Made by a program: the position numbers and the translations under genes. Source: Balneolaceae bacterium (lineage in GTDB: Bacteria; Bacteroidota; Rhodothermia; Balneolales; Balneolaceae). From it: a stretch of DNA of 64,000 nucleotides. Positions within the stretch are counted from its first letter, which is position 1; each line of letters begins with the position of its first letter. The notes below the pieces were generated by a model. That model was not told the DNA's origin and made no database searches. It was given only the letters and a program-made list of their open reading frames with translations. Location of the stretch: contig VEMX01000028.1 of the NCBI GenBank assembly GCA_009711805.1, positions 59,307-123,306 of the forward strand, written 5' to 3'. This document shows, piece by piece, positions 1-64,000 of the stretch.

Positions 1-1941
1 GTACATATAAACGGTGCTATTAAAGGAGAAAATGCAGGACAAGCATTTGTAAATGGCGAAACCATAAGCTGGGATGCCAGTGCCACTGCAACTCTTGAAA
101 ACGTAGGAGGCGACTATTGGGAAGGAACTTATCAGATGATCAAAGGAGATACTCTTCTCTACAAATATCGCTATTACAACACCGATACAGAAGCTTCGGA
201 TGATGAAAATGGATTCGCAACAGATAATAACCCGGCTGGCTGGGACACAAGAGGTGTTGTCATTTCATCCGATACCGTTCTATCTATTGATTATTTCAAT
301 GAAAGATCAGATTCACCTGAACCGGAAGATGTAAAACCATTTACATCAGTTGAAGACAGCCTCACTGTATATTTCAGAGTAAATGTGGCAGCACAAGTTC
401 AGGATCAATCATTTGATCCGGCTACAGATTCAGTAGGTGTGCGGGGTAATCCGGTATTTTTTAATAACCCAGGCGACTGGAGTTCTTCAGCCTTCCATCT
501 TGAACAGGATGCCGTGAATGAAGAGAATTATTTCTATAGCGGCTATGCCCGTATTCACAAAGATTCTGCTGCAGCAATCACAGATCCCGTAATCTTTAAA
601 TATGTACTGGAAGATGATGAAGGTTCTGTAATATGGGATAACAGAGACGATAGATCATTTTCTATACCAAGTGCTGATACCACTCTGCAGTGGGTTTATT
701 TCAGTGATACACCACCCACAACTGCTGAAATTGTAGAAACCAATCTCAATTTTGAAGTGAATGTGGGTATTCTTGAAGGACTGGGTTTCTTTAACTCAGC
801 TATAGATACCGTTTTTGTACGAGGTACCTTTAACGGTTGGGGAACGAGCGATCAGATGGCCTTTAACTCTTTTTCCGGTAATTATGATGCTTCGGTTCCT
901 CATACCGGGGCTGTAGATTCGGAAGTAGGCTATAAGTACTATGTGAAGTGGGATGAACGAAGAGATGATTCCGAAAGTGAATTTTATCTTCCGCAGATTA
1001 CCCATGATGGCTCAGGATGGGAAGAACCCGGTGTTACCGGAGGAGCCGACCGAACCTTTACGCTTACATCCGATGCCGACCAGGAAACACAGAATAATTT
1101 TTATAATGGGGTAGAACCCAAGGCGTTGATAACCTCGGATAATGTAGAAAATGGAGCCATTACCGTTACATTTTCTATTAATATGACTCCTGCTTTAACC
1201 TATGAGGCTGATCCGTTTATTCCCGAATCAGACTCGGTATACTTGTTTGTTGATACTCCATTTTTTGCCTTAACAAACGATATAGTGGTTCCCGGTGATG
1301 ACGGAGGAAACTTTATTTCTCAGTCAGAAGAAGAGATCGAACGTCTGCGTTTTACCGATGCCGATGGTGACAGTGTGTATACACTGGATCTGGAATTAAC
1401 ACTCCCCACCCTGAACCATATTGGCTTTAGAATTGCTTACGGTTCAGCTCTGGATGAAAACGGAGAGCTACTGGCAAACGGGGGTGGTTTCGATGCCGGC
1501 CGGCGCCATTATCAGTATGTACAGCCGAATGTAGATTCGGAAGGAAATGTAACATGGCCATCTACTTACACCATGGCTACTCTTGACTGGAAACGGGACG
1601 ATCTGCCCTGGGAAACCCCACCAGACTATTCCGAGACTACAACTTCGAATGAAGATGATGATACAGGAACACCAAGAACCTTTGCATTGTCTCAGAACTA
1701 CCCGAACCCATTCAACCCAACTACAACCATCAACTTTACATTAGGCACTGCTGCCGACGTAAACCTGACGGTATATAACTTGTTGGGACAAAGAGTATCT
1801 ACCCTGGTAAATAACAAGAAGTTGAATTCTGGTACTCACGCTATTAGTTTTGATGCTTCAAATTTATCATCAGGTATATATTTCTACCGAATTGAAGCAG
1901 GAGACTTTATCCAGCAGAAAAAAATGACACTTATTAAATAG
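1..1941 (+). CDS. Secreted multi-domain protein with CBM-like beta-sandwich repeats and a T9SS C-terminal sorting domain. The 5' end lies upstream of the window.
   Basis: Frame 1 is open from nt 1 with no stop before the first ATG at 136, so the gene is cut by the window edge. The C-terminus [19 protein letters not shown]...[19 protein letters not shown] is a typical Por/T9SS CTD. Three internally similar modules (VYFRVNV..VGVRGN..W; [18 protein letters not shown]; ITVTFSINM) look like starch-binding-type beta sandwiches. Confidence 0.75.
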
Positions 1942-1961
1942 AAACACTTTACATAAACTTT

Positions 1962-1991
1962 CACAGGTGTTTTGAAAGGCACCTGTGTTTT
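1962..1991 (+). terminator. Intrinsic terminator-like hairpin after the CBM/T9SS gene
   Basis: cacaggtg (1962-1969) pairs perfectly with cacctgtg (1980-1987) across a 10-nt loop, followed by tttt. It lies 21 nt after the stop at 1941. Confidence 0.6.
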
Positions 1992-3022
1992 CACAAAACC
2001 ATACAGATTTGGCAGCAACAATATACGACATAGCAAAAAAAGCAGGGGTAAGCATCGCTACAGTTTCCCGGGTGTTTAATCAAAGCACCAAGGTTTCTGA
2101 GTCGACCAGAAAAAAAATACTTGCTATAGCCGATGAAGTAGGTTATCACCCCCGTGCACATGCCCAGGGATTGGCAAGCCGCAAAAGTAACTTAGTAATG
2201 GTAGTAGTACCTGTGATTTCCAATTACTTCTTTATGGAAGTATTGGGAGGGATCCAGGATAAGCTAAGCGAACAAAATTACGAGCTCAGTATTTTTAATA
2301 TATCTCCCAATAAGGATGCCGCCGAACAGGTTGGCCATGTAATGAAACGGAGATGGGCGGAAGGTTATCTCTTTATTTCCATTCACCTGCAGAATGAGCA
2401 GTGGGAGCAGCTAAAAAAATATAATGTCCCCATCACTCTTGTAGATGAACACTTCGAAGGATTTGATTCCGTTTCCGTTGATAATGAGCAGGGGGCATAC
2501 CGGGCGGTAAAAAGTTTCCTGGAAATGGATTACAAACGCATTGCAATGCTGTCTGCTCTGGAAACGTCTAAACCAATCAGTAACCGGATAACAGGTTACA
2601 AAAAAGCCCTGCAAGAATATGACGTTCCTTTTGACGAAAGGCTTATTATCGAAGGTAACAGTATGTACCGCGATGGTTTCACCGAGAAAGCCGGCTATGA
2701 AGCCATGAAAAAAATTCTGGAAATAAATCCCATGCCAGACGCCTGTTTCTGTGCTTCTGATATACAAGCAGTAGGCGCCCTTAAGGCAATGATGGACACC
2801 GGGAAGAAAATCCCCATTATTGGATACGATGATATTGAGTTGGCCGAGTACATTGGACTCTCCACTATCCGCCAGCCAATGAGAGATATGGGTTTCTTTG
2901 CCACCCAAAACCTGATCGACCGGATGAACAACCCCCAAAAAGCGATCTCCCAGACTATTTATACCCCGGAACTGGTAGAACGTACATCCACATCTACTTT
3001 TAAGGATCTGAAAGCCAAATAA
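1985..3022 (+). CDS. LacI-family transcriptional regulator; true start probably TTG at 2009
   Basis: N-terminal HTH TIYDIAKKAGVSIATVSRVFN followed by a periplasmic-binding-protein-like sugar-binding core. The GTG at 1985 lies inside the upstream terminator stem. TTG at 2009 gives AATIYDIAKK, a typical LacI N-terminus. Confidence 0.88.
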   Translation: MFSQNHTDLAATIYDIAKKAGVSIATVSRVFNQSTKVSESTRKKILAIADEVGYHPRAHAQGLASRKSNLVMVVVPVISNYFFMEVLGGIQDKLSEQNYELSIFNISPNKDAAEQVGHVMKRRWAEGYLFISIHLQNEQWEQLKKYNVPITLVDEHFEGFDSVSVDNEQGAYRAVKSFLEMDYKRIAMLSALETSKPISNRITGYKKALQEYDVPFDERLIIEGNSMYRDGFTEKAGYEAMKKILEINPMPDACFCASDIQAVGALKAMMDTGKKIPIIGYDDIELAEYIGLSTIRQPMRDMGFFATQNLIDRMNNPQKAISQTIYTPELVERTSTSTFKDLKAK

Positions 3023-3032
3023 AGGAACCCCT

Positions 3033-5927
3033 ATGAAACTGCTGAAGATAGTCTTTTGTATAGGACTGGTTTTCTTAACAAATAATGTGACTGCCCAGGA
3101 TTCCCTGGATGTCACTTTCCGATATACCGCTACCGAAAATACTCTTCGGGCTTTTGTACCCGGTGAGTTTAACAACTGGGGGAATAATACAAATGGACGC
3201 ATACCCACAGATGACGGGTCATTAATGATTAAAGATCAACAACAGGGGTATTGGTATAAAACAATTCGCCTGGAAGTTGGCGGGGGGGGAGCAACGCATG
3301 AAGGAGCTTCAGGTTATGCATATAAGTTTCATGAACAGTACAACAGTTCTGGCAGTGACTGGCAGTGGTTTTCCGATTCTTTAAACCCAATTACTGTAGG
3401 TAATTTGGGGGATTCATTTGTTGAAGTAACCCATCCATTTATTGCCCAGATGCAGCCGAAAATGAATGGGTTCCACCAGGATTCCCTTCCACAGCTTTGG
3501 GCAACCGTTTCGGCTAAGGATGAAGATCCCATCCAAAGTACCGAGTCCCGGATTTATATAAATGATGAACAGGTGGCTTCGTTTGAAAATTTCTATGATG
3601 CTGAAAGAAAACTCTTGCATATTGAATCCCCGGCCGATCTTAACATAGATCTGAATTATGGTTCCAATGAATTTAAAATTGTGGCAGTAACCGAAGCCGG
3701 TGCCATACGAACCGATTCAACTCAATTTAGTTATATTGCTGCTCCCGATGTTGTAGAACAAAGCCGCCCGGAAGGGTTGAGGGATGGGATCACCTATTCA
3801 ACAGAAAACGATAGCACGGTTTTCTTTTCACTATTTGCTCCCGCTAAAGAATTTGTATACCTGACCGGGGACTTTACTGACTGGACCGTACAGCCTGAGT
3901 TCCTGATGAAACGAGATTCGGTTAATGCCGACAGTGTTTGGTACTGGATAGAAATAAATGGCTTGACCCCCGGACAGGAATATGCCTTTCAATATTTTGT
4001 AAACGGTGAATTGAAAATAGCCGATCCCTATTCGGAATTGATACTCGATCCCTATAACGATGAATTTATACCTGGTGAGGTATATCCACAGCTTAAAGAT
4101 TATCCGGAAGGCAGCACTGAAGAGATTGCTGGGATTATACAGCCAGGGAAACAAGAATATGAATGGCAGGCTGCGAATTACCAGCGCCCAGCTAAAGAAA
4201 ATTTAGTTATTTATGAACTGCTGATTCGGGATTTTGTTGAAGATCACAATTACCACTCACTCATCGATACCCTCGATTACCTGGACAAACTGGGAATAAA
4301 TGCTATTGAACTGATGCCCGTAAATGAATTCGACGGCAATGAAAGCTGGGGGTATAATCCAAGTTTTCATTTAGCCCTCGACAAATATTATGGGACTCGG
4401 CAAGCATTTAAAGAGTTTGTTGATGAGGCACACAAAAGAGATATAGCGGTTATTCTGGATGTTGTGCTTAACCACGCAACAGGCCAGAACCCGCTTTATC
4501 GTTTGTATGAGATCAATAACCCTTACTTCAATAAGAATCCACGTCACGCCTATAATGTGTTTAACGATTTCAACCATCAGTATGCGGGAACCCAGTATTA
4601 TGTGAAGCGTGTGATTGAGCATTGGGTAAATGAATACAAGATTGATGGCTTTCGATGGGACTTAACCAAAGGATTTACCCAAAATTGTTCTGAAGGCGAT
4701 GGGGGATGTACAGGGGCATACCAGCAGGATCGTGTTGATGTACTAAAGCAATATGCCGATTACCAATGGGCAGCCGATCCGGATTTCATTGTTATTTTTG
4801 AACACCTGGGTACTGAAGATGAAGAGAAAGAATGGGTAAACTACCGCCTGAATGAAGGCAAAGGGGTTATGGTTTGGGGCAACATGAATTATCAATACAA
4901 CGAAGCCACTATGGGCTACGATTCTAATTTGTATGGGGTGCTCTCAGAGTCCAGAAGCAGTTTTAATGCCCGGCATTTGGTAGGCTATATGGAAAGTCAC
5001 GATGAACAGTGGCTGATGTTTAAGAACCGCAACTTTGGGAATTCTTCAGGCAATTATGACATAACAGAACTAAACACGGCTCTGAACCGGCAAAAGCTGG
5101 CCGGGGCTTTTTTCTTCACGCTTCCCGGCCCCAGGATGATATGGCAGTTTGGTGAATTGGGATATGGAGGAGGTCCGGGAGAGTGTCTTAAACCCGGAGG
5201 GGGAGACAGCGGCGACTGCAGTGCGAGCGATCCCGGTCGTGTAAGCCCCAAACCTATCCGGTGGGATTACTACAACAATCCGGATACTCCCGAACGTCTC
5301 AAACTGTACAAAACCTGGAGTGCGTTAATCCAACTCCGGCTAAGCAGCCCGGTATTTACTGACCCGGAAAGTGAGAGCTATTCTCTGTCGGGATCGGTAA
5401 AAACAGTTACTCTTGAACACGAAGATTCGGATGTGGTTATCGCAGGGAACTTTGGGGTGAATGCCGTCACTTTTGAGGCTGAATTCACTACAACAGGTAC
5501 TTGGTATGATTTTTTTACAGGAACACCCATCGACGTCACTCAAACGGAGGAAGAGATATACCTGGAACCGGGGAAATTTAAAATCTATACCAGCAGGGAG
5601 TTTGAGACTCCTGAACAGGATATTGTTACTTCCAAAGAGCAAGAAACAGCGGACGGGGTACCTGCTGAGTTCAGTTTATCACAGAACTACCCGAATCCGT
5701 TTAATCCTTCCACAACCTTTAGTTATGAAATCCCCTCAGCAACACATGTTGTTCTTGAGATTTTTGATGTAACAGGAAGGCAGGTAGCTGAGCTTGTAAA
5801 CAAACGAAAGACTGCCGGAATATATACGGTACGATATAATGCCAGCCACCTGGGAAGCGGAGTTTATATATACAGATTGCGGGCCGGCGAAAAGGTTATG
5901 AGTCGAAAAATGATCCTCATTAAATAA
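3033..5927 (+). CDS. GH13 alpha-amylase-family enzyme (pullulanase/branching-enzyme-like architecture), secreted via T9SS
   Basis: Signal peptide MKLLKIVFCIGLVFLTNNVTAQ. GH13 conserved regions DVVLNHA, DGFRWDLTKG, IVIFEHLG and YMESHDE. C-terminal [17 protein letters not shown]...GVYIYRLRAGEK..KMILIK is a T9SS CTD. Confidence 0.9.
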   Translation: MKLLKIVFCIGLVFLTNNVTAQDSLDVTFRYTATENTLRAFVPGEFNNWGNNTNGRIPTDDGSLMIKDQQQGYWYKTIRLEVGGGGATHEGASGYAYKFHEQYNSSGSDWQWFSDSLNPITVGNLGDSFVEVTHPFIAQMQPKMNGFHQDSLPQLWATVSAKDEDPIQSTESRIYINDEQVASFENFYDAERKLLHIESPADLNIDLNYGSNEFKIVAVTEAGAIRTDSTQFSYIAAPDVVEQSRPEGLRDGITYSTENDSTVFFSLFAPAKEFVYLTGDFTDWTVQPEFLMKRDSVNADSVWYWIEINGLTPGQEYAFQYFVNGELKIADPYSELILDPYNDEFIPGEVYPQLKDYPEGSTEEIAGIIQPGKQEYEWQAANYQRPAKENLVIYELLIRDFVEDHNYHSLIDTLDYLDKLGINAIELMPVNEFDGNESWGYNPSFHLALDKYYGTRQAFKEFVDEAHKRDIAVILDVVLNHATGQNPLYRLYEINNPYFNKNPRHAYNVFNDFNHQYAGTQYYVKRVIEHWVNEYKIDGFRWDLTKGFTQNCSEGDGGCTGAYQQDRVDVLKQYADYQWAADPDFIVIFEHLGTEDEEKEWVNYRLNEGKGVMVWGNMNYQYNEATMGYDSNLYGVLSESRSSFNARHLVGYMESHDEQWLMFKNRNFGNSSGNYDITELNTALNRQKLAGAFFFTLPGPRMIWQFGELGYGGGPGECLKPGGGDSGDCSASDPGRVSPKPIRWDYYNNPDTPERLKLYKTWSALIQLRLSSPVFTDPESESYSLSGSVKTVTLEHEDSDVVIAGNFGVNAVTFEAEFTTTGTWYDFFTGTPIDVTQTEEEIYLEPGKFKIYTSREFETPEQDIVTSKEQETADGVPAEFSLSQNYPNPFNPSTTFSYEIPSATHVVLEIFDVTGRQVAELVNKRKTAGIYTVRYNASHLGSGVYIYRLRAGEKVMSRKMILIK

Positions 5928-5935
5928 GTCCGAAT

Positions 5936-8320
5936 ATGATGAAACGTCAGTGGAACAAATCAATACAATATTCAGCCCTGCTAATTATTGCGTTGGCCAT
6001 GATAGCTACAGCATGTACGCAGCAGGAGAATTTCCCCAAAGCCTCCCAAATGGTAGGCCTGGCAACTCCCATTACCCTGGATTACGGGCAAACAAGTATT
6101 TTAACCCAGGATTATTTCATAGATCATACCCGTATAGATTCCGTTACTTCCCCAAAAGGGTTAACAGCTGAGCTAAATGGTGATAAAAGCGAAGTACTTT
6201 TAAAGGGAAATCTTCCACAAAAAATGGGGGTGTTGGCATACTGGCTGAACGGTACAGCCTATCATCAGTTAATTAAGGAATCTGCCAAGCAAGAGCTTAC
6301 CATAACTTTTGATCCCCGGGGAGAAGAATATGAAGTAGTACAGCTGAAAGGAGAAATGAACCGATGGAATCCGTCTTCTACCGTGCTTGAGAAGGAAGGA
6401 GATCTGTGGAAAACTACCATGTTGGTGAACCGGGGAGTGTACCAGTATTTATTTGTAGTGGATGGAAAGGAAATGTTGGATCCATCTAATCCGGAAACTG
6501 TTCCCAACGGGCTTGGTGGTACAAATTCACTATTAAGAGTAGGGAAGCCGCCTGCAGAATTATGGCTTCAAACCCATGAAGAGGATGGAGGAAGCGTATC
6601 TCTGAAATCGGAAGCTGCAGAGAATGTGATGGTATTGTGGCAAAACCATCTGCTTGAACCGAAAGTGGAAAAGGAAATAGCAACAGTTAAAATTCCAGAT
6701 GCGGCCTCTTCTATGGAGCGGTCTTATATCCGGGCCTGGACCTTCGATGAGCAGAGTGTATCTAACGATGTGCTCATTCCTCTGGAGTATGGGGCGATCG
6801 TGAATCAGTCGAATCAACTTAACCGGCACGACCTGGAAAACTGGAACATGTATTTTGTGCTTATTGACCGTTTTAAGGATGGAAATCCATCCAATACAAG
6901 AAAAGTGGATGATCCACAGATTCACCCTAAAGCAAACTATTATGGTGGCGACCTGGAAGGGATCATTCAAACTATAGAAAGCGGATATTTTAAAAACATT
7001 GGCGTAAATAGTTTATGGCTTTCTCCCATTACACAAAATCCTGAAGGAGCTTATGGTCTTTGGGATAAAGGCGGTGTTACCACAACCTTTTCCGGTTATC
7101 ATGGCTACTGGCCCATATCTTCGTCAAAAGTGGACGACAGATTTGGTTCCGGGGAGAAATTCCAGGAATTGCTGGATGTAGCCCACCGCCATGGTATGAA
7201 TGTGATCCTGGATTATGTGGCCAATCATGTGCACGAACTGCATCCGGTATACCAAAAGCATAAAGACTGGGCTACAGATTTGTACCTGCCGGATGGGAGA
7301 TTGAATACCGAACTCTGGGAAGAACAGCGCCTGACCACCTGGTTCGATACTTTTATGCCTACCCTTGATTTTTCCCGTCCCGAGGTTATTGAAACCATGA
7401 GTGACTCAGCGCTTTTTTGGGTCAAAGAGTATGACCTGGATGGTTTTCGACATGATGCCACCAAGCATATTCAGCTCGAATTCTGGAGAACACTGACAAA
7501 AAAAATAAAAGATTCAGTTATAGTTCCTCAAAACAGGAAGGTGTTCCAAATAGGAGAGACTTACGGAAGCCGGGAACTCATAGCCAGCTATATCAATTCC
7601 GGGTTGCTGGATAGCCAGTTCGACTTTAACATTTTTGATGCAAGCGTAAATTCGTTTGGCAAGGGCGTTTCATTTGAAAGCCTTGAAACACAAATGAACG
7701 AAAGCTTTAAATACTATGGGTATCATAATAAAATGGGCTACATATCAGGTAATCATGACAAAACCCGGTTTATTACCCTGACCAGCGGAGAGGTAAGCTG
7801 GGGGGAAGATGGTAAACTGGCCGGCTGGACAAGAGAAATAGAATCACCGCAGGCTTTTGCTTACGATCGTTTGAGTATGCTGCATGCGTTTAATCAAACC
7901 ATTCCCGGTATCCCCGTTACGTATTATGGAGATGAATTTGGAATGTCCGGAGCTAACGATCCGGACAACCGCAGGTGGATGAGGTTTGCCGAAGAGGATC
8001 TTTCTGAGCTTGAACTGAGAAACCGAAATATATTCACCAAACTTGCCAAACTCCGAAATAGTCATATGGCACTGCTATATGGCGATTTCCGGTTTCATAT
8101 TACCGAAGAGAATACCATGGCATATTCCAGGGCATACTTTGGGAATCAAGTGATAGCGGTTTATAATAAATCGAACCGGCAGGAACAGGTTTTAGTATCC
8201 CTGAGAAGAGGTTTTGATTATGCCGAACTTAAAGCTGAGTTTGGTTCTGATTTTGAGATAGAAGACGGAGTGCTAACTATTACACTTCCCGCCAATAGTT
8301 TTGAATTGTTAACTTTATAA
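5936..8320 (+). CDS. GH13 alpha-amylase-family lipoprotein (SusG/cyclomaltodextrinase-like)
   Basis: Lipoprotein signal LLIIALAMIATAC. GH13 regions ILDYVANHV, DGFRHDATKH, FQIGETYG and SGNHDKTRF. Confidence 0.9.
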   Translation: MMKRQWNKSIQYSALLIIALAMIATACTQQENFPKASQMVGLATPITLDYGQTSILTQDYFIDHTRIDSVTSPKGLTAELNGDKSEVLLKGNLPQKMGVLAYWLNGTAYHQLIKESAKQELTITFDPRGEEYEVVQLKGEMNRWNPSSTVLEKEGDLWKTTMLVNRGVYQYLFVVDGKEMLDPSNPETVPNGLGGTNSLLRVGKPPAELWLQTHEEDGGSVSLKSEAAENVMVLWQNHLLEPKVEKEIATVKIPDAASSMERSYIRAWTFDEQSVSNDVLIPLEYGAIVNQSNQLNRHDLENWNMYFVLIDRFKDGNPSNTRKVDDPQIHPKANYYGGDLEGIIQTIESGYFKNIGVNSLWLSPITQNPEGAYGLWDKGGVTTTFSGYHGYWPISSSKVDDRFGSGEKFQELLDVAHRHGMNVILDYVANHVHELHPVYQKHKDWATDLYLPDGRLNTELWEEQRLTTWFDTFMPTLDFSRPEVIETMSDSALFWVKEYDLDGFRHDATKHIQLEFWRTLTKKIKDSVIVPQNRKVFQIGETYGSRELIASYINSGLLDSQFDFNIFDASVNSFGKGVSFESLETQMNESFKYYGYHNKMGYISGNHDKTRFITLTSGEVSWGEDGKLAGWTREIESPQAFAYDRLSMLHAFNQTIPGIPVTYYGDEFGMSGANDPDNRRWMRFAEEDLSELELRNRNIFTKLAKLRNSHMALLYGDFRFHITEENTMAYSRAYFGNQVIAVYNKSNRQEQVLVSLRRGFDYAELKAEFGSDFEIEDGVLTITLPANSFELLTL

Positions 8321-8331
8321 GACCAAATTTA

Positions 8332-9702
8332 ATGAAACGATTTTTCAGCCTTCCTTTAATACTTGTTCTGTTAAGTGTGTTTGTAAAATGCAACCAAGCC
8401 GAACAGCAAACGGAAGAAAAAACAGCAGTCCCCAAGAGCTCCGTAGAACAGCTGGAATGGAGCAAAAATTCCAGTATATATGAAATCAATGTCCGCCAAT
8501 ATTCCGAGGAAGGAACTTTTGATGCGGTAAGAGAAGATCTGCCGCGGCTTAAAAAAATGGGAGTACAGATTTTATGGTTCATGCCCATACATCCCATTGG
8601 AGCAAAGAACCGAAAAGGGACTTTGGGAAGCTACTATTCGGTACAAGACTACAAAGAGGTGCATCCCGCCTATGGTACTAAAGAAGATTTCCGGCGTTTT
8701 GTAGATGAAGCGCATGAGATGGGTTTTAAGGTAATTATAGACTGGGTGGCCAATCATACCGCCTGGGACAATCCCTGGACAGAAAACAAAAGCTGGTATG
8801 TGCTGGATGAAGAAGGGGGTTTTATGCCTCCGCGGGGCACCGACTGGACCGATGTGATTCAGCTGGATTACGAGAATGAGGAGATGCGGGCAGCGATGAA
8901 AGATGCACTGGAATATTGGGTGCGTGAGTTTGACATCGATGGCTACCGCTGTGATGTAGCCGGAATGGTTCCAACCGACTTCTGGAAAGATGCCATAGCA
9001 TCTCTGAATGAAATAAAACCAGTGTTTATGCTTGCCGAAGATGGAGAGCCAGAGCTATTGATAGAAGCTTTTCAGATGAATTATGCATGGCAATATGCTC
9101 ATGTAATTCGGGAAATAGCAAAAGGCAAACAATCCCTGGATGATTTGAGCAAGTTGATGGCAGAGACCAAAGCCAATTATCCCCCCTCATCCTATAGAAT
9201 GTATTTTACATCTAATCATGATGAAAACTCCTGGAAAGGAGCAGATACAACCTTGTATGGAGATAATTTCCAAAATTTTGCTGTACTATCGGCTACTATT
9301 TCAGGAATGCCGCTTATTTATAACGGCCAGGAATCCGGATTGGATAAGCAGTTGGAGTTTTTTGAAAAAGATCCCATTGAATGGAAAGATTATAAGTACC
9401 AGGATTTTTATACAAGCCTGGTCCGTTTAAAAGGGCAGGAGCCAGCGCTTTGGAATGGTGACTTTGGCGGGGAACTGGAAATTCTCGAAATGCCGGAGGG
9501 AATGTATGCCTATAAAAGAGTAAAAGGAAACAGTGAAGTAGTGGTAGCATTGAATTTCAATTCCAAAGCAGGGATGTACCCGGTTAAGTTATCAACACTG
9601 GGAGTGGATGAATCATATACTGTATATAACTCACGCAATATGATGGTTACTTCGGAGGAAGTGAACCTAAATGCCAATGAATGGATCATCTTTGTTAAAT
9701 AG
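8332..9702 (+). CDS. GH13 alpha-amylase (compact, exported or lipoprotein)
   Basis: Signal with LLSVFVKC. GH13 regions IIDWVANHTA, DGYRCDVAGMV, MLAEDGE and FTSNHDENS. Confidence 0.9.
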   Translation: MKRFFSLPLILVLLSVFVKCNQAEQQTEEKTAVPKSSVEQLEWSKNSSIYEINVRQYSEEGTFDAVREDLPRLKKMGVQILWFMPIHPIGAKNRKGTLGSYYSVQDYKEVHPAYGTKEDFRRFVDEAHEMGFKVIIDWVANHTAWDNPWTENKSWYVLDEEGGFMPPRGTDWTDVIQLDYENEEMRAAMKDALEYWVREFDIDGYRCDVAGMVPTDFWKDAIASLNEIKPVFMLAEDGEPELLIEAFQMNYAWQYAHVIREIAKGKQSLDDLSKLMAETKANYPPSSYRMYFTSNHDENSWKGADTTLYGDNFQNFAVLSATISGMPLIYNGQESGLDKQLEFFEKDPIEWKDYKYQDFYTSLVRLKGQEPALWNGDFGGELEILEMPEGMYAYKRVKGNSEVVVALNFNSKAGMYPVKLSTLGVDESYTVYNSRNMMVTSEEVNLNANEWIIFVK

Positions 9703-9725
9703 AACAGCATAATCCGGAGTCGTCT

Positions 9726-11258
9726 ATGAATGATGCAATAAAGAGAAAGCCCAGGCTGTCGTTTTGGGAAATTTGGAATATGAGCTTTGGCTTTTTGGGG
9801 ATACAGTTTGGTTTTGCCCTTCAAAATGCAAATGTAAGCCGTATTTTTGAAACCCTCGGTGCCAGCGTTGATGATATTCCCATCCTGTGGATTGCAGCTC
9901 CCTTAACCGGTTTAATTGTACAACCCATCATTGGTTACTTCAGCGATCAAACCTGGACGCGACTTGGAAGAAGGCGTCCGTATTTCCTGTTTGGAGCTAT
10001 ACTTGCATCCATTGCCCTGGTCATTATGCCCAATTCCCCGGTACTTTGGATAGCGGCCGGCATGCTCTGGATTATGGATGCCTCCATCAATGTGTCTATG
10101 GAACCTTTCCGGGCTTTTGTGGGGGATATGCTGCCATCCGAACAGCGAACAAAAGGTTTTGCCATGCAGAGCTTTTTTATAGGTACCGGAGCTGTTGTTG
10201 CTTCTCTGCTGCCCTGGATGCTGAACAACTGGCTGGGGGTGGCTAATACGGCCCCAGAGGGGATGATTCCTCCTTCCGTTAAATGGTCGTTTTACCTGGG
10301 AGCTGTTGCTTTTATAGGGGCGGTATCCTGGACGGTATACAAAACTAAAGAGTACTCGCCCGAAGAACTTGAACAGTTCGAACAAGCCGAAAAAGAAGAA
10401 ATCACTGATCCGGATGCCCTGCGAGAAGTGCCCATAGAAGCAGGAAAAGGGCAACAGAAAATGATGTTGGGGATTGTGTTTGCTGTTGTAGGTGTAATTA
10501 CTACCTACCTGACTTATACCTACCAACTGGATAAGGAAGTATATGTAGCTACCGGAGGGTTAAGCTCGGTGGGTTTGGTCGCTTTAATTGCAGGTTTTAT
10601 TCAAAAATCAGGCAAAACAAAAAATGGGTTGGTTGTGGTGATGCATGATTTTATTCACATGCCCAAAACCATGAAGCAGCTGGCGATTGTGCAGTTCTTT
10701 TCCTGGTTTGCCCTTTTTGCCATGTGGATTTATACCACATCGGGAGTAACCGCACATATTTACGGAACCAGTGATACAACCTCAGTGCTCTACAATCAAG
10801 GGGCCGACTGGGTGGGAGTGATGTTCGGTGTGTATAATGGAGTAGCCGCTATTGTAGCTTTTGGATTGGCTCCCCTGGCCAAAAAATTAAGCCGTAAGCT
10901 GGTACATGCCCTTTCCCTGATTTTAGGAGGTGCAGGCCTTATGCTCATCTATTTTATAACAGATCCTATGATGCTTATTATTTCCATGATTGGCGTGGGA
11001 ATAGCCTGGGCTTCTATCCTGGCAATGCCTTATGCTATACTGGCAGGTTCACTTCCGGCTCAGAAAATGGGGCTCTATATGGGAATCTTTAATTTCTTTA
11101 TTGTACTGCCTCAGCTGCTGGCTGCTACCATTCTGGGTTTTATAACCCGTACTTTCTTTAATGGTCAGGCAGTATATGCGCTGGTACTGGGAGGAGTTAT
11201 CATGATTGTAGCTGCTTTCAGCATGTATTTTGTAGACGATGTAGATGAAAAGAACTAA
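9726..11258 (+). CDS. MFS sugar transporter of GPH/SLC45 type (likely maltose/maltodextrin:cation symporter)
   Basis: Polytopic hydrophobic protein of 510 aa with RLGRRRPYFLFG after TM2, typical of glycoside-pentoside-hexuronide/SLC45-like carriers. It is embedded between GH13 genes. Confidence 0.85.
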   Translation: MNDAIKRKPRLSFWEIWNMSFGFLGIQFGFALQNANVSRIFETLGASVDDIPILWIAAPLTGLIVQPIIGYFSDQTWTRLGRRRPYFLFGAILASIALVIMPNSPVLWIAAGMLWIMDASINVSMEPFRAFVGDMLPSEQRTKGFAMQSFFIGTGAVVASLLPWMLNNWLGVANTAPEGMIPPSVKWSFYLGAVAFIGAVSWTVYKTKEYSPEELEQFEQAEKEEITDPDALREVPIEAGKGQQKMMLGIVFAVVGVITTYLTYTYQLDKEVYVATGGLSSVGLVALIAGFIQKSGKTKNGLVVVMHDFIHMPKTMKQLAIVQFFSWFALFAMWIYTTSGVTAHIYGTSDTTSVLYNQGADWVGVMFGVYNGVAAIVAFGLAPLAKKLSRKLVHALSLILGGAGLMLIYFITDPMMLIISMIGVGIAWASILAMPYAILAGSLPAQKMGLYMGIFNFFIVLPQLLAATILGFITRTFFNGQAVYALVLGGVIMIVAAFSMYFVDDVDEKN

Positions 11259-13077
11259 GTATTCTATAGCCATGGGAATGGAGAATATGAAAAATAGTAT
11301 TGTATTGATTTTAGCGTGTTTACTGACGACAGCCTGCTCGGGAGAACAGCAGACACAAAAACGGGCTTCGTATGATCCCCCCAAGTGGGCTGAAGGAAGA
11401 ATTTGGTATCAAATATTTCCGGAACGTTTTAGGAATGGAGATCCCTCTAATGATCCGGACAGAGCCCGGGCTCGCGGACCGGAAGGTTGGGAAATAAGTG
11501 AATGGACAACCGATTGGTATGCACGGGCTTCGTGGGAAAAGGAGGCTACGGATGATTTTTACGCTATCGTCAGAGAGCGAAGATATGGGGGAGACCTCCA
11601 GGGAGTCATCGACAAACTGGATTATTTGAAAGAACTGGGGATTGGCGGCATCTATTTCAATCCAATTTTTGATGCACAATCAATGCATAAATATGATGGC
11701 TCCTATTATCATCATATAGACCGGAATTTTGGCCCAAACCCAGAAGCTGATACTGCATTATTTAACAGGGAAGATCCGGGAGATCCTGCAAGCTGGGAGT
11801 TTTCTTCAGCTGATTCTTTATTCTTGGAATTGCTTGAAGAAGCTCATAAACGCGATATCAAAATTGTAATCGATGGAGTTTGGAATCATACCGGGACCGA
11901 GTTTTGGGCATTTCAGGATTTAGTGAAAAACCAGCAAAATTCCCCTTATAAGGAATGGTATATTGTTAATTCCTTCGACAATCCTGCTACAACGGACATC
12001 AGTGAATTTGATTATGAGGGCTGGTGGGGGTTTAAAGGTTTGCCCGTTTTCAGAGAAGAACAGGAAAACCTGGTTCGTCCAATTCGTGAGCATATTTTTG
12101 CCGTCACCCGCCGGTGGATGGACCCGAATGGAGATGGAGACCCCTCGGATGGAGTGGATGGCTGGCGGTTGGATGTAGCCTCGGAAGTGGGAAAAGAATT
12201 CTGGAAAGACTGGCATGAGTTAGTGTATCAGTTAAACCCGAAAGCCATTACTTTTGCGGAAATATGGACGGATGAAGCCAAAGAATTTATCAGCGCAGAT
12301 TTATTTACTTCTGTAATGAATTACCGTTTTGCCTATGCAGCCAAGGATTTCCTGATTGATGATCGTATTGATACGCAGAAATTTATTCGACGGCTAAATG
12401 CACTGGAAGATGAATATCCGGAAGGAAGTGTATATGTACTCCAAAATTTACTGGATAGCCATGATACGGCCCGCCTGGCATCGATGATTGTAAATCCTGG
12501 CCTGGAATACGACCGTGACGGGCATCCACGGGATGGTTTTAAAGTACGTAAACCAAACACCAAAGAAAGGAAAGTGCAGCGGTTGGTTGCCTTGTTTCAG
12601 TTTAGCTGGAGAGGAGCACCTATGATCTATTATGGAACAGAGGCCGGGATGTGGGGAGCTGATGATCCTGATGATCGTAAACCTATGGTATGGAATGATT
12701 TATCTTATGAACCCGAGTCCGTGCATCCTTTGGGTAAAGAACGTCCCCAAGACGACAATAATTTTGATGAGGAACTTTTCAAATACTACCAACAGTTAGC
12801 TGAACTGCGCACTCAATCGCAAGTATTACAGAGGGGGAGTGCTGAGTTCATCTACCAGGATGCTGCTGCAAAAGTAGTTGCCTTTCAGCGGGAACTGGAG
12901 GGGCAAAACCCGATTTATGTATTCCTGAACCGCTCAGCTGATTCCCAGTTTGTGACTATTGAACTACCTGTTGCCAAAGACGAACTAACAAACCTGATTT
13001 CAGGTGAAAGAGTGCAGCTAAAAGAAGGAACTCTTGCCTTTGAAATACCATCAGTATCTGGAGTAGTACTTCAGTAG
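11245..13077 (+). CDS. GH13 alpha-glucosidase/neopullulanase-like lipoprotein
   Basis: GH13 regions VIDGVWNHTG, DGWRLDVASEV, FAEIWT and LLDSHDTARL. A start at ATG 11287 gives MKNSIVLILACLLTTAC (lipobox). The 11245 start would overlap the MFS gene by 14 nt. Confidence 0.9.
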   Translation: MKRTKYSIAMGMENMKNSIVLILACLLTTACSGEQQTQKRASYDPPKWAEGRIWYQIFPERFRNGDPSNDPDRARARGPEGWEISEWTTDWYARASWEKEATDDFYAIVRERRYGGDLQGVIDKLDYLKELGIGGIYFNPIFDAQSMHKYDGSYYHHIDRNFGPNPEADTALFNREDPGDPASWEFSSADSLFLELLEEAHKRDIKIVIDGVWNHTGTEFWAFQDLVKNQQNSPYKEWYIVNSFDNPATTDISEFDYEGWWGFKGLPVFREEQENLVRPIREHIFAVTRRWMDPNGDGDPSDGVDGWRLDVASEVGKEFWKDWHELVYQLNPKAITFAEIWTDEAKEFISADLFTSVMNYRFAYAAKDFLIDDRIDTQKFIRRLNALEDEYPEGSVYVLQNLLDSHDTARLASMIVNPGLEYDRDGHPRDGFKVRKPNTKERKVQRLVALFQFSWRGAPMIYYGTEAGMWGADDPDDRKPMVWNDLSYEPESVHPLGKERPQDDNNFDEELFKYYQQLAELRTQSQVLQRGSAEFIYQDAAAKVVAFQRELEGQNPIYVFLNRSADSQFVTIELPVAKDELTNLISGERVQLKEGTLAFEIPSVSGVVLQ

Positions 13078-13089
13078 AATCGCCCACAT

Positions 13090-13147
13090 GGGCTTGGTTC
13101 TATGTAATGCCCCCCGATACTCGCTGTAAGACTTAAGAGAGCTTTAG
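13090..13147 (+). repeat. Copy 1 of a roughly 58-nt intergenic repeat
   Basis: gggcttggttctatgtaatgccccccgatactcgctgtaagacttaagagagctttag. The last 29 nt (13119-13147) are identical to 13477-13505. Confidence 0.85.
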
Positions 13148-13445
13148 GGTGGTCCACTACCTTAATCAGTATTGATATGGTTAGTTGCTATGAAGGCTGA
13201 GGTTGCCATATACTTTCACCTCACCTAAATCCTCTCCTGGAGGAGAGGACTTGCTGGGTAATCAATAGATTGTTTGCTCACTTTTAAGATTTTGGATTTT
13301 CTGCTTCTAAACTTATTGGAGGGTATGTACAACAATTCTTCCTCCTAAAGCAAGTCAGAGACTTGCGTGGCTACTGTCCTTAAGACAGCCCTCGCAGAAG
13401 AAGCCTAATTCATCGATCAGACCGGGGATCGGTCAGATCGGGTAC

Positions 13446-13505
13446 GGGGTTTGTTCTGTGTAATGAAACCCCGATTACTCGCTGTAAGACTTAAGAGAGC
13501 TTTAG
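13446..13505 (+). repeat. Copy 2 of the roughly 58-nt intergenic repeat
   Basis: ggggtttgttctgtgtaatgaaaccccgattactcgctgtaagacttaagagagctttag. It contains a 7-bp hairpin, ggggttt (13447-13453) with aaacccc (13467-13473). Confidence 0.85.
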
Positions 13506-13536
13506 ATTCAAAAAGTGAGGGGAAAGAATGATTATA

Positions 13537-13683
13537 TCACTGAAACTTTTTTGCCAGGCTATTTCTGAATTCTTTATTTCTGAGAACCTTCAATTCAAAA
13601 GCATTCATACTTTGTTGAATGGTTAAACTTTCTGTGCGATTTAAATCATCCAGGAAATAAGCCATTTCAATATCAGTGCCCGG
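13537..13683 (-). pseudogene. 3'-terminal remnant (about 48 codons) of a serine beta-lactamase-like paralogue
   Basis: Translates to PGTDIEMAYFLDDLNRTESLTIQQSMNAFELKVLRNKEFRNSLAKKFQ*. This aligns with the C-terminus of the intact gene at 14392-15462 (SGTDIEMAYFLDNLSSVENMSIKQSMNSFELEVLSNSSFREKLS...). Homology stops abruptly at about 13683, where repeat A1 starts. The tracked ORF 13537..13857 is a chimera of this remnant and the repeat. Confidence 0.8.
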
Positions 13684-13823
13684 TGAAATCACACTATCAA
13701 ACCAATCTCCCAGCCTTTTTTTAGTCTCTTTTTTTCTCGCAGAGGCCCGCAGATGAACCGCTGAGTTGCGCAGATGGTGCTGGAATACCGAACGGCATGA
13801 GCGTATCAACTTCAATGTGGCAT
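13683..13823 (+). repeat. Repeat A1 (141 nt), member of the ctcgcaga...gatgaaccgctgagttgcgc family
   Basis: Differs at 2 positions by eye from 14164-14304. Core sequence: tttctcgcagaggcccgcagatgaaccgctgagttgcgcagatgg...tggaataccgaacggcatgagcgtatcaacttcaatgtggcat. Confidence 0.9.
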
Positions 13824-14064
13824 CCAGGCAGTATTCATCCATGAAGATCCGGATCAAAAGACCGTAGCATTCAAACGTTCATTAAAAGGGGAAAGCCCGA
13901 TGTATGTTTTGCTGAATCGATCTGGATCTGCTCAGAGTGTTACTATTTATCTGCCTGATGCCAGGCAGGAACTCCTAAATGCCCTTACCGGAGAATCCGT
14001 TGAGCTAAATAACCAAAACCTTACCATAGAACTCCCTCTGATATCGGGTGTTATTTTGCGATGA
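13822..14064 (+). pseudogene. 3'-terminal remnant (about 80 codons) of a GH13 paralogue
   Basis: Translates to IQAVFIHEDPDQKTVAFKRSLKGESPMYVLLNRSGSAQSVTIYLPDARQELLNALTGESVELNNQNLTIELPLISGVILR*. It is colinear with the last roughly 80 aa of the 11245-13077 product (SAEFIYQDAAAKVVAFQRELEGQNPIYVFLNRSADSQFVTIELPVAKDELTNLISGERVQLKEGTLAFEIPSVSGVVLQ*). There is no start codon or upstream part of the gene. Confidence 0.8.
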
Positions 14065-14125
14065 ATTGATGTGGGTATGTGTGTGCACAGGTTAAGGCGA
14101 TATTTATTTTCTTCTCGTTGTGCCC

Positions 14126-14304
14126 CTCCGCGCAACTCCGCGTCTAACTCTGCGAAACTCTGCGTGAAATCACACTATCAAACCAATCTCCCAGCCTTTT
14201 TTTAGTCTCTTTTTTTCTCGCAGAGGCCCGAAGATGAACCGCTGAGTTGCGCAGATGGTACTGGAATACCGAACGGCATGAGCGTATCAACTTCAATGTG
14301 GCAT
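14126..14304 (+). repeat. Repeat A2, with a leader of four degenerate decamers (AACTCYGCG-type) plus the 141-nt unit
   Basis: 14126-14164 reads ctccgcgcaactccgcgtctaactctgcgaaactctgcg. It is followed by 14164-14304, which is nearly identical to A1. Confidence 0.9.
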
Positions 14305-14391
14305 TCCTAAAAACCCAATTATCCGGCCCGTAAACAACCTGACCTCCCTCCGCTAAAAACTTAATTGGGTTAACGTATTAACGCGGGCATG

Positions 14392-15462
14392 TTATTTCCC
14401 CTCAAGCATGGTCGATAGTTTCTCTCTGAACGATGAGTTGCTGAGGACTTCCAGCTCAAAACTGTTCATACTTTGTTTTATCGACATATTTTCCACAGAA
14501 GATAAGTTGTCAAGAAAATAAGCCATTTCAATATCAGTGCCCGATTTGGTAGTGGCATATAACGCCTTGGTAAGAACAAAAGCCGTAGAACCGCCCTTCA
14601 TACCTGAGTGTTCTAACCACTCTTGGTTAGCGGGATTTGTCATAACTACTTCCATAATGGGGTTTAGGGTAGCATGAACTTTCTCCGAAAAGTAGGACCG
14701 GCTGTTAATTTTGTCCATGACGGAGGTATAAGTTGAAGCTGTAGAAGCCGGTAAATGCTCAGACCATATTTTTTGGGCATCCATAGTAAGCGAGCTAAGG
14801 CTAAATTCGTTTTTCATGGAAGTGTCACTTTGAAGAGTATAGAAGACATCAGTACTTTTTTTACGATACTCATTGAGTGATAATTCCGAAGCATCGATGG
14901 TCTCATCATTAAACAGATACAGAGAGGAAATAAAAGGGTAGATGGGTTCATGATTTTTGATATCAAGACTGTCCAATCGGTTATTTACATTCTCTATACC
15001 CAGTTTCATGAGCAGAAACTCCGTATTGGCATTAGAGCTGAACCAGATCATGCCCTTTGCAACATCATGCAGAGTCACTTGTCCGTTGTTTACCAATCCT
15101 TGTTTGGTAATCATATTTAGCCAGGCAGGGTGTGTGCCTCCATCGGTATTGGGAATATAGAATCGCCTCAGTTCAGAAAGCGAGACCCTTTCACCGGGAT
15201 CTATTGTTCCGGCGGCCGCTTGTTCTGCAAACTCAACAGCTATTATGATTTTTACTGTACTTGCAAGAGGCATCATTCGATCCGCATTATAGTTTACCAG
15301 CACAGAATCATCCACAACCAAATGCAAAGATGCTTTCTCAGGATTATTCTTTATAAACTCGGCGATCTGCTTAGGAGAGGAAACGAGGTTTAGGTGAGAG
15401 GTAGTCCCTGTTATCACTATCAGTGTGGTGCAAACAGAAAGGCAAAAGAGAAATCGTTTCAT
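14392..15462 (-). CDS. Serine hydrolase, class A beta-lactamase / penicillin-binding-protein-like
   Basis: Signal peptide. SxxK motif LASTVKI, SxN motif FSSNANTEF, and a KTG-like motif MKGGST. Confidence 0.8.
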   Translation of the reverse strand: MKRFLFCLSVCTTLIVITGTTSHLNLVSSPKQIAEFIKNNPEKASLHLVVDDSVLVNYNADRMMPLASTVKIIIAVEFAEQAAAGTIDPGERVSLSELRRFYIPNTDGGTHPAWLNMITKQGLVNNGQVTLHDVAKGMIWFSSNANTEFLLMKLGIENVNNRLDSLDIKNHEPIYPFISSLYLFNDETIDASELSLNEYRKKSTDVFYTLQSDTSMKNEFSLSSLTMDAQKIWSEHLPASTASTYTSVMDKINSRSYFSEKVHATLNPIMEVVMTNPANQEWLEHSGMKGGSTAFVLTKALYATTKSGTDIEMAYFLDNLSSVENMSIKQSMNSFELEVLSNSSFREKLSTMLEGK

Positions 15463-15520
15463 CGTTTCGTTTTATTCATTAAGGTTCTAACTTTGCACTT
15501 TACGAAATAAACTATTTAGA

Positions 15521-16048
15521 ATGCGCTTAAAAGAAAAACAGTTTGTTCCTTTCATAGTAGGGGTAGCATTATTGTCTGTGATTGTGATTGTATTTTCTTC
15601 TTTCCGTTTCAAGCAAAAACAAGAGAGAATGTTTGCAGAAAACCTGCAAAAGTCGAAGCTGCTTCAGTCAACGATGATGTACAAGGTTGGGAGCCCGGAT
15701 AGTTTGACCCTATCCAGTTTAAAGGGAAAAAATGCGTTGTTGGTATTTTGGGCCAGCTGGTCCGATAAGTCTGAGTTGATGCTTAATGAGATTGATTTAT
15801 TAGCCAGCGAAAGAGACTCCCTGGTGGTGCTGGCTGGATTGGTAAAAGATGCCGAGGAATCGTTCTCCAGTGTAAAAAAATACAAAGGCTTTGTTTATGT
15901 TGACGGAACCTATCTGTTCAACGAGCTGAAAGTGCCGGGTATACCCAGTTATGTGCTCTTTAATAAAGATGGGACGGTTATGCATTCCAATATAGGCTAT
16001 CAAAAGGGAGTGGGATACGATACCCTTAAAGCCCGGCTAAATGAATAA
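15521..16048 (+). CDS. Membrane-anchored thioredoxin-fold (TlpA/ResA-like) protein lacking the CxxC cysteines
   Basis: N-terminal TM segment. LLVFWASWSDKS stands where TlpA-type proteins have WAxWCxxC. The fold signature VPGIPSYVLFNKDG is conserved. Confidence 0.7.
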   Translation: MRLKEKQFVPFIVGVALLSVIVIVFSSFRFKQKQERMFAENLQKSKLLQSTMMYKVGSPDSLTLSSLKGKNALLVFWASWSDKSELMLNEIDLLASERDSLVVLAGLVKDAEESFSSVKKYKGFVYVDGTYLFNELKVPGIPSYVLFNKDGTVMHSNIGYQKGVGYDTLKARLNE

Positions 16049-16898
16049 ACCAAGCTTTATATTGCTGGATGGCACATTGTGTGAAGAATCAGAAGCCTTG
16101 GTTTCTCCAATCAACAGAGGTTTGATGTATGGAGACAGCTGTTTCGACACCTTAAGATTATATCATGGGCAGTTTCTGCAGTGGGAACGGCATTTTGCAC
16201 GGTTAAAGGAAGGATTAGGATATCTTCGTATGGGCTGTCCGTGGTCTTCTTCAGAATTAAAAAAGGACATAATGAAATTACTCCGGGAAAATGGATTAAC
16301 CCAGGGGGATGCCATGGTCAGGCTCCAGGTATGGAGAGAAGGTGGCCGGGGATATAGAACCGAGGCAAGCGGGGCGAGATGGATGATACAAGCCTCACCT
16401 TATGAAGCCGATAAAGACAAAGCACTTAATCTAACAATAGCAGAAACCCGCTGTATCCCATCCAAATCACTAAAGCGAACCGTTAAGCTGGGGAGCGGCT
16501 TGAACTACGTACAGGCTGCCGCTGAGGCCCGCGATGCGAATTGTGACAATGCTCTTATGTTCACCATTGATGATTATATAAGTGAAACCACCACCGCCAA
16601 TGTATTTTGGGTAAAAGGTCACAGGTTGTTTACTCCTTCTGTAAGCTGTGATCTGCTGCCTGGTGTAATGAGAAGTATAATCATAGATCTGTGTAAACAG
16701 GAAGGAATCCCGGTTATCCAAGGAGAATACCAGCGTGATGAGTTAAAGGAAGCGGAAGCCCTGTTCTGCTGCAATTCACTCATAGAGATACAACCGGTGC
16801 ATACCGTGGGAGATTTAACCTTTGATGAAGATCACCAACTCATCCAGAAGCTGAAACAGCTAATATCCGGCTATAAAGAAATTCATCTCAAAGAATGA
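16041..16898 (+). CDS. pabC: Class IV aminotransferase-fold enzyme, probably aminodeoxychorismate lyase
   Basis: PLP fold-type IV features (NRGLMYGDSCFDT.., ..SETTTANVFWV.., GVMR). Start and stop overlap with the upstream gene and with folC, a context that favours PabC over IlvE. Confidence 0.7.
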   Translation: MNKPSFILLDGTLCEESEALVSPINRGLMYGDSCFDTLRLYHGQFLQWERHFARLKEGLGYLRMGCPWSSSELKKDIMKLLRENGLTQGDAMVRLQVWREGGRGYRTEASGARWMIQASPYEADKDKALNLTIAETRCIPSKSLKRTVKLGSGLNYVQAAAEARDANCDNALMFTIDDYISETTTANVFWVKGHRLFTPSVSCDLLPGVMRSIIIDLCKQEGIPVIQGEYQRDELKEAEALFCCNSLIEIQPVHTVGDLTFDEDHQLIQKLKQLISGYKEIHLKE

Positions 16899-18142
16899 GC
16901 CGCTTCAAAACAATAGAAGATGTATGGGATTACCTGGATGCCATCCCCCGGTTTCAGTCTGCAGGAGATAAGGCAGTGCATTATTCTCTGGATACAATCA
17001 AAGCATTTTGTGCATCTGTGGGCAACCCTCAGGATAGGTTTCCATCTATACACGTAGGTGGAACCAACGGTAAAGGGACAACCAGCCATATTTTGGCAAA
17101 TATATACAATGATGCAGGCTTCACTACCGGTTTGTTTACTTCACCTCATTTGGAAGTCTATAATGAAAGGGTGCGTGTTGCGGGAAAGAATATCACCGAT
17201 GAGCAAATGGTGATATTCTTTCGTAATTATGAAGAGCTGTTAAACCAGTATAACCTCAGTTATTTTGAAATCAGTACAGTTCTCGCATTTTGGTATTTTT
17301 CCGAAGCAGAAGTTGACCTGGCTATAATTGAAGTGGGATTGGGAGGGAGGCTGGATTCCACAAATATCATTACACCGGGGCTATCAGTAATAACCAGTTT
17401 AAGCCTGGATCATCAACAAATGCTGGGGGACCAGATCCAGGATATAGCACATGAGAAAGCAGGTATTATCAAAAAAGGGGTGCCGGTTGTTGTTGGAAAT
17501 CTGCCCGGTGAAGCTCTGCAGATCATACAGGAAAGAGTAAGAAAGACGGGCAGCAAAATGTATGCTGTTTCTGATTTAGAACCGAAATGGAAGCACGGAT
17601 TGTTTACGCTCAAAACAGTGGGTGTCACTCTTAAAACAAATGTAAGAGAACCTATAAATAAATGGAACCTGGCGATGGCCTGGCAGGTAGTACAGTTATT
17701 GAATGAAAAGTTTCCGGTTGCCAACGAATCACTTAAAACTTCGTTAAGCGAATTTAAAGGTGCTCGCGGAAGATTTGAGAAGCTCAGTCCCGAATATGAA
17801 TGGTATTTTTCCGGTTCTCATAATATGGAAGCAGTAGATGCCCTGTTGGAGACCGTTAGAGAGTTGGGTGAAATTACAGAGACAGTATTGGTGTTCTCAT
17901 CAGTGAAGGATAAGATCAGTAAAGAGTATCTGGAACGCTTTCAAGGTTTTAAAAAAGTATATTTTTATCAGCAAGAAGGAGAAAGAGCGGCTAAAAATGA
18001 AGATCTGTCGGGCATTATAACCCCTGAATTGATCGATAATGACAATTTTGAGATTATTTTAAAGGAATTGCAGACAGAGTTAGTAATTTTTGCAGGAAGT
18101 TTTTACTTTTATCCTATCATTAAACGATGGACCAAGGCTTAA
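16895..18142 (+). CDS. folC: Bifunctional folylpolyglutamate synthase / dihydrofolate synthase
   Basis: Mur-ligase-family P-loop HVGGTNGKGTT, SPHLEVYNERV, and the HEKAGIIKKGVP motif. Confidence 0.9.
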   Translation: MSRFKTIEDVWDYLDAIPRFQSAGDKAVHYSLDTIKAFCASVGNPQDRFPSIHVGGTNGKGTTSHILANIYNDAGFTTGLFTSPHLEVYNERVRVAGKNITDEQMVIFFRNYEELLNQYNLSYFEISTVLAFWYFSEAEVDLAIIEVGLGGRLDSTNIITPGLSVITSLSLDHQQMLGDQIQDIAHEKAGIIKKGVPVVVGNLPGEALQIIQERVRKTGSKMYAVSDLEPKWKHGLFTLKTVGVTLKTNVREPINKWNLAMAWQVVQLLNEKFPVANESLKTSLSEFKGARGRFEKLSPEYEWYFSGSHNMEAVDALLETVRELGEITETVLVFSSVKDKISKEYLERFQGFKKVYFYQQEGERAAKNEDLSGIITPELIDNDNFEIILKELQTELVIFAGSFYFYPIIKRWTKA

Positions 18143-18256
18143 AAACATTCTTCCATCGCATTTTTATCCTTACCTGATTGAATATCCTGTCTCGTTACTT
18201 TGGTAACATGATGTTCACCCCAAACTCAGTAAGTATCATAATAACAGCTACAATTT

Positions 18257-19798
18257 ATGTCAGATAATCAGACCGCCGGAATTACGGCCGGGGACTTAGA
18301 TTCTTTAGAAAAGAAGAAACTCCACGAGCTGCAAACATTTGCAAAATCTTTAGGAATAAAGCGCGTAACAGGAATACGTAAAGCCCAGCTCATCGAAAAT
18401 ATTCGGGAAAAAGCTCAATCTTTAAATGCTGAAAAAAAGCATCGGGAAGAAGAAAACCAGAAGGATGGCAGAAATTCTGCAAACAAAGAAGATGAGATGA
18501 CTTCCTATGGGGGGCAAGACCATATTGTCTCTTATAAAAAGCAGGAAGAAAAGAAAGAGAATAAAAAGAAGAAATCGCACAATCGAAATACTCAGCGTCG
18601 CAAAGGGCATGAGCACAACAAGCTGCCGGAGTCGGAAGCAACTACTCTTGAAGAACGCATTGAAGAGTTAAGACCTGGTTTGGGGCCATACCTTTTTAAT
18701 GAAGGTACGCTTGAAATTTTACCCGATGGTTATGGGTTCCTCCGCTCGGTGAACTACAATTATAAAGCCAGTCCGGATGATATTTATGTATCTCCTTCAC
18801 AAATTAAACGCTTTAGACTAAAGCAGGGCGATTGTGTAATAGGGATTATCCGTCCCCCAAAAGTAGGTGAACGATATTTTGCTTTACTCCGGATTGAAGG
18901 TGTTAATGGGCGTATTCCCCATGACATGGACAATCGCAAAGATTTTGAAGACATGCTCCCCATTCACCCCGACCAGCGATTCCGCCTGGAGCATAAGTCT
19001 ACTGAATACTCTACCCGCCTCATTGATATGTTTGCTCCATTAGGAAAAGGCCAAAGGGGATTGGTAGTGGCACAGCCAAAGACAGGTAAAACCACTATTC
19101 TCCGGAATATTGCCAATGCCGTTTCTGAAAATCATCCTGATACAAAAATTATTATTGTACTGATTGATGAACGCCCGGAAGAGGTTACCGAAATGGAACG
19201 CACAGTTGAAAGTGCTGAAGTAGTTGCCTCAACCTTTGATGAAAAACCAGAAAACCATATTGGCCTTGCAGAGATTGCTTTTGAAAAAGCCAAACGACTG
19301 GTTGAAAGCGGTCATGATGTATTGCTATTGATGGATTCTATTACCCGTTTGGCACGAGCATATAATATCTGTGCATCTAACAAGGGGCGTACCATGACCG
19401 GTGGTGTTGATTCTGAAGCTCTTAAAGCTCCCCGTCAGTTATTCAGTTCTGCTCGTAATATTGAAAACGGTGGTTCGCTTACCATCCTGGCTACAGCCCT
19501 TATCGATACCGGCTCGCGTATGGATGATGTGATTTTTGAAGAATTCAAGGGTACCGGTAATATGGAAATATACCTCGATCGCCGACTCTCGGATCGTCGT
19601 TTATATCCCGCAATCGATATTTTCCGGAGTGGAACACGACGTGAAGAGTTATTGGTTGCCGAGGAAGAACGCGAGAAGATAGTACTACTTCGACGTTACC
19701 TCACCAATATGAATGCGTTTGAAGCCATGGAATTCCTGCTCGACAAAATTAAAGGAACTAAAGACAACGAAGAGTTTCTCATTTCAATGAATAAATAG
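18257..19798 (+). CDS. rho: Transcription termination factor Rho with a K/E/N-rich N-terminal insertion
   Basis: Rho N-terminal helix bundle [14 protein letters not shown]. Charged low-complexity insert of about residues 55-125. CSD-like [14 protein letters not shown]. Walker [20 protein letters not shown]. Confidence 0.95.
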
Positions 19799-19828
19799 GC
19801 GCCAATGTGTACGTGGATGGTGAACTGG

Positions 19829-19980
19829 TCCGCGCGAAACTACTATACCCAAACCAACCTCCCGGCCTTTTTTCCAGTTCCCTTTTCTCGCAGATTCCCG
19901 CTGATGAACCGCTGAGTTGCGCTGATGGTTTTTGGAATACGGACGGCATGAGCTTAAGAACTTAAATCCCCATCATCCGG
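19829..19980 (+). repeat. Repeat B1 (diverged member of the A-repeat family)
   Basis: ...cgaaactactatacccaaaccaacctcccggccttttttccagttcccttttctcgcagattcccgctgatgaaccgctgagttgcgctgatggtttttggaatacggacggcatgagc...atccggcccg. It is colinear with A1/A2. Confidence 0.85.
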
Positions 19981-19983
19981 CCC

Positions 19984-20116
19984 GCTCCGCGTAACTCTGC
20001 GCATAACTCCGCGAAACTCCGCGTGAAACTATTCTACCCAAATCAACCTCCCGGCCTTTTTTCAGTTCCCTTTTCTCGCAGATTCCCGCTGATGAACCGC
20101 TGAGTTGCGCCGATGA
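19984..20116 (+). repeat. Repeat B2 (decamer leader plus core, 3'-truncated)
   Basis: ctccgcgtaactctgcgcataactccgcgaaactccgcgtgaaactattctacccaaatcaacctcccggccttttttcagttcccttttctcgcagattcccgctgatgaaccgctgagttgcgccgatg. Confidence 0.85.
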
Positions 20117-20160
20117 ATTTAGTGAGGATGAAAGAACAGATTATGGAATTTCATCTTTAG

Positions 20161-20259
20161 GCTTTTTCTCTACAGGAAGCCGGAGCTTCTCTCCTAAAGG
20201 ATGACCATATCACAGGTTGTATTAAGAAGCCAGAGTTTCTCATCTCAATGAATAAATAG
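20161..20259 (+). pseudogene. Short diverged duplicate of the rho 3' end
   Basis: Translates to [32 protein letters not shown], compared with the rho C-terminus [27 protein letters not shown]. The last 27 nt (20233-20259) match 19772-19798 at 26 of 27 positions. Confidence 0.65.
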
Positions 20260-20458
20260 AAGATTTGGTGTCTTCTCCCAAAGCGGATTAACCTGGTTTA
20301 GAAGGTGTAATGTGTGCAAAATGTCGCTTCGAAAGGAATTGAAAGCGCTTCCTGTAATTTGTCTTACTTTTTTGTTGGCATTTTAGGATAATATCAGATA
20401 TCCTCAGCTACCTTATTAATTCAATATGTAGTAGTAACAAGCACCAAAAGAACACTCA

Positions 20459-22261
20459 ATGGCTTTATCGGGATTAGACTGGGGTATTATTGCTCTATTT
20501 TTCATCATTGTGCTGGCAATCGGCTGGATCACTTCCAAAACAGCAGGCAAAAACACCGAAGAATATTTTTTAGGGGGGCGATCTATGCCGTGGTGGCTGC
20601 TGGGTATTTCAATGGTAGCTACTACCTTTTCAGCGGATACCCCAAACCTTGTTACTGGCTTTGTGCGCGAAGGTGGAGTTGCCAAGAACTGGGCGTGGTG
20701 GGCTTTCCTGATTACAGGGATGGTCACCGTTTTTATATATGCGAAATTATGGAGGCGATCGGGAGTTGCCACCGACCTCGGACTCTATGAACTGCGATAT
20801 GGCGGTAAACCGGCTTCTTTCTTAAGGGGTTTCAGGGCTTTATATCTTGGTCTCTTTTTTAATTGCCTGATTATGGGTACGGTAACCCTGGCAGCGATTA
20901 AGATTGGAGGGATAATGCTGGACCTGGAACCTTTCACAGTGGTGGGCATAGTAAGTGTGGTTGTAATTATATACTCAAGTCTTGGGGGGATTAAAGGGGT
21001 CATCTGGACTGATTTCTTTCAATATGGGATTGCTACCGTAGGAGCGATTTATGCAGCTTACGTAGCGGTCAATCAACCCGAGATCGGCTCACTCGCAAAT
21101 CTGCTGGATAACCCGGTTTTACAGGGTAAATTGAATATTATGCCCGATATTTCTGACCCGTCGGTATTTGTGACTATGCTGATTATCCCCATAGCCGTTC
21201 AATGGTGGGCCGTGTGGTATCCCGGGGCAGAACCAGGAGGCGGCGGCTACATAGCCCAACGTATGCTTTCGGCCAAAGATGAAAAAAATGCCATCGGAGC
21301 TACCCTTCTTTTTAACTTTGCACATTATGCTTTAAGGCCCTGGCCCTGGATTATTGTAGCTTTGGCTTCCATTATCCTGTATCCCGATCTGGCTTCTATC
21401 AAGGCAGAGTTTCCCAATATTACAGATCAATATCTTGGACATGACATCGCCTATCCGGTTATGCTCACCAAGCTGGGCACAGGCTGGCTTGGACTGGTAG
21501 TAGCCTCGCTGATTGCGGCGGTAATGTCAACCCTGAGTACTCACCTCAATTGGGGGGCTTCCTATATTGTTAGTGATTTCTATCAGCGTTTTCTAAAACC
21601 TGATGCAACAGAGAAGCAACAAGTTATGGTTGGGAGAATATCCACCGCTGTATTAATGATATTGTCGGCCATACTGGCATTAACCATTCTCGAGAATGCT
21701 ACCCAGGCTTTTGATATTCTGTTACTCTCTGGAGCTGGATCCGGGGCTATCTATCTGTTGCGATGGTTCTGGTGGCGGATCAATGCCGTAACGGAGATTG
21801 TAGCCATGGTATCAGCCACTATTACTGCTTTTATACTGGTATTGGTGGTTCCGGATGAAGCCGTAGCTACTGCCTTATTAGATGCTTCCTCGGTTAAGCT
21901 GCTGATTGCTATTGCTATTACAACGGTGGTGTGGCTGGTAACTACATTTACTACCAAGCCCGAGTCAATGGATGTTCTTATCAATTTCTGCAAAGAAGTG
22001 CACCCGGGTGGACCTGGCTGGAGAAAAGTGTCGGAAGAAGCAGAGGCCCGGGGAATTGAATTAAAACAATCCATGACAAAATGGGATATGCCAAGTAGTC
22101 TTTTAAGTGTAATGCTGGGGTGTATTGGTATCTACAGCTCATTGTTTTCGGTAGGTAACTTCCTGTATGGCAATGTAATACAGGGAAGTCTGCTGGCTGT
22201 GGTTGTAGGAATTTCCATTTTCTTGCTCATGAAAGTGTGGACTAATTTAAATATAGAATAA
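20459..22261 (+). CDS. Sodium:solute symporter family (SSS) transporter
   Basis: 600-aa polytopic protein with the typical SSS layout (..GGRSMPWWLLGISMVATTFSADTP.., ..IYLLRWFWWRINA..). Confidence 0.85.
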   Translation: MALSGLDWGIIALFFIIVLAIGWITSKTAGKNTEEYFLGGRSMPWWLLGISMVATTFSADTPNLVTGFVREGGVAKNWAWWAFLITGMVTVFIYAKLWRRSGVATDLGLYELRYGGKPASFLRGFRALYLGLFFNCLIMGTVTLAAIKIGGIMLDLEPFTVVGIVSVVVIIYSSLGGIKGVIWTDFFQYGIATVGAIYAAYVAVNQPEIGSLANLLDNPVLQGKLNIMPDISDPSVFVTMLIIPIAVQWWAVWYPGAEPGGGGYIAQRMLSAKDEKNAIGATLLFNFAHYALRPWPWIIVALASIILYPDLASIKAEFPNITDQYLGHDIAYPVMLTKLGTGWLGLVVASLIAAVMSTLSTHLNWGASYIVSDFYQRFLKPDATEKQQVMVGRISTAVLMILSAILALTILENATQAFDILLLSGAGSGAIYLLRWFWWRINAVTEIVAMVSATITAFILVLVVPDEAVATALLDASSVKLLIAIAITTVVWLVTTFTTKPESMDVLINFCKEVHPGGPGWRKVSEEAEARGIELKQSMTKWDMPSSLLSVMLGCIGIYSSLFSVGNFLYGNVIQGSLLAVVVGISIFLLMKVWTNLNIE

Positions 22262-22270
22262 CATCAGATT

Positions 22271-23620
22271 ATGGATAGAAAAACATTTATTCGAAATGGA
22301 ACAATAGCTACTGCAGGAACGATACTGGGGGCTCCATCAATATTGCGAGCCGGGCAAAAACTGGATAAAACAGTACGAATTGGCTTTGTAGGCACGGGCC
22401 TGAGAGGGCGTAATCACGTCAACAATATCCTGGATTTGGATGGAGTAGAATGCCCTGCTTTTTGTGATATAGATCCGGAAGCCGTAAAGCTTACCAACGG
22501 AATTTTTAAAGAAAAAGGTAAGGAAGCTCCAAAAGTATATAGTGCTCACGAACGCTCGTTCGAGGAGATGCTGGAAAACGAAGATCTGGATGGAGTAATT
22601 GTAGCTACCAACTGGAAGTGGCATTCTCCCATCTGCCTTAAAGCCATGGAAGAAGGTGTATATGTAGGTACGGAAGTATCAGGCGCTTTTTCTGTGGATG
22701 AATGCTGGGATCTGGTGAATACCCACCAGGAAACGGGTACGCACTTAATGTTTCTCGAAAATGTGTGTTACCGGCGGGATGTGATGGCTGTACTTAATAT
22801 GGTGCGGGATGATGTTTTTGGAGAATTACTCCATTTCCGAGGAGGGTATCTCCACGACCTGCGGGCTATTAAATTTAATGACGGCGATGGTGGCTTAGCT
22901 TATGGTGAAGAGAGTTACGGTGAAGCCCGCTGGCGAACCAATCATTCAAAACATAGAAATGCTGACTTGTACCCAACACACGGACTGGGACCTATAGGCG
23001 TAATGGCGGATATGAACCGGGGGAACAGGCTCACCAGTATTTCTTCTTTTGCCACAAAATCCCGTTCACTCAAAAATTATATAGATAAGCATCCCGATGG
23101 AGGAGAGGATCATCCTTACAGCAAAATTAATTGGGAGTTGGGTGATATTGTCACTTCAACCATTACCACTGCACGTGGAGAAACGATTATACTTACCCAC
23201 GATACCAACACCCCCCGGCCGTATTCACTGGGCTTCAGGGTTCAGGGAGTAGACGGATTAACCGATTTCGATTATTATTCGCGACGGGTGTATGTTGAAG
23301 GAACATCCGATCCACACCGATGGGATAAAGCCCAGGAATGGTTCGATAAATATGACCACCACTTGTGGGAAAAATATGGTGAGATCGCCAGGGGGGGTGG
23401 ACATGGCGGGATGGATTACTTCCTTGACCGTGCGTTTGTTGAAAGCGTTCGCCAGGAACTGCCGCCGGTGCTGGATGTATATGATGGAGCCGTATTGCGG
23501 GCTATCACCCCACTTTCCGAGGTTTCAATTCAAAATGGAGGAGCTCCTCAGGCTATTCCCGATTTTACCGAAGGTAAATGGATAAGCAGAAAGCCAGTAT
23601 TTGGCTTGGGAAATTTGTAA
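22271..23620 (+). CDS. Tat-exported Gfo/Idh/MocA NAD-dependent oxidoreductase / GH109-like glycosidase
   Basis: Tat-like N-terminus DRKTFIRNGTIATAGTILGAPSILRAG. Rossmann motif IGFVGTGLRGRNH. The roughly 450-aa size and architecture match the GH109-like family. Confidence 0.75.
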   Translation: MDRKTFIRNGTIATAGTILGAPSILRAGQKLDKTVRIGFVGTGLRGRNHVNNILDLDGVECPAFCDIDPEAVKLTNGIFKEKGKEAPKVYSAHERSFEEMLENEDLDGVIVATNWKWHSPICLKAMEEGVYVGTEVSGAFSVDECWDLVNTHQETGTHLMFLENVCYRRDVMAVLNMVRDDVFGELLHFRGGYLHDLRAIKFNDGDGGLAYGEESYGEARWRTNHSKHRNADLYPTHGLGPIGVMADMNRGNRLTSISSFATKSRSLKNYIDKHPDGGEDHPYSKINWELGDIVTSTITTARGETIILTHDTNTPRPYSLGFRVQGVDGLTDFDYYSRRVYVEGTSDPHRWDKAQEWFDKYDHHLWEKYGEIARGGGHGGMDYFLDRAFVESVRQELPPVLDVYDGAVLRAITPLSEVSIQNGGAPQAIPDFTEGKWISRKPVFGLGNL

Positions 23621-23629
23621 AACATAACT

Positions 23630-24529
23630 ATGAAACCAACACTTATTGTTTTAGCTGCCGGAATGGGCAGCAGGTATAGAGGTCTTAAACAGCTGGATGA
23701 AGTAGGCCCTTCGGGCGAAGCTATTATGGATTACACTATCTATGATGCGATTCAAACCGGCTATGGCAAAATTATTTTTGTAATCCGCGAAAGTATGGAA
23801 AAAGCTTTCAGGGATGCTATCCTCAGCAAAATACCTTCGGATATAGAGACCGATATTGTATTTCAGGCGCTTGATGACCTTCCGGGAGGACTCAGTGTGC
23901 CTGACAAGAGAACCAAGCCTTGGGGCACTGCTCACGCTTTGTGGGTGGCAAGAGAGGTTGTACAAGAACCCTTTGCTATGGTTAATGCAGATGACTATTA
24001 CGGACGGGATGCTTTGCAAGCGATGAATTCACATCTTGCAGAGCTAAATGCGGATACCGTATCGGCTTGCATGGTGGGCTTTAGGCTGGAGAATACATTA
24101 TCTGAATTTGGATCGGTTTCCCGGGGAATCTGTGAAGTAGATAATAAAGAACACCTCATTGGTATAGAAGAACGAACCCAAATAGAGAAGAATAAAAACG
24201 AGATTTTCTTTGAGGAAGAGGATGAGCGTCATCCATTAACAGGGAATGAGATTGCTTCTATGAACTTAATCGGCTTTACACCTCCGGTGTTTCAGCTCAT
24301 TGAAGAAGGTTTTATTGAGTTTTATAACAGCAAAGGAGAGGATCTTAAGGCAGAATATTATGTACCGGAAGTGCTTAAAGACCTGATAGCTGATGGATAC
24401 CAGGTTCCGGTGCTCCCCACAACTTCACAATGGTTTGGCGTTACGTACCGGGAAGATAAACCTTATGTAGAACAACAGCTTTTAGCGTTGGTAGAGAAAA
24501 GGACTTATCCGAAGCGTTTGTGGAGTTAG
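23630..24529 (+). CDS. Sugar-1-phosphate nucleotidylyltransferase
   Basis: N-terminal nucleotide-binding loop LAAGMGSRYRGLKQL. GT-A-like NTP-transferase fold (..NADDYYG..). Confidence 0.8.
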   Translation: MKPTLIVLAAGMGSRYRGLKQLDEVGPSGEAIMDYTIYDAIQTGYGKIIFVIRESMEKAFRDAILSKIPSDIETDIVFQALDDLPGGLSVPDKRTKPWGTAHALWVAREVVQEPFAMVNADDYYGRDALQAMNSHLAELNADTVSACMVGFRLENTLSEFGSVSRGICEVDNKEHLIGIEERTQIEKNKNEIFFEEEDERHPLTGNEIASMNLIGFTPPVFQLIEEGFIEFYNSKGEDLKAEYYVPEVLKDLIADGYQVPVLPTTSQWFGVTYREDKPYVEQQLLALVEKRTYPKRLWS

Positions 24530-24530
24530 A

Positions 24531-25601
24531 ATGTGTAAAGATGTATTGGCAGTAATTCATAAGTTTTCAATATCGGGAACGCCAGTGAAAGCGGTTCCTT
24601 TTGGCGGCGGACACATCAATAAGACTTATAAAGTTACAACTCAGGAAGAGCATTCGGCCGATTATCTGCTTCAGCGGATTAACCATAATGTATTTTCTGA
24701 TGTGAAGGGCCTTATGGAGAATATCTATAAGGTTACAGCTCATATCAAAAAGAAAACAGCACTCGGAGAAGAACACGTACTTACGATTGTTAAGACCCGG
24801 GATGATAAATTATACTACAAAAACGGAAACGGATACTGGCGGGTATTTGAGTTTTTAAAAGGAGCACAATCATTCGACAAAGCTCAGACCCAAAAGCACG
24901 CCTTTGAAGGCGCCCGGATGTTTGGGTTGTTTCTCAAAGATTTGGCCGATTTCCCGGTGGGTGAACTTCATATCACGATAAAAGATTTCCATAACATCGA
25001 TTTTCGACTTCGACAGTTTGAGGAAGCTTTGAAAAGTGCAGATGAAGATCTAATTGAACAGGCGGCCGGGCAAATTCACCTGGTTCAAAAGTATTCTGAT
25101 CTTATGTCAGGGATATATAACAAAGCAGTTTCAGGTGGGTTACCCCTCCGCGTTACCCATAATGATACCAAGTTTAATAATGTACTGTTAAACAAAGATG
25201 GCATGGGGCAGTCCGTCATAGATCTGGATACTGTGATGCCTGGTTTTGTTTTTTATGATGTTGGAGACGGAATAAGGACGGGCGTTATTAACGCGGATGA
25301 AGATGAACAAGATCTGGATGATGTTGTTTTAGACATCGACAAATACCAAGCTTATATAGAAGGGTATTTAGATGGGACAGGAGATATTTTGACACCTGAA
25401 GAACTAAAGAGCATTCCGTATTCGGGAGCGTATATGGCCTATATAATGGGAGTGCGTTTTCTCACCGACTACCTGAATGGAAATATCTATTACCGCGTGC
25501 GTTTTCCGGAACACAATTACTACCGGTCTCGGTGTCAGCTCTATGTGACTTCACTGCTATTGGAATATACCAGGACAATTAAAAGCCTTATGAAGGTGTA
25601 A
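24531..25601 (+). CDS. APH-fold anomeric sugar kinase (NahK/AmgK-like)
   Basis: Catalytic loop VTHNDTKFNNVLL and metal-binding IDLDT of the aminoglycoside/choline-kinase fold. About 356 aa, starting 2 nt after the nucleotidyltransferase stop. Confidence 0.7.
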   Translation: MCKDVLAVIHKFSISGTPVKAVPFGGGHINKTYKVTTQEEHSADYLLQRINHNVFSDVKGLMENIYKVTAHIKKKTALGEEHVLTIVKTRDDKLYYKNGNGYWRVFEFLKGAQSFDKAQTQKHAFEGARMFGLFLKDLADFPVGELHITIKDFHNIDFRLRQFEEALKSADEDLIEQAAGQIHLVQKYSDLMSGIYNKAVSGGLPLRVTHNDTKFNNVLLNKDGMGQSVIDLDTVMPGFVFYDVGDGIRTGVINADEDEQDLDDVVLDIDKYQAYIEGYLDGTGDILTPEELKSIPYSGAYMAYIMGVRFLTDYLNGNIYYRVRFPEHNYYRSRCQLYVTSLLLEYTRTIKSLMKV

Positions 25602-25621
25602 AACCATTTCCTGTAAATAGG

Positions 25622-26470
25622 TCAGGGTTTTATCTCCTTAAGGCCAAACTTTTTGTTTTTTGTTCGCTCCAGGCGGCCTGCTTTAACATGGATGGAATGG
25701 TAAAAAAGGAGATACGCTTTTTCTTTCAGTGCTTGTTTCAGAATCAGGGTTTTGGCTTTTTTGGATTGCAGGGGATCCACATGCATTTGTTGAATGGAGT
25801 AATTCAATTGATGTTCGGAAGGAATTAGGTCTCCCAAAAAATAAGCATACTCTCCTGAATCGTAGATTTTAACAATTTGATGGCCTGGTGTATGTCCGCC
25901 GGTTCTAATAAGCTCAATTCCCGGAAGCAGCTCAAAGGAGGTATCGGTAATCATAACCAGCTTATCATCAGCGGCAAGTTTATACATTTCGTCCATTTTG
26001 TAGCCGGCTTCCAGCTTTTTTGCAGGCTCTCCAAGCTGCTGCAGAGCATAGTGCCATTCCTTTTTTTGAAGGAAGTAATTGGCATTAGGCAGGGTAGGTT
26101 GAGTGGAGGAGCTTTCATCCACATAGGTTGAACCGGCGGCATGATCAAAATGGAGATGGGATAAAACCACGTGGGTTACATCAGAAGGGGAAATGCCAAA
26201 AATATCAAGATTGGTAATGAGGTTAGAGGTGTCTTCATACTCACTTTTATGGTCAAGCCCCCAACCAAGGCCTGTATCAATAATCACCACCTGCTTGCCA
26301 TCCCTGATTAAAATAGGGTTGATTCCAATAGTGGTTGCCGAGTGCCTGGAACGGTCCATTTCAGGAGGGGAGGTAATGTCGTGGGCGTCTATTTTTGTGA
26401 TGACTCCACCAGTGTAAACATCAAAAATGCCTTCACTTAACTGTTCAATTTGAAAGCGACCTATTCTCAT
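25622..26470 (-). CDS. Metallo-beta-lactamase-fold hydrolase
   Basis: HxHxDH motif LSHLHFDHAAG, and a later GGHTPGH. Confidence 0.85.
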   Translation of the reverse strand: MRIGRFQIEQLSEGIFDVYTGGVITKIDAHDITSPPEMDRSRHSATTIGINPILIRDGKQVVIIDTGLGWGLDHKSEYEDTSNLITNLDIFGISPSDVTHVVLSHLHFDHAAGSTYVDESSSTQPTLPNANYFLQKKEWHYALQQLGEPAKKLEAGYKMDEMYKLAADDKLVMITDTSFELLPGIELIRTGGHTPGHQIVKIYDSGEYAYFLGDLIPSEHQLNYSIQQMHVDPLQSKKAKTLILKQALKEKAYLLFYHSIHVKAGRLERTKNKKFGLKEIKP

Positions 26471-26570
26471 ACATTCCCTGAATTAATAATGACCCTCTGT
26501 AGTTTGTTGATTTGACCACAGACAACATAATAAATCTTTGGTTTCTATCAATTCATTTTATCTTTGAAGC

Positions 26571-28175
26571 ATGAAAAAATATGACGCTATAATCATAGGT
26601 TCAGGCCATAATGGATTGGTTACCGCTTGTTACCTGGCAAAAAATAACTATAAAGTGTTGGTGCTTGAGCGCGATGATACAATAGGAGGTGCCGTTCGCA
26701 CCGAAACGATGTTTCAGTCCAAAGAGCATCCGCATGGCTTTAGAATGGATGTAGGATCCTCGGTTCACATCATGATTCACCAAACGGGCATTATCGAAGA
26801 ACTGGAACTGGAAAAATATGGGCTCGAGTATATCGATATGGACCCTATTATGTCGTACCCGGTACCTACGGCTAAGGGGGTTATTCATTTTTGGAAGGAT
26901 ATAGAACGTACGCTTGATTCTATTGCTAAAGTGGCTCCCGAAGATGTGTCGAATTACCGGGATTTTATACAATTCTGGGGGAAGATTAATCAAGGGGTCC
27001 TCAAAGCTTTTATGACAACACCTTCTACCGCTAATATTATTTCTGAAATAGCAAAATCTCAATTTAAAGATGGAGCTATGTTCCGAAAAGGGGAGCAGGC
27101 AGCTGGCCTACAAAAAATCCTTTCCAGCTATGGTAAAGTGGTGGATGATGCCTTCGAAAGTGAATATATGAAAGCCGCTGTACTTTGGTTTGCGGCTCAA
27201 TCAGGTCCCTTGCCGGATCACTCTGCTACCGGCGATTTTGCAGGATGGCAGTCTATGTTACACCAAAGCGGAGCCAAACATCCCAAAGGAGGTAGTGGGA
27301 TGCTTACCCAGGCCATGAAGGCTATGATAGAGGCACATGGAGGAATAGTAGAGAGCGGTAAACCCGTAGAAAAAATCCTGATTGAAAATGGAAAAGTATT
27401 TGGAGTCCGAACAAATGAAGGGGAAGAGTATAGGGCCGATACCATAGTTTCAAATGCCCATGTTCAAACTACCATGATGAAGATGGTGGGGCGGGAACAT
27501 TTAGAGGACTCCATGTTTAAGAAAGTTGGTGATATTAATGTAGGCAATGGTTTGGGAATGGTAATACGCTGTGCCGTTGAGGAATTACCGCAATACACAG
27601 CTGCTCCGGATGATGCCTACATACACAACGGCATTCAATTGCTGGCCCCCTCGGTGCAGTATATGAACAATGCCATAGGAGATTATATGAAAAAATTTCC
27701 GCCTGAAAATCCGGCTGTGCTTTGCATGACATTCAGTAAAATTGATCCTGAAGTGGCACAGGATGGGAAGCATACATTATTTGCCTGGGCTCAATGGCAC
27801 CCCTACGAATTAGCCAATGGCATGCATTGGGATGACATCAGGGAAAGGGAAGCTCAAAAAATTTATGATGTAGTGGTAAAATATGCCCCCAATATGGAGG
27901 ACAAACTAATTGATTGGTATATTCAGTCACCTTTGGACATTGAACGGAAACACGGGCTTCTGCGGGGAAACGTGATGCATGTTGAAATGAATTTTGATCA
28001 AATGTTTATGTTTAGGCCCATTCCTGAAATGAGCCAATATGAAACCCCTATTCAAAATCTGTACCTGGCAAGTGCTTCCTGCCATCCCGGAGGGGGCGTA
28101 TTTGGAGCTGCAGGACATAATGCGGCACAGGTTATTCTCAAAAATAACAACAGAAAACTATTTTCATTTCGCTAA
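26571..28175 (+). CDS. Phytoene-desaturase-family (CrtI-like) FAD-dependent oxidoreductase
   Basis: Dinucleotide-binding YDAIIIGSGHNGLVTACYLAK..LVLERDDTIGG. C-terminal LASASCHPGGGVFGAAG, typical of the family. Confidence 0.8.
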   Translation: MKKYDAIIIGSGHNGLVTACYLAKNNYKVLVLERDDTIGGAVRTETMFQSKEHPHGFRMDVGSSVHIMIHQTGIIEELELEKYGLEYIDMDPIMSYPVPTAKGVIHFWKDIERTLDSIAKVAPEDVSNYRDFIQFWGKINQGVLKAFMTTPSTANIISEIAKSQFKDGAMFRKGEQAAGLQKILSSYGKVVDDAFESEYMKAAVLWFAAQSGPLPDHSATGDFAGWQSMLHQSGAKHPKGGSGMLTQAMKAMIEAHGGIVESGKPVEKILIENGKVFGVRTNEGEEYRADTIVSNAHVQTTMMKMVGREHLEDSMFKKVGDINVGNGLGMVIRCAVEELPQYTAAPDDAYIHNGIQLLAPSVQYMNNAIGDYMKKFPPENPAVLCMTFSKIDPEVAQDGKHTLFAWAQWHPYELANGMHWDDIREREAQKIYDVVVKYAPNMEDKLIDWYIQSPLDIERKHGLLRGNVMHVEMNFDQMFMFRPIPEMSQYETPIQNLYLASASCHPGGGVFGAAGHNAAQVILKNNNRKLFSFR

Positions 28176-28184
28176 GGAGATTCA

Positions 28185-29249
28185 TTGCTAAGACCAAAAG
28201 TAGTAGTACATCTTTCAAGATTCGATAACAACCTTCAGCTCATACGGTCAAGAACGAAGCCCGGGGTCCAGGTTATGGCCGTTGTGAAGAATGAAGCCTA
28301 TGGGCATGGCCTCATACCGGTGTGTGAGCATTTGAAAGACCAGGTTGATTGGTTTTGTGTGGCCCGTACCGAAGAGGGGGTAAAAATGCGTGAGGCGGGG
28401 ATCGAGAATCCCATTCTTGTGTTTGAAGTTCCATGCGAAGAAAACATCCGGGACTTTAATACACACGACCTGACGGCCACGATCAGTGATCTTGCTCATT
28501 TTGATTTGTTGGAAGAAGGCACCCAATGTCATATGAACTTCGATACAGGCATGACACGGTTGGGAATTCGGGCAGAGGACGTATCCCAGGCCGTGCAGAA
28601 GTTTGATGACAATAAGCAGTTAAACATAACAGGAATCTACACGCATTTCTCGGATGCTGATGCTCCACAAAAACCCGCAACTAAAGAACAGCTTAGTCTG
28701 TTTAACAAAATTCGGTCTCAGTTTCCTGCCATTTTATATACCCATGTGTCGAATAGCGGAGGAATTTTTTATCATGACAGTAAAGAGACGGCATTTAATG
28801 GAGTGCGCGCCGGAATTTCACTCTATGGGTATGAGGCGGGGGAACAGCCGATTCCAGAACTTCAACCGGTTATGGAATTGAAATCGAGCCTGGTACAGGT
28901 GAAAAAAATCCAGAAAGGAGATGCCGTCGGTTATGGAGGACGCTGGATAGCCGAAGAAGAAGGCTGGCTGGGTATTATCCCTGTAGGCTATGCGCATGGC
29001 GTACCACGGCCGTTAAGCGGACAGATTAAAGTTCAAATCAAGAATCGTTTATATCCACAGAAGGGGACTATCAGCATGGACTATATGACCGTCTTTCTCG
29101 GGGACGATAAGCTTGAAGAAGGAACTTCACTTACCCTATTGGGAGATAATCCTATTTCTGCTAAGACATGGGCCAGGATATTGGGAACCATTCCTTATGA
29201 GATCATTACCACTATTCCGCAGTTTGTTGCCAGGGAATATGTGAACTAA
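28185..29249 (+). CDS. alr: Alanine racemase
   Basis: PLP-lysine motif AVVKNEAYGHG, and the C-terminal domain GYGGRW..VGYAHG. TTG start with AAGGAGA about 5 nt upstream. Confidence 0.88.
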   Translation: MLRPKVVVHLSRFDNNLQLIRSRTKPGVQVMAVVKNEAYGHGLIPVCEHLKDQVDWFCVARTEEGVKMREAGIENPILVFEVPCEENIRDFNTHDLTATISDLAHFDLLEEGTQCHMNFDTGMTRLGIRAEDVSQAVQKFDDNKQLNITGIYTHFSDADAPQKPATKEQLSLFNKIRSQFPAILYTHVSNSGGIFYHDSKETAFNGVRAGISLYGYEAGEQPIPELQPVMELKSSLVQVKKIQKGDAVGYGGRWIAEEEGWLGIIPVGYAHGVPRPLSGQIKVQIKNRLYPQKGTISMDYMTVFLGDDKLEEGTSLTLLGDNPISAKTWARILGTIPYEIITTIPQFVAREYVN

Positions 29250-29725
29250 AGAATGATCTTATCAAGTTCCAGGTCCACACGAATGGTATCATCGGGAAAA
29301 GTTCTATCTCTGTGAAGTTCAGGAGGAACAAAAAGTACCCTCTTTCCACCATTTTTCATACCAAGTACCCCTTCCTGTATCCCTTCATGCAAAAAGACAG
29401 AACTATTGCCTGTAGGAGAAACTGAAGCAGTAACAGGTTGTGAGTTTAGATTGATATAAGAACTTTTGATAATGGTACCTTCGCTGCTTCTTAAGGTATA
29501 GTATACCGTTATAAAGTCTCTGAATACCACTCCGTATTGGCCACTGCCTTCCTTTACTTTGTAATAGATGAGCCCGGAGTCTGTTTCTACCTTAGTGGCA
29601 CCTTCCAGTGAAAAAGGATCGGGAACAAGGGAATAATCAATTTTAAAAGGGTCTTCTTCGTTACAAGACACGAGTATTAAACAGAATACAAAAAGGGTAA
29701 ATAGTTTGGCTAAAGGTTTACTCAT
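29246..29725 (-). CDS. FKBP-type peptidyl-prolyl isomerase lipoprotein
   Basis: Lipobox CLILVSC. FKBP signature GMKNGGKRVLFVPPELH. Confidence 0.8.
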   Translation of the reverse strand: MSKPLAKLFTLFVFCLILVSCNEEDPFKIDYSLVPDPFSLEGATKVETDSGLIYYKVKEGSGQYGVVFRDFITVYYTLRSSEGTIIKSSYINLNSQPVTASVSPTGNSSVFLHEGIQEGVLGMKNGGKRVLFVPPELHRDRTFPDDTIRVDLELDKIIL

Positions 29726-29848
29726 TAAAATAGCTTTGTGAGATTCTTTTCTGAATTAAATTTTTTTAAACACTTATTATTATAAAAGCAAGTTTAAAGA
29801 TACGAGATGATGACTTTAAAACCATACCAATCTTAGATTGTACTTTAA

Positions 29849-30697
29849 TTAGTCGGATGCTGAATTAGCAAGGGCCTTTTCCATCTCTTTTTCCCGTTTG
29901 CGGTTGGCATAGCCACTAATCCATATAGAAAGTTGATAGAGCAGTGTTAAAGGTACAGCTATCAGAATCTGGGAAACAGGATCGGGTGGAGTAAGCATGG
30001 CAGATAAAACCAAACAAAGTACAATGGCATGCCGGCGGTATTTTCTAAGAAAGTCGGGAGTCAGGATTCCAATTTTAGATAGCATGTAGCTGACTACAGG
30101 GATTTGAAAAACGACTCCACAAGAAATAGTCCACATGGCCATCGAAGAAAAGTAGTTGTTGATATCAAAATCATTGCGGATGACGTCAGCAATCTGAAAT
30201 TGTGTAAAAAACTGGAGTGCAAAGGGCACAAGTATCAAATAGCCAAATGCTACTCCCGTCAGGAAAAAAAAAGTAATGGCAATGGCGCTTAAAATACTTT
30301 TCTTTTTTCCGGAAGACTCCAGGGCCGGCTCTACAAAGGCCCACATTTGATAGATAAATAAAGGAGAGCCAAGTATAAAACCAACTACAAAAAGAGATCC
30401 TATGTACATGAAAAACTGTCCGGGCAGCCTACGGCTCTGCAGAACTAAATCCTGAGCCTCCACCCGGAGTAAATCATACATAAAAAAGGTTTTCTTGGCA
30501 GGCCCCAGTACTACCTCATTAATGATAAAGTCCGAGAAGAAGAACGCAATAGCTACTCCCAGCAAAATACCTCCCGTCCCTTTAATAATTCTCCACCGGA
30601 GTTCTTCAAGATGCTCCAGAAAAGACATATTATCGGTAAGATCCTTTGGCTGTTTGGCCTTGGGAGGTTCTTTCTCCATTATTTGACGTTCTTGCAA
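29849..30697 (-). CDS. tatC: Twin-arginine translocase subunit TatC
   Basis: MSFLEHLEELRWRIIK followed by six TM segments and a conserved LTPPD motif. Confidence 0.92.
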   Translation of the reverse strand: MQERQIMEKEPPKAKQPKDLTDNMSFLEHLEELRWRIIKGTGGILLGVAIAFFFSDFIINEVVLGPAKKTFFMYDLLRVEAQDLVLQSRRLPGQFFMYIGSLFVVGFILGSPLFIYQMWAFVEPALESSGKKKSILSAIAITFFFLTGVAFGYLILVPFALQFFTQFQIADVIRNDFDINNYFSSMAMWTISCGVVFQIPVVSYMLSKIGILTPDFLRKYRRHAIVLCLVLSAMLTPPDPVSQILIAVPLTLLYQLSIWISGYANRKREKEMEKALANSASD

Positions 30698-30710
30698 ATC
30701 AGAGTATGGT

Positions 30711-32009
30711 TTAAGCGGTTATAAAATCATAGAGTGGAAATTGCTCGCATAAATCACGCACTTCCTGTTCTACTTGTTGCTGAACCGCTTCATTAGCAGG
30801 GTCTTGCAATACTTTATCGATCAGAACTACAATTTGTTCAAATTCAGCTTCTTTAAGACCCCGGGTAGTCATTGCTGGAGAACCGATTCGGATTCCAGAA
30901 GTCACAAAAGGGCTCTCGGTATCAAACGGAACCATGTTTTTATTTACGGTAATGGCCGCTTTTTCGAGTGCCTCCTCCGCAATTTTTCCATTCAGTTTTT
31001 TATTGCGTAAGTCAATCAACAGCAGATGGTTGTCGGTTCCACCACTTACCAGGTCATATCCTAAATCAACAAATTTTTGGGCCATGGCCCGGGCGTTTTT
31101 TTGTACCTGATTTTGATATTCTTTAAAGGAATCTTCAAGTGCTTCGCCAAATGAAACGGCTTTAGCTGCAATCACATGCATTAAAGGCCCCCCTTGTGAA
31201 CCTGGAAATACAGCTGAATTCAATACTTCGCCCCAGTTTTTGGTACGTCCCGATTTACGGGCGGTAACCCCCAGGGTGTTCTCACCGTCATTTCCTAACA
31301 AAATCATGCCACCTCTTGGTCCTCTCAGAGTTTTGTGAGTTGTAGTTGTTACAACATGGGCATGCGGAAGTGGATTCCTGAGGTTTCCTGTTGCAATAAG
31401 TCCGGCAGTGTGAGCCATGTCCATCCAAAGATAGGCTCCTACTTCATCCGCAATATTTCGAAATGCTTCGTAGTCATAATCCCGGGTATAGGCTGATGCG
31501 CCAATGGAAATCATTCTTGGTTTAACTTCTTTTGCACGTTCCCGGATTTTATTCATATTCAAACGGCCGGTTTCCTTCTCAACTCCGTAAAACTCTGCCT
31601 TGTAAGTGAGCCCGGAAAAGTTAACCGGAGATCCGTGTGTAAGGTGTCCGCCATGAGATAAATTTAGTCCCAGCAGGGTATCTCCAGGTTTCATAAATGC
31701 CAGGTATACAGCAGCATTGGCTGAAGCCCCTGAGTGCGGCTGGACATTAACCCAGTCGGCATTAAACAATTTCTTAGCCCGGTCTCGGGCTATATCCTCA
31801 ACATCATCAACGACATCACAACCACCGTAATACCGTTTCCCTGGATATCCTTCAGCATATTTATTAGTTAGGGCTGTCCCCATAGCCTCAATAACTGCTT
31901 TAGAAGCAAAATTTTCAGAAGCGATCAATTCAAGGTTAAAATTCTGTCGGTCTGTTTCCTTTTCAATAAGGTCAAAGATGGCGGGGTCCTGAGACTGAAG
32001 GTTTTTCAT
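30711..32009 (-). CDS. glyA: Serine hydroxymethyltransferase
   Basis: [16 protein letters not shown], and the PLP lysine in [14 protein letters not shown]. Confidence 0.97.
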
Positions 32010-32458
32010 TTATTTGTATTTTTTTGTGTTAAAGATTCAATTTTTTTTGTCCTGCGTTCATGGCGGCCTCCTTCAAAGTCTGTATCAAGCCATGTTTGCA
32101 CTAATTCTTTAAGTTGTTGTTCTTCGAGCTCACGACCGGGTAAACAGAGAATGTTAGCATTGTTATGCAAACGAGTCATCTTAGCAGATTCAGTATTATA
32201 GACCAATCCCGCACGAATCCTGGGATATTTATTGGCAGTCATACAAACACCCTGTCCACTTCCACAAATCAAAATGCCAAGCTCATATTCATTCGAGTTC
32301 ACTTTTTCAGATACCTGTACGGCATAATCCGGGTAGTCAACAGAGTCTTCTGAATGGGTTCCGAAATCAATAGGGGTGTGCCCGTTTTCTTCGAGAAAAG
32401 CTTTAACAATTTCTTTGGCTGGGTAACCTGCGTGATCACTTGCTATGGGAATTATCAT
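32006..32458 (-). CDS. rpiB: Ribose-5-phosphate isomerase B
   Basis: RpiB/LacA signature [17 protein letters not shown]. 150 aa, overlapping the glyA start by 4 nt. Confidence 0.92.
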
Positions 32459-32622
32459 TGAGAGTTTGTTTGAGGATAAGATTTTAAGAAAAGAATATCC
32501 TCAATTTTTAACTGAGATTAAAGAAAACAATAGCTAATAAAGTTAAAATATATGAGACCATTTTTGAAAAGATGAAATGGTTATCTTGAAACGAATTTTC
32601 ACAGTAAAGCCAAAGCTACACA

Positions 32623-33435
32623 TTGGATTACAAGCACGAAAGTATCATTGCGCAAGAAGCAGCTTCACAAGCGGCTGCAATTATCAAAGAATATGCCTCC
32701 AAAAAATCATTTGAGATCGAATTAAAAGGTAAAAATGATTTGATTACGGATGCCGATCTTGCATCAGAAAAAAAAATTATAGAAACGATTAAGGAATCTT
32801 TCCCGGATGATGAGATCCTGGCAGAAGAAAGCAATGTATTACAGGCTTTACCTGCCGGGCGGGTATGGATTATAGATCCTATTGACGGAACTACTAATTT
32901 TGCACATGGCTTTCCGGTGTATTGTATATCTATTGCTTTGTGGGAAGATAATGAACCCAGGGTGGGGTTGGTTATGGAAGTGGTATCGGGCGAGGTGTTT
33001 ACTGCTGTGAAAGGAAAGGGGGCATTTTTGAATGGAGATTCTATTTCTGTTTCCCATATTGAGGATTCCAAACAAGCACTTATTGGAACAGGCTTCCCAT
33101 ATAGCAACCTTGAACTGGTGGATAGCTACCTGCGGCTCTTCCGAAGTTTAATGGACAATACCCACGGCCTGCGAAGGCCCGGTTCTGCTGCATGGGATTT
33201 ATGCAATGTGGCATGCGGACGGTTCGAAGGATTCTATGAATATGGGTTAAGTCCCTGGGATGTGGCGGCCGGCTCGCTAATTATACAGGAAGCAGGCGGG
33301 GTAGTTACCGATTGGGAAGGAGCTGATAATTGGTTGTTTGGGAAACGAATTATTGCGGGAAATTTTTCTATCCGGAAGTTCTTACAGTCCCAGATCCATA
33401 CTTTCTTTAAGCAGGATGATTTATCCAGGCAGTGA
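32623..33435 (+). CDS. Inositol monophosphatase family protein (SuhB-like)
   Basis: Motifs LAEES.., WIIDPIDGTTNF and GSAAWDLCNVACGRF. Confidence 0.88.
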   Translation: MDYKHESIIAQEAASQAAAIIKEYASKKSFEIELKGKNDLITDADLASEKKIIETIKESFPDDEILAEESNVLQALPAGRVWIIDPIDGTTNFAHGFPVYCISIALWEDNEPRVGLVMEVVSGEVFTAVKGKGAFLNGDSISVSHIEDSKQALIGTGFPYSNLELVDSYLRLFRSLMDNTHGLRRPGSAAWDLCNVACGRFEGFYEYGLSPWDVAAGSLIIQEAGGVVTDWEGADNWLFGKRIIAGNFSIRKFLQSQIHTFFKQDDLSRQ

Positions 33436-33437
33436 GC

Positions 33438-33968
33438 TTAGGATAAGTCCTGAAAGGTATTCTTATATACCTCCAAATCTTGTTCAGAAAACAAAACAAA
33501 CCGTATGAGCTGCAGAGAAGAGAGCTCAGGAATTATTCTTTTAACAGTATCCCGGCATATCTTGGTTGCTTCTTCGATGGGATAGCCGAATGCACCGGTG
33601 GAAATGGCCGGGAAAGCAATAGAGATTATTTGACGTTGCTCGGCTATATTCAGTGCGTTGGTATAACAATCCGCAAGAATTTGATCTTCAGGGATATCTT
33701 TTCCATAAACCGGTCCCAGGCAGTGGATTACATATCTGTTGGGGAGGTTGTGAGCACTGGATATGACGGCTTCTCCAGGTTGAATAGGAGCTTGGGCGGC
33801 GCACTCTTTTGCCAAGCCGGGGCCTGCAGCCTGATGAATGGCTCCTGCAACTCCACCACCGGTTTGTAACCAGGCATTTGCTGCATTTACGATAGCTTCA
33901 ATCTCATCTTGCCGGACTATATTTCCCTGCAGACATTCGAGAGTGATATCATCAATATGTAATTGCAT
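33438..33968 (-). CDS. Macro-domain protein (O-acetyl-ADP-ribose deacetylase-like)
   Basis: AIVNAANAWLQTGGGVAGAIHQAAG and AFPAISTGAFGYP. Confidence 0.88.
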   Translation of the reverse strand: MQLHIDDITLECLQGNIVRQDEIEAIVNAANAWLQTGGGVAGAIHQAAGPGLAKECAAQAPIQPGEAVISSAHNLPNRYVIHCLGPVYGKDIPEDQILADCYTNALNIAEQRQIISIAFPAISTGAFGYPIEEATKICRDTVKRIIPELSSLQLIRFVLFSEQDLEVYKNTFQDLS

Positions 33969-33970
33969 GG

Positions 33971-34708
33971 TTATCGTTTGGGGTTACTTTCAAAAAATAA
34001 ATTCATGCTGTTCAGTGGAACGGGTTTGTCATAGTATTTAAAGGGTTCACCAAACTCAAATCCACCGAGGTGACCAAAGTATCTGCACCGAGCTTCCATC
34101 TGCTTAAAATAATTAGTTGATGAAATATAGGTTGCAGGTTCATCTCCCGGATTTTCTACATTAAATTGGGAAGAGTATGCTAATATAGACTGTTTCTTTT
34201 TATCCATAAAACCACTGACATCAAAAATGAAATCCGGTTCCATGGGACGATCTTGCATGTAGTGTAGGATGTGTTTGGGACGCCAGGGGGTATGTTGCGG
34301 GCTATCTCCGGGCTCAATTTTTTTAAGACCTGCATAGAAAAGAGCATCCAGCACAAGATCTGTTCCATATCCATGATCCGGATGCCGGTCTCGGGGCGCA
34401 CCAACCAAGCAGATATGAGGTTGAGTTTTTCGAACCTCCCGAATAATTTTAAGCTGGTTTTCCCGATTGTTTTTAATAAGAGTATCGGGTATTTGAAGAT
34501 TGTTTCTGTAAGATACCCCAAGAATTTTTGTAGCCTTTTCAGCTTCTTTCATTCTGAGCGTTGGTGTACCTCGGGATCCCATTTCTCCTTGAGTGAGATC
34601 TACAATTCCTGCTTTTTTACCGTTTGCACAAAGAGCCGCTATTGTACCTCCGATACTTAATTCGGCATCATCAGGATGAGAGGCAAAAACGAGAATATCT
34701 AATTTCAT
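33971..34708 (-). CDS. PIG-L/LmbE-family deacetylase (BshB1-like)
   Basis: ILVFASHPDDAELSIGGTIA, a later DRHPDH zinc-binding motif, and about 245 aa. Confidence 0.8.
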   Translation of the reverse strand: MKLDILVFASHPDDAELSIGGTIAALCANGKKAGIVDLTQGEMGSRGTPTLRMKEAEKATKILGVSYRNNLQIPDTLIKNNRENQLKIIREVRKTQPHICLVGAPRDRHPDHGYGTDLVLDALFYAGLKKIEPGDSPQHTPWRPKHILHYMQDRPMEPDFIFDVSGFMDKKKQSILAYSSQFNVENPGDEPATYISSTNYFKQMEARCRYFGHLGGFEFGEPFKYYDKPVPLNSMNLFFESNPKR

Positions 34709-34852
34709 AAAGGATTATTTTTCACATAAAGTAAGCAAAAAAAATTATGAATCTGGAAATCTGAATTGAGTTACACCTTTTTTCAAAAAAAATGTAACGA
34801 TTCAATATAACATGCGTAGGTGATTTGTCTACTTCAACTTTTAGAATAAGCG

Positions 34853-36079
34853 ATGAGAAGAATATTAAACAGTTTATTGGAAGGCCTGAAAATAGCATTT
34901 AAGGCTCTTAGTATTAATAAAATCAGGTCGGTACTTACTGCTCTTTGCATTATCATCGGGATTACCATGGTTACTATAGCAGATGCAGTAACTACCGGAA
35001 TGGATATCACTTTTGATAACAGCATGGCCATGATGGGGCAAAATGTGGTATATGTTGAAAAATGGCCTTGGGATGGTGGAGACGATTGGTGGAAATACCG
35101 CAGCCGTAAAGAAATGGATCTTGAATATGTTGAAGAGCTGAGAGACGCCAGTTTATATGCTTCAAATGTATCAGCATCAGCTAACCGCAGATCTACGGTA
35201 AGATACAAGGATAAAAATGCCGAAGCAGTAGGAATAAGTGGAACCACTTCTAATTACCTTGATACACAGGGGCTGGATATAGAAGAAGGGCGTATGTTTA
35301 CCGAAGAAGAAGCTCGTAGAGGGGCTAATGTTGCTGTAATAGGGGTAACATTAAAAGAGGCTCTTTTCGAAAATGAGATAGCTTTGGGTAAAGTTATCCG
35401 GATTTCCGGGAAAAAGTACACCGTTATAGGAGTGCTTGAAAAACAGGGGAGTTTTTTGGGACTGGGAGATTCTGATAATAGAATTTTAACCCCTATCAAA
35501 GCCTTTGGCCAAATATTTGGGTTACGGTCCGGAATACAGATAGGGGTGAAGTTTCCAACAAAGGAAGCCTTGGCGGAGGGGGAATATGAAGTAGAAGGAA
35601 TCATGCGAAGAATCCGACAGTTGGAGGCGACCGAAGAGAATGATTTTGCCGTAAATAAACCGGAGACTTTTAAAAAGCAACTCGAAGGTATTAAATCTGC
35701 AATATACAGTGTGGGTTTCCTATTAAGTGCTCTTTCTCTACTTATTGGAGGCATTGGGGTAATGAATATCATGTTTGTGTCAGTCAGGGAACGGACCAAG
35801 GAAATAGGCATCCGTAAAGCCGTAGGAGCCAAATCGTGGGAAATATTATTACAGTTTTTATTTGAAGCTGTGGCAATCTGTATAGTAGGCGGGGTCTTTG
35901 GAGTAGCCCTGGCAGGTCTTATTACGATTGGGATAAACCAGGTGTTTGTCGCAGTCATGAACTTTGGGGTTGTATTTTTAGGCTTTGCCATATGTACTAT
36001 GGTAGGGCTCATATTTGGCTTTATACCGGCGTACAGAGCAGCAAAGTCAGATCCAATTGAATCATTAAGGTTTGAATAA
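34853..36079 (+). CDS. MacB-type ABC transporter permease (FtsX domain)
   Basis: N-terminal TM, a roughly 230-aa periplasmic domain and a C-terminal FtsX bundle with RTKEIGIRKAVGA. Confidence 0.88.
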   Translation: MRRILNSLLEGLKIAFKALSINKIRSVLTALCIIIGITMVTIADAVTTGMDITFDNSMAMMGQNVVYVEKWPWDGGDDWWKYRSRKEMDLEYVEELRDASLYASNVSASANRRSTVRYKDKNAEAVGISGTTSNYLDTQGLDIEEGRMFTEEEARRGANVAVIGVTLKEALFENEIALGKVIRISGKKYTVIGVLEKQGSFLGLGDSDNRILTPIKAFGQIFGLRSGIQIGVKFPTKEALAEGEYEVEGIMRRIRQLEATEENDFAVNKPETFKKQLEGIKSAIYSVGFLLSALSLLIGGIGVMNIMFVSVRERTKEIGIRKAVGAKSWEILLQFLFEAVAICIVGGVFGVALAGLITIGINQVFVAVMNFGVVFLGFAICTMVGLIFGFIPAYRAAKSDPIESLRFE

Positions 36080-36082
36080 AAA

Positions 36083-37309
36083 ATGAATATCACAGAAACC
36101 ATAGTACAGGCACTAAGCTCACTCAAAGCGAATAAACTTCGCTCATTTCTAACCTTATTAGCTCTTGTAATAGGGGTATTCTCCGTAATTGTATCAACTA
36201 CAGCTGTAGCTGTATTGGATAGTTACTTTAAAGATACGATGAGTATTATGGGGAGTGATGTAATTACCATCACTAAAACCCCTGCGGTACAAATGGGTCG
36301 GCTTGACAAAAATATTCGCAATCGTAAAAATGTTAGCTTTGATGCCGCTCTCGAGCTTGAAGACAGAATGCAGCTTGCAAAAGGCATGAGTCCGCTTGAG
36401 ACTTTTGATATCACTAAAATTGTTTATGGAGAGCATGAAACCGATCCAAGTGTGCGGGTGGTGGGAAGTAACCAGAATTATTTGATTAATAATGCCTTTG
36501 AATTAGGAGATGGACGTAATTTTTCTGAAGACGATATACAATATGGACGGAATGTGGTTATTCTGGGAAAAGATGTTCAAAATGATCTATTTCAAAATGA
36601 ATATCCCTTAGGGAAATCCATTCGTATTGCAGGCCGTCCGTACACTATTATTGGGCTGCTGGATGCTAAAGGCCAGATTTTTGGACAATCTTTCGATGAA
36701 CTTGTAATTATCCCATATACAACAGCTTTGAGTGTGTATGGCGGCTTTAACAGGAATATTGCTGTACAGGTAAGAGCTCCGGAGATATCATTAGTTGAAC
36801 AAGCCGTTGAGGAAATTACCGGAATTATGCGTGTAATCCGCAAGGTAATTCCCGGAGAAGAAAATGATTTTGAAATATCTACTAACGAATCATTATCGGG
36901 GACCTTTGATACATTTACAGGGGCATTGTATACCGCCGGTTTTGCTATTGGCTTTATTACCCTATTGGGTGCCGGGATTGGTGTTATGAATATAATGTTG
37001 GTTTCTGTGTCGGAACGAACCAGGGAAATAGGAGTTAGAAAGGCTGTAGGAGCAACCCGCAAGGCTATTGTGAATCAGTTTTTGATGGAGGCTATTTTTA
37101 TTTGCCAAATTGGTGGAGTATTAGGAATGATTTTTGGAATAGGGGCAGGTAACGTTGTTGCCATATTAATTGATACTCCGCCTGTAATACCGATTTGGTC
37201 GGTAGCCGGTGGGTTTTTTGGGATGTTTATTGTTGGGCTTGTGTTTGGTGTTTACCCCGCATTTAAAGCTGCTAAGCTTGATCCGATTGAAAGTCTTCGG
37301 TATGAGTAA
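36083..37309 (+). CDS. MacB-type ABC transporter permease (paralogue of the preceding gene)
   Basis: Same 408-aa architecture. RTREIGVRKAVGA, and C-terminal KLDPIESLRYE. Confidence 0.88.
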   Translation: MNITETIVQALSSLKANKLRSFLTLLALVIGVFSVIVSTTAVAVLDSYFKDTMSIMGSDVITITKTPAVQMGRLDKNIRNRKNVSFDAALELEDRMQLAKGMSPLETFDITKIVYGEHETDPSVRVVGSNQNYLINNAFELGDGRNFSEDDIQYGRNVVILGKDVQNDLFQNEYPLGKSIRIAGRPYTIIGLLDAKGQIFGQSFDELVIIPYTTALSVYGGFNRNIAVQVRAPEISLVEQAVEEITGIMRVIRKVIPGEENDFEISTNESLSGTFDTFTGALYTAGFAIGFITLLGAGIGVMNIMLVSVSERTREIGVRKAVGATRKAIVNQFLMEAIFICQIGGVLGMIFGIGAGNVVAILIDTPPVIPIWSVAGGFFGMFIVGLVFGVYPAFKAAKLDPIESLRYE

Positions 37310-37379
37310 ATTTATGTGAGGAAATGATTTAAGGATCACTCTCAATTTGTTATATTGATGGAAAGAAAATTCAGGGCAT

Positions 37380-37589
37380 ATGAACGAAGAAATCATCCAA
37401 AATATAAACGAACGACTCGACAAAGCTATACACAAAGGCCGTAAAATCATTGATGATGAAGATCTTCAACAACAACTTGAAGATTTGAAAAATAGTACGG
37501 AAGAACGGGTTCGTAAAAATCCGGTAAAGTCTGTATTGATTGGTTTTGCCATTGGCTTTGTAGCCGCAAAAATTCTAAACTCCGACTAA
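37380..37589 (+). CDS. Small C-tail-anchored protein, ElaB/YqjD (DUF883)-like
   Basis: 69 aa. Charged coiled N-terminus followed by NPVKSVLIGFAIGFVAAKIL, the typical DUF883 C-terminal anchor. Confidence 0.6.
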   Translation: MNEEIIQNINERLDKAIHKGRKIIDDEDLQQQLEDLKNSTEERVRKNPVKSVLIGFAIGFVAAKILNSD

Positions 37590-37600
37590 TCAGGAGCTTT

Positions 37601-38020
37601 ATGGATCAGATTGGAGAAAGAGTAAAACATATTACAAACGACCTCAAACAATACCTCGAGAAGAGGTTTGAGTTATTTATATTATCGGCCAGCGATCGTA
37701 TTGCTTTTCTTGTTGGCCGATATATTCAAAAAATGGCTGGTTACTCCGTATTGTTCATTGGCCTTGTTTTTGCACTTCTTGCCCTGGCTCTTTACCTGGG
37801 TGATCTGCTTGAAAGCCAACCTCTGGGATATTTAATTGTTTCGGCACCAATGGTGTTGATCGGTATTGTTTTAGTATTCTCTAAACCGAGTGCAATTGCG
37901 TCCAGAATTCAACAGCAGCTAACGGCTGAAGTATTGGAAGGCCTGAAGGAAAAAGACAGGAAAGCCCGCCAATTATCGCTTACCGAAGAAAATAAAACTG
38001 AACCTCTTTCAAATGGCTGA
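37601..38020 (+). CDS. Two-TM membrane protein, YqjE / holin-X-like
   Basis: 139 aa with two hydrophobic helices (YSVLFIGLVFALLALALYL; LGYLIVSAPMVLIGIVLVF). It sits between two DUF883-like genes, as in the yqjD-yqjE-type arrangement. Confidence 0.5.
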   Translation: MDQIGERVKHITNDLKQYLEKRFELFILSASDRIAFLVGRYIQKMAGYSVLFIGLVFALLALALYLGDLLESQPLGYLIVSAPMVLIGIVLVFSKPSAIASRIQQQLTAEVLEGLKEKDRKARQLSLTEENKTEPLSNG

Positions 38021-38375
38021 TTCAAAAGTAACAGAGATAGAAAAAAAGAAAAAAGAACTGGAGACAGAACTAACCAGGATCCAGCATGATTTGGATAAGT
38101 CTTTTGATGAAGTAAAAGAGGATGTTAGTTCTTCTTTAGATCCTAAAGCCATTATACGAAAGCATCCGCTTCCAGCTTTGGGAGCATCAGTAGTATTGGG
38201 CTTTTTGTTGGGAAGTGGAAAGAGAGGAAAAGGATCAGACAAAAATCGGTCTTCCGGTGGACTGGGATCGGTGTTGGGGCATGAAGTTAAGAAAGCCTTA
38301 ATGAAAAGAGGGGTCAGTTTACTGTTCAGTTATCTTGATGACAAAGTTGAGGAGCTTAAAGAGCATTCAGAATAA
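38013..38375 (+). CDS. Small membrane-associated coiled-coil protein (DUF883-like)
   Basis: 120 aa. Charged coiled-coil N-terminus followed by KHPLPALGASVVLGFLLGSG. Overlaps the preceding gene by 8 nt. Confidence 0.5.
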   Translation: MADSKVTEIEKKKKELETELTRIQHDLDKSFDEVKEDVSSSLDPKAIIRKHPLPALGASVVLGFLLGSGKRGKGSDKNRSSGGLGSVLGHEVKKALMKRGVSLLFSYLDDKVEELKEHSE

Positions 38376-38503
38376 AACCTTTTTACACTTCCCTGTGCGA
38401 TAGGCTGTAAAAGCTTATAAAAATCAAAAATAGCTCAACTATTTTGTAACTATTTTCGTCCAACCTCGTGAAAGCGTACCGAAAACATAAAAGAACCACA
38501 CAC

Positions 38504-39859
38504 ATGAAAAAACTATTTTCACTATTCCTCTTCATCCTTTTCATTTATGGGGGTACATCATTTGCTCAGGAGTCACGCACTATTACTCTCCAGGAAGCAA
38601 TCGAGATTGCTCTTGAAAATAACTACCAGCTAAAACAGGCAAAGAATAATCTTGATTTAGCCGATAAACAAATTACAAGTGAATATGCTGATTTTCTTCC
38701 CAACATAAGTTCCAGTTTAAGTTATGGAAAAACAGCGGGGCAGCAGTTTATTCAAGACCAGGTAAGTTTTTCGGATGTTACATCAGCATCCGCATCTGGC
38801 AGAATATCGGCTTCTATTTCGTTATTTGATGGATTTAATAATATCAATACTCTTCGACAAAGTGAGTACAGTAAATTATCCAATGAAGAACAATTAGAGC
38901 GAGCAAAAGAAAATGTAATTTTCAATACAGCCTCAGCTTATCTCTCGGTTTTAGTAAATACTGAGCTATTGGAAATAGCAGAAGACAACCTGGAAACCTC
39001 AAAGAAACAACTTGAGCAAACTAAGGCCCAGGTAGAAGTAGGTTCAAGGCCTTCTGTTGATTTATATACCCAGGAATCTGCAGTAGCGACTAATGAGTTG
39101 AATGTAATACAACGAGAGAACCAATTAAGATTAAGCAAGGTTCAATTAATTCGGCAACTTCAGATTGATCCACTCATAGAATATGAATTTGAAATCCCGG
39201 AAATAGCAGGAGATTATGAACTATCAGGTGTTGATAGCTACCATTTAAGTGAGCTTATTGATGATGCTTTGTTAAACCGTTCTGACCTCAAAAGTGAAGT
39301 AGCGAATATCCGGTCTCAGGAATTTCAACTCAAAATAGCGAAGGGTAGTTTATATCCTTCTATATCAGCAAATGCTACTCTTTCTACGCGATGGAGTGAT
39401 CGGTATTTTTTACCTGACGCTACCTTCTCAGATCAGTTTTTTGATCAACAGGTTAATAAAGGCTTTGGTTTTTCTTTTAACTTGCCCATTTTCCAAAACT
39501 GGAACCGGATACATAGTATACAATCGGCAAAAATTCAGCTTAAAAATTCCAAGCTTTCCTTAGAAAATTCTAAGCTGGGAATTATCCAGGAAGTAACCCA
39601 GGCATACAACGATTACATTGCTTATCAACAACAGTTAGAGTCTTCCAGAAAAGCATTAACGGCAAGTGAAAAAGCTTTTGAAACACAACAAGAGCGTTAC
39701 AAAGTAGGAGCAAGTACACTCATTGAACTAAGTCAGACTCAGTCTGAATATGTTTCTGCTCAATCTGATTACACTCAGGCTCAGTATAACTTGATTTTCC
39801 AAGAGAAATTGTTGGATTATTTCTTAGGAAAACTGAACAAAGACACCGTAAAATTTTAA
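38504..39859 (+). CDS. TolC-family outer membrane efflux protein
   Basis: ATG at 38504 gives the signal peptide MKKLFSLFLFILFIYGGTSFAQ; the tracked ORF starts at GTG 38468. Two OEP repeats (LTLQEAIEIALENNYQLKQA ...). Confidence 0.88.
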   Translation: MKKLFSLFLFILFIYGGTSFAQESRTITLQEAIEIALENNYQLKQAKNNLDLADKQITSEYADFLPNISSSLSYGKTAGQQFIQDQVSFSDVTSASASGRISASISLFDGFNNINTLRQSEYSKLSNEEQLERAKENVIFNTASAYLSVLVNTELLEIAEDNLETSKKQLEQTKAQVEVGSRPSVDLYTQESAVATNELNVIQRENQLRLSKVQLIRQLQIDPLIEYEFEIPEIAGDYELSGVDSYHLSELIDDALLNRSDLKSEVANIRSQEFQLKIAKGSLYPSISANATLSTRWSDRYFLPDATFSDQFFDQQVNKGFGFSFNLPIFQNWNRIHSIQSAKIQLKNSKLSLENSKLGIIQEVTQAYNDYIAYQQQLESSRKALTASEKAFETQQERYKVGASTLIELSQTQSEYVSAQSDYTQAQYNLIFQEKLLDYFLGKLNKDTVKF

Positions 39860-39891
39860 TCAACACAATTTTTTAATTAAGGGATAGGAAA

Positions 39892-41289
39892 ATGAGTAAA
39901 AAGAAATCATCAACAAAAAAGCTTCTTATATGGACAGGAGTTATTTTTGGGATCATTATAGTTGGAGGGCTTGGATTGAAATACGCCGGTGTTATTGGCG
40001 GAAATGATTCGGGTATAGGAGTACAAACAGCACAGGCTAAACTTAAAACTATTACGCAGCTTGTTTCTGCCTCAGGTAAAGTTCAGCCAGAAATAGAAGT
40101 GATTATTCGCCCAGATGTATCGGGTGAGATTATTAAACTTGCTGTAAAAGAAGGTGACTTCGTACGTAAGGGAGATTTACTGGTTCGCATTAAACCGGAT
40201 ATTTATCAAGCCAGAATTGATGAACTCAATGCTGCTTTATTGACACAGAAAGCACGGCTTGAACAAACCCGGGCCTCACTGATACAGGCAGAATCATCCT
40301 ACTTGAAGAATAAGGAGCTCTATGAAAAAGATATAATTTCAGAAATGGATTACATCCAGGCTAAATCGAATTGGGATTCCCAAAAAGCCAGCCTTAAAGC
40401 TTCTGAATATCAAATTCAAAGTGCAGAAGCTCAGCTTCAACAGGCAAAAGAAGAACTGGAACAAACAGTGATTCGAGCCCCCCAGGATGGAACCGTAACC
40501 GGACTTGCTGTCGAAGCCGGGGAACGTGTATTAGGTAATTCCCAGATGGCGGGTACCGAAATGATGCGTATTTCCCTCCTCGACATGATGGAAGTTTTGG
40601 TAGAGGTTAATGAAAACGATATCGTAAATGTAAGCAGTGGAGATACCGCTCGTATAGAGGTTGATGCATATCCTGAACGAAGATTTAATGGAGTGGTAAC
40701 TGAAATTGCTAACTCTGCTAGAATCCAGGGAACGGGTACGAATGAACAGGTTACAAATTACCAGGTAAAAGTTCGTATCGTAACTCCTCACAATCTCTCT
40801 AAGAGTGGAGAGCAGTTGGTACGGAATCAAGCTTCAGAAAATCCGGAGAAAACATTTACACCTGATTTTAAACCTGGAATGTCTGCAACGGTAGACGTAG
40901 AAACAAAGACTGCTACCAATGTGGTATCTATTCCTATTCAGGCTGTAACCGTTCGTGATTTTGCAAAAGACAAGGACCCAGACTCTACGAAAACAACTAC
41001 TACAGAAGCTCAAATTGTGAATGCTTCCGATCAAGTATCTGACGATAATTTGACTGTGAATAAAGAAGATATTCGAAAAGTTGTGTTCATCGTGGAAGAT
41101 GGAATTGCAAAAAGAAGTGAAGTTGAGACAGGAATTAGTGATAATACTCATATTCAAGTATTATCCGGAGTGGAAGCAGGTGATGAGATTGTAATTGGTA
41201 GTTACCGTACACTTTCAAAAGACCTGGAAAACGGTGATAAAGTAAATGTTAATAATGAAAAGGCTGTATTAGCCAATTTAGAAGATTAA
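39892..41289 (+). CDS. Periplasmic adaptor (HlyD/MacA membrane-fusion protein)
   Basis: N-terminal anchor, lipoyl-like [25 protein letters not shown], a long coiled coil and a beta-barrel domain. Confidence 0.88.
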
Positions 41290-41303
41290 AAACAGGATAT
41301 TTG

Positions 41304-42029
41304 ATGGATAATGGAGCAGTAATACAGATAACGGATCTTACTAAAGTATATCAAATGGGCCAAACAGAGGTTCATGCGCTTGCCGGGGTAAGCTTTGATG
41401 TAGAGGAAAATGAGTATATCGCCATCATGGGGCCATCCGGTTCAGGAAAATCTACCTTGATGAATATGATTGGATGCCTGGATACTCCAACAAGTGGGGA
41501 ATATATATTAAATAACAACCGGGTAAGCGAGATGGATGATGCAGAACTCGCTGAAATTCGAAATCGTGAAATTGGCTTTGTATTCCAGACGTTTAATCTT
41601 TTGCCAAGAACCACCTGTATCTCAAATGTAGAACTCCCGCTTATTTATTCCGGAATGAGGTCTTCGGAACGAAAGGAGAAAGCTATACAGGTACTTGGAA
41701 AAGTAGGCTTGGGAGACAGGGTAGATCATAAACCTAACGAGCTCTCCGGTGGTCAGCGTCAGCGTGTGGCTATTGCTCGTGCGTTGGTTAACAGCCCCTC
41801 TATATTATTAGCCGATGAGCCGACCGGTAACCTGGATACCAAAACAGGAGAAGAGATTATGCATCTTTTTGAAGAATTATACCGGCAGGGAAATACCATT
41901 ATTGTAGTAACCCACGAAAATGAGATTGCTGAACATGCACGACGAATTATTCGCCTGCGAGATGGTCTTATTGAATCGGATACAAACGTTGAAAACCCAA
42001 CCCTGGCAAATCTGGAAATTGCCGTCTAA
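41304..42029 (+). CDS. ABC transporter ATP-binding protein (MacB/LolD-type)
   Basis: Walker [11 protein letters not shown]-loop, signature [15 protein letters not shown], Walker [13 protein letters not shown]. Confidence 0.93.
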
Positions 42030-42057
42030 CTACCGGTTACAAAAACATTTTCACTTT

Positions 42058-42090
42058 AAAGGCGCCTGATTATTCAGAGCGCCTTTTTTT
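42058..42090 (+). terminator. Rho-independent terminator of the efflux operon
   Basis: aaaggcgc...gcgccttttttt. The ggcgc/gcgcc stem (42061-42065 with 42079-42083) is followed by a T7 run. Confidence 0.8.
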
Positions 42091-42134
42091 GTACTTACAT
42101 TCAAGGATTTAAACTAATCGGAGACTGGTGTAAG

Positions 42135-42621
42135 CCGGAACGAGGGTACTTCCCAGAAAAGTGTGTCTTCCGGTAGCATAAAAAAGTCTTCTTGTGTAGG
42201 TTTGGCGGCGCTGGCAGGAGTCTGTGAGAAATGGCGAGGAAAATACCAGCGATTTGCCTCCTTAAACAATGAACCAAGATATCGGGCGGGGTTCACCTCT
42301 CTAAACTACGGGGGTATTAAAGAAGGTGCAACCCATGTGGCGGGAGATCCCGGATCGGCGACTTCACTTCGTTACGCCTTGTCCGGGATGACGGGGTTTT
42401 CCCGCACGCATCCCGATTTGATCGGGAGAAGATGCGGAGTCACCTTGTTAGGGCATGTAGCCATGGACAAGCGGTGCTACCGAAGAAAAGTACCCAATTA
42501 AATACGATACGAATCTTTTTCCACCTGAGCCAGCTACCAACTAACTCAAAAAATAAGTGCGTTGTTAACCTACACAAGCATGACCTCCGGACACACTAAT
42601 TGGGTAAGTACCGGAACGAGG
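42135..42621. mobile_element. GC-rich noncoding structured element with imperfect inverted ends and 11-bp flanking direct repeats (MITE-like, or a large structured RNA)
   Basis: - Direct repeat ccggaacgagg at 42135-42145 and 42611-42621.
- Left end ggtacttccc..gtgtgtc..cttgtgtaggtt (42145-42202) is complementary to the right end aacctacacaag..gacacac..gggtaagtacc (42567-42612).
- No credible ORF.
- It lies between convergent genes. Confidence 0.55.
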
Positions 42622-42643
42622 TTAAACCACTTTTGATTAAATA

Positions 42644-43765
42644 TTATCTGATACTAATACCAATTCCGGCATTAGCCGTGAAATATTCGGCAAGGGTAGC
42701 TTCACCATAGATAGCTAAAAATCCAAGTTTGAGTCGAAATCCACCCAAAAGATGAGCATTTGATTCACTGTCAATTTCAAATGAGATGGGATCTTGCAAT
42801 ACAATATAATCCTGGGTAACAGTAGTGGGATTAAACGATGGTACCGGGTAGTCGCCCTCAATATCGAGCTCAAATGTAGCTTTTTGAAAACCAATACCGC
42901 CATACACAGATATCAGTGGCAGGGACTTGCCCACCAAGGCATTAAAGACAAACGTATTAGTGGTTGCGGTAACAAGCTGAGAACTAAAATCAGGGTTGGG
43001 ATTAGAGACTAATGAGGGATCATTTGGATCTCTTGTAGCCGACGGTGAAGGGGGTAAACTGAGGTCTCCATCCATATTCATTTGAGTAAAGCCCACCATT
43101 AGCGAAATATCAACCGGAAGAAGTTTATCACCAGGCAGCCACTGGGTAATATCATGTTTGATGGCTCCCCCCAACAGTCCAATACTTCCATAATTTCCAA
43201 TATCTGTTTCAGGCACAAATCGTGCTGTTATATCAGTTCCCTTCATGAGGCCTAGTCCAGCTTGTACAATAGGGGCAGGAACAACAGGCAAACCTGTACC
43301 TCCCGGCATATTAAACTGACCAAGTTCATTGCGGTTTGGATCATCAGGATCATCATAGATTTTTAAGAGAGGGCCGTCATCATTACTTCCCGCTATGGTC
43401 TGGGTAACGGGATTCCCTCCCTGGGCAACATTAATTTTTTGAAGGGTCAGGGCAGAAATATCAAATTCCCGGGCCGAGGAGGGGACAAAAGCAAGAGAAG
43501 AGCGTATCTGAAGACTCAATCCCAACGTCTTCTTGGGTGCTGCTGTCTCGGTCCAACCAGCGTTTAAACCTGTACCAAAGCCTGTTGGAAAAGGCTTTAA
43601 GTATTCTTTTGTCAATAAGGTAGCATCTTCTTTTCCTGCCCTTAAAAAAGCACCAACACTGGTAAACTGTGCTGCAACAGGGGCAATACTTAACAGAGTA
43701 ATAAGAACTGTTAACGCAAAACTCTTGGCAGTGGGGGAGTAATTCTCTTTCATGACGATCCTCAA
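42644..43765 (-). CDS. Predicted outer-membrane beta-barrel protein of unknown function
   Basis: Signal peptide (MKENYSPTAKSFALTVLITLLSIAPVAAQ if the start is 43753). Alternating amphipathic beta-strand pattern rich in G/T/N. No recognisable family motif. Confidence 0.55.
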   Translation of the reverse strand: MRIVMKENYSPTAKSFALTVLITLLSIAPVAAQFTSVGAFLRAGKEDATLLTKEYLKPFPTGFGTGLNAGWTETAAPKKTLGLSLQIRSSLAFVPSSAREFDISALTLQKINVAQGGNPVTQTIAGSNDDGPLLKIYDDPDDPNRNELGQFNMPGGTGLPVVPAPIVQAGLGLMKGTDITARFVPETDIGNYGSIGLLGGAIKHDITQWLPGDKLLPVDISLMVGFTQMNMDGDLSLPPSPSATRDPNDPSLVSNPNPDFSSQLVTATTNTFVFNALVGKSLPLISVYGGIGFQKATFELDIEGDYPVPSFNPTTVTQDYIVLQDPISFEIDSESNAHLLGGFRLKLGFLAIYGEATLAEYFTANAGIGISIR

Positions 43766-43840
43766 CTATTTGGGTTTAGGCTCAATATCGAGATAAAATA
43801 TCAATTGTTAAAAATGAAACGCCGTCGGGAGCTTACAACA

Positions 43841-44749
43841 TCACTTCAGGGAATCGAGCATACCCAGGTAAGACTTATACCTGCTTAAGGCTATCTCTCC
43901 ATTCTCAAAAGCTTCAATCACACCACAACCTGGCTCGTGATCGTGTGTACAGTTACTGAACTTGCAATGTTCCCTTGGTTCACTCATTTCAGGAAAAAAA
44001 AGCGATAATTCCCAGGGTTCAATATTCACCAAGCCAAATTCCCGGATACCGGGAGTGTCAACCAGGTAACCTCCAAACGAAAGAGGTACCAGGCGGGCAA
44101 AGGTAGTGGTGTGTTTTCCTTTATTTGAAGAAGTGGATACATCTGCAACTCTAAAATTATACTCGGGGTCAATGGTGTTAATGAGGCTGGTTTTGCCAAC
44201 ACCTGATGGCCCTATAAAGGCTGAAGTCCGGGTTTTGAGAAGCTCTTTAAGTTCTTCTAACGATTGTTGGTTATGAATGCTGGTAGTGATAATGGAATAT
44301 CCCAAATCTTCATACAAAGCAACGAGATCTTCAACTACAGCTGTATCTTGTTTTTTGGCTAAATCTGTTTTGTTGATAATGATACAAGCCCGAACTTCAT
44401 AAGCCTCGCATGTTACCAGGAAACGATCGATAAATCCCTCTTTGAATTGTGGTTTTCTAACCGATTGTACCACACACGCCTGATCTAAATTGGAAACCAG
44501 AATGTGTCGTCCACGTTTGCCATGTGTGGCCTTCCGCGGAATATAATTCTCCCGCTCATGGATCTTTTGAATATTTCCAGAACCATCATCGTTTACGGTG
44601 AAATCTACAAAATCACCTACGGCTATAGGATTTGTTTCCTTTTTCCCGGATAAACGAAACTTTCCCGGCAGTCGTGATTCTATAATTTCATCCCCGGTGT
44701 CTACATGATACCAGCTTCCGGTTGATTGTATAATTCTTCCTTTTTGCAT
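43841..44749 (-). CDS. rsgA: Ribosome small-subunit-dependent GTPase A
   Basis: Circularly permuted GTPase motifs NKTDL, then GPSGVGKTSL, then DTPG. C-terminal zinc finger CKFSNCTHDHEPGC. The likely start is MQKGRIIQSTGSWY; the tracked ORF extends to 44782. Confidence 0.92.
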   Translation of the reverse strand: MQKGRIIQSTGSWYHVDTGDEIIESRLPGKFRLSGKKETNPIAVGDFVDFTVNDDGSGNIQKIHERENYIPRKATHGKRGRHILVSNLDQACVVQSVRKPQFKEGFIDRFLVTCEAYEVRACIIINKTDLAKKQDTAVVEDLVALYEDLGYSIITTSIHNQQSLEELKELLKTRTSAFIGPSGVGKTSLINTIDPEYNFRVADVSTSSNKGKHTTTFARLVPLSFGGYLVDTPGIREFGLVNIEPWELSLFFPEMSEPREHCKFSNCTHDHEPGCGVIEAFENGEIALSRYKSYLGMLDSLK

Positions 44750-45270
44750 GGGGGAAAATAAACAAGAAGCGGGATACTGCAATAAAAAAGGCAGTTTTAT
44801 TTTCAGTCAAAGAATTCCCTCAGACCTGGACAGGGATGCTACATAAAGAATCACGAAACAGCTGTGAGATAAAGCAATTGGAATATGTGATAGTATAGTA
44901 AAACCCTCTCCTTGCTGCGATGCAGACATTCAGTAAAAGTTCCACTCGCGAGGAGTCCAAATCTTAAATAAGGTCCGGTACCGCACCGACGCAGCGATCT
45001 CCATAAATATGGTTGGGATATACATCAACGCTGACCACAGTCGTTGCCATAAGCAAGTAGACTGCCACGGGCTGGTTCGCCAAGCTCACACATCCCTCGC
45101 AGATGGGGCTTTATTTTTTTTTCTTTCTCGCCCCAAAAAAGAGTCAGAGATATATTGATAACCAAGGGAGCAATAGCACATATATTAACCTGGATAAGAT
45201 CCCGATAGCCAAACAATTAGATTCATTCCACTAAAATCGGTATTGTTCGCAAAACCTAAATTAATCTAAT

Positions 45271-45747
45271 ATGATGCTTCAATTAATTCTTTGGCCGTTA
45301 ATGGCGTTTATACTTCCATTTAATTTTACGAACTACAATCCCGAAATAGATGCTGTTTGGGATGAAGTTTCGCGAGTGGTAGCAAAAGGAGATTACGAAG
45401 GTTATGCAACATTATTCCATGAAGATGCAGTGTTGGTGGTTGGAATGTCGGACTCATCAATGCCCATTTCCAAAGCTCTGGAAGGTTGGAAAGCCGGATT
45501 TGAAAATACCAAGTCTGGAAAAATGGAAGCGTCTGTAGAGTTTAGATTCAGCAAAAGAATGCACAGTAATACTACCGCACACGACACAGGAATTTTTAAA
45601 TATACATCGGCAAAATCAGGAGAAGAAGCTCAATCTATATACATTCATTTTGAGGCACTTATGGTAAAAGTTGAAGGGGAATGGAAAATGACCATGGAAT
45701 ATCAAAAGGCTATGGCCACAGCAAAAGAATATGAGGCTTTACAATAG
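45271..45747 (+). CDS. SnoaL/NTF2-like (DUF4440-type) protein
   Basis: 158 aa with a hydrophobic N-terminus. The pattern ..VAKGDYEGYATLFHEDAVLV.. and a C-terminal beta-sheet are typical of the NTF2-like fold. Confidence 0.5.
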   Translation: MMLQLILWPLMAFILPFNFTNYNPEIDAVWDEVSRVVAKGDYEGYATLFHEDAVLVVGMSDSSMPISKALEGWKAGFENTKSGKMEASVEFRFSKRMHSNTTAHDTGIFKYTSAKSGEEAQSIYIHFEALMVKVEGEWKMTMEYQKAMATAKEYEALQ

Positions 45748-45751
45748 GCAT

Positions 45752-46114
45752 ATGAATAGGATTAATTATCACGGGCGAAGCTTTCGGTCATCATCAAATT
45801 CGGATACAGGAGAAGTTTCTGATGAGACTATTTTTCATTACCACCAAGATGGTAAGGTTATTTGGGCAGAGTATTCGGGAGGAGCTATTGTAAGGGGAAG
45901 TATTATCGGCAAGGTGAATGAGGACAATAACCTGGATTTTGTCTATCAGCATATCAACAGGAGGGGAGAGCTTAAAACAGGTAAATGCCATTCTACTCCC
46001 AGAATACTGGATGATGGACGAATTGAACTGCAAGAAAAATGGACATGGACATCGGGAGATTGCACCTCCGGAACATCTACTATCGAAGAAATAAAAAATA
46101 GCCGCAAGCTTTAA
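45752..46114 (+). CDS. Conserved hypothetical small beta-barrel protein
   Basis: The ORF reads NSDTGEVSDETIFHYHQDGKVIWAEYSGGAIVRGSIIG.... Start chosen at ATG 45752 to avoid overlap with the previous gene. No functional motif recognised. Confidence 0.5.
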   Translation: MNRINYHGRSFRSSSNSDTGEVSDETIFHYHQDGKVIWAEYSGGAIVRGSIIGKVNEDNNLDFVYQHINRRGELKTGKCHSTPRILDDGRIELQEKWTWTSGDCTSGTSTIEEIKNSRKL

Positions 46115-46199
46115 GCAGGACGCTTAATAAGGTGGGTATATTAATATATAACTGCGTTTCCCATTTTGAACAATCTTCAGCTATTCGTAGTATTCAAAC

Positions 46200-47030
46200 A
46201 TGAAATATCCTATCCAAAAAAGGTATCAGTCTTTTAAAGAAAGGCGGAAGAAAAGAAAACAGATAAAACCGCCTACAAACAAACGAATAGCAGTCCCCAG
46301 TTTTTTTACGCTGATGAATCTGTTTAGCGGATTCCTGGCCATCATATCTATTTCGGATGGAGACTTGATACGCGGAGCCTGGCTTATTGCTTTAGCAGGC
46401 CTTTTCGATGTGTTTGATGGCCTGATGGCTCGCTTGGCCAATGCCACCAGCGACTTTGGTGTTGAACTGGATTCTATCTGTGATATGGTTTCCTTTGGTG
46501 TGGCTCCCGGTTTCCTGATATATTCATTTGGCTTGGAGAAACTGGGCTTTTTTGGAGTTATTGTGAGCGCCCTGCCGCCTTTATGCGGAGCTGTACGCCT
46601 GGCTCGTTTTAATGTAAATGCTCGTATTCTACCCCCGAAGGATCAATTTATTGGGCTGCCAATTCCAGCACAGGCCATTATGTTGTGTGCATTTGTACTT
46701 ACATTTAAAGATCAACTTGAATTGTTTTCCGTTTTTGAAAATGGAGTGACTACGGTGGTTATTCCAGTCGTTGTTGTTGTGTCATTCCTGATGGTAAGTA
46801 CCATTCCGTTTGATAAAATACCCCGTTTTGATCGCAAGACTATTCGGGAAAAAAAGGGACGTATTGTCCTGTTCATATGTTATTTATTGTTGATTCTGCT
46901 ACTGCAGGAATATGGACTGATAGCAGTTTTTTCCATATTTATCTTCAAAGGTATCGTAGCCGGGGCCATTCGCTTTTTCAAAGGTGACTATGACATGTAT
47001 GGAGCCGAAGAGTTCCAGGATTATAGCTGA
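46200..47030 (+). CDS. pssA: CDP-diacylglycerol--serine O-phosphatidyltransferase
   Basis: CDP-alcohol phosphatidyltransferase motif DVFDGLMARLANATSDFGVELDSICD, plus multiple TM segments. Confidence 0.85.
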   Translation: MKYPIQKRYQSFKERRKKRKQIKPPTNKRIAVPSFFTLMNLFSGFLAIISISDGDLIRGAWLIALAGLFDVFDGLMARLANATSDFGVELDSICDMVSFGVAPGFLIYSFGLEKLGFFGVIVSALPPLCGAVRLARFNVNARILPPKDQFIGLPIPAQAIMLCAFVLTFKDQLELFSVFENGVTTVVIPVVVVVSFLMVSTIPFDKIPRFDRKTIREKKGRIVLFICYLLLILLLQEYGLIAVFSIFIFKGIVAGAIRFFKGDYDMYGAEEFQDYS

Positions 47031-48133
47031 TTCTCAATAATATCCCGAATCTTACGAGCAGCGTTGCCCTCTCCAAATACCGAAGAGGGAGGGGGTTGAT
47101 CAGCTGATCCTTTCAAAATGGTATTTGCTTCAGCAATAATTTTTTGGGTATCCGTGCCTGTTAAAATGCCCAGACCAGAATCAATAAGCTCTTGCCGTTC
47201 GGTTTCATTGCGGAGCACTAATACGGGCTTTCCAAGAGCAGAAGCTTCTTCTTGTATTCCACCCGAGTCTGTAAGAATAATGTCGGCTCGTTCAATGAGC
47301 TTAAGAAATGGCAGGTATCCGAGAGGGGATAACAGGTGGAAACGGGAATGATCTATTTTAACCTTACTTAGTGCCTGTTCTATTTTGGGATTTGGGTGCA
47401 TGGGAAAAATAACCTCAAGATGATCATGTTGGGTTAACAATTCCCGGATGGATTCAAAAATACGCTCCATTGGAGCGCCATGGTTTTCCCTGCGATGAGT
47501 CGTTAATAAAAGCAGATCCTGTTCCTCTGAAATATGGGATAGAATAGAAAGGGGTGAATCGTTAAAAGCATCCGAAGAACGAATTAAATTCAAGGCATCA
47601 ATAACGGTGTTACCAGTTACATAAATGGAATGGCTATTGATACCTTCATTCAAGAGGTTGTCTCTGTTTAAGGGGGTAGGGGCAAAGTGAGCAGTTGCAA
47701 TTTGAGAAATGAGCTTACGGTTCATTTCTTCCGGAAAGGGATCATACGGTTGATGGCTGCGAAGTCCCGCTTCAACATGCAAAACCGGAATTTGTAAGTA
47801 GTAAGCAGATATGGCAGTCAGGTAGCTGGAGGTGGTATCTCCCTGTACAATTATATAATCGGGGTTTTCGGCCTTAAGGTACTTTTTAAGTTTTGGAGTA
47901 AGGGCCTCGGTTAAATCAAACAGATCCTGTCCCTCCTTCATAACACGCATATCCAGGTCGGGGCTAAGTTCAAAGATATCCAGCATAGGCTTAACCAGCT
48001 CGCTATGCTGGCCGGTATGCAGAATGCGAATTTCATGGCTGCTTTGCTTCAGTTCTTTGATTACGGGGGCAAGCTTAATCACTTCAGGCCGGGTACCAAA
48101 AGAGATCAGTATTTTTTTTCTACTCATGGGCAA
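47021..48133 (-). CDS. wecB: UDP-N-acetylglucosamine 2-epimerase (non-hydrolysing)
   Basis: KILISFGTRPEVIKLAP, HVEAGLRS and LTDSGGIQEEA motifs. Confidence 0.92.
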   Translation of the reverse strand: MPMSRKKILISFGTRPEVIKLAPVIKELKQSSHEIRILHTGQHSELVKPMLDIFELSPDLDMRVMKEGQDLFDLTEALTPKLKKYLKAENPDYIIVQGDTTSSYLTAISAYYLQIPVLHVEAGLRSHQPYDPFPEEMNRKLISQIATAHFAPTPLNRDNLLNEGINSHSIYVTGNTVIDALNLIRSSDAFNDSPLSILSHISEEQDLLLLTTHRRENHGAPMERIFESIRELLTQHDHLEVIFPMHPNPKIEQALSKVKIDHSRFHLLSPLGYLPFLKLIERADIILTDSGGIQEEASALGKPVLVLRNETERQELIDSGLGILTGTDTQKIIAEANTILKGSADQPPPSSVFGEGNAARKIRDIIENQL

Positions 48134-49155
48134 AGCTGTTTATAAACATCTACAGTTTGTTTGGCTACCTGATTCCACCCAAAATGTTGAAGCAAGTGAT
48201 TCTTGAGGGTATGATCTGTGGGCTTGGCAAGGGCTTTTTGAATAGCCTCTGCCAATGATGCTTTTGAATTGGGGTTGATATACTCTGCAAAGTCGCGGAA
48301 ATACTCTTTGGTTCCTCCTTTTTCCGTGATAACAATACGCGCCCCCGCAAGAGCTGCTTCCATAGCTGCAATTCCAGGGGTTTCGAAGTAGGAAGGGAGT
48401 ACAAAAACGCGGGCTGCAGCATAGGCCGAAGCAAGCATATCAGAAGAATGATCCAATGTTTTAATAAGTTGTACATGATCTGCTTTGTCAGCCAGTTTTC
48501 TACACTTTTGGCCGTATTCATTATCAGCAAAAGAGCCAATAATAACGATAGGGGTTTGAAATGTGTTTGCTGTTTCAAGCAGCATGTGCACGTTTTTGCG
48601 TGGTGCACCTGCATCACCTGCAAAAAGAATAAAATCATTCACACCATATGTTTTTGAAAATAAATCATCACTGGCTTCCGCAAACCGTTTTTCTACTCCA
48701 TTGGGAACGACCGTTATTGCAGAAGAATGAACTGAGAACCCTTTTTCCACCATTGAGGCCTCTTCAAGTGTATTAGGTACAACATGGTTTGCCATTTGGC
48801 ATATCTGCGCCTTAACGCTAAAATCAGAGCGAATACCGGAGCCCAGAAAGTGGGTTAACAACTCAAGATTTATGGAGAGTTTTATGGTTGAGGCACTACG
48901 GTTCGAAAAAAATACGGGAGAAACAACAAAAGGTATTTCCAGAGCCTGAAGGTTCTTGGCAATGCCTATATTTTCAACGGTAGCACCAAAAATATGGACC
49001 AGGTCCGGCGGTCGGTTTTCAATGGAGGTCCAGGGGGTAATTTCCTGAGTGTTTACACCCAGTTTTTTAACCTCACCTATAGTACACAATGCCTGGTTGC
49101 GTAAGCCTCCATTTACGGCTGCAATACTCATAGGTGCTATATAACCTACCTTCAT
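48124..49155 (-). CDS. GT4-family (GT-B) glycosyltransferase
   Basis: C-terminal EX7E-type region VLPSYFETPGIAAMEAALAGARIVITEKGG. Confidence 0.85.
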   Translation of the reverse strand: MKVGYIAPMSIAAVNGGLRNQALCTIGEVKKLGVNTQEITPWTSIENRPPDLVHIFGATVENIGIAKNLQALEIPFVVSPVFFSNRSASTIKLSINLELLTHFLGSGIRSDFSVKAQICQMANHVVPNTLEEASMVEKGFSVHSSAITVVPNGVEKRFAEASDDLFSKTYGVNDFILFAGDAGAPRKNVHMLLETANTFQTPIVIIGSFADNEYGQKCRKLADKADHVQLIKTLDHSSDMLASAYAAARVFVLPSYFETPGIAAMEAALAGARIVITEKGGTKEYFRDFAEYINPNSKASLAEAIQKALAKPTDHTLKNHLLQHFGWNQVAKQTVDVYKQLCP

Positions 49156-50690
49156 AAACGAATCCTGTTTTTCCAGTCCAGAAGAGTCGTCTTCAACAGA
49201 CTTAGGTTTCTTTTCTTCATGTGCTTCATTTCTTCGATGGAGGGAAGATAGGGTAAAGAATATTCAAATTCGGGGGAATCGGTTAAGGGGTATTCTTTTT
49301 TTGATACAGGAACAAGGTCAAATGTTGTATGCGAGGTGGATACCTGTAAAAACAGATTAGAAGAGAGCTGCCGGCTTTGTATATGGATGGTATCATCTTC
49401 AAAACTTAGCTTAGATGTTGTAGTGTTTCTTTTTCTCCAAAAGCGGGCATATTCCTGGAAAGTTAAATTGGTGAGATCATGGTCACGACTGAGTTTGAAA
49501 AGATGTTCAACGGCAGACAAGCCTGGCTGCATGGGGTGATGATACATCGAAACCGGTTTAAAGCGGCTGCACTTATTGTTGAATACGTATTCAAAATATG
49601 AGGCCATATCCTTTTCCGATACCTGTTGACGCCTCAGGCTACCGGTACAAATGGGGTGGACAGGAAGCTGAAGGGGCAGCCCGGCTTTGGCATGCCCGAG
49701 TGGTAATCCGTCATATACAAAGGTAAACTCAGAGCTGTAACAGAATTTAAATTCACTTATGGCTTCCTTAAGAGCTTTGTTCCATATACCATATGGTGCA
49801 CAATACCCTTCAGAGTTAAATCCATTGGTCAGCAATAAGTTATGAGCTTCACCTATATTCTTGATCACACTGTCATAGGAGGTAGAAGTTCCATGCTTAT
49901 AGCCATGAAGGGCAATTTCCTGGTCATCCCAGTCTTTGAAATGTTCCAGCCAATCTTCATGAGCTTTAACATGCATAAACCAGCTCAACGATAGTTCGTA
50001 GTTTCGGGCCTGTTCGAGAATATTATCCATCGATTTCGGAGTTCCGTAATCACTGTCTATTCTAAAACTGAAGACTGCTTGCTTCCGGGGCGAATGCCAT
50101 TTACAAACAAAGGGTAGGGTTTGTTTGAAATGTAATTCCCGGAGTACTGCGATAACAAGTTCCGAGAGTTCTTCTTTGGATACGGCTGAAACAAGTTCAT
50201 CGGGATTGCCCCCGGATGGATTGAAAAAACGTTTACGAATATAGTGTGCGTTTTGCATTAACGCAGCGGCTTCACATCCAAAATGAGCAGCATATCCTCC
50301 ATTCAACTCTGTAATGTGAATTAGTCCGCCGAACAGGCTCTGATCGTGGTGTAAATTTACTTTTGTATGTAGATCTACCCCCCGTATGTGTTGAAAAGCC
50401 GGGTGATCGGAAGTGTTGAAGAGCGAACTTCTAAAGGAGTATTCGGTAGACGAACGGCTAAAGAAAGTATGCGCATCTCCGGTTTCGAGCAGGCCCCCTC
50501 CCAGTTGGAGGTAGGCTGAAAGCTGTTGGCTATGTTCTTTTTCGGCCTGCCGGTTCAGAATAATGACTGAATAACTGGTAAATAGTTCTTTTTGGTAATT
50601 AATCTCTTCAAACCAAACGCCTATTTGTTCCAGAAGGCACTTCCAGGAAGGGGTTAAATCGTGTATGCCTATGCAAAGTTGTCTGCTCAT
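49152..50690 (-). CDS. Cytoplasmic two-domain protein with an unknown N-terminal domain and a CE4 (NodB)-like polysaccharide deacetylase domain
   Basis: No signal peptide. FRIDSDYG (Asp-Asp-type motif 1) and IALHGYKHG (H-x3-H motif 2) resemble CE4 metal and catalytic motifs. The N-terminal roughly 200 aa is unassigned. Confidence 0.55.
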   Translation of the reverse strand: MSRQLCIGIHDLTPSWKCLLEQIGVWFEEINYQKELFTSYSVIILNRQAEKEHSQQLSAYLQLGGGLLETGDAHTFFSRSSTEYSFRSSLFNTSDHPAFQHIRGVDLHTKVNLHHDQSLFGGLIHITELNGGYAAHFGCEAAALMQNAHYIRKRFFNPSGGNPDELVSAVSKEELSELVIAVLRELHFKQTLPFVCKWHSPRKQAVFSFRIDSDYGTPKSMDNILEQARNYELSLSWFMHVKAHEDWLEHFKDWDDQEIALHGYKHGTSTSYDSVIKNIGEAHNLLLTNGFNSEGYCAPYGIWNKALKEAISEFKFCYSSEFTFVYDGLPLGHAKAGLPLQLPVHPICTGSLRRQQVSEKDMASYFEYVFNNKCSRFKPVSMYHHPMQPGLSAVEHLFKLSRDHDLTNLTFQEYARFWRKRNTTTSKLSFEDDTIHIQSRQLSSNLFLQVSTSHTTFDLVPVSKKEYPLTDSPEFEYSLPYLPSIEEMKHMKKRNLSLLKTTLLDWKNRIRL

Positions 50691-52090
50691 TACCAGAGTT
50701 TACTTTTTATCCATCGAATTTGTGATTCTTCAAGCAGGTTGAATTTAAAAATGAGTAACAGGAATACCGGAGCAGCAATTACTGCACTTACAATTTGTGG
50801 CCCCGGCATGTATAAGCTCCCCAAAAAAAGTAAAAAAGCAGCCGGATAGCAAAGAAGTAATGGCCGAATAAAGTTAATCTGAATGGCTTGCTTAAACTTC
50901 CAATAAGTGAAAACTGTAATAACAATTTCTGCTATTGATACAGAAAGAGCCGCTGAAATAACATTCCCGAAATAGGTCATTACAAGAATAATGAACCCGG
51001 CTATGGTTCCCCCGCTTACCATGGCTGTAAAGTAGTCGTGATCTTTATTGGTGGCTATCAATCCAAAAGAAAAAAGACTGTTGATGAAGGTGACGGCTAT
51101 TAATACCGAAAGTACCTGAAGCAGTATGATGCTCTGCACATATTCTGGATTAAACAGAAGCTCGATGATATGATTGGCGCATATGGCAATAATCATGGCT
51201 ATAAATGCTCCACCGGCCGCTACCAGGCGGTACACTGTATCGATGCGTAAAACAGCGGTGGTTTTGTCTACGCTCCATAGAGTAGATAGATTGGGTAAGA
51301 GAATATTTACAAATACACGGTCTATCAGCATCGCAATAATGACAATTTTGAAAGCGACCCCATATTCTCCAGCAGCATTCAGTGAAAGAATGGCGCCAAT
51401 AGCCAGGGGAGGAAGGAGCTGAATCATTTGTCCAAAAAACCGGCCTGTACCGAGCAGAGAACTGCTTTTTATTAAATCCTGGTAAATATGGATGCCGCGG
51501 GTAGGAAGAGCAAAAGGCTTACTGCTGAAAGCAAAGCCGGCGAGAATGAGAGACGCTGTAGCAATACCTATGGTATACAGATAGGGAACCAGGGTAATGT
51601 CTTCGGCGGTTTGTATAAAAATGATAACCAGGCTAAAATAAGCAGCACCATTTAAAATTTTGGAGAGGGCTATTTTTCCAAATTCCTGTTTCCCTGCATA
51701 GAACCAATCTAACAGAAGTACATAGGGGATTATAGAAAACAGGTAGCTCAGTACCACCTGTTTTTGGAGGTCTTCCAATTCGATGAGATATACCGCACCG
51801 GAAGCGAATACAAGAACGATGATACCCAGAAATAAACGGGTTCTGAATATTTCTGTAATCCTGAACAGCCGTTTCTCTGGTGGTTTAGCTGTCTCCCGGG
51901 TTCCCATATTGATCAACCCCAGATCAGAAAACCAGGTAGCATACCCCAGGATGGAAATAGCAACCGTGATTAAGCCATAATATTCTTTTCCCAGGGTGTT
52001 GGCCAGGTATAAAGAAGTAAAGAAAGCAAAGCCGCGCCCCACAATATCGCCGGTAAATATCCAGAAAGCTTTGTGCTTGAGTTTATTCAT
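50690..52090 (-). CDS. MOP-superfamily polysaccharide flippase (Wzx-like)
   Basis: Polytopic protein with about 12-14 TM segments. Start taken at ATG 52090 (MNKLKHKAFW), which overlaps the stop of the upstream gene (ATGAATAA). The tracked ORF extends to 52159. Confidence 0.8.
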   Translation of the reverse strand: MNKLKHKAFWIFTGDIVGRGFAFFTSLYLANTLGKEYYGLITVAISILGYATWFSDLGLINMGTRETAKPPEKRLFRITEIFRTRLFLGIIVLVFASGAVYLIELEDLQKQVVLSYLFSIIPYVLLLDWFYAGKQEFGKIALSKILNGAAYFSLVIIFIQTAEDITLVPYLYTIGIATASLILAGFAFSSKPFALPTRGIHIYQDLIKSSSLLGTGRFFGQMIQLLPPLAIGAILSLNAAGEYGVAFKIVIIAMLIDRVFVNILLPNLSTLWSVDKTTAVLRIDTVYRLVAAGGAFIAMIIAICANHIIELLFNPEYVQSIILLQVLSVLIAVTFINSLFSFGLIATNKDHDYFTAMVSGGTIAGFIILVMTYFGNVISAALSVSIAEIVITVFTYWKFKQAIQINFIRPLLLCYPAAFLLFLGSLYMPGPQIVSAVIAAPVFLLLIFKFNLLEESQIRWIKSKLW

Positions 52091-53099
52091 GGCGGTTTCG
52101 TTGTATTTCCTGCAGAAGGATATCTTCAAGTGGGTCATCAGGGGTAAACAGACGTACATCGGGATGTGAAGATAGTTCGGAAATACATCCTTTATCGGGG
52201 GCCAAGATTCTTTTTTTGTAACTCAGCGCCAAATGCACGCCGCCTGAGGTTAAAATATCCCGATAGTTGAATACACACAGGTCTGTGGCATTATAGAACC
52301 AGGCAACATGCTCTTCTTGTATGAAATGAGGGATAACCAACAACCGGTCTGATGTTTGCTGTAAATTCACCAATTGTTTGTAGATTTTTTTATGCCCCTT
52401 TTTTACCGGTCCGGCTATAATCAGCTTAGCAGGCTCAGGTAATCTCAAAATAATCTGTGCAATTTCTCCCATTTGTTTGTAGCTGCTGATATTTCCAAAC
52501 ATAAGCAGTTTGGGTACTTCGGTATTAATATGGCAGTCATAGAAGTCGTTGATATTCTGAATGGCCGTTTCTTTTGAAAGCTGTTTCATAGGGAAAGATG
52601 GATGCGGACAGATGAAAAACTTATGGTCGGGAACTTTAAGTTTTTCTTTCATAATGTTGGCAGCTCTGCGGCAATGTACATGTAAGGCATCTGCCCAGCG
52701 GGCCATAACAGGGTGAAGCCAGCGATGGAATCCCAAAAATTTTCGATCGTGGGGCACTTCGTTATGGATCGTCCATACAATCTTACCGCCAAAGGTAACA
52801 AAGATGAAAATGCAAAGTAGTTTCCAGGGCATCCCCAAAAGGGATTTTAAACTCTGGAATTCCAGCCAATGGTAATGCAAGATAGCACCTTGATTCTGAA
52901 ATACCTGTAGTATCAGCTTGTAATGCTGAATGGCGGTGAGTGATTCAATCGTGTAGTCTTGGTGCTCTATAAGCTCTTTGTATAAAAGGTAGAGGTAATC
53001 TGAATCTTTGTTGGAATAGCGTATTAAAGGAACAACATATACCAACGATGCATCCGCGTCAAGGGAAGCATACACATCCTTAAGTGACTGTTCCTCCAT
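52083..53099 (-). CDS. Putative glycosyltransferase (GT-B-like, family unassigned)
   Basis: HYHWLEF...VWTIHNEVPHD resembles the N-terminal signature of several O-antigen/EPS GT1/GT4-like transferases. Supported by its position inside the glycan operon. Confidence 0.5.
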   Translation of the reverse strand: MEEQSLKDVYASLDADASLVYVVPLIRYSNKDSDYLYLLYKELIEHQDYTIESLTAIQHYKLILQVFQNQGAILHYHWLEFQSLKSLLGMPWKLLCIFIFVTFGGKIVWTIHNEVPHDRKFLGFHRWLHPVMARWADALHVHCRRAANIMKEKLKVPDHKFFICPHPSFPMKQLSKETAIQNINDFYDCHINTEVPKLLMFGNISSYKQMGEIAQIILRLPEPAKLIIAGPVKKGHKKIYKQLVNLQQTSDRLLVIPHFIQEEHVAWFYNATDLCVFNYRDILTSGGVHLALSYKKRILAPDKGCISELSSHPDVRLFTPDDPLEDILLQEIQRNRHE

Positions 53100-53114
53100 T
53101 TGTATCCCCTTTGC

Positions 53115-54056
53115 TTAGAATTTGTACTTAATTCCAATGGAATGTACAGTTCCAAATCCTGTATTGAAAGGGATTAATGCATAGTCGAATGTGATGGTCT
53201 CGGAATGTATGGAAGCGCCAAATGAGATGGGGCGCACACTGTTCTGTGTTTTGTACCCGGTGCTTACCGAGAGTACTTCTGCAACAGTAAATTCGAAGCC
53301 GAGGTTGAGGTGAGGATCAGGGCTGGTATAATTGGCGTAATCTTTATTATCGGTGCTCTGCAGTGGGTTTACATAGTCTACAGCTACAGAAAAAAGGATG
53401 GGAAGGTCATTATTTTTAGGGGGACTGAACTGAACAATATCTGCCGAAATACCCATCTTAAAATTGCTGGGTAGTTCAGTAGCTTCGTTATTTAGTTTTC
53501 CCATTTCACCAAGGTTGGAAAAGGAAACGCCGGTTCTGATTCTCTCATCAAGGAAATTACGGGCTATACCGAAGTTGAAGGCATATCCCGAAGCCCGGTA
53601 AGAATAGGCTTGTTCATTGAGGTATTGAGCCGTAGCCCCCAAGCTGAAGAGACTAAAATCGTAGGCATAAGCCGCGGAGACCGAGAGGTACTGAATAGAG
53701 AAATCCCCATTGGATGGTCCAGGTTGATTCCTTTGTTGATAATTGGAGCTTCCCGAAGAATAAAAGGAGAATGCAGCAGCTCTGCGATTACTTTTAAAAT
53801 TTACCCCTCCGAATACATTGTCAACATCGGCGATCCAGATTGAATATCCAAGATTTAAGGAAGAGGTCGGGTTCATGACCAATAAAGCCGGGTTTGAGAA
53901 CATGGAGGCGGCCCCATCCGGTACCGATGTAGTAGCCTCTCCTTTGGAAAGGGAAAACGGAGTAGGGGCTATATTCAACATTTCAAGGCCGGTGTCCTGA
54001 GCAAAAACAGGCTGGCCGATAACAATAAACAGTAAAAGTGCTAAGCTGATTCTCAT
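53115..54056 (-). CDS. PorV/PorQ-family outer-membrane beta-barrel protein
   Basis: Signal peptide ending VFAQ. N-terminal ..GEATTSVPDGAASMFSNPALL.. resembles the PorV/PorQ G-A-x-A...NPA motif. Ends in the aromatic residue ..GIKYKF. Confidence 0.65.
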   Translation of the reverse strand: MRISLALLLFIVIGQPVFAQDTGLEMLNIAPTPFSLSKGEATTSVPDGAASMFSNPALLVMNPTSSLNLGYSIWIADVDNVFGGVNFKSNRRAAAFSFYSSGSSNYQQRNQPGPSNGDFSIQYLSVSAAYAYDFSLFSLGATAQYLNEQAYSYRASGYAFNFGIARNFLDERIRTGVSFSNLGEMGKLNNEATELPSNFKMGISADIVQFSPPKNNDLPILFSVAVDYVNPLQSTDNKDYANYTSPDPHLNLGFEFTVAEVLSVSTGYKTQNSVRPISFGASIHSETITFDYALIPFNTGFGTVHSIGIKYKF

Positions 54057-55105
54057 ATGTTAAGTCGTAAAGAAAAAACGTGCATGTTAGAAATTCTATA
54101 GGGTTCCATCACAAAAGCATAGTCAATTGAAGGGGAAAATACATCAAAAGGCAGATGAATGGAAAATCCAGAGCTTAAAGCCCAGCTGTCTGAGTTGGAT
54201 GCATCCGGAAGCCGCCAGCCCCCTCTTAAGGTAAAACGTTCATGGGCATACCAGGAACCTCCTAATCTGAGTATAGCCGTAGCATTAGTAATAGTTTCCT
54301 CATCAACAAGTACGGTGGGCCTTCCCCGGCTTACAAATACATCTGCTTCGGATAATTCTGACTCAGTTACCAATAGTTCCAGCTCACCGGAGAGCGTAAA
54401 CTGCTGATTGTGGTAGGCAGCCCCCGCTTTTAATCGCGCAGGAAATTTGTTTACAACATTCTGAGACTGATCCAGGCTATATAATTCTTTAGAGTTCCAG
54501 CTGTAGGAAGCAAACAAATCCTGTACGGCAAGGCCTATGTTTAGCTGATCTGATGCTTTAAATAAGAAGCCGAGGTCGATGCCCACTGCTACAGGATTAT
54601 CCAGCTGCTGATGATAGTCGGCTATGCTGAATTTAATTCCTATACCCCCATTAAGCCTACTGCTGAAACGAATACCAAAATTGGTTAATAGCTGATACTC
54701 GGAAGCATCAAAATAACCGGTGTGATAACCACTTTGAGACCGACCATCTATATCCTGCACACCGGTTCGAAGGAGAGAAAAGGCAATGCCTGCCGATGGA
54801 GGCATTTGAAAGGAAGCACCTGCACTTTGGAATATCCGGTCGTAGCTAAGGGCGCCTACGGTCATATCTGCCTGGTTCGTTTCAGAAAATAAAGCAGCAT
54901 GTGCCGGATTATAGTACACAAAAGTTCCCTCAGAGGTAGAGGCAGTCATGGCGTTGGCCATAGCCAGGCTTCTTGCATTATATCCCATTCGCAGCGAGGC
55001 TCCGGTAAATCCACCCGTCTGTGCCAACACTTCTGTTGTAAACAGCAAAGCGCAAATAACAGCTAAAACTGAAGCAAATGGTATGTGTTTTGAAAAATAA
55101 TTCAC
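54053..55105 (-). CDS. PorV/PorQ-family outer-membrane beta-barrel protein (paralogue)
   Basis: Signal peptide ending VLAQ. ..ARSLAMANAMTASTSEGTFVYYNPAHAAL.. matches the PorV/PorQ-type N-terminal motif. Beta-strand periodicity throughout. Confidence 0.65.
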   Translation of the reverse strand: MNYFSKHIPFASVLAVICALLFTTEVLAQTGGFTGASLRMGYNARSLAMANAMTASTSEGTFVYYNPAHAALFSETNQADMTVGALSYDRIFQSAGASFQMPPSAGIAFSLLRTGVQDIDGRSQSGYHTGYFDASEYQLLTNFGIRFSSRLNGGIGIKFSIADYHQQLDNPVAVGIDLGFLFKASDQLNIGLAVQDLFASYSWNSKELYSLDQSQNVVNKFPARLKAGAAYHNQQFTLSGELELLVTESELSEADVFVSRGRPTVLVDEETITNATAILRLGGSWYAHERFTLRGGWRLPDASNSDSWALSSGFSIHLPFDVFSPSIDYAFVMEPYRISNMHVFSLRLNI

Positions 55106-56763
55106 TAATCGACCACCAAAATTTTCCCATTAATTTGTTTGCCGGGTACTTCAATAATATAAATATAGGGAGCGTTATTAACCTTGCTGCCTTTGCTGTC
55201 ATATCCGTCCCAAACGGCTTCATAAGTACCTGGAGAAAAAGAGTTGTTTTCAATTTCACGTACCAGGTTCATGCCAAAGTCATAAATTCCGATCTTAACA
55301 TTCCCGGATTTCGGAACTTCAAATTTTAGCCGTACTACTTCATGAGTAGAGGGGGAGAAAGGATTTGGGTATGCATAGCTCTCTACGTCCGGTGCCTCCT
55401 GATCATAGGCGTTGCCTCCGCTAAGCGGGAAGTTGGTTCGGATAATGTCCCAGCTGTTGCCCAGGTCTGAGGTGGATGCAATACCATCACTTGTACCCAC
55501 CCAAACCTTGTTCGTTGTTACAGCCAAAGAAAAGTGCCTGGCTGATGAACGAATAAATGTATTGGGGGATTTGATCCGGGATTGTTTGATCCAGCTTTTA
55601 CCTCTGTCGGGGGAAATAAAAAGCCCGTTATCGCCGGCGGCAAAAATGTAATCGCCTTTAAAATCTATATCGTTAATTCGTTCACCAATCAGGTGATGTT
55701 CAAAACTTTGCCCCCCGTCATTAGTGGAGACAACTCCAAATCCGGAAGCGTTATTACCTTCCGCAATCCAGTTTGTCATCCAGATGGTACCGGTTTGGGG
55801 ATCTTCATCAATTTCTATAATCCAGTTGCTAAGCAGTCCGTCTGAAGAGTTATCATAGGATATATGTCTCCATGAGATACTGTCAATGGGAGCCGTAAGG
55901 GCATTTTCCGATATATTGATGCCGGCCGCACTTCCATACCAAAGTCGGTCCTGGGAATCGATCAGTACGGAAAAACCCAGGAGGTTAAAGTCTCCCAATG
56001 GGTCGTACCGGTTTATGGTAGCAGTGTCAGTATCCTGAATGTCTTCATTGAAGAAAGTAAACCTGGAACTCCAAAAGTAGCTTCCTTCTGGGTGTAAAGT
56101 GGAGGCGTAGGATGGGGGAAGGATGACTCTTTCCCAACTATTTCCGAGATCCGTACTTCTGAGCAAGCCAGTAGCCCAAACAGCCGAAAAAACTGTATTC
56201 CCGTGTATATCGGTACTAAAGGGAACTGATTGCTGGGGCACAGTGATGCGTGTTCTGGTATACATGTTGCCGCCATACTGGAATATGATATCACAGTCGG
56301 GATCATAATCTTCAACTCCCATAGGTTGCTCATATTCCTCGCTGCTGGAAATACACCTATCAGGCGGTTTAGAGTCGAGAGGGAAATCGGAAAATCTCCA
56401 TGACGTTCCACCATCCGTACTAAAGTAGAAACCATAGCCTGTACTTACCGGCCCGGATATTTCGTTTTCGGCCGTAAAACCTAATCCGGCTACAATGGTA
56501 TCCCGCTTAAGAGCCATAGAGAAGGCGCGTCCCTTTCCGTTAATCACACTATCTGCATTTTCAGGACTGTACCAATTGGTTTCACCGTCAATCAGGCGAT
56601 TTAACTTGGGACTGACCCACAGGGTGTCTCCAAAAGCGGCCATAGAGCTCACACTATTTTGGCGAATACTATTAAAAGGAGAATTGACTGTTCCTGTAAT
56701 TTGGCTATAACCAAACGCAGGAGTGATTAAGTAAAAAATCAAAAAAGAAACAACGCTCTTCAT
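55105..56763 (-). CDS. BNR/Asp-box beta-propeller protein with a T9SS C-terminal sorting domain
   Basis: Five SxDxGxxW-type boxes (STDGGTSW, STDLGNSW, TNDGGQSF, SPDRGKSW, TSDLGNSW). C-terminal YAYPNPFSPSTHEV...APYIYIIEV..GKILVVD is a CTD. Confidence 0.8.
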   Translation of the reverse strand: MKSVVSFLIFYLITPAFGYSQITGTVNSPFNSIRQNSVSSMAAFGDTLWVSPKLNRLIDGETNWYSPENADSVINGKGRAFSMALKRDTIVAGLGFTAENEISGPVSTGYGFYFSTDGGTSWRFSDFPLDSKPPDRCISSSEEYEQPMGVEDYDPDCDIIFQYGGNMYTRTRITVPQQSVPFSTDIHGNTVFSAVWATGLLRSTDLGNSWERVILPPSYASTLHPEGSYFWSSRFTFFNEDIQDTDTATINRYDPLGDFNLLGFSVLIDSQDRLWYGSAAGINISENALTAPIDSISWRHISYDNSSDGLLSNWIIEIDEDPQTGTIWMTNWIAEGNNASGFGVVSTNDGGQSFEHHLIGERINDIDFKGDYIFAAGDNGLFISPDRGKSWIKQSRIKSPNTFIRSSARHFSLAVTTNKVWVGTSDGIASTSDLGNSWDIIRTNFPLSGGNAYDQEAPDVESYAYPNPFSPSTHEVVRLKFEVPKSGNVKIGIYDFGMNLVREIENNSFSPGTYEAVWDGYDSKGSKVNNAPYIYIIEVPGKQINGKILVVD

Positions 56764-57578
56764 TAGTTACCTCTGATTCGAAATGTAGTTCGTACTGTGT
56801 CGCTAATTAAATCTCCCTTATCTATAGCGAAGAATTCAATATCAAAATCCCGATCGGGATCCTCTTCGTTGGGAGGAACAGTTTGCGACCAGGTGAAAAC
56901 AAAGTCGTTGGCTGTTTCATCTTCATTGGTGGAGCCATCATCAGACATTAGGAATGGAGAACCTGTAACTTCGCCGGATGCCAGATTTATCACACGAATA
57001 AATACTCCTTTGATAGTACCCTGGCCGTCTCGATCGGTTACTTTTGCTGTGAATAGAGCTAATTTATCAGCTTCTCCCGGAGCAGGGCGGATGATCTCCT
57101 CGGGACTACTGGTCTCAATAATCTTTGGGGGATAGTTGGAAAAACCATCTATTTTGATGACAGTCTGTCCATAATTACCTCTGCCATCTTTCCCGATGGC
57201 AAACACACTTACTGTATATTCTTCAAAAGAGGTGGTCGAGGTTTCAATGTGAATTTCTGTTGAATATATATTGCTGTTCTCTAACTGGCTTAAAACGTCT
57301 TCTGCTACTGTTTCTCCAGAACTTCGATTTGTGAGTGCATACATTGGAGTGTGGCTTTCCTGTAAATATTCTAAGGTAGCCTCTATCGTAAATGTTAGAG
57401 TTGTGTCTTTAAAACCATGTTCCTCTTGAGTAAATACAGCAGTGGAAGGAGAGATCAGAATATCAGTTATTGTCGGAGGATCTGCTAATAAATCATCGGG
57501 CTGCCCGGTAGTATCACAGCTATAAAAAAAGCTACAGCCACTAATCAATATGAAAGTGAAGAGGAGTAGATGCTTCAA
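56763..57578 (-). CDS. Lipoprotein with tandem Ig-like beta-sandwich domains; first gene of the nine-gene operon
   Basis: Lipobox FILISGCS. Two repeats of beta-rich sequence, and no enzymatic motif. Confidence 0.6.
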   Translation of the reverse strand: MKHLLLFTFILISGCSFFYSCDTTGQPDDLLADPPTITDILISPSTAVFTQEEHGFKDTTLTFTIEATLEYLQESHTPMYALTNRSSGETVAEDVLSQLENSNIYSTEIHIETSTTSFEEYTVSVFAIGKDGRGNYGQTVIKIDGFSNYPPKIIETSSPEEIIRPAPGEADKLALFTAKVTDRDGQGTIKGVFIRVINLASGEVTGSPFLMSDDGSTNEDETANDFVFTWSQTVPPNEEDPDRDFDIEFFAIDKGDLISDTVRTTFRIRGN

Positions 57579-57723
57579 GTTTGTTTGGGATAAATTCTCT
57601 TTAGAAATTGGTGCTCTAATGGTACGGAACTGAGTATCTTTATTCCAATACGTTCTTGCAAAATATAAATTGCTAAAGAATTGGATTGCTTTTTCTTTAA
57701 GGGGCTTTTATATTCGGCGCGTT

Positions 57724-57798
57724 ATGATTACACAAAGTATTCAATTACAAAACTGGTGGTGGCCTTATGTTCAAAAGAACAGTGGGCGCTTTGCGTAG
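57724..57798 (+). CDS. trpL: trp operon leader peptide (24 aa) with three consecutive Trp codons
   Basis: atg att aca caa agt att caa tta caa aac tgg tgg tgg cct tat gtt caa aag aac agt ggg cgc ttt gcg tag translates to MITQSIQLQNWWWPYVQKNSGRFA*. Confidence 0.8.
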   Translation: MITQSIQLQNWWWPYVQKNSGRFA

Positions 57799-57857
57799 TT
57801 GAATAGCTAATAAAGAATTTACCAACCCACTGTTCCTCTGGAAGAGTGGGTTTTTTT
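57778..57857 (+). promoter_or_regulatory. Transcription attenuator with an antiterminator alternative and a terminator
   Basis: aacagtggg (57778-57786, inside the leader ORF) can pair with cccactgtt (57826-57834). The same cccact segment otherwise forms the terminator aacccact-g-ttcc tct ggaa-g-agtgggtt (57824-57852), followed by a T-run (57851-57857). trpE starts 86 nt downstream. Confidence 0.8.
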
Positions 57858-57942
57858 GTTTCCGGAGGTTGTGGTTGGTGTACCGGTTAATGATTATTTG
57901 TAAACCAGAACTCAACATCAATGTCTTCTGAGACCAACAATT

Positions 57943-59403
57943 ATGGATAGACAAGAATTTTTAGCACTTAGCAAACAATACACAGCCGTACCGGTGTACC
58001 GGAGGATGCTGGCTGATGTACTTACGCCTGTTTCTCTTTTTATGAATATTAGGGAAGAGGCCGAATTTCCGTTTTTATTGGAATCGGTGGAAGGAGGAGA
58101 GCAGCTGGCCCGGTATTCTTTCCTGGGGAGAAATCCTTACCAAAAATTGATTTTTGACGGAGAACAAACCACTCTTCAACAAAATGGGAAGAAGGAGGTT
58201 GTGAAAGCTTCGTACTTTGATGAGCTCAGGGAACTAACCACGGCTTATTCTGAACCGGTACTTCCCGAACTACCTCGTTTGAAGGGAGGAGCCGTTGGTT
58301 TTTCAGCCTACGATACCTTTCGGCTGGTAGAAGATTTACCCCATCCTCCGAAGGATGACCTGAATCTGCCGGAAGCTATTTGGGCTTTTTATGATGAAAT
58401 TTATGCTTTCGACCACGTGAAGCACCAGGTGGTTTTGATTAAGACGGTGTTTGTGGAGGAAGAAGAGGACCTCAATACAGCTTACAACAAGGCTCAACAA
58501 AGTCTGGATGAGATGGAACAATCGGCCCTGAGGTCTAACTACAAATCCCGTTCGTTCAGTATTGATACGGAAGCCCTTAAATCCAATATAAAGCCGGAGT
58601 ATTTTGAGGAAATCGTCTCCAAAGGTAAAGAATATATTTACGAAGGGGATATATTCCAGGTAGTGCTGTCACAGCGGTTCGAAACCAATATGAGCGGTGA
58701 CCCTTTTATGCTGTACCGGGCCCTGCGCATGGTGAATCCATCCCCATATCTCTTTTATCTGGATTTTGGTGAATTTCAGCTGGTGGGTTCATCCCCCGAA
58801 GTACTGGTTCGGGTGCAGGATCGGGAAACAAGAGTGCTGCCCATAGCGGGTACCCGGCCTCGGGGCAAAAATCACCAGGAAGATTTAGCCCTGGAGGAAG
58901 ATTTGAAAAATGACCCCAAGGAAGTGGCCGAACATATTATGCTGGTTGATTTGGGGCGAAATGATTTGTCGCGGGTGTGTGAACCAGGATCAGTACAGAT
59001 GGAACGTAACCAGGTAATAGAACGATATTCGCATGTGATGCACATTGTAAGTGATGTGGTGGGCACTTTAAGCAAAGACCAAACCTCGGTGGATGCCCTT
59101 ATGCAGTGTTTTCCGGCCGGAACGGTAAGCGGAGCCCCTAAAATCCGGGCCATGGAAATTATTGACGAACTGGAACCCACTAAACGTGGTATTTATGCCG
59201 GAGCTGTGGGATATTTCGATTTTTCCGGTAATATGGATACTTGTATTGCCATCCGTACCATGGTGGTAGCACAGGATAAGGTATTGATACAGGCCGGGGC
59301 AGGTATTGTAGCCGACAGTGATCCCCATAAAGAATTCGAAGAAACAAGAAATAAAGCGGGGGCCTTGGTACAGGCACTCAGCGTAGCTTTAGATATAGAA
59401 TGA
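57943..59403 (+). CDS. trpE: Anthranilate synthase component I
   Basis: LLESVEGGE.., IAGTRPRG, and GAVGYFDFSGNMDTCIAIRT motifs. Confidence 0.95.
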   Translation: MDRQEFLALSKQYTAVPVYRRMLADVLTPVSLFMNIREEAEFPFLLESVEGGEQLARYSFLGRNPYQKLIFDGEQTTLQQNGKKEVVKASYFDELRELTTAYSEPVLPELPRLKGGAVGFSAYDTFRLVEDLPHPPKDDLNLPEAIWAFYDEIYAFDHVKHQVVLIKTVFVEEEEDLNTAYNKAQQSLDEMEQSALRSNYKSRSFSIDTEALKSNIKPEYFEEIVSKGKEYIYEGDIFQVVLSQRFETNMSGDPFMLYRALRMVNPSPYLFYLDFGEFQLVGSSPEVLVRVQDRETRVLPIAGTRPRGKNHQEDLALEEDLKNDPKEVAEHIMLVDLGRNDLSRVCEPGSVQMERNQVIERYSHVMHIVSDVVGTLSKDQTSVDALMQCFPAGTVSGAPKIRAMEIIDELEPTKRGIYAGAVGYFDFSGNMDTCIAIRTMVVAQDKVLIQAGAGIVADSDPHKEFEETRNKAGALVQALSVALDIE

Positions 59404-60395
59404 GTAAAACCAAGACAATTTTATCAGGAATACAGCCTTCAGGTAAACTCCATATAGGAAACTATTTCGGAGCCATCCGCCAGCATATAGCCATGCAGGA
59501 GGAAGGGGAAGCTTTTTATTTTATTGCAAACTATCACTCTCTTACCTCACTGAGTGATGGAGAACAGCTCCGCCAAAATACCATCGATGTTACCCTGGAT
59601 TACCTGGCTTTAGGCCTTGATCCTGAGAAAGCAACCTTCTTTGCCCAGTCGGATGTGCCACAGGTTACCGAACTGGCCTGGATGCTGGGGACACTTTGCC
59701 CGGTAAGCCTGATGGAGAAAGGGGTATCATACAAGGATAAAATTGCCGCAGGACTCAGCCCCAACATCGGGCTGTTTACCTATCCGATCCTCCAGGCAGC
59801 CGATATCCTCATTTACCATTCTGATGTAGTTCCGGTGGGGGAAGATCAAAAACAGAATATCGAGATTACCCGCGACCTGGCCGGTAAGTTTAATCACATG
59901 TATGATGGCGAATACCTGGTGATCCCGGAAGAACATATTGTAAAATCGGTAGCCGTGGTGCCGGGAGTAGATGGCCGCAAGATGAGTAAGAGTTACGATA
60001 ACACTATCAATATTTTTGCAGAGGGAAAGGCTTTAAAGAAACGAGTGATGTCAATCCAGACCGACTCAACCCCGCTGGACGAGCCTAAAGACCCAGGTAC
60101 ATGCAATGTGTTTGCCTTGATTAAGCTTTTTGCTGATGAGGAAACACAGGCTGAAATAGCCGACAAATATCGTGCAGGCGGGTATGGATATGGTCATGCC
60201 AAAAAAGAATTACTTGGGATGATTAAAGAGTATTTTGGAGAAGCCCGCGAGCGACGCAGGGAATTGGCCCTGGATCTTGATTATGTACATGATGTCCTGC
60301 GTGAGGGTAGTAAAAAAGCCCGGGAACGGGCAGAAACAGTGATGGAACCCATCAGGGAAGTCACGGGAATAGTACGCCATTTTAAACATGTATAA
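59400..60395 (+). CDS. trpS: Tryptophan--tRNA ligase
   Basis: Class I motifs GKLHIGNYFG (HIGH-type) and KMSKS. 331 aa, overlapping the trpE stop by 4 nt. Confidence 0.95.
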   Translation: MSKTKTILSGIQPSGKLHIGNYFGAIRQHIAMQEEGEAFYFIANYHSLTSLSDGEQLRQNTIDVTLDYLALGLDPEKATFFAQSDVPQVTELAWMLGTLCPVSLMEKGVSYKDKIAAGLSPNIGLFTYPILQAADILIYHSDVVPVGEDQKQNIEITRDLAGKFNHMYDGEYLVIPEEHIVKSVAVVPGVDGRKMSKSYDNTINIFAEGKALKKRVMSIQTDSTPLDEPKDPGTCNVFALIKLFADEETQAEIADKYRAGGYGYGHAKKELLGMIKEYFGEARERRRELALDLDYVHDVLREGSKKARERAETVMEPIREVTGIVRHFKHV

Positions 60396-60415
60396 CTTAT
60401 AAATATGCTGAAGCT

Positions 60416-60979
60416 GTGATTCTAATCATCGATAATTACGATTCTTTCACCTACAACCTGGTACACCTGGTTGCGGCAGAAACAGACGATTATAAAGTAG
60501 TCCGTAATGATGCCATGACACTGGAAGAAGTAAAAGAACTGAATCCCGATAAGATTCTTATTTCACCGGGGCCCGGCCGGCCTCATGAGGCAGGGATAAC
60601 AGAAGAATTGATTCGGGAGATGGGGAAGGATACACCCATTCTTGGTGTTTGTCTTGGATACCAGGCCATTGGCGAAGTGTTTGGAGCTAAAGTGGATTAT
60701 GCTCCTAAACTCATGCACGGCAAGGTTTCATCAGTATCACATAACGGTGATTCTATATTCAGGGGGCTATCGGAGGGCTTTACGGCCACCCGTTATCATT
60801 CACTGATTCTGGATGCTGAAAGTATACCGGATGTATTGGAAATAACAGCCCATTCCGACGATGGAGTTGTGATGGGTATCCGGCATAAAGATCATCCCAT
60901 TGAGGGTATCCAATTTCACCCCGAAAGCATTTTAACGGTCGAAGGACCCAAAATCATTTCAAACTGGTTAAAACAATAA
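60416..60979 (+). CDS. trpG: Anthranilate synthase component II (glutamine amidotransferase)
   Basis: The GTG start gives (M)ILIIDNYDSFTYNL. Nucleophile elbow ILGVCLGYQ, and the catalytic His in IQFHPES. Confidence 0.93.
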   Translation: MILIIDNYDSFTYNLVHLVAAETDDYKVVRNDAMTLEEVKELNPDKILISPGPGRPHEAGITEELIREMGKDTPILGVCLGYQAIGEVFGAKVDYAPKLMHGKVSSVSHNGDSIFRGLSEGFTATRYHSLILDAESIPDVLEITAHSDDGVVMGIRHKDHPIEGIQFHPESILTVEGPKIISNWLKQ

Positions 60980-62019
60980 TGGATTTTAAAAGCATACTTG
61001 GAAAACTTTCTTTCTCTGAAGACCTCACCCGCGAGGAGGCAGAAGCAGCCTTAAACCTAATCATGAATGGAGAAGTACATGAAGATCAGATTGCTTCTTT
61101 TTTGACGGCCATGCGCCTGAAAGGAGAAAGCATTGATGAACTTACGGCATTTGTGAAGGTAATGCGCGAGAAAGCCATAAAAGTGGATGTGGACGTAAGC
61201 GAAGCTATTGATCTTGTTGGAACCGGAGGTGATAAATCCGGGACGTTTAACATATCCACGGCAGCATCTTTTGTAACCGCGGGGGCCGGGGTGCCTGTGA
61301 TTAAACATGGAAACCGAAGCGCTTCAAGTAAATGCGGCAGTGCCGATGTGCTGGAACACCTGGGTGCGGAAATTGAACTGGGTAAAGAGGAAGTAGAAGA
61401 GGTATACAGGGAAGTGGGGATGAGCTTCATGTTTGCGCCCATGTTTCATCCCGCTATGAAATATGTAATGCCCACCCGCAAGCGACTTGGATTCCGAACG
61501 TTTTTCAATATCCTGGGACCTATGGTGAATCCGGCTGGGGTTAAGCGTTATGTGATTGGGGCTTACAGCAAGGAAGTAGCCGATAAAATGATTCACATCC
61601 TTTCTAACCTGGAAACCGATTTTGCCTACACCTTCAATGCACATGATGGATTGGATGAAGTGAGTTTGACTTCCTACTCCGAGATTTTTGAACTTAAGGA
61701 ACGCATAGTATCCAGATCCATATTGTTTGATCCTGAATCCATAGGCTTCAAAAAAGTGACGATGGAAGAACTGATGGGAGGAGGAAAGGAAAAGAATGCA
61801 GCTATTCTTACTGCGATTCTCTCCAACAAAGCAACCGAAGCCCAGAAGAATATGGCTTTGCTGAATGCAACTTTTGCTATTCAGGCATCCGGTAAAGTGG
61901 ATAAGCTGGGTGAAGCCAAAGAACTGGCTATAGAAAGTATCGAGAGCGGCAGTGCCTGGAAGGTCTTTAATCATTTTATTGAAGCCACTAACGAGGTTAA
62001 AGAGAAAATTGAATCATAG
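60979..62019 (+). CDS. trpD: Anthranilate phosphoribosyltransferase
   Basis: DLVGTGGDKSGTFNIST and VIKHGNRS motifs. The start overlaps the trpG stop (TAATG). Confidence 0.95.
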   Translation: MDFKSILGKLSFSEDLTREEAEAALNLIMNGEVHEDQIASFLTAMRLKGESIDELTAFVKVMREKAIKVDVDVSEAIDLVGTGGDKSGTFNISTAASFVTAGAGVPVIKHGNRSASSKCGSADVLEHLGAEIELGKEEVEEVYREVGMSFMFAPMFHPAMKYVMPTRKRLGFRTFFNILGPMVNPAGVKRYVIGAYSKEVADKMIHILSNLETDFAYTFNAHDGLDEVSLTSYSEIFELKERIVSRSILFDPESIGFKKVTMEELMGGGKEKNAAILTAILSNKATEAQKNMALLNATFAIQASGKVDKLGEAKELAIESIESGSAWKVFNHFIEATNEVKEKIES

Positions 62020-62094
62020 CTGTTAATCATCTGTCAGGCAGGGAATTAATTCTGTTAGGTGATGAACTGTATTAATAGAATTTTGTGTAGTACC

Positions 62095-62904
62095 ATGAAC
62101 ACCATTCTGGATAAAATTGTAGAACAAAGCCGCGAAGATCTTTCCCGACGAAAGCAGAAAGTATCCATGCGGGATTTTAATTCTTTTCAGGGCTATGAAA
62201 AGAAACGGCTTCATTTTGGTGAAACATTGCGTGGAAAGAATCAAATGTCAATCATTGCGGAGGTGAAAAAAGCATCACCTTCAAAAGGCATCATCCGGCC
62301 TGACTTTAAACCGGTAGATATAGCTTTGAGATATGAGGAGGGAGGAGCCTCAGCCATTTCGGTACTTACAGATGAACCTTTTTTCCAGGGAAAACTGGGA
62401 TATTTGGAATCCATCTCTCAAGTTGTGCAACTTCCCCTGCTCCGCAAAGATTTTTTAATTGATCCCTACCAGGTAAAAGAAGCAAGAGCTTTTGGTGCAG
62501 ATGCCGTGCTTATAATTGTGGCCATTACCGAGGGAAAGCAATTAGATGAATTATTACATGCCGCTGATGAATTTGGATTGGATGCATTGGTGGAATGCTA
62601 CAGCCAGGCAGACTTTGACCGGGTTAATTTTGACCTGGTAGACATACTGGGGGTGAATAACCGGGATCTCAGGGAATTTAACGTAGACGTGCACCGGGGA
62701 ATCAGCATCCTCCAACAAGCTCCCGCCGAAACCATATTGGTATCCGAAAGTGGGTTGAAATCGCCTGAAGATATGGCATTGCTCCAAAAAGAAGGTATAG
62801 ACGCTGCCCTTATAGGGGAATCACTTATGAGAGAAGCCGATCCCGGCCAGGCGGTAAAGGATTTACTTGAACAAACTGAAGAAGTGTTTCAAAAAAAAGT
62901 ATAG
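62095..62904 (+). CDS. trpC: Indole-3-glycerol phosphate synthase
   Basis: IIAEVKKASPSKG, LRKDF and ..NNRDL.. motifs. Start chosen at MNTILDKIV; the tracked ORF begins at 62059. Confidence 0.92.
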   Translation: MNTILDKIVEQSREDLSRRKQKVSMRDFNSFQGYEKKRLHFGETLRGKNQMSIIAEVKKASPSKGIIRPDFKPVDIALRYEEGGASAISVLTDEPFFQGKLGYLESISQVVQLPLLRKDFLIDPYQVKEARAFGADAVLIIVAITEGKQLDELLHAADEFGLDALVECYSQADFDRVNFDLVDILGVNNRDLREFNVDVHRGISILQQAPAETILVSESGLKSPEDMALLQKEGIDAALIGESLMREADPGQAVKDLLEQTEEVFQKKV

Positions 62905-63573
62905 ATGAGTCAAACAGACCAAAGAGTGAAAATTAAGATATGTGGAATTACCAACCTCGAAGACGCCCGCTTTGCAGCCGGAGCTCTCGTGGATTATCTC
63001 GGATTTATCTTCTACGAAAAAAGTCCCAGGTACATTGAACCCGGTGAGGCCGGTGCCATCATCAACTGGCTTGAAGGGCCTGATAAGGTAGGGGTATTTG
63101 TAAATCAACCGCTTGATGATGTTAACAATATTGCCAGGCAAACAGGACTCGATTACGTTCAGCTCCACGGTGATGAAAGCCCGGAGTACTGTGAGTTGGT
63201 AGAAAAACCCATCATAAAAGCCATTCACATTGAAGAAGAAACGGTTCCGTATTTGTTAAAGCATACCATTAATCAATATTCAGATGTTGCTGAATACCTG
63301 CTTTTTGATACTAAAATAGATGGGCTGTGGGGAGGAACCGGCCAGTCTTTTGATTGGAATATGCTGAAAGAAGTTGAAAATGAACTTCCCTTTTTCTTGT
63401 CGGGCGGATTGAGTCCATCAAACATAAAAGAAGCGGTAGAAACAGTTCAACCTTATGCGGTAGATATTTCAAGCAGCCTTGAAGCGGAAGCCGGTCTCAA
63501 GGATTTTGGAAAAATTGAAGACTTGATGGAACAGATGAGAGATATCTGGGAAAAGGATTCGATGAGTAGTTAA
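62905..63573 (+). CDS. trpF: Phosphoribosylanthranilate isomerase
   Basis: KIKICGIT.., YVQLHGDE and FLSGGLSPSN motifs. Confidence 0.92.
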   Translation: MSQTDQRVKIKICGITNLEDARFAAGALVDYLGFIFYEKSPRYIEPGEAGAIINWLEGPDKVGVFVNQPLDDVNNIARQTGLDYVQLHGDESPEYCELVEKPIIKAIHIEEETVPYLLKHTINQYSDVAEYLLFDTKIDGLWGGTGQSFDWNMLKEVENELPFFLSGGLSPSNIKEAVETVQPYAVDISSSLEAEAGLKDFGKIEDLMEQMRDIWEKDSMSS

Positions 63574-63699
63574 AACAGAACATAATGCTGAAATTGTTTT
63601 CAGCAACCTTAGACTGAATTATAAAGTGCATAAAGACTTTGAAATGTTCCTGAAATAACTTCAGAGTATGAATCAGAGTCACCTATATACTTACGAAAG

Positions 63700-64000
63700 A
63701 TGACACAGACAAACACCAAACCATATAACTTTCCCGATGCCCGGGGCTACTTCGGCAGCTATGGCGGGAAATTCGTTCCCGAAATCTTGATACCGGCTAT
63801 ACAGGCCCTGGAGCAAGAGTACCTGAAGGCCAAAGACGATCCGGAATTTCAAAAGGAATTTCATGGGCTTCTAAAAGAATATGTTGGCCGGCCAACTGAA
63901 CTCACCTTTGCAAACAGGCTCACCGAGCATTACGGTAAAGCAAAAATCTATTTAAAACGAGAAGATCTCTGCCATACCGGGGCACATAAAATCAATAATG
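63700..64000 (+). CDS. trpB: Tryptophan synthase beta chain (3' end beyond the window)
   Basis: Hand translation from ATG 63700 gives [30 protein letters not shown]...[17 protein letters not shown]. The ORF is open to the window end and is absent from the ORF track because it has no stop. Confidence 0.9.

Follow-up and report, generated by a model that had tools for sequence, protein, structure and literature searches.

Recombination scar between convergent GH13 and beta-lactamase-like genes of a Balneolaceae bacterium, joining two deeply diverged copies of one gene junction

The 1.3 kb lying between an intact GH13 gene and an intact beta-lactamase-like (bla) gene of a Balneolaceae bacterium is a non-functional recombination scar of an ordinary kind and does not represent a new system. 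Analysis of the window, a 64,000-nt stretch of the genome (GCA_009711805.1 VEMX01000028.1:59307-123306), shows that the GH13->/<-bla convergent junction once had a second copy; its divergence from the resident junction was approximately that between genes of different genera, while it still coded for working proteins, and a single recent event brought the two junctions together. The most likely cause, held with slightly less than even confidence, is a recent insertion-duplication in which 861 bp of a diverged homologous junction were taken up.

The locus contains, in this order, intact GH13 (plus strand), spacer 1, a bla tail (minus), the repeat A1, a GH13 tail (plus), a spacer bearing the repeat A2 and intact bla (minus) (Table 1); thus, one intact gene is followed by the 3' end of the other, the 3' end of the first and the other gene intact, and each 3' fragment is in direct orientation to its own intact copy. 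A preliminary description had listed these elements, and all of them were found in the order given there. The layout, which it had compared with the product of a tandem duplication or of a Campbell-type integration across the GH13/bla junction, is supported; both remnants match the intact tails significantly and in collinear order. The second spacer has the expected 327 nt, the first one is 459 and not 460 nt long, and the two are indeed unrelated, sharing only chance-level 14-16-mers. The 141-nt repeat had been placed at the novel joint; A1 fills the whole region (13683-13823) between the two truncated fragments, so that two blunt joints are present instead of one. The joint between H1 and A1 (13682|13683) is without microhomology, while at the one between A1 and the GH13 remnant no more than 4 nt (13824-13827) are of ambiguous origin.

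Table 1. Coordinates of the features at the GH13/bla junction (positions in the window)
Feature	Position	Strand	Basis or remark
Intact GH13 gene, 610 aa	11245-13077	+	ORF; Pfam Alpha-amylase and Malt_amylase_C
Intact GH13 C-terminal domain, aa 531-610	12835-13077	+	
Spacer 1, array of dispersed repeat families	13078-13536	.	153 BLASTN genome matches
Spacer 1, 206-nt unit	13090-13295		97% identical to C11:47583-47788
Spacer 1, second module	13296-13394		
Spacer 1, REP-like palindromic motif	13404-13455		33 copies
Spacer 1, beginning of second unit	13444-13508		
bla 3' remnant, diverged part (tail'), with stop codon	13537-13654	-	BLASTP, codon comparison
H1, 28-nt block identical to H2, 5' end of bla remnant	13655-13682	-	Codes GTDIEMAYF
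A1, 141-nt internal fragment of A-family unit	13683-13823	+	Family alignment
GH13 3' remnant, nearly whole C-terminal domain with own stop codon	13824-14064	+	BLASTP, Pfam PF16657
Unique spacer, GH13-remnant stop codon to A2 unit	14065-14122	.	
Full A-family unit (leader 14123-14163, core A2 14164-14304, 3' part to ~14355)	14123-14355	+	
Intact bla-like gene, putative serine hydrolase, 356 aa	14392-15462	-	ORF; Pfam Beta-lactamase2

The intact GH13 protein is 78% identical to its orthologue on the metagenomic contig L029 and 71% to that of L030; ORF reading also indicates several GH13 paralogues already at the locus. The GH13 remnant is devoid of the catalytic domain (Pfam) and on its own matches positions 5-69 of the 75 in the PF16657 profile, Malt_amylase_C, scoring 30.3 bits where the cut-off is 27. 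BLASTP aligned it (13822-14064, plus strand) to aa 533-610 of the intact protein without gaps, 39 of 78 residues being identical (E 3e-25); the measured 50% equals the half of positions that had been estimated by eye. The product of the intact bla gene matches PF13354 with 60 bits, a profile match that suggests a class A-type beta-lactamase or serine hydrolase; its closest homologue is 60% identical, and a search for a paralogue in this genome found none. The bla remnant (13537-13683, minus strand) aligns, again ungapped, to aa 308-354 with 27 of 47 residues identical (E 5e-18), that is 57% where about 60 percent had been estimated by eye, and 46% outside the 28-nt block H. No Pfam match is obtained for this remnant, since the PF13354 profile ends before the tail.

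Nucleotide identity is ~60% between the GH13 tails and 67% between the bla tails, or 59% when the 28-nt block is left out. The two remnants together comprise 125 codons (78 + 47) without stops or indels, and in both of them conservation decreases from codon position 2 to position 1 to position 3: identities to the intact tail at positions 1/2/3 are 0.62/0.77/0.40 for GH13 and 0.57/0.73/0.49 for bla tail', which has neither a stop codon nor a gap inside. A third-position identity of ~0.4 is the level found between orthologues of different lineages. Saturated third positions, together with the better preservation of position 2, indicate that the copies diverged as functional genes and that their truncation is recent; judging from this codon pattern, purifying selection acted on the remnants while their synonymous sites became saturated. 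Between A1 and A2 there are 2 differences in 141 positions, and between H1 and H2 there are 0 in 28, so the event is young relative to the divergence. These values bear on the possibility that the junction was partially duplicated in tandem, in place and recently, and that both fragments then decayed neutrally; the textbook product of such a duplication is the observed order of elements. This explanation is hardly credible and was rejected: amino-acid identities are 50% and 57%, the low nucleotide identities come with a selection-type codon pattern uninterrupted by stops or indels, third positions are saturated and the spacers are unrelated, whereas the true recent copies at this locus (A1/A2, H) are 98.6-100% identical. 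All tests agree with the earlier proposal of a diverged donor, or of an old duplication with local conversion, rather than a recent simple duplication.

A relative with directly convergent GH13 and bla and no insert, whose existence had been suggested as a check, was found in L029, where only 71 nt separate the two genes and the order is GH13, bla, tlpA-like gene and pabC; its bla is 60% identical to the one described here. No bla is present in L030. The gene occurs in 7 of 216 family genomes, and none of the others has GH13 next to it; the starch-utilisation/pabC-folC-rho neighbourhood is conserved, and bla is inserted there in a lineage-specific manner. Adjacency of GH13 and bla was seen only in this genome and L029, a rarity which implies that the donor would have carried the same rare gene order. 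The remnants are about equidistant from the intact copy and the nearest orthologue, and the comparison of remnant, intact copy and L029 gives a three-way star (50/47.5/44% for GH13, 57/61/61% for bla). A quick rather than a careful tree places the GH13 remnant in a clade of four members (intact copy, remnant, L029 and P0122; SH-aLRT 96). The search for a donor of this remnant covered 151-216 family genomes, scans of genome and metagenome contigs, and the top homologues from a set of 5.8 billion proteins; in all of these the intact copy remained the closest sequence. The intact GH13 and bla genes were also scanned for chimerism by sliding-window identity to L029 and L030; third positions are saturated everywhere and the GH13 C-domain is fast-evolving in every pair, which leaves the scan without resolution. 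Foreign replacement of the whole bla-rho block was rejected, since the distances to L029 and L030, relative to each other, are alike for GH13, the tlpA-like gene and pabC.

The identity of 28 nt reported at the bla breakpoint is exact; its positions had to be corrected to 13655-13682 and 14516-14543. The second copy, H2, lies inside the intact gene, whose present tail spans 14392-14515; the starts of H1 and H2 are 861 nt apart, and the block ends exactly at the breakpoint. From the per-codon-position identities of the remaining bla tail, ~4e-5 runs of at least 28 nt are expected by chance, and exact runs shared by the whole bla gene and its closest orthologue do not exceed 18 nt. The minimal identical segment (MEPS) for RecA-mediated exchange is 25-35 bp (PMC6382021); H, which brackets the insert, falls inside this range.

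In the favoured insertion-duplication, the incoming 861-bp piece would have consisted of a GH13 C-domain, a spacer with an A-repeat unit and a bla tail; it would probably have come from a related Balneolaceae lineage sharing the gene order, and may have arrived in circular form or via a comparable intermediate. A single RecA-type crossover within the perfectly identical 28-nt block of bla (Campbell-type) would leave H1 and H2 as direct repeats, push the original bla tail to 13537-13654, complete the intact gene with the incoming tail and leave the incoming GH13 C-domain behind as a stranded fragment. The piece would have been closed by an illegitimate, blunt joint, at which 141 nt copied from inside the neighbouring A-repeat unit serve as a patch. 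The GH13 and bla fragments have no function, and the sole consequence of the event would be a direct-repeat pair able to delete the insert again. Several observations speak against this explanation. No donor or pre-integration allele was found in the genomes, proteins and contigs searched, nothing in the genes next to the scar points to a foreign origin, and either of the two bla tails, both 61% identical to the L029 tail, may be the native one. Moreover, the simple circle model does not predict the A1 filler, for which an extra step is needed; both A1 joints are without microhomology; and the A unit looks native, so that either the donor must share the repeat family or the unit came later.

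The two 141-nt repeats are 98.6% identical, with 2 mismatches, as described before; however, their membership in a dispersed family had been missed, as had the incompleteness of A1, which comprises just the interior of a unit, and the repeat-family make-up of spacer 1, which also holds a D3 repeat pair with a spacing of 358. Family matches start at 14123 and run to ~14357; 41 units were aligned, the family occupies ~22 loci in this Balneolaceae genome and the A2 unit is 80-89% identical to the other copies of the genome. The 41-nt leader of the unit is missing from A1, as is the 3' end, and the two differences of A1 from A2 are bases present in other family copies, one of them being the consensus base. 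An Rfam scan of 12800-14600, with E up to 1, gave no match. The stretch 14065-14122 has no second copy in the genome; matches of spacer 2 begin only at query position 58-63. Insertion of a MITE or IS was rejected, inverted repeats being absent at the insert ends and A1 being an internal fragment of the unit. The genome is a repeat-rich draft of 99 contigs, which would favour an assembly artefact with two strain variants chimerically joined via shared sequence; such an artefact is very improbable, since the H1|A1 and A1|GH13 remnant joints contain no shared k-mer able to mislead a graph assembler, A1 matches other family copies where it differs from A2, the longest exact repeat is shorter than a typical read and the estimated contamination is 0.14%.

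An old tandem duplication of the whole GH13-bla pair, with long functional divergence and then a recent deletion, is a rather unlikely alternative to insertion-duplication, although it ranks above all the others. The deletion would have spanned 85% of the left bla and 87% of the right GH13, in each case the 5' portion, together with the promoter region, an A2-templated copy would fill the joint, and the 28 nt would be the surviving end of a bla gene-conversion tract. This course of events yields the exact order and orientations observed and accounts for the native look of everything, A2 unit included, as well as for the absence of a foreign donor among the searches. It is also favoured by the small clade shared by the remnant and the intact gene, by the GH13 paralogues already at the locus and by the presence, elsewhere in the genome (C4:68656-69830), of a tandem duplication of 740 nt with A units on both sides. 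Conversely, two functional pairs would have to coexist until synonymous saturation, with only 28 nt homogenised although the copies lie 1-2 kb apart; the L029 lineage must have lost one pair tracelessly, leaving a 71-nt spacer, or the duplication took place just after the split; and the end of the identity tract coincides with the deletion endpoint, a coincidence of ~3%.

Small non-autonomous att-flanked mini-elements tied to the A repeats are improbable. Such elements, represented by the 833-nt bla insert and by a 434-nt insert behind rho, would integrate into gene 3' ends via a core of ~27-28 nt, bringing along a replacement tail. The two A-bearing inserts are 5.2 kb apart and have direct repeats of 28 and 27 nt overlapping gene 3' ends; all that the bla and rho repeats have in common is the 9-mer CATTTCAAT, which has the same orientation to the A units in both, and the conserved 3' part of the A unit has A(T/C)TTCAAT(A/G)T. 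Other 3'-end duplications of the genome flank integrase-less cargo. However, the 9-mer match was spotted post hoc (p ~1e-3), flanking repeats of this type occur at only 2 of the 22 A-family loci and are missing from 20, and neither a recombinase gene, by ORF reading, nor terminal inverted repeats nor hybrid joints at the shared motif were seen in the insert. The GH13 fragment as cargo fits a piece of a homologous locus rather than a mobile element, and similarity to rho in the tail upstream of its second copy is very weak, although rho is otherwise 88% conserved. ORFs of the 833-nt insert are short, the longest one wholly inside having 62 aa and a read-through from A1 into the bla remnant 106 aa; ORF reading of the insert and its neighbours (GH13, bla, tlpA-like, pabC) revealed no recombinase gene. 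That A-family arrays mark integrase-less elements entering gene 3' ends via a ~27-28-nt core with this 9-mer, as at bla and rho, is more doubtful still; if true, A elements would carry replacement tails and neighbour-gene fragments between lineages, and a repeat-associated route of 3'-end exchange would exist in Balneolaceae. Duplicated gene tails as a general flank of A-family arrays were rejected, since only 2 of 22 loci have them. A genome-wide scan for gene-tail remnants turned up a few cases that are unrelated to one another and share no mechanism. Further gene-3'-end duplications bracketing inserted DNA are present in the genome and were counted for insertion-duplication.

The scar resembles the products of insertion-duplication mutagenesis, with intact and truncated copies in direct orientation, an identical block bracketing the insert and an insert holding internal or 3' fragments only; differently from these, the incoming copy is deeply diverged, identity at the crossover is just 28 nt, the closure joint has a 141-nt filler from a neighbouring repeat and no vector or donor is known. 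Phage 21 and e14 integrate at icd of E. coli, bringing a replacement 3' end. The succession of gene body, core, incoming 3' end, insert, core and displaced tail fragment is the same in both cases; here, however, integrase and element genes are absent, and the inserted DNA is a stretch of the homologous neighbourhood that contains the 3' end of the adjacent convergent gene. Tandem duplication and internal deletion with templated filler, of the template-switch/MMBIR type, would match the layout and a filler copied from ~340 nt away, but a very long coexistence of functional paralogues would be needed and the switch points are without visible microhomology. Finally, recombination anchored at one end (2002, cited in PMC6382021) shares with this locus a short identity anchor in a homologous gene, an illegitimate other end and a diverged donor. 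Its classical products replace recipient DNA and leave the anchor unduplicated, while here the anchor is duplicated, and their illegitimate joints usually have 3-10 nt of microhomology, unlike the blunt joints of this locus.

Neither a new function nor a new kind of system is revealed by the locus. It represents a clean, datable case of recombination between deeply diverged homologous loci in the little-studied Balneolaceae, in which the gene fragments left by such events could be taken for small genes by annotators; it also indicates that an identity island of 28 nt can suffice for the joining of DNAs whose remaining sequence is saturated with differences.

The junction between the intact amylase-family gene (GH13) and the intact gene for a beta-lactamase-like serine hydrolase (bla) holds a 3' remnant of each, in the order that the preliminary description had proposed. 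Both remnants align significantly and without gaps, the GH13 fragment with residues 533-610 of the intact protein (39/78 identical, E 3e-25) and the bla fragment with residues 308-354 of its counterpart (27/47 identical, E 5e-18). Since the GH13 fragment alone reaches the Pfam threshold for the maltogenic-amylase C-terminal domain, it corresponds to almost exactly one whole domain. The 28-nt identity at the bla breakpoint is exact, while its coordinates had to be shifted by 1-2 nt; the two blocks (H1 and H2) occupy 13655-13682 and 14516-14543, their starts lying 861 nt apart. From the identities in the remaining bla tail, about 4e-5 runs of this length or more are expected, and complete bla shares no exact run longer than 18 nt with its closest orthologue. 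Thus the remnant alignments, the improbable 28-nt identity and the likeness of A1 and A2, the two copies of repeat A (differing at 2 of 141 positions), confirm that the junction is duplicated.

Features of the GH13/bla junction, with positions in the window
Feature	Position	Length	Strand	Remark
Intact GH13 gene	11245-13077		+	faces bla
Spacer 1	directly after intact GH13	459 nt
bla-like 3' fragment	13537-13682		-	alignment to intact bla
Repeat A1	13683-13823	141 nt
GH13 3' fragment	about 13824-14064		+	alignment to intact GH13
Spacer with A2 (14164-14304)	between GH13 fragment and intact bla	327 nt
Intact beta-lactamase-like gene	14392-15462		-	convergent with GH13

In the whole genome (4.08 Mb, 99 contigs; the window is C2:59307-123306) the A family counts about 40 units at about 22 loci, 75-92% identical and mostly arranged as intergenic tandem arrays that repeat every 200-230 nt (e.g. 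C4:89552-90331, C10:13485-14185 and C22:31633-32768). Three parts make up a full unit: the leader (41 nt of degenerate decamers), the conserved core and a 3' part that varies; A2 sits in such a full-length unit (about 14123-14355), and A1 is an internal piece that lacks the leader at its left and ends about 50 nt before the unit end at its right. The joints of A1 with H1 and with the GH13 remnant are both blunt. At the two mismatches the A1 bases occur in other family copies (at one of them as the consensus) and the A2 bases are found nowhere else; therefore, A1 and A2 are physically distinct sequences. This distinction, together with joints that have no k-mers in common and an estimated contamination of 0.14%, makes an assembly artefact very unlikely. 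Core-like 45-nt matches (83-88% identical) extend to other genera and to another family of the order, so the motif appears to be old and possibly functional; Rfam gave no match anywhere in the region or for the A-family units. At C4:68656-69830, A-family units lie on both sides of a 740-nt tandem duplication of a 142-aa ORF (copies 98.6% identical), an example of repeat-mediated gene duplication.

Spacer 1 is a composite of other dispersed repeat families: its first 206 nt have a 97% identical copy on contig C11, and it includes a REP-like palindromic motif, CAGACCGGTGATCGGTCAGATCGGGTACGGGG (13404-13455), with 33 genome copies (e.g. C8:46643-46687 and C27:51205-51252). At six contig ends (C10, C11, C14, C15, C48, C96) the same sequence of roughly 119 nt adjoins this motif, which suggests a multi-copy IS inserting specifically into it and breaking the assembly.

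Directly convergent GH13 and bla genes, expected in relatives if the junction carries an insert, were found in the metagenomic contig L029. Here 71 nt, which include a hairpin, separate GH13 (78% identical) from the closest bla homologue (60% identical); the latter lies in opposite orientation and is followed by a tlpA-like gene and pabC. In a relative, the site is thus empty. In a second contig, L030, GH13 (71% identical) is directly followed by the tlpA-like gene, pabC, folC and rho, and bla is absent between GH13 and rho. Set against L030, the bla-like gene has been inserted into a neighbourhood that is otherwise conserved (GH13 genes, MFS transporter, GH13, tlpA-like, pabC, folC, rho). Only 7 of the 216 family genomes have a bla homologue (all at most 47% identical), and in none of the 216 does it lie beside GH13. 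The adjacency is thus rare and specific to the lineage, and both remnants must stem from a source that shared it. The closest bla homologues outside L029 belong to other Bacteroidota orders, suggesting that the gene was gained horizontally.

Between intact and remnant copies, codon positions 1/2/3 agree at rates of 0.62/0.77/0.40 in the GH13 tail and 0.57/0.73/0.49 in the part of the bla tail outside the 28-nt block, and neither remnant alignment contains stop codons or indels; this is the signature of purifying selection acting during divergence. Third positions agree no better than they do among the L029, L030 and present-genome orthologues. It follows from these two observations that the second copy stayed functional as a gene pair throughout the separation of these lineages and was truncated recently; how recent the event was can be gauged from A1 and A2, which differ by 1.4%, and from the perfect 28-nt block. 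Remnant, intact and L029 tails form three-way stars (50/47.5/44% for GH13, 57/61/61% for bla). In the tree, the GH13 remnant falls within a four-member clade with the intact gene, L029 and a further homologue, P0122 (SH-aLRT 96), whose internal branching has no resolution; among the family genomes, the top homologues from a set of 5.8 billion proteins, and genome and metagenome contigs, nothing closer to the GH13 remnant than the intact copy was found. As had been anticipated, this is not a recent simple duplication, and recent in-place duplication followed by decay is ruled out by the same evidence of age.

The interpretation given in the preliminary description is supported, and of the origins it left open we tentatively favour insertion-duplication of the Campbell type. 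A diverged homologous junction would have supplied an 861-bp piece carrying A1, the GH13 C-domain, the spacer with the A2 unit, the bla tail and the 28-nt block, which would have entered by a single crossover within that block, presumably as a circular intermediate of foreign origin; the remnant tail (13537-13654) and spacer 1 would then be native and the current bla tail imported. The block falls within the 25-35 bp minimal identical segment for RecA-mediated exchange (PMC6382021), and it stops precisely where bla is truncated, which is what a crossover in the sole stretch of identity on the fragment would produce. A1 would be a 141-nt filler templated by the unit 340 nt away, an extra step. 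The layout would also follow if the whole pair had been duplicated in tandem long ago, both copies had persisted side by side, and a deletion had recently removed everything between a point in the left bla and one in the right GH13, leaving the block as the stump of a gene-conversion tract; however, two functional pairs must then last to synonymous saturation almost without homogenisation, the L029 lineage must have lost one tracelessly, and the A1 filler is likewise an extra step. Because of this coexistence and loss, and because other gene 3'-end duplications bracketing inserted DNA exist in the genome, we prefer insertion-duplication, though by a modest margin over old duplication. The data themselves show that a second copy existed, how it diverged, that it belongs to a recent event and that a relative has the empty site; the circle, its foreign origin and the way the filler arose are inferences.

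The last 27 nt of rho (19772-19798) are repeated with 1 mismatch 434 nt downstream (20233-20259), with two A-family units in between and a very weakly rho-like sequence upstream of the second copy. This repeat and the 28-nt bla block are alike in length and have the 9-mer CATTTCAAT in common, oriented alike with respect to the A units; a similar motif lies in the 3' part of these units. This could hint at a site-preferring integration linked to the A family; however, flanking duplications occur at just 2 of 22 A loci, there is no recombinase and the 9-mer match was noticed post hoc, which makes it improbable. Elsewhere, C2:16264-18956 and C20:6333-8996 show duplicated gene 3' ends (94 nt at 95% and 137 nt at 98%) around inserts of 2.4-2.6 kb with two or three ORFs each, C32:19799-19891 holds a decayed murA-like tail remnant, and C55:3300-6800 a CRISPR-like array in which a 36-37-nt repeat, AATCTAAATCATCTCGAAAAGAGTTCAAACCACAAC, recurs about every 66 nt in at least 30 copies.

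The locus is a genuine scar of recent recombination, in which dead fragments of a second, deeply diverged GH13/bla junction survive. Events of this kind are known; the example is tidy and can be dated, and its significance is modest.

Follow-up and report, generated by a model that had tools for sequence, protein, structure and literature searches.

Phased-word palindromes in the intergenic regions of a Balneolaceae genome and their probable descent from a hairpin cassette carrying a GxxExxY gene

RESULTS

Repeat copies and gene remnants in the window

The 64,000-nt stretch of a Balneolaceae genome analysed here (the window) carries four copies of a palindromic repeat, A1 and A2 beside a hydrolase gene and B1 and B2 after rho, together with remnants of gene 3' ends and 28-nt direct repeats. 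The features are as follows.

13537-13682, minus strand: hydrolase remnant, a beta-lactamase-fold hydrolase homologue reduced to its last 48 codons; adjoins A1
13655-13682 and 14516-14543: 28-nt direct repeat AAATAAGCCATTTCAATATCAGTGCCCG, 28/28 identical (z = 19 versus shuffles), the second copy inside the intact hydrolase gene
13683-13823, plus strand: A1, a 5'-truncated copy (family model positions 41-168) without left arm
13686-13733, 13734-13777 and 13780-13808: spacer, right arm and 5' piece of the tail of A1, followed by the start of the gene 3' remnant
13827-14064, plus strand: amylase remnant, a GH13 amylase homologue reduced to its last 78 codons; adjoins A1 on the opposite side
14124-14166, plus strand: A2 left arm, 43 nt, with the phased words CTCCGCG, CTCCGCG, CTCTGCG and CTCTGCG 10-12 nt apart
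14167-14214, plus strand: A2 central spacer (hairpin loop), pyrimidine-rich, CTCCC then a T-run
14215-14258, plus strand: A2 right arm, TTCTCGCAGAGGCCCGAAGATGAACCGCTGAGTTGCGCAGATGG, with four CGCNGAG/T words complementary to the left arm
14259-14333, plus strand: A2 tail, a GxxExxY pseudogene with two deletions
14334-14353, plus strand: end of the A2 unit, the opening word of another left arm, CCTCCCTCCGC
19771-19798: AGAGTTTCTCATTTCAATGAATAAATAG, the final 28 nt of rho, with a second copy at 20232-20259 (27/28 identical, z = 18); the pair brackets B1 and B2
19827-19982, plus strand: B1, with a single left-arm word (19827-19840), spacer, right arm (19885-19928) and short tail
19983-20123, plus strand: B2, with full left arm (19983-20025), spacer and right arm (20073-20116), without tail; adjoins the rho-like remnant
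20121-20259, plus strand: remnant with weak similarity to rho and one in-frame stop; its end is the second 28-nt copy

A1 and A2 are identical at 139 of 141 positions, with two mismatches just as a preliminary description of this DNA had counted by eye; these lie at 13750 (C versus A) and 13779 (G versus A), and the identity breaks off sharply at either edge (13683-13823 and 14164-14304). The closest non-local relatives of A1 reach approximately 92-93% identity, over 85-98 nt only. The string quoted earlier for the repeat proved to be its right arm; the full unit of A2 starts at 14124 with a left arm that is the reverse complement of the right arm and ends at about 14353, and both of these limits, as well as the truncation of A1, had been missed. 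The two diverged copies described after rho were recovered by nhmmer, B1 at 19829-19960 (model positions 36-168, E=9e-34) and B2 at 19985-20123 (model positions 3-143, E=1e-38). Profile search detected no additional family copies in the window, even at E ≤ 50, and two other fragments proposed as candidates, at approximately 45094-45134 and 13391, were not family members at that threshold either. The only exact match to the hydrolase, in a Logan contig apparently of the same strain, breaks off inside A2, and the rho protein has no exact match on record.

A dispersed intergenic family with arms of phased words

When the whole genome was searched with the profile, approximately 49 copies were found, distributed over 21 loci and 15 contigs. 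Every one of the 21 loci is intergenic, with protein-coding genes on both sides, and most copies adjoin at least one gene 3' end, which supports the previous suggestion of a dispersed intergenic family of the REP/MITE kind; the unit is neither confined to the loci of the window nor unconserved, as its core recurs in other genera. Each unit consists of an imperfect palindrome of ~136 nt and a tail of 70-105 nt. The palindrome arms each contain four phased words, CTCNGCG in one arm and CGCNGAG in the other, around a pyrimidine-rich spacer of about 50-60 nt; the mean word spacing is ~10.7 nt, with individual steps of 10, 12 and 10 nt. Every copy matches the family HMM on both strands, and every cluster of the word motif in the genome falls within family copies. 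The right arm is the most conserved part of the family, with at least 90% conservation at most positions among all copies, and it is followed by GGTTTTGG in most of them. The central spacer is kept among the copies of this genome; other genera have a different one.

Head-to-tail arrays with a period of ~200-220 nt are common. This whole period is conserved between units and loci, with no unique spacers, so that a CRISPR array is ruled out, in agreement with the preliminary description. Blocks longer than one unit share 87-91% identity between distant loci, compared with ~75-80% for adjacent units within an array. The constant orientation noted before holds for the four copies of the window but not for the genome, in which arrays were found in every orientation relative to neighbouring genes. 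Short-read assemblies are broken by the repeat arrays, and the arrays on one contig (C42) hold runs of N.

Predicted folding and RNA-level signals

The palindrome has a predicted fold energy of -55.9 kcal/mol on the plus strand and -67.6 kcal/mol on the minus strand (z about -3). The stem is nevertheless a poor helix, with 3+3 paired bases per 11-nt word around a free central base; this central N of the words is often mismatched. The compensatory changes proposed as a check for a structured RNA were not seen within the subfamily; all 25 predicted pairs are essentially invariant, which makes the comparison uninformative rather than negative, and selection for pairing is thus not demonstrated in this subfamily. 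No Rfam model matched anywhere in the window at the gathering threshold, nor did any match positions 13500-14450 at E ≤ 1. Pattern scans found no terminator-like sites and no promoter-like signal above chance.

Repeat tails align with pieces of a GxxExxY gene

Only two intact GxxExxY genes are present in the genome, at 68662-69081 and 69402-69821 of contig C4, within the largest array (TIGR04256, 148 bits; PF13366, 145 bits). They occupy the position that the tail has in other units, giving the layout hairpin-gene-hairpin, and gene-less copies outnumber gene-bearing copies by approximately 47 to 2. GxxExxY is assigned by Pfam to the PD-(D/E)XK nuclease fold, and the D...ExK residues are present; a sequence search of the PDB returned no homologue of solved structure. 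Two other kinds of protein were considered as partners of the repeat. The nine four-helix-bundle (TIGR02436) genes of the genome are neither within a word-motif cluster nor flanked by the repeat, and none of the matches to the Y1 transposase (RAYT) model PF01797, on contigs C36, C29, C83 and C63, lies at a family locus.

We aligned the tail HMM to the gene-bearing unit and obtained two collinear matches on the same strand, at 121-166 (E=3e-7), corresponding to the GLLESVYEQALAYE codons, and at 369-427 (E=6e-8), corresponding to the 3' end that encodes NFNV through the stop. In A2, tail positions 14261-14289 derive from codons of the GLLESVYEQALAYE region, and positions 14290-14333 represent the 3' end of the gene with its reading preserved, (R)INFNVAFLKTQLSGP and stop, so that the translation retained in the tail is RINFNVAFLKTQLSGP and stop. 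The tails carry two deletions, each located at a short direct repeat (TGGAAT and TTC), and one deletion junction is common to tails at at least 10 loci. Because the tails align to pieces of the gene and share this junction, we conclude from the alignments that the gene-less repeats are internally deleted derivatives of a cassette made of the hairpin and a GxxExxY nuclease gene. The common junction further suggests that amplification came after the deletion. Gene conversion among copies could produce the same picture of a shared junction. The earlier statement that no ORF is present therefore stands locally, but the complete form of the family carries the GxxExxY gene, of which the tail of A1 and A2 is the remnant.

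Displaced gene ends and the origin of A1

The hydrolase remnant is 67% identical in nucleotides to the resident gene (dN 0.29, dS 1.9; dN/dS 0.15), and the amylase remnant is 51% identical in amino acids to the resident amylase (dN 0.39, dS 2.3; dN/dS 0.17); both frames are open. Among 150 genomes of the family, no homologue closer to the amylase remnant than the resident gene was found that might represent a donor. By these ratios, the two remnants are best described as recently truncated pieces of diverged functional homologues. Since they diverged under purifying selection, their divergence does not date the repeats or the rearrangement; hence the earlier proposal that the repeats are younger than their surroundings stands insofar as A1 and A2 appear to be a recent local pair, but not insofar as it took the divergence of the remnants as a measure of age. 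A1 lacks a left arm and sits at the exact joint of the hydrolase and amylase remnants; it is best taken as a locally derived fragment at a rearrangement joint and not as an independent insertion. A single recent event of replication or repair at the palindrome-bearing spacer probably gave rise to it.

At the second locus, the rho-like remnant is supported by a tblastn match of E=0.002 over 18 aa (dN/dS 0.46), and the 28-nt end of rho is also conserved in the rho genes of 8 other genera. An empty rho site, i.e., the core together with the downstream sequence, had no match in a metagenome scan. The sequence CATTTCAAT occurs within both 28-nt repeats as well as at the tail deletion junction. Only the two loci of the window have long flanking direct repeats, 28 nt in length and located in gene ends; at the other 19 of 21 loci no significant flanking repeat was found, where very short duplications could be hidden by imprecise boundaries. 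Neither long flanking repeats nor gene 3'-end remnants, likewise seen at the two window loci only, can thus be taken as a general feature or insertion footprint of the family.

GxxExxY genes between word arrays in other genomes

The right-arm motif was also found in Rhodohalobacter, Gracilimonas and metagenome-assembled genomes (MAGs), and the repeat core is conserved in other genera and metagenomes. In a Rhodohalobacter MAG (locus L046), a GxxExxY gene at 6445-6822 has hairpins on either side, at 6267-6413 and 6826-6955; the protein is 88% identical in amino acids and the arms are the same, while the neighbouring genes differ. The GxxExxY gene is present in 101 of 151 genomes of the order, and in other genomes of the order inverted word arrays flank it with z > 4 at 21 of 28 loci. 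The word sequences of these arrays vary from locus to locus. The phasing here is left arm-spacer-right arm-gene, whereas at most loci of the order and in metagenomic copies it is right arm-gene or short loop-left arm. This mismatch with the usual cassette counts against the mechanism proposed below and obscures which unit propagates.

DISCUSSION

A deletion-derived miniature that may be mobilised in trans

We consider it likely that the copies in the window are gene-less, amplified derivatives of a hairpin-GxxExxY cassette, and in this reading we include the spread of the repeat by a nuclease acting in trans, which we infer from the arrangement of genes and repeats. The complete unit would consist of the long imperfect hairpin and the small GxxExxY gene; two internal deletions would have shrunk the gene to the 70-105-nt tail, and the already deleted form would have spread to some 20 places between genes, frequently in head-to-tail arrays; its relation to the autonomous parent would be that of a MITE or a REPIN. 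A nuclease supplied in trans by the two intact genes of contig C4 could recognise the phased words or the extruded hairpin, and repair of the cuts by copying would both spread the unit and generate tandem copies. The palindromes may also provoke local rearrangements, and A1 would then be a templated fragment of the A2 lineage, placed at the joint of the hydrolase and amylase 3' remnants.

The hairpins might instead be mainly RNA structures used by the host, like REP, ERIC or the stems of 23S intervening sequences (IVS), with GxxExxY as a passenger or past vector; co-transcribed in 3' UTRs or between genes, they would be substrates of RNase III, protect mRNA 3' ends or act as terminators. Their long stems, their intergenic position, mostly next to at least one gene 3' end, the GGTTTTGG after the right arm in most copies and an architecture like that of ORF-carrying IVS elements (PMC4990558) agree with such roles, which overlap with descent from a GxxExxY cassette and do not exclude it. 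Nonetheless, the scan revealed no terminator-like site, Rfam gave no match, the helices are poor and show no covariation, and the arrays have no fixed orientation relative to neighbouring genes, so we regard host RNA structures as an unlikely main explanation. A small-RNA gene or a riboswitch-like element in many tandem copies, the former already raised in the preliminary description, would be compatible with the conserved sequence and the stable predicted fold but is very improbable, as nothing in Rfam matches even at E ≤ 1, promoter-like signal is not above chance, the unit is palindromic on both strands, and it contains a pseudogene remnant. The words could also act at the DNA level as iteron-like sites for a nucleoid or regulatory protein of the host, in which case the palindrome would be due to binding as a dimer and not to a hairpin. 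The words follow each other at 10, 12 and 10 nt, close to the helical repeat, and CTC-N-GCG is conserved with a free central base and variable intervening spacers, as binding sites might be; yet the words vary among the cassettes of the order while always being accompanied by a GxxExxY gene or remnant, which points to a partner encoded by the cassette, and a host protein seems to us distinctly improbable.

A different origin of the window copies would be as cargo of DNA integrated at short identical cores, either att-like or of the Campbell type, with the 28-nt repeats in the hydrolase gene and rho as crossover sites and the diverged gene ends supplied by a foreign, related donor. Such repeats (28/28 and 27/28) do bracket both window loci and 0 of the 19 others, the remnants resemble pieces of functional orthologues (dN/dS 0.15-0.17), and CATTTCAAT is common to both 28-nt repeats and the tail deletion junction. 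Against this, the best match of the amylase remnant is the resident gene, with no closer homologue in the 150 genomes of the family, the rho repeat is part of a sequence that is conserved across genera anyway, and no integrase is present; moreover, A1 copies the neighbouring A2, which local template switching explains at least as well. We therefore consider integration unlikely. That A1 and A2 are a mere by-product of local duplication, with no wider family or function, agrees with A1 itself being best read as a local fragment, but is hardly credible in view of the ~49 copies at 21 loci on 15 contigs and of a core conserved in other genera and metagenomes.

The deletion-derived GxxExxY miniature among known repeat systems

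The GxxExxY family (PF13366) is widespread and its function is listed as unknown (PMC3424549). As far as the text of the literature searched was accessible, it mentions GxxExxY in passing and draws no link to repeats, and hairpins of GxxExxY cassettes appear to be undescribed there as a repeat class. The pseudogene remnant with its shared junction inside gene-less units provides proof, at the level of sequence, of their descent from a GxxExxY cassette, and makes the repeats and the protein family, each an orphan feature by itself, parts of a single testable system. This raises the questions of whether GxxExxY binds or cuts the word arrays, whether the miniature is mobilised in trans, and whether the palindromes drive rearrangements of neighbouring gene ends. 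We further put forward, as a tentative and still rather doubtful generalisation, that GxxExxY proteins, a very large orphan PD-(D/E)XK family, may be the enzymes that serve very small hairpin elements of a class not recognised so far. Arrays of phased 7-nt words, or their cruciform, would then be the target of the nuclease, break-and-copy propagation would yield tandem arrays and deleted, trans-dependent miniatures, and rearrangement hotspots at gene 3' ends, with 28-nt repeats and displaced ends as at both window loci, would arise as a side effect.

The ERIC/IRU and Correia-type repeats are likewise imperfect palindromes of ~100-150 nt; they lie in transcribed intergenic regions and vary by internal deletions and insertions. 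We know of no phased-word substructure in the arms of these families, of no associated gene and of no gene remnant within their units, all three of which distinguish the repeats described here.

The REPIN/REP repeats and their RAYT genes (PMC3116915, PMC3337134) are similar in several respects, i.e., palindromic intergenic repeats in tens of copies, often clustered, a low-copy gene flanked by the same repeats, and gene-less copies thought to be acted on in trans. The gene here, however, has the PD-(D/E)XK fold of GxxExxY and does not encode a Y1 HUH transposase, the arms are built of four phased 7-nt words within a 136-nt composite with tail rather than of a single REP of 20-40 nt, and the gene-less units contain a gene remnant and derive by deletion, unlike REPINs. 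Intervening sequences of 23S rRNA that carry an ORF, such as that of Coxiella burnetii with S23p (PMC4990558), are also small and selfish, with complementary arms, able to form a long stem, on both sides of a small ORF, and ORF-less versions exist; in contrast, the copies here are intergenic, with 0 of 21 loci in 23S helices 25 or 45, and the ORF is GxxExxY rather than the four-helix-bundle S23p. With MITEs, the family shares deletion derivatives that keep terminal inverted structures and outnumber the gene-bearing parent (~47 to 2). It differs in that the parent lacks a DDE transposase, or any other recognised one, and instead has a gene for a PD-(D/E)XK-fold protein, and in that 19 of 21 loci showed no target-site duplication, although very short ones could be missed at imprecise boundaries. 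Head-to-tail arrays with a period of ~200-220 nt, frequent here, further set the family apart from MITEs.

A family of palindromic hairpin repeats

A preliminary description had noted two nearly identical direct repeats differing at two positions. Direct reading and a repeat scan bore this out: 13683-13823 (A1) and 14164-14304 (within A2) match at 139 of 141 nt, with mismatches at 13750 (C/A) and 13779 (G/A), and identity breaks off sharply at each side. A1 agrees with the family consensus at the former position and with the copy C22_8075 at the latter, A2 being deviant at both. Two diverged copies proposed downstream of rho were also recovered by the family HMM. Even with the cut-off relaxed to E<=50, the same model found no further copy in the window, and suspected members at ~45094 (45080-45150) and ~13391 (13380-13420), with motifs like CTCGCAGA, were rejected on that basis.

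Copies of the repeat family in the window
13683-13823: A1, beginning at model position 41, without left arm
14124-14353: A2, all four unit parts present
19829-19960: B1, after rho (family HMM), a single left-arm word retained
19985-20123: B2, after rho (family HMM), both arms, without tail

We ran iterated nhmmer on the host assembly (4.08 Mb, 99 contigs), in which the window corresponds to C2:59307-123306. The 95 matches merged into ~49 copies, spread over 21 loci and 15 contigs, a lower bound since family repeats break assemblies. A Logan contig apparently from the same strain (L043, SRR9198946_7411) ends within the A2 tail when compared with window 14275-14520, and runs of N lie inside arrays on host contig C42. 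All 21 loci are intergenic, with no fixed orientation relative to neighboring genes, and about half are head-to-tail arrays of 2-5 units each, with a period of typically ~200-222 nt where neither a gene nor another repeat intervenes.

The family HMM matches every copy on both strands; the unit is therefore a palindrome. Its consensus of 168 positions has four parts, the arms being built from phased 7-nt words (CTCNGCG/CGCNGAG).

Parts of the consensus unit
Left arm: CCCTCCGCGAAACTCTGCGCCTTACTCTGCGAAAATCCGCGTG, words 10-12 nt apart
Spacer: ~50-60 nt, pyrimidine-rich
Right arm: TTCTCGCAGAGGCCCGCAGATGAACCGCTGAGTTGCGCAGATGG, conservation of 90% or more at most positions
Tail: directly after the right arm

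Wherever the genome has a cluster of at least three word motifs, the cluster falls inside a family copy. Altogether, the results establish a repeat family with a palindromic word architecture. One unit (C4 89937-89989 of the host assembly) has a left arm expanded to six words (TCTTACTCTGCG repeated), indicating that word number per arm is variable, a variation that apparently arises by slippage.

As RNA, the A2 unit is predicted to fold at -55.9 kcal/mol (+ strand) and -67.6 kcal/mol (- strand), with z of about -3 each. In this subfamily the 25 predicted pairs are all but invariant, and compensatory changes are absent from every one of them, a result that is neutral on selection for pairing. 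No Rfam match was obtained even at E<=1, and a pattern scan detected no terminator-like sites and no promoter-like sites above chance. Because the CTC-N-GCG words leave their central base free, with mismatches frequent there (commonly C.A, T.T and C.C), and are spaced at about one helical turn, the arrays look more like protein-binding-site arrays, as in transposon ends, than a stability-optimized helix.

The tail is a deleted GxxExxY gene

Two 139-codon open reading frames lie in the largest array (C4 68282-69951), sharing the strand of the units. Both match TIGR04256 "GxxExxY" (148 bits, cut-off 35) and PF13366 PDDEXK_3 (145 bits), and they are the only intact GxxExxY genes in the genome; no solved structure was found among their homologues identified by sequence. 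On the element strand the order is left arm-spacer-right arm-gene-left arm-spacer-right arm-tail, and so on, with the gene taking exactly the position of the tail.

When a tail HMM, made from 20 tails inside arrays, was compared with the gene-bearing unit, two segments aligned, collinear and on the same strand. Tail positions 6-51 correspond to gene-unit nt 121-166 (E=3e-7), where the gene encodes GLLESVYEQALAYEL, the motif after which the family is named, and positions 42-84 correspond to nt 369-427 (E=6e-8), the 3' end of the gene (...INFNVPSLKNSIIRLANDL*). The tail is thus a copy of the gene that has lost two internal stretches, through a deletion between a pair of TGGAAT repeats and another at TTC, and the gene-less units descend from a gene-bearing one; the 3' piece of the A2 tail still encodes RINFNVAFLKTQLSGP*. 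The junction GCGTAnnA|AyTTCAAT is common to all four tail length variants, at 10 or more loci, and distant loci share 87-91% identity over blocks of more than one unit, compared to ~75-80% for neighboring units within an array. The simplest reading of these sequences is that a derivative already carrying the deletions went on to multiply and move; gene conversion among copies, instead of the spread of such a derivative, is a possible alternative.

In some arrays, hairpin units alternate with a second repeat of ~290 nt, which replaces the usual tail, giving a mosaic, BIME-like arrangement. The final ~80 nt of this second repeat are found again on more than 20 contigs.

Occurrences of the ~290-nt repeat in the host assembly, outside the window
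C22 31750-32045
C23 15696-15972
C35 32786-32985
C5 88160-88321

The genome also carries nine four-helix-bundle genes or fragments of the "23S IVS protein" type (TIGR02436; on C52, C36, C54, C3, C22:48932 and C39), none of which lies inside a CTCNGCG word cluster.

Arms and gene occur together in other genomes

The genomes searched for the family core, which included none of another species of the host genus, revealed the right-arm core in six other genera, one of them in another family of the same order, arrayed and adjoining a GxxExxY gene. Among species genomes, an exact-pattern scan found carriers in Rhodohalobacter, Gracilimonas tropica and several Balneolaceae/Bacteroidota MAGs, which places the host genome in Balneolaceae. 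In a Rhodohalobacter MAG (L046, NZ_JAXHMF010000005.1), hairpins at 6267-6413 and 6826-6955 flank a GxxExxY gene (6445-6822) with 88% amino acid identity to the C4 gene, whose stop codon abuts the left arm; the neighboring genes differ from those at C4. This cassette is bracketed by a direct repeat of at least 85 nt (~6070-6160 and ~7015-7100, ~93% identity) that holds further CGCTGAT/TGCGGAT-type words.

GxxExxY genes were present in 101 of 151 genomes of the order, and inverted short-word arrays flank the gene in 21 of 28 loci fetched from other genomes (z>4 versus shuffles). The words vary by locus (CGCAGAG, CACAGAG, CACAAAG and others), with the arms remaining complementary in register. GxxExxY genes are thus physically associated with word arrays in the host genome and across the order. 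The same arm family also occurs without the gene in permuted form, as right arm-~20 nt-left arm.

Permuted gene-less copies
Metagenome contigs: L064 239-351, L071, L073, L065, L069
MAG A14_bin-1928: L044, L051, L054, L056

From these cassette, gene-less and permuted occurrences across genomes it follows that arms, gene and gene-less forms go together. Right arm before left arm is the usual order around GxxExxY genes elsewhere, and relative to that usual cassette the unit propagated in the host genome is circularly permuted, so that either phase may be the one that moves.

Comparison with known systems and possible mobilization

REPIN-RAYT systems (PMC3116915, PMC3337134) are closest in working, but the flanked gene here is not a Y1 transposase, and the Y1_Tnp hits of the host are located elsewhere. 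The ORF-bearing 23S IVS (PMC4990558) is closest in build, whereas family copies here lie outside 23S rRNA genes. MITEs resemble the family in how gene-less miniatures relate to a parent, yet neither target-site duplications nor a recognized transposase were found. The family falls outside the defining features of all three alike, and in the literature searched the name GxxExxY occurs in three papers, those consulted drawing no link to repeats, as does the one that lists the Pfam accession as "function unknown"; we therefore class it among selfish hairpin repeats that come with an enzyme. Identity and derivation, taken as a whole, we consider quite probable. In a fuller scheme, the two intact C4 genes would act in trans on hairpins or word arrays, nuclease cuts would be copy-repaired, spreading and tandemizing the unit, and the palindromes may promote local rearrangement. 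This complete account of a nuclease-mobilized hairpin element is tentative, and we regard it as somewhat doubtful.

Rearrangements at the two window loci

Features of the amylase-hydrolase locus
to 13077: GH13 amylase, intact
13078-13536: spacer of other dispersed repeats
13537-13682, minus strand: hydrolase remnant, last 48 codons, beside A1
13827-14064: amylase remnant, last 78 codons, between A1 and A2
14392-15462, minus strand: hydrolase, intact, after A2

At least two further families of dispersed repeats make up the spacer, and partial copies of them occur by the dozen across many contigs (e.g., C11, C82, C33, C62 and C29) at 85-99% identity.

Young repeats amid highly diverged coding remnants had seemed a paradox. 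The remnants share 63-67% nucleotide identity with the resident genes, and the differences are structured by codon position (identity at positions 1/2/3: 0.62/0.77/0.40 for the amylase, with dN 0.39 and dS 2.3; 0.67/0.81/0.53 for the hydrolase, with dN 0.29 and dS 1.9). Because both frames are also open and free of indels, the remnants diverged within functional genes and their truncation is recent; the divergence therefore gives no date for the rearrangement, and the paradox disappears. A search of 150 genomes of the family gave no homologue closer to the amylase remnant than the resident gene.

Where it touches A1, the hydrolase remnant is identical to the intact gene over 28 nt (13655-13682 = 14516-14543, 28/28), the remainder matching at ~60%. 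The A1 joint thus comprises two "young" patches of 28 and 141 nt, both copied from no more than 900 nt downstream; A1 is a fragment of local origin. We favor a template-switching replication or repair event at a palindrome-bearing spacer as the probable maker of this joint. Through it, either an older duplicated gene pair would have lost its inner parts or homologous DNA of foreign origin would have been joined on.

At the rho locus, the last 28 nt of rho (19771-19798) recur at 20232-20259 with 27 of 28 matching, and the two copies bracket B1, B2 and a weak rho-like remnant containing a stop; the repeated stretch is conserved across genera regardless. Flanking repeats of this type or gene-end remnants occur at only 2 of the 21 loci, both in the window, which rules them out as a general insertion footprint. 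CATTTCAAT is present in both 28-nt direct repeats and at the tail deletion junction (A|AyTTCAAT), and could be a coincidence or a preferred site of breakage or joining.

Follow-up and report, generated by a model that had tools for sequence, protein, structure and literature searches.

The 3′ end of rho in this Balneolaceae genome is followed by an insertion, on either side of which the gene end occurs as a direct repeat. Our preferred reading, to which we assign a probability of roughly 0.45, is that this scar arose by recombination or template switching in the host, as a 3′-end displacement, and not through a site-specific recombinase encoded by an element. The window, that is, the whole stretch of 64,000 nt that was analyzed, lies inside a 179.6-kb contig of a draft, very repeat-rich genome (99 contigs, 4.08 Mb). 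An earlier note on this DNA had observed a duplicated rho end around a repeat insert, an observation that is partly confirmed here, and had interpreted it as the trace of an integrative element.

The duplicated end of rho

The rho gene (18257–19798, plus strand) is an intact open reading frame of 513 amino acids, whose product shows 91%, 87% and 86% identity to Rho proteins of Balneolaceae. As originally reported, its last 27 nt, GAGTTTCTCATTTCAATGAATAAATAG at 19772–19798, recur at 20233–20259 with one mismatch, for which the chance expectation is none. The duplicated block measures 28 nt when the preceding A is counted (19771–19798 and 20232–20259, both on the plus strand; 27 of 28 positions identical), and the second rho end lies 461 nt downstream of the first. 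Copy 1 comprises the codons EFLISMNK plus the stop and contains CATTTCAAT at 19780–19788. Copy 2 is an orphan rho end with ATC for ATT, and the closest relative (L013) has a rho end that matches it at 27 of 28 positions; its first 9 nt, AGAGTTTCT, are attributable to either rho or a unit of the repeat family S described below. The heptamer ATTTGGT follows 3 nt past copy 2 (20263–20269), in the spacer (20260–20458, plus strand) that precedes a sodium:solute symporter gene (20459–22261). The block has no further copy in the 4.08-Mb genome. Relatives from other genera of the Balneolaceae possess one rho end, followed by different downstream genes or unrelated DNA, and two scans of metagenomes for an empty site found nothing.

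The reading frame upstream of copy 2 does give the 32 residues that had been described as a weakly rho-like tail. This tail is not derived from rho: it is unlike the Rho tail, which is nearly invariant among the tails read from seven family genomes and in three closer relatives (Rho identity 86–91%). The stretch 20133–20255 instead matches S copies located elsewhere in the genome. Nor does the insert supply a replacement end at rho, as had been proposed; nothing was replaced there, because the block already includes the stop codon.

Composition of the insert

The insert (19799–20231) is a mosaic of 433 nt, in which a scrap from an M29 aminopeptidase gene is joined to 1.6 units of a repeat family that we call R, and to one unit of the hairpin family S. 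The scrap (19799–19833, plus strand; 35 nt, with 12 amino acids read) matches C22:8467–8505 at 35 of 39 nt. That segment lies within a Peptidase_M29 gene which is itself trailed by an R array, and the match thus points to exchange among R-bearing loci. A comparison of the two possible origins of the scrap, the genome's own gene or that of a relative, favored neither. The scrap is followed by two R units, which indeed lie between the rho-end blocks as previously stated. Unit B1 (19834–19984, plus strand) consists of the core and a 3′ tail ending in ATCCGGCCCG, without a leader, and unit B2 (19985–20117, plus strand) consists of a leader with four YCYGCG hexamers, a spacer and a core that ends abruptly after GCGCCGATGA. 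The S unit (20133–20231, plus strand), which carries the hairpin GGAAGCCGGAGCTTC and corresponds to the supposed rho-like tail, was identified by nhmmer and by alignment with copies on contigs C32, C29, C9, C22 and C35. The matches of 20133–20255 to C32:25804–25913 (E = 6e-10) and to C29 (E = 3e-5) are significant, and those to C9, C22 and C35 are weaker and non-significant. The 3′ part of the unit stops at GCCAGAG, where other S copies go on with CTTCTTAA..AGAATAAA.

Three of the four joints of the insert display microhomology of 2–10 nt. The sequence ATAGG (19795–19799), which overlaps the rho stop, is shared at the joint between rho and the M29 scrap, TCCGC (19829–19833) at the joint between the scrap and R, and AGAG(C/T)TTCT at the joint between S and the second rho block. 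The pieces are of foreign or ectopic origin, and features of a mobile element are absent. The insert contains no terminal inverted repeats and no open reading frame of at least 60 amino acids, it matches no plasmid or phage, and as a whole it has no second copy in the genome, where only its pieces recur. The idea that it represents the decayed or intrinsically tiny cargo of a discrete element is not borne out by this mosaic, which lacks both inverted ends and another copy.

No RNA family was detected in a search of 8 kb against Rfam at a permissive threshold. A hammerhead ribozyme, considered on account of CTGATGA words, was rejected on the same search. The predicted RNA fold of the insert is not better than that of shuffled sequences (z = +0.74), and there is no terminator and no convincing promoter.

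A companion scar at bla and GH13

A second scar is found 6 kb upstream of the rho scar, at a bla-like gene (Beta-lactamase2; 14392–15462, minus strand), and is marked by an exact 28-nt duplication (13655–13682 and 14516–14543). Copy 2 of the block lies in the gene and adjoins ATTTGGT at 14544–14550. Copy 1 terminates a displaced bla 3′ end (13537–13682, minus strand) that has 57% amino acid identity to bla. Directly after copy 1 begins a partial R copy, A1 (13683–13823, plus strand), which is identical to A2 (14164–14304) at 139 of 141 positions; the joint between block and A1 shares CG. An orphan GH13 3′ end follows (13810–14064, plus strand), consisting of 84 codons plus a stop with no internal stop and having 50% amino acid identity to the resident GH13 end. 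The insert measures 833 nt. Relatives have no bla between GH13 and tlpA. The proposal that the insert furnishes a replacement gene end, which fails at rho, is upheld at bla, where an in-frame substitute 3′ end is present and the old one is displaced.

In the bla block, the eight full codons agree at every position, the third included, and the next three common codons (FLD) differ at every third position. This pattern marks the block as a product of copying or crossover and not of conservation. The orphan is identical to the gene over 28 of 28 nt, and then at about 65% of nucleotides. The remnants of GH13 and bla have open reading frames and a conservation pattern shaped by selection, yet share only 50–57% amino acid identity with the resident ends, and hence indicate that DNA of a diverged homologous locus recombined in. 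No donor allele for the remnants was found among 201 family genomes or in protein libraries: the bla homologues of these genomes have identities of 47% or less and are in no case neighbors of GH13, 1.8 billion representative proteins hold no closer relative of the GH13 remnant, and searches with a chimeric GH13 query and with the remnant in a full HMMER search returned the open reading frame of the window itself as the sole match.

The repeat family R and other gene-end repeats

The R family comprises about 47 copies at 19 loci, with units of about 200 nt arranged in head-to-tail arrays of a period of about 200–220 nt. Each unit is an imperfect palindrome of leader and core, with four phased hexamers per 45-nt arm (YCYGCG and CGCWGA, respectively) at a spacing of 10–12 nt; the leader aligns to the reverse-complemented core with z > 3 in 20 of 36 units. 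The repeats are intergenic, clustered, lineage-restricted and mostly located behind gene 3′ ends. They resemble REP, BIME and REPIN repeats and MITE clusters in being multi-copy, intergenic, clustered and lineage-restricted imperfect palindromes. By contrast with REP, BIME and REPIN, R forms head-to-tail arrays of roughly 200–220 nt units with four hexamers in each arm, and unlike REP and REPIN accompanied by RAYT, it has no RAYT-like gene beside it. The genome has four hits to PF01797 (Y1 transposase), all weak or partial, and none at an R locus.

The repeat had been said to occur at the duplicated 3′ ends of three genes. This is correct for GH13, bla and rho within the window and does not extend beyond it: no flanking duplication is present at any of the other 17 R loci (0/17), which rules out a general link between R and gene-end remnants, and no short flanking direct repeats surround six R-bearing loci of other Balneolaceae. 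A recombinase tied to the repeat was likewise not found. Nine tyrosine-recombinase (PF00589) hits occur in the genome, none of them near an R locus, and no other recombinase or transposase is found near these loci. A PD-(D/E)XK gene (PDDEXK_3) within an R array was considered as the enzyme and rejected, as it occurs at a single locus, where it is tandemly duplicated.

Genome-wide, gene ends that are repeated downstream lie, besides rho, GH13 and bla, mostly in tandem paralogues or within high-copy repeats. Four weak remnant-like candidates were found, on contigs C5, C23, C32 and C48. Other isolated direct repeats of 24–40 nt are also present, and the four that were inspected (24, 31, 34 and 40 nt) flank inserts near gene ends; their lengths argue against a fixed ruler.

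Likeness of the two target sites

The rho and bla sites share the words CATYTCAAT-N11/13-ATTTGGT in register. In both, CATYTCAAT lies 8–9 nt from the start of the block and ATTTGGT 0–3 nt past its end; the stretch at rho reads CATTTCAATGAATAAATAGAAGATTTGGT, and bla has its own version. The word pair occurs twice in 4.08 Mb, exactly at these two sites. In a post hoc test, the probability that random 43-nt windows have a pair of this kind in common was P = 2.9e-5, and a common 9-mer in register has P = 0.002. When the two reconstructed empty sites are aligned with gaps, the result is unremarkable (P = 0.10), and matches to a degenerate target motif are not enriched relative to the control. Behind each of the two left-hand blocks, R is oriented in the same direction. 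A Xer/dif-like reading of the 28-nt blocks was dismissed, since they lack dyad symmetry by eye.

Origin of the scars

According to the favored reading, a patchwork of the M29 scrap, 1.6 R units and one S unit would have been inserted directly behind the rho stop, with other repeat-bearing intergenic regions of the same or a related genome as its probable source. Copying or crossover would have re-entered rho about 19–28 nt ahead of the point of exit, and the old last 28 nt of the gene would thereby have been orphaned before the original downstream spacer. Formally, the event could be template switching, or else one crossover, at a short identity, with a small fragment that was circular or linear. 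The bla/GH13 scar may be a fuller version, in which foreign, diverged 3′ ends of GH13 and bla were brought in, the new end being attached to bla and the old one displaced behind the exact 28-nt repeat. We infer the order of events and the enzymology, whether RecA-type crossover or replicative template switching. Host recombination agrees with the mosaic nature of the insert, the microhomology at its joints, the absence of element features and the lack of duplications at the other 17 R loci. Against it stand the equal length of 28 nt at rho and bla, the shared word pair and the common orientation of R, and the fact that neither a donor genome nor an empty site was found. Generic recombination does not predict these likenesses, except if the process begins at a sequence-dependent lesion, or if both sites took part in a single event on account of their resemblance.

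The shared bipartite word leaves room for targeted insertion, which we consider unlikely. A trans-acting transposase, integrase or nicking enzyme would recognize CATYTCAAT...ATTTGGT, cut about 28 nt apart and install R-bearing DNA. This would explain why both duplications are 28 nt long and exact or nearly so, why the word pair marks just these two sites, with the 9-mer in register, and why R has the same orientation beside both left-hand blocks; repeated re-insertion at one gene position would account for the in-frame substitute end of bla, and target duplications of 16–28 bp are known for the IS1202 family (PMC10132070). The two inserts, however, are mosaics with microhomology joints that have no common termini, inverted repeats or TGT...ACA ends, and beyond R their ends are unrelated. 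The draft genome has no match to transposases of the ISNCY/IS1202 type (NF033593, NF033594), no recombinase is near R, and duplications are missing from the other 17 R loci and the six loci scanned in other Balneolaceae. At rho the figure of 28 is uncertain, since S may be the source of the first 9 nt of the block, and the gapped alignment of the empty sites (P = 0.10) also speaks against the model. A new sequence-targeted process of Balneolaceae, which would recognize CATYTCAAT-N11-13-ATTTGGT near gene 3′ ends, duplicate a target of about 28 bp and install an R-array patchwork without an element-encoded enzyme or conserved termini, appears quite unlikely. The patchwork installed in this manner could include a captured in-frame substitute gene end, and one form that the process might take is templated filler synthesis after a nick or break at a specific site.

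The classical integrative element of the earlier note, for which the 28-nt copies would be attL/attR cores left by a tyrosine or serine recombinase at the rho 3′ end and the cargo would have decayed, is improbable. It finds partial support in the direct repeats that flank an insert at a gene 3′ end, and in the single rho end of relatives with unrelated DNA behind it. It conflicts with the absence of a recombinase gene or remnant in or near the insert and of similarity to phages or plasmids, with a length of only 433 nt made up of genome-wide repeats and a scrap of a housekeeping gene, and with the identification of the gene-like arm as an S repeat; moreover, two targets, bla and rho, each with identity over the full 28 nt, are unexpected for one attP. 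Equally improbable is a block replacement, in which a segment of about 6.5 kb (13683–20231), comprising the GH13 end, R, bla, tlpA, a pabC/ilvE-like gene, folC, rho and the R array, would have come from a diverged relative and taken the place of the resident genes through illegitimate joins at both ends that left the resident bla and rho stumps outside. The two scars do flank exactly this block, gene order is normal and contiguous over the inner sequence, which extends between the GH13 remnant and the rho stop, and both outer stumps are 5′-truncated. Nevertheless, identity ratios place inner and outer genes at equal distances from two relatives, with no signal of a foreign block, the model gives no account of why 28 nt are exactly identical at bla in surroundings of about 65% identity, and two illegitimate joins per event are very rare, the rarity even of one-sided events having been discussed (PMC5361080). 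An assembly artefact in which two strain variants were concatenated at repeats would suit a very repeat-rich draft of 99 contigs, and is very improbable: amino acid identities of 50–57% between the duplicated gene ends are far past strain variation, shared blocks of 28 nt are below the usual final assembly k-mers, contamination is 0.14%, and the region lies within the 179.6-kb contig. Ectopic integration by Cas1-Cas2, of which the genome has two Cas1 genes, was also rejected, as the CRISPR repeats (about 36 and 37 nt) and spacers (30–36 nt) do not correspond to a duplication of 28 nt and inserts of 433 and 833 nt.

Relation to known systems

Displacement of C-terminal (3′) gene ends has been described at rhs, T6SS effector and CDI loci, and circular-intermediate crossover or homology-facilitated illegitimate recombination, without a dedicated integrase, has been proposed as its mechanism (Jackson et al. 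2009, PMC2935791; Kirchberger et al. 2017, PMC5361080). In those systems an orphan 3′ fragment with a short identical 5′ edge lies on the same strand behind an intact gene, and the new end comes from foreign DNA. This arrangement recurs here: an intact gene and a same-strand orphan fragment are present at bla, GH13 and rho, with only 28 nt in the case of rho. The genes differ, being housekeeping or ordinary enzyme genes (rho, a GH13 amylase and a beta-lactamase-like gene) and not polymorphic toxins; furthermore, the stretch of identity measures just 28 nt, rho has not exchanged a coding tip, and repeat units are located at the joints.

Subgroups of the IS1202 family generate target site duplications of 16–28 bp (Hall lab 2023, PMC10132070). 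The 28-bp direct duplications at rho and bla, with a possible target preference, are similar, whereas a transposase, terminal inverted repeats and conserved ends are missing and the insert is a one-off mosaic. The bla insert, which gives an in-frame alternative 3′ end while the old end stays downstream, is also reminiscent of prophages that enter gene ends, and differs from them in the lack of an integrase or element body, in the position of the identity block beside repeats, and in the resemblance of the inserted DNA to a piece of a homologous chromosomal locus. Some prophages and islands integrate into the 3′ end of a gene and bring a substitute end, as does phage 21/e14 in icd.

The scars demonstrate that the end of an essential gene, rho, and two ordinary enzyme genes can gain insertions without being destroyed. 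In such events the gene receives either a second copy of its end or an in-frame substitute for it, and the old end persists as an orphan. Such displacement has so far been described mainly for polymorphic toxin loci. Its occurrence at housekeeping genes of a repeat-rich Balneolaceae genome suggests a general consequence of recombination with diverged DNA, with palindromic tandem repeats marking the hot spots. If the likeness of the target sites reflects an enzyme, and not chance or mutual microhomology, the scars would point to a new type of targeted insertion that uses a ruler of 28 bp. The analysis also corrects the plausible but wrong reading of a decayed element with a rho-like arm. In addition, it defines the repeat family R, which is apparently undescribed so far and is found in several genera of the Balneolaceae.

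The duplicated end of rho

A second copy of the final 27 nt of rho (19772-19798), with a single mismatch, lies at 20233-20259; 100 shuffles yielded no such match. With the preceding A counted, the direct repeat (the rho block) measures 28 nt (19771-19798 and 20232-20259), and its second copy is the sole one in the 4.08-Mb draft genome, of which the window covers C2:59307-123306. A genome-wide scan revealed no gene other than rho with a unique 27-nt end that is repeated downstream; the remaining gene-end matches are mostly tandem paralogues or lie within high-copy repeats, with four weak remnant-like candidates on contigs C5, C23, C32 and C48. Only 19-28 nt of the orphan copy are certainly rho-derived, and it carries ATC, as does rho of the closest relative (27/28 match). 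A second, shorter Rho-like gene (C20:14527-15738, minus strand; 403 aa) shares 53% identity with the ATPase part of the window Rho.

The insert between the blocks (19799-20231) is a mosaic. Directly behind the rho stop, 19795-19833 matches the 3' part of a Peptidase_M29 gene on contig C22 at 35/39 positions (E about 1e-6), and that gene also has an array of the intergenic repeat family R downstream. The overlap of this scrap with the rho stop is ATAGG, and it meets R at TCCGC. Two R units follow, confirming the two repeat copies described previously: B1 (19834-19984), which lacks the leader, and B2, which is cut off at about 20117. A unit of the small hairpin family S completes the insert, and the orphan rho block follows. 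Searches of the insert for inverted repeats, open reading frames of at least 60 aa, Rfam matches, a terminator and plasmid or phage similarity found none, and its predicted RNA fold is no better than those of shuffles.

The open frame that the earlier note quoted upstream of the second block, AFSLQEAGASLLKDDHITGCIKKP, is present, but its reading as a rho-like tail does not hold. The Rho C-terminus is nearly invariant in the seven family genomes in which it was read and in three closer relatives, apart from K/R and D/N positions, and the frame does not fit it. The region 20133-20255 matches instead the S family, at C32:25804-25913 (E=6e-10) and C29:32519-32574 (E=3e-5); those on C9, C22 and C35 are weaker and fall short of significance. 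The S hairpin is GGAAGCCGGAGCTTC. After GCCAGAG, S copies continue as CTTCTTAA(Y)(R)AGAATAAA; the copy in the window runs instead into the TTTCTCATCTCAATGAATAAATAG of rho, which places the joint within the shared AGAG(C/T)TTCT. An S origin is possible for the leftmost 9 nt of the rho block.

A companion scar at GH13/bla

A related arrangement lies about 6 kb away, between an amylase-family gene (GH13, ending at 13077) and a beta-lactamase-like gene (bla, 14392-15462). The spacer behind GH13 (13078-13536, about 460 nt) holds other, more abundant repeat families; nearly all of it belongs to families with tens of genome copies, and it contains an internal direct repeat of 58-60 nt. It is followed by a bla 3' remnant (13537-13654, minus strand, 57% amino acid identity), an exact 28-nt bla block (13655-13682), the R copy A1 (13683-13823), a GH13 3' remnant (13810-14064; 84 codons plus stop, no internal stop, 50% amino acid identity) and a second R copy, A2 (14164-14304), which lies inside a full R unit and is identical to A1 at 139/141 positions. 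The second bla block is at 14516-14543. In the reading direction of bla, the gene runs into the block, which is followed by the new 3' end, R, a scrap of GH13, another R, the block again and the old 3' end; this is the topology of 3'-end displacement.

Within the bla block every third codon position agrees, and the next three shared codons all differ there; the identity therefore stems from copying or crossover rather than conservation. Both remnants retain residues conserved among orthologues; they therefore diverged while still functional, and their truncation is recent. Nothing more closely related to either was found in 201 family genomes or in large protein libraries. The bla gene is accessory: no bla lies between GH13 and tlpA in relatives, and homologues (45-47% identity) occur in 6 of the 201 family genomes, never adjoining GH13.

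The best matches of Rho, the M29 peptidase and other window proteins are from Balneolaceae (Gracilimonas, Balneola and MAGs). None of the 30 relatives compared is of the same genus. The closest Rho proteins are 91% (L013), 87% (L014) and 86% (L018) identical. The order in L014 and L018 is MFS, GH13, tlpA-like, class-IV aminotransferase, folC and rho, with no bla after GH13. The gene downstream of rho differs in every relative, and each relative in which the rho end was read has a single one.

The repeat family R

R numbers about 47 copies, spread over 19 loci. Most form head-to-tail arrays that repeat every 200-220 nt (for example C4:89546-90317, C10:13324-14216 and C49:14502-15053), and R faces at least one gene 3' end at 17 of the 19 loci. 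The unit of about 200 nt, seen in full at 14122-14331, consists of a leader in which four YCYGCG hexamers stand 10-12 nt apart, about 50 nt of spacer, and a highly conserved core (TTTCTCGCAGAGGCCCGCAGATGAACCGCTGAGTTGCGCAGATGG) with four inverted CGCWGA hexamers. Leader and core form an imperfect inverted repeat (z>3 in 20/36 units), and R resembles arrayed protein-binding sites or a REPIN-like doublet. A 32-nt pattern search found cores with leader-like arms in Gracilimonas tropica DSM 19535 (L034), a Rhodohalobacter MAG (L032) and other Balneolaceae MAGs (L030/L036/L039/L041, L031 and L035/L037), as pairs or short arrays, in some with the core before the leader. R is therefore older than this genome, and either conserved across genera or spreading among them.

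No tyrosine recombinase, Y1 transposase or ISNCY transposase was found at any R locus. One R array encloses a gene for a 139-aa PD-(D/E)XK nuclease (PDDEXK_3, E=3e-42; C4:68310-69953), which has no counterpart elsewhere in the genome; its tandem duplicate, at 99% identity, probably arose by unequal crossover between R units. The proposed general tie between R and gene-end remnants was not borne out, since the 17 other R loci all lack gene-end remnants, flanking direct repeats and ectopic scraps of genes.

Origin of the scars

We favor, at a probability of roughly 0.45, host-mediated recombination or replicative template switching as the origin of the rho scar. Ectopic or foreign DNA would have been stitched into the locus, which the process re-entered a few tens of bases upstream from where it had left. 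This reading best fits the mosaic composition and diverged foreign gene ends, the microhomology at three of the four rho-insert joints and at the bla-A1 joint, and the lack of element termini, of an enzyme gene and of duplications at other R loci. The same scheme has been proposed for rhs tips, as "homologous recombination with circular intermediates" (PMC2935791), and for T6SS arrays, as homology-facilitated illegitimate recombination (PMC5361080). The scars offer an instructive case of duplicated and displaced 3' ends at ordinary genes, in a genome very rich in repeats. The att-like description in the earlier note, of an element integrated at the rho 3' end that supplied a replacement gene end, is fair as anatomy but not as mechanism; a classical element of this type is improbable, as it fails on the recombinase, the element body and the supposed gene-like arm. 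Equally doubtful is replacement of a single 6.5-kb block, which agrees with scars bracketing bla through rho but requires two illegitimate joins and draws no support from identity ratios. An assembly artefact is very improbable, because the duplicated ends have diverged (50-57% amino acid identity) and the shared words span just 28 nt.

Host recombination leaves unexplained the equal length and the same target words at the two sites. Both duplications measure 28 nt, both blocks contain CATTTCAAT 8 or 9 nt from their start (P=0.002, random 28-mers), ATTTGGT follows the right-hand block after 0-3 nt, and R adjoins both left-hand blocks, oriented alike. The genome contains CATYTCAAT-N9-15-ATTTGGT at these two sites and nowhere else; the collinear pair has P=2.9e-5 in random 43-nt windows, by a test devised after the pattern was seen. 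Gapped alignment of the reconstructed empty sites was unremarkable (P=0.10), and a degenerate motif search gave no enrichment. This regularity keeps a more novel reading alive, namely initiation by a sequence-dependent lesion, or by a targeted enzyme with a ruler, which we regard as unlikely. Long duplications, 16-28 bp in size, have been described for the IS1202 family (PMC10132070), but all other defining features of that family are absent here. One complex event that used both sites for their mutual likeness, or chance, are further readings. Ectopic Cas1 integration was rejected, as the two Cas1 genes go with repeats of about 36-37 nt, GTTTCAATCCTTGTTCTAATGGATTATGTATTCCGAC (37 nt) and one of about 36 nt, and spacers of 30-36 nt, in arrays that each adjoin a Cas1 gene (C5:101600-104950 and C55:3320-6700).

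Other direct-repeat inserts

A few isolated direct repeats of 24-40 nt occur elsewhere in the genome, and the four inspected (24, 31, 34 and 40 nt) each bracket an insert near a gene end. At C9:83998-84021 / 84473-84496 a 24-30-nt repeat, GAATTTCTATWACGAAGCCTCCAA, surrounds 451 nt of two other repeat families, 35 nt past a gene stop, in a layout like that of the rho scar but with different repeats. Exact repeats of 40 nt (C15:8271-8310 / 10194-10233) and 34 nt (C19:5036-5069 / 5918-5951) bracket gene-bearing inserts of 1.9 and 0.9 kb just past gene ends, and these too may have been inserted by recombination. A MITE, about 230 nt long and with TTAACCCGRATTATTCAC as its terminal inverted repeats, is found at C9:84229-84462, C33:42430-42650 and about 90 other places; on C33, copies lie on both sides of a two-gene insert (an ArsR-like gene and one more).

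Follow-up and report, generated by a model that had tools for sequence, protein, structure and literature searches.

A 468-bp MITE-like element of a Balneolaceae genome, very probably an internally deleted IS256-family insertion sequence

Genomic context of the element

The 64-kb stretch of Balneolaceae DNA analyzed here (64,000 nucleotides, referred to as the window) carries a 468-bp element (42145-42612) between two convergent genes, an ABC-ATPase gene (41301-42029, + strand) and a gene for an outer-membrane-type DUF6588 protein (42644-43765, - strand; locus tag FH748_08540). A hairpin followed by a T-run, host sequence that predates the element, separates it from the ATPase gene (Table 1), and this hairpin (42058-42090) is read as a terminator that would serve both convergent genes. 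The first-pass annotation of this DNA had located the element between convergent genes and behind a terminator hairpin, and had described it as more GC-rich than its surroundings. Both observations hold: the GC content is 49.4% in the element (42145-42612) and 57% in its core, against 43% across the window.

Upstream of the element, the region 38468-42029 (and L001) is a MacAB-TolC-like efflux cluster, with genes for two FtsX/MacB permeases, an OEP, a membrane-fusion protein (MFP), and the ABC ATPase. Three small ORFs lie between the permease and OEP genes, one of them with a weak Phage_holin_3_6 match. The OEP-MFP-ATPase order beside DUF6588 is conserved in Balneolaceae relatives, in which the loci compared end before the permease genes.

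The nearest relatives of the DUF6588 protein are only 64-68% identical, and a scan of GTDB genomes with a DUF6588 protein pattern returned no relatives, the species being too divergent. The gene order in the relatives is the same as in the window (RsgA, DUF6588, then the convergent ABC ATPase, MFP, and OEP). In five orthologous loci (L027, L028, L030, L032, and L033), the spacer between the convergent stop codons measures 77-83 bp and holds just a terminator hairpin; the empty sites that the first-pass annotation had suggested looking for in relatives, therefore, do exist. The five loci amount to three distinct sequences from at least three lineages, as L027 equals L028 and L032 equals L033 across the spacer. 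The terminator hairpin is conserved by position in these spacers, not by sequence, and the relatives are so distant at this level of protein identity that the exact empty-site sequence is unalignable. The window spacer, for its part, is 614 bp long, and consists of 138 bp of host sequence, the 468-bp element, and 8 bp of duplication.

Inserted 3' of two convergent genes, the copy probably occupies a neutral spot and has no effect there, with the probable exception that DUF6588 transcripts must traverse the element before they reach the shared terminator. A scan for consensus promoters and terminators found nothing, and also missed the evident terminator hairpin. No tRNA or tmRNA was found with ARAGORN, no second copy of the element was found within the window, and blastn against plasmids and phages left the element unmatched.

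Ends and target-site duplication

A repeat search returned a 23-nt imperfect inverted repeat at the extremities (42145-42167 with 42590-42612, 78% complementary) and a perfect 12-nt inverted repeat further in (42191-42202 with 42567-42578). Because other genomes contain independent full-length copies in which the terminal and the subterminal repeats are both seen again (alignment A1), these repeats are not chance matches, and the roughly 55-nt imperfect inverted ends are, for the same reason, a feature of the family. The nested pairing of the ends, as first noticed from the letters alone, is accordingly real and sits where it had been placed. A shuffle statistic for perfect repeats was not used, since its count of inverted repeats is flawed by the inclusion of local palindromes; the corresponding figure for a perfect direct repeat of at least 11 nt, which arose in 18 of 500 shuffles, was set aside.

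The same 8 bp, GGAACGAG, stand on both sides of the GGTAC...GTACC boundaries. An 11-bp duplication had been proposed initially, and the 11-mer CCGGAACGAGG is indeed present as a direct repeat at 42135-42145 and 42611-42621, but the true duplication is the 8-bp one: in the right copy of the 11-mer, the leading 'CC' still belongs to the element, as its last two bases, and in the left copy the final 'G' already does, as its first base; the bases that match them in the opposite flanks agree by chance. Members of the IS256 family create target duplications of 8-9 bp (PMC3189936), a value that the 8-bp duplication of the element fits.

Table 1. Parts of the element and its flanks (window coordinates), and full-length relatives (coordinates of the respective locus).
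Feature	Coordinates	Strand	Evidence
Hairpin and T-run, host sequence predating the element	42058..42090	.	read directly from the sequence
Left target-site duplication GGAACGAG, 8 bp	42137..42144	.	directly adjoins the first base of the element; same 8-bp geometry in L020 and L005
Left end (IRL): terminal repeat GGTACTTCCCAGAAAAGTGTGTC, subterminal repeat CTTGTGTAGGTT (42191-42202), and 5' untranslated leader	42145..42202	+	
Transposase start codon TTG and two codons, TTG GCG GCG (M-A-A)	42202..42210	+	alignment to L005, L007, and L020
Transposase remnant A, about codons 297-328: LAGVCEKWRGKYQRFASLNNEPRYRAGFTSLNY	42211..42306	+	tblastn with the L005 and L007 transposases
Foreign GC-rich segment (57% GC), 121 nt, two hairpins	42307..42427	+	unmatched in full-length IS copies
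Transposase remnant B (VTLLGHVAMDKRCYRRKVPN), ending at a premature TAA	42428..42501	+	blastn, alignment A1
Out-of-frame end of the transposase gene and 3' untranslated region	42502..42566	+	alignment with L020 and L004 (3' region)
Right end (IRR): subterminal repeat AACCTACACAAG (42567-42578) and terminal repeat GACACACTAATTGGGTAAGTACC	42567..42612	+	repeat search, blastn, A1
Right target-site duplication GGAACGAG, 8 bp	42613..42620	.	
Full-length copy L020	143-1484		
Full-length copy L004	1141-2484		
Full-length copy L005	6160-7500		
Full-length copy L007	4494-5829		

Full-length relatives

A pattern built to match both ends (GGTACTT N0-1 CCCA N3-4 AGTGTGTC) was run on the GTDB species genomes. 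It matched 23 stretches, mostly from Balneolaceae (Balneola, Gracilimonas, Fodinibius, and MAGs), many of them about 100 nt from contig ends. In four of the matched loci, blastn of the element placed the ends about 1340 bp apart (1336-1344; Table 1), and the two ends of the window element are 81-92% identical to those of such ~1340-bp elements in Balneola, Gracilimonas, and other Balneolaceae. The autonomous insertion sequence (IS) with matching GGTACTT... ends, for which a search had been recommended at the outset, was, therefore, found in related genomes.

The ~1340-bp elements encode transposases of 389-406 aa (404-406 aa for L005 and L007). The L005 and L007 proteins match PF00872 Transposase_mut with E-values of 1e-76 and 4e-78, respectively, and the L005 protein scores 306 bits against the NCBIfam model NF033543 'IS256 family transposase', for which the cut-off is 150. 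Perfect 8-bp duplications flank L020 (GATCGGGC), and L005 is flanked by TATAAATG; the duplication is absent at L004 and L007, i.e., at two of the four full-length copies, and at the 130-bp derivative L021 described below. The transposase genes of both L020 (212-1381) and L004, from Balneola sp. OZ253957.1, carry an in-frame TAG at about codon 91, where L005 and L007 read GAG/GAA. An intact 389-aa transposase, 99% identical (P0138), is encoded on the same chromosome as L020 and L004.

Metagenomes frequently contain transposase homologues that are 80-99% identical, as a rule on contigs of 1.3-1.5 kb. The nearest full-length proteins are 77-87% identical across the protein remnants of the window copy, and at this level none of the full-length relatives appears, from sequence comparison, to be the direct parent. 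P0211/L034 was considered as the closest parent and rejected, as it comes from another sample and its DNA is no closer. A search of JGI metagenomes with the exact deletion-junction pattern yielded no true match; its sole match, L026, is a chance one in an unrelated GC-rich organism.

Shortened copies also occur in other genomes. Gracilimonas halophila KCTC 52042 carries a 130-bp mini-derivative (L021:803-932), in which nothing is left but 90 nt of the left end and 40 nt of the right end, meeting at the microhomology ACACAAGAAGA; it is evidence that this IS lineage has repeatedly produced deletion derivatives. In an uncultured Balneola sp., a truncated copy (L024:2513-2830), comprising the right end and about 200 nt in inverted orientation, is separated by 34 nt from the left end of another copy, which appears to be full-length; this is a nested or adjacent insertion.

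Interior of the element

Comparison with these relatives accounts for the element part by part. The left end (42145..42202) is 92% identical to that of the full-length Balneola copies L020 and L004 (blastn) and is conserved in alignment A1. The L005 and L007 proteins start with MAATKPP at the same TTG as the window copy, in which the start codon and two further codons are followed by an internal deletion of about 890 bp. The junction falls inside a microhomology at 42203-42210 (TGGCGGCG versus TGGAAGCG), and the bases right after it, CTGGCAGGAG..., match the full-length gene at about codon 297; the fusion is in frame. The transposases of L005 and L007 match the element interior in tblastn with E-values of 1e-14 and 2e-10, and remnant A is 77% identical to P0138 and 80% identical to P0211.

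Remnant A gives way to a segment (42307..42427) that stands in for about 100 nt of transposase coding sequence, the stretch encoding ...MIYTTNWIERLNKDFRRVLK.... From 42428, homology to L020 and L004 resumes at 81% (blastn) and runs through VTLLGHVAMDKRCYRRKVP; the right 186 nt of the window copy are likewise 81% identical to L020 (blastn). A 2-nt deletion produces the premature TAA at 42499-42501, and a 10-nt inverted repeat (42491-42500 with 42597-42606) is a by-product of this deletion.

The 112-aa ORF at 42163-42501, annotated in GenBank as hypothetical protein FH748_08535, has no Pfam domain. The initial statement that the element has no credible ORF holds insofar as this ORF is a transposase fragment. 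A supposed third copy of the end motif (42476-42495) did not survive the comparison: it is actually the CYRRKVP coding remnant of the transposase C-terminus, where the relatives read GGTGCCC, not GTACCC. The suspicion of a composite or nested element proved right for a different reason, as an unrelated small repeat is nested in the transposase remnant. As to the internal hairpins listed at first, some belong to the unrelated 121-nt segment, and the others span junctions.

Only the start codon, two codons, and roughly the last 90 codons of the gene remain, and these are interrupted, so the element is a non-autonomous derivative and not an IS proper. The intact Mutator-type DDE transposase gene of ~400 aa that marks IS256-family members is missing from it. 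It does have what marks a MITE, namely a small size (468 bp), terminal inverted repeats, and a target duplication, without a transposase.

Copies in the source genome

A search with the ORF translation matched proteins of the FH748 MAG only, to which the cluster listing added further ones. At least 17 annotated 'hypothetical protein' ORFs, on 13 contigs of this MAG, carry the foreign segment (FH748_00735, 00860, 01745, 04715, 05255, 06035, 06980, 08535 (the window copy), 11110, 11150, 12595, 12705, 12820, 14775, 14790, 15980, and 16275). For the copies other than that of the window, copy number, ends, and duplications are deduced from annotated ORF translations only. All five ORFs long enough to cover the deletion junction show it (AALAGVCEKW, in one variant AVLAGVCEKW), and 12 of the 17 family ORFs end with the KV(P/S)N* stop, 11 of the 16 if the window copy is left aside. 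Where ORFs run out of the left end of the element, the flanking residues differ between copies. Since the segment, the junction, and the premature stop are shared derived features, one derivative then multiplied; the translations suggest its amplification to at least 17 sites, by which it would define a MITE family.

Most of the other FH748 copies have 26 extra residues (78 nt; VIAGEVYTKTRDLPGTGKVVNKEAVA) inside the segment. Because these residues of the canonical segment are gone from it, the window copy is a secondarily shortened member. Four proteins (P0123, P0124, P0131, and P0137) form a subfamily with a different 3' continuation (ITLLARIIHEWMQNGDLYT), reading ARIIHEWMQNGDLYT instead of GHVAMDKRCYRRKVPN after ...RRCGITLL; this seems to indicate a further rearrangement or a second 3' variant.

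Raw-read assemblies also mark the limits of the repeated unit. Logan assemblies are k=31 de Bruijn graphs (PMC12424806). In the Logan assembly of SRR9198946, the flanking genes lie on two separate contigs that end at 42173 and 42583 (L002), both exactly 30 nt inside the element boundary (42144/42145 on the left, 42612 on the right). As this is the offset predicted for k=31, the boundary of the repeat would coincide with that of the element; the repeated unit is the element itself, and the flanking CGGAACGAG, therefore, lies outside it.

No autonomous full-length partner is present in the window, and among the 120 best transposase homologues, most of them unnamed, no named entry has an FH748 tag. 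Contigs of insertion sequences are often dropped by MAG binning. Mobilization in trans by a cognate transposase is proposed.

Taken together, the 468-bp element is very probably a transposase-less, internally deleted derivative of an IS256-family insertion sequence, and belongs to a MITE-like family that has proliferated in the genome of this Balneolaceae bacterium. The MITE reading, one of two that had been put forward initially, is borne out by the terminal repeats, the duplication, the lack of a transposase, the many copies, and the matching autonomous IS in relatives.

Alternative explanations

The other initial reading was that of a gene for a large structured noncoding RNA whose class has yet to be described, with the paired ends as its closing helix and the internal hairpins as its functional domains. 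It draws on the intergenic position, on the GC-richness of the element relative to the genome, and on the folding of the whole element, which is better than that of shuffled sequences (z -3.5 on the + strand, -4.5 on the - strand). However, this excess is due to the terminal repeats, as it vanishes once they are removed (42203-42566, z -1.2), and the equal folding of both strands is expected of DNA inverted repeats, not of a strand-specific RNA. The Rfam scan that had been advised matched no family over the whole window at gathering thresholds, and relaxing the threshold to E-values up to 10 in the region gave only chance matches of terminator-like sRNAs on the upstream terminator. In addition, the sequence shares homology in its ends and coding part with an IS that encodes a transposase, an 8-bp target duplication borders it, and the orthologous site of relatives is free of it. 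The first-pass annotation had itself named a decayed protein gene as evidence against an RNA, and the RNA reading fails on that count because the interior is a recognizable decayed transposase gene (tblastn E 1e-14). It is already largely refuted, and is extremely improbable: the element is an ordinary miniature transposon, and no new structured RNA.

Two further readings accept the transposase homology and dispute what became of the sequence. The element could be a lone IS fossil, dead and decayed at its site; the similar ORFs of the MAG would then stem from independent decay or segmental duplications, and there would be no mobilized MITE family. This would agree with the failure to find an autonomous partner in the MAG (in the window, and among the named entries of the best 120 homologues), with the knowledge of other copies from ORF translations alone, and with the occurrence of independent deletion derivatives in this IS family, such as the 130-bp L021 and the truncated L024. 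Nevertheless, independent decay would not repeat the same segment in 17 of 17 ORFs, the same junction in all five that reach it, and the stop caused by the 2-nt deletion in 12. The copies are, moreover, spread over 13 contigs with different flanking residues, and the Logan contigs branch exactly at the repeat boundaries, no further out, so the repeated unit is the element and not a larger duplicated block; a fossil decayed in place is very improbable. The element could also have been retained for a functional small protein, for example, a truncated transposase that inhibits transposition. Its frame would start at the left end and run as far as the former transposase stop, over 112 aa in the window copy and 139-147 aa in canonical copies. 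This frame is indeed maintained across the large deletion, the replaced segment, and the loss of 78 nt, and several copies keep the long ORF (P0127, P0129, and P0131). Against this, 11 of the 17 annotated ORFs consist of the 60-84-aa distal part only, P0125 and P0258 are frameshifted, and the product, which has no Pfam domain, is missing both the DDE core and the N-terminal DNA-binding region. An open stretch of 69 codons in GC-rich DNA is, moreover, not very improbable. Selection for such a protein is scarcely credible.

The nested GC-rich segment

The 121-nt segment of the window copy (42307-42427) is a shortened form of a ~199-nt segment present in the canonical copies of the family. It has no counterpart in full-length IS copies, at the DNA or protein level, and occurs in the window only inside the element. 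Its fold z-scores, -1.9 and -1.8, are marginal. When 1.84 billion representative proteins were searched with a profile of the MITE ORFs, the FH748 copies, one frameshifted copy (P0258), and two outside relatives were matched. One of the latter, P0259, contains two tandem units of about 51 aa each, of which one is 51% identical to VIAGEV...GMTGF (pairwise E 1e-13); the other, P0263, is 66% identical to the translated segment over 32 aa. From these matches, the segment seems to be one of a broader family of small repeats whose translations turn up as spurious ORFs.

The segment resembles REP/BIME-like or other small palindromic intergenic repeats in its GC-richness and hairpins, and in that its translated form recurs in the spurious ORFs of other organisms, once as two tandem units (P0259); this is a resemblance only. 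It differs from them in that no conserved REP-type tetranucleotide or RAYT gene is attributed to it, its outside relatives being known as translations only, and in its occurrence solely inside the IS256 derivative within the 64 kb of DNA compared. It is unlikely, if conceivable, that the segment is a separate and widely distributed palindromic repeat, captured and disseminated by the MITE and possibly endowed with an activity of its own. If so, the MITE would be a carrier that spreads a functional structured segment, for example, a hairpin terminator or insulator, or the substrate of another enzyme.

Proposed origin and spread

Comparison with the full-length relatives suggests the following steps for the origin of the IS256-derived element. 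A parent IS of ~1340 bp would have lost about 890 bp at a short microhomology, a loss that would have joined the start codon and two further codons to about codon 297 without a change of frame. An unrelated GC-rich palindromic repeat segment would have taken the place of about 100 bp of the coding sequence that was left, and a 2-nt deletion would then have given the premature stop. The derivative would have retained both complete ends, with the 23-bp terminal and the ~12-bp subterminal repeat, and the window copy would subsequently have lost 78 nt more of the inserted segment.

IS256-type transposition follows a copy-out-paste-in route via a circular intermediate and leaves an 8-bp target duplication. 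A cognate IS256-family DDE transposase, acting in trans, may still recognize the ends of the derivative, excise a circular copy, and integrate it with an 8-bp staggered cut. In this manner, the derivative could have reached at least 17 sites.

Relation to known systems and significance

With the IS256 family (PF00872/NF033543), the element shares homologous terminal inverted repeats and the 8-bp duplication, and what remains in it of the transposase start and C-terminus is correctly ordered and oriented. It differs from family members by the absence of ~890 bp, including the whole DDE catalytic core, so that it cannot encode its own transposase, and by the replacement of a further ~100 bp with unrelated sequence.

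Bacterial MITEs reportedly form a general class that arises by internal deletion of insertion sequences, as reviewed by Delihas and by Siguier, Gourbeyre, and Chandler. The element resembles them in being small, with intact terminal repeats and a target duplication, without a transposase, and in at least 17 copies in one genome; the amplification of one derivative is evident from its shared derived features. Nevertheless, its family stands at the large end of the range (~470-550 bp), it still has recognizable coding remnants and a nested unrelated repeat as a passenger, and its mobilization in trans is putative. A literature search for named IS256-derived MITEs yielded no direct precedent.

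For the search for new large RNAs, the result means one candidate fewer, and the nested repeat segment is a minor curiosity. The main value of the finding lies in annotation, as FH748_08535 and no fewer than 16 similar 'hypothetical proteins' of this MAG prove to be spurious ORFs within a MITE. Beyond this genome, the analysis documents several independent deletion derivatives of a Balneolaceae IS256-family IS, and defines the lineage to which they belong, with GGTACTT...AAGTACC ends and 8-bp duplications, which is widespread in Balneolaceae and breaks their assemblies.
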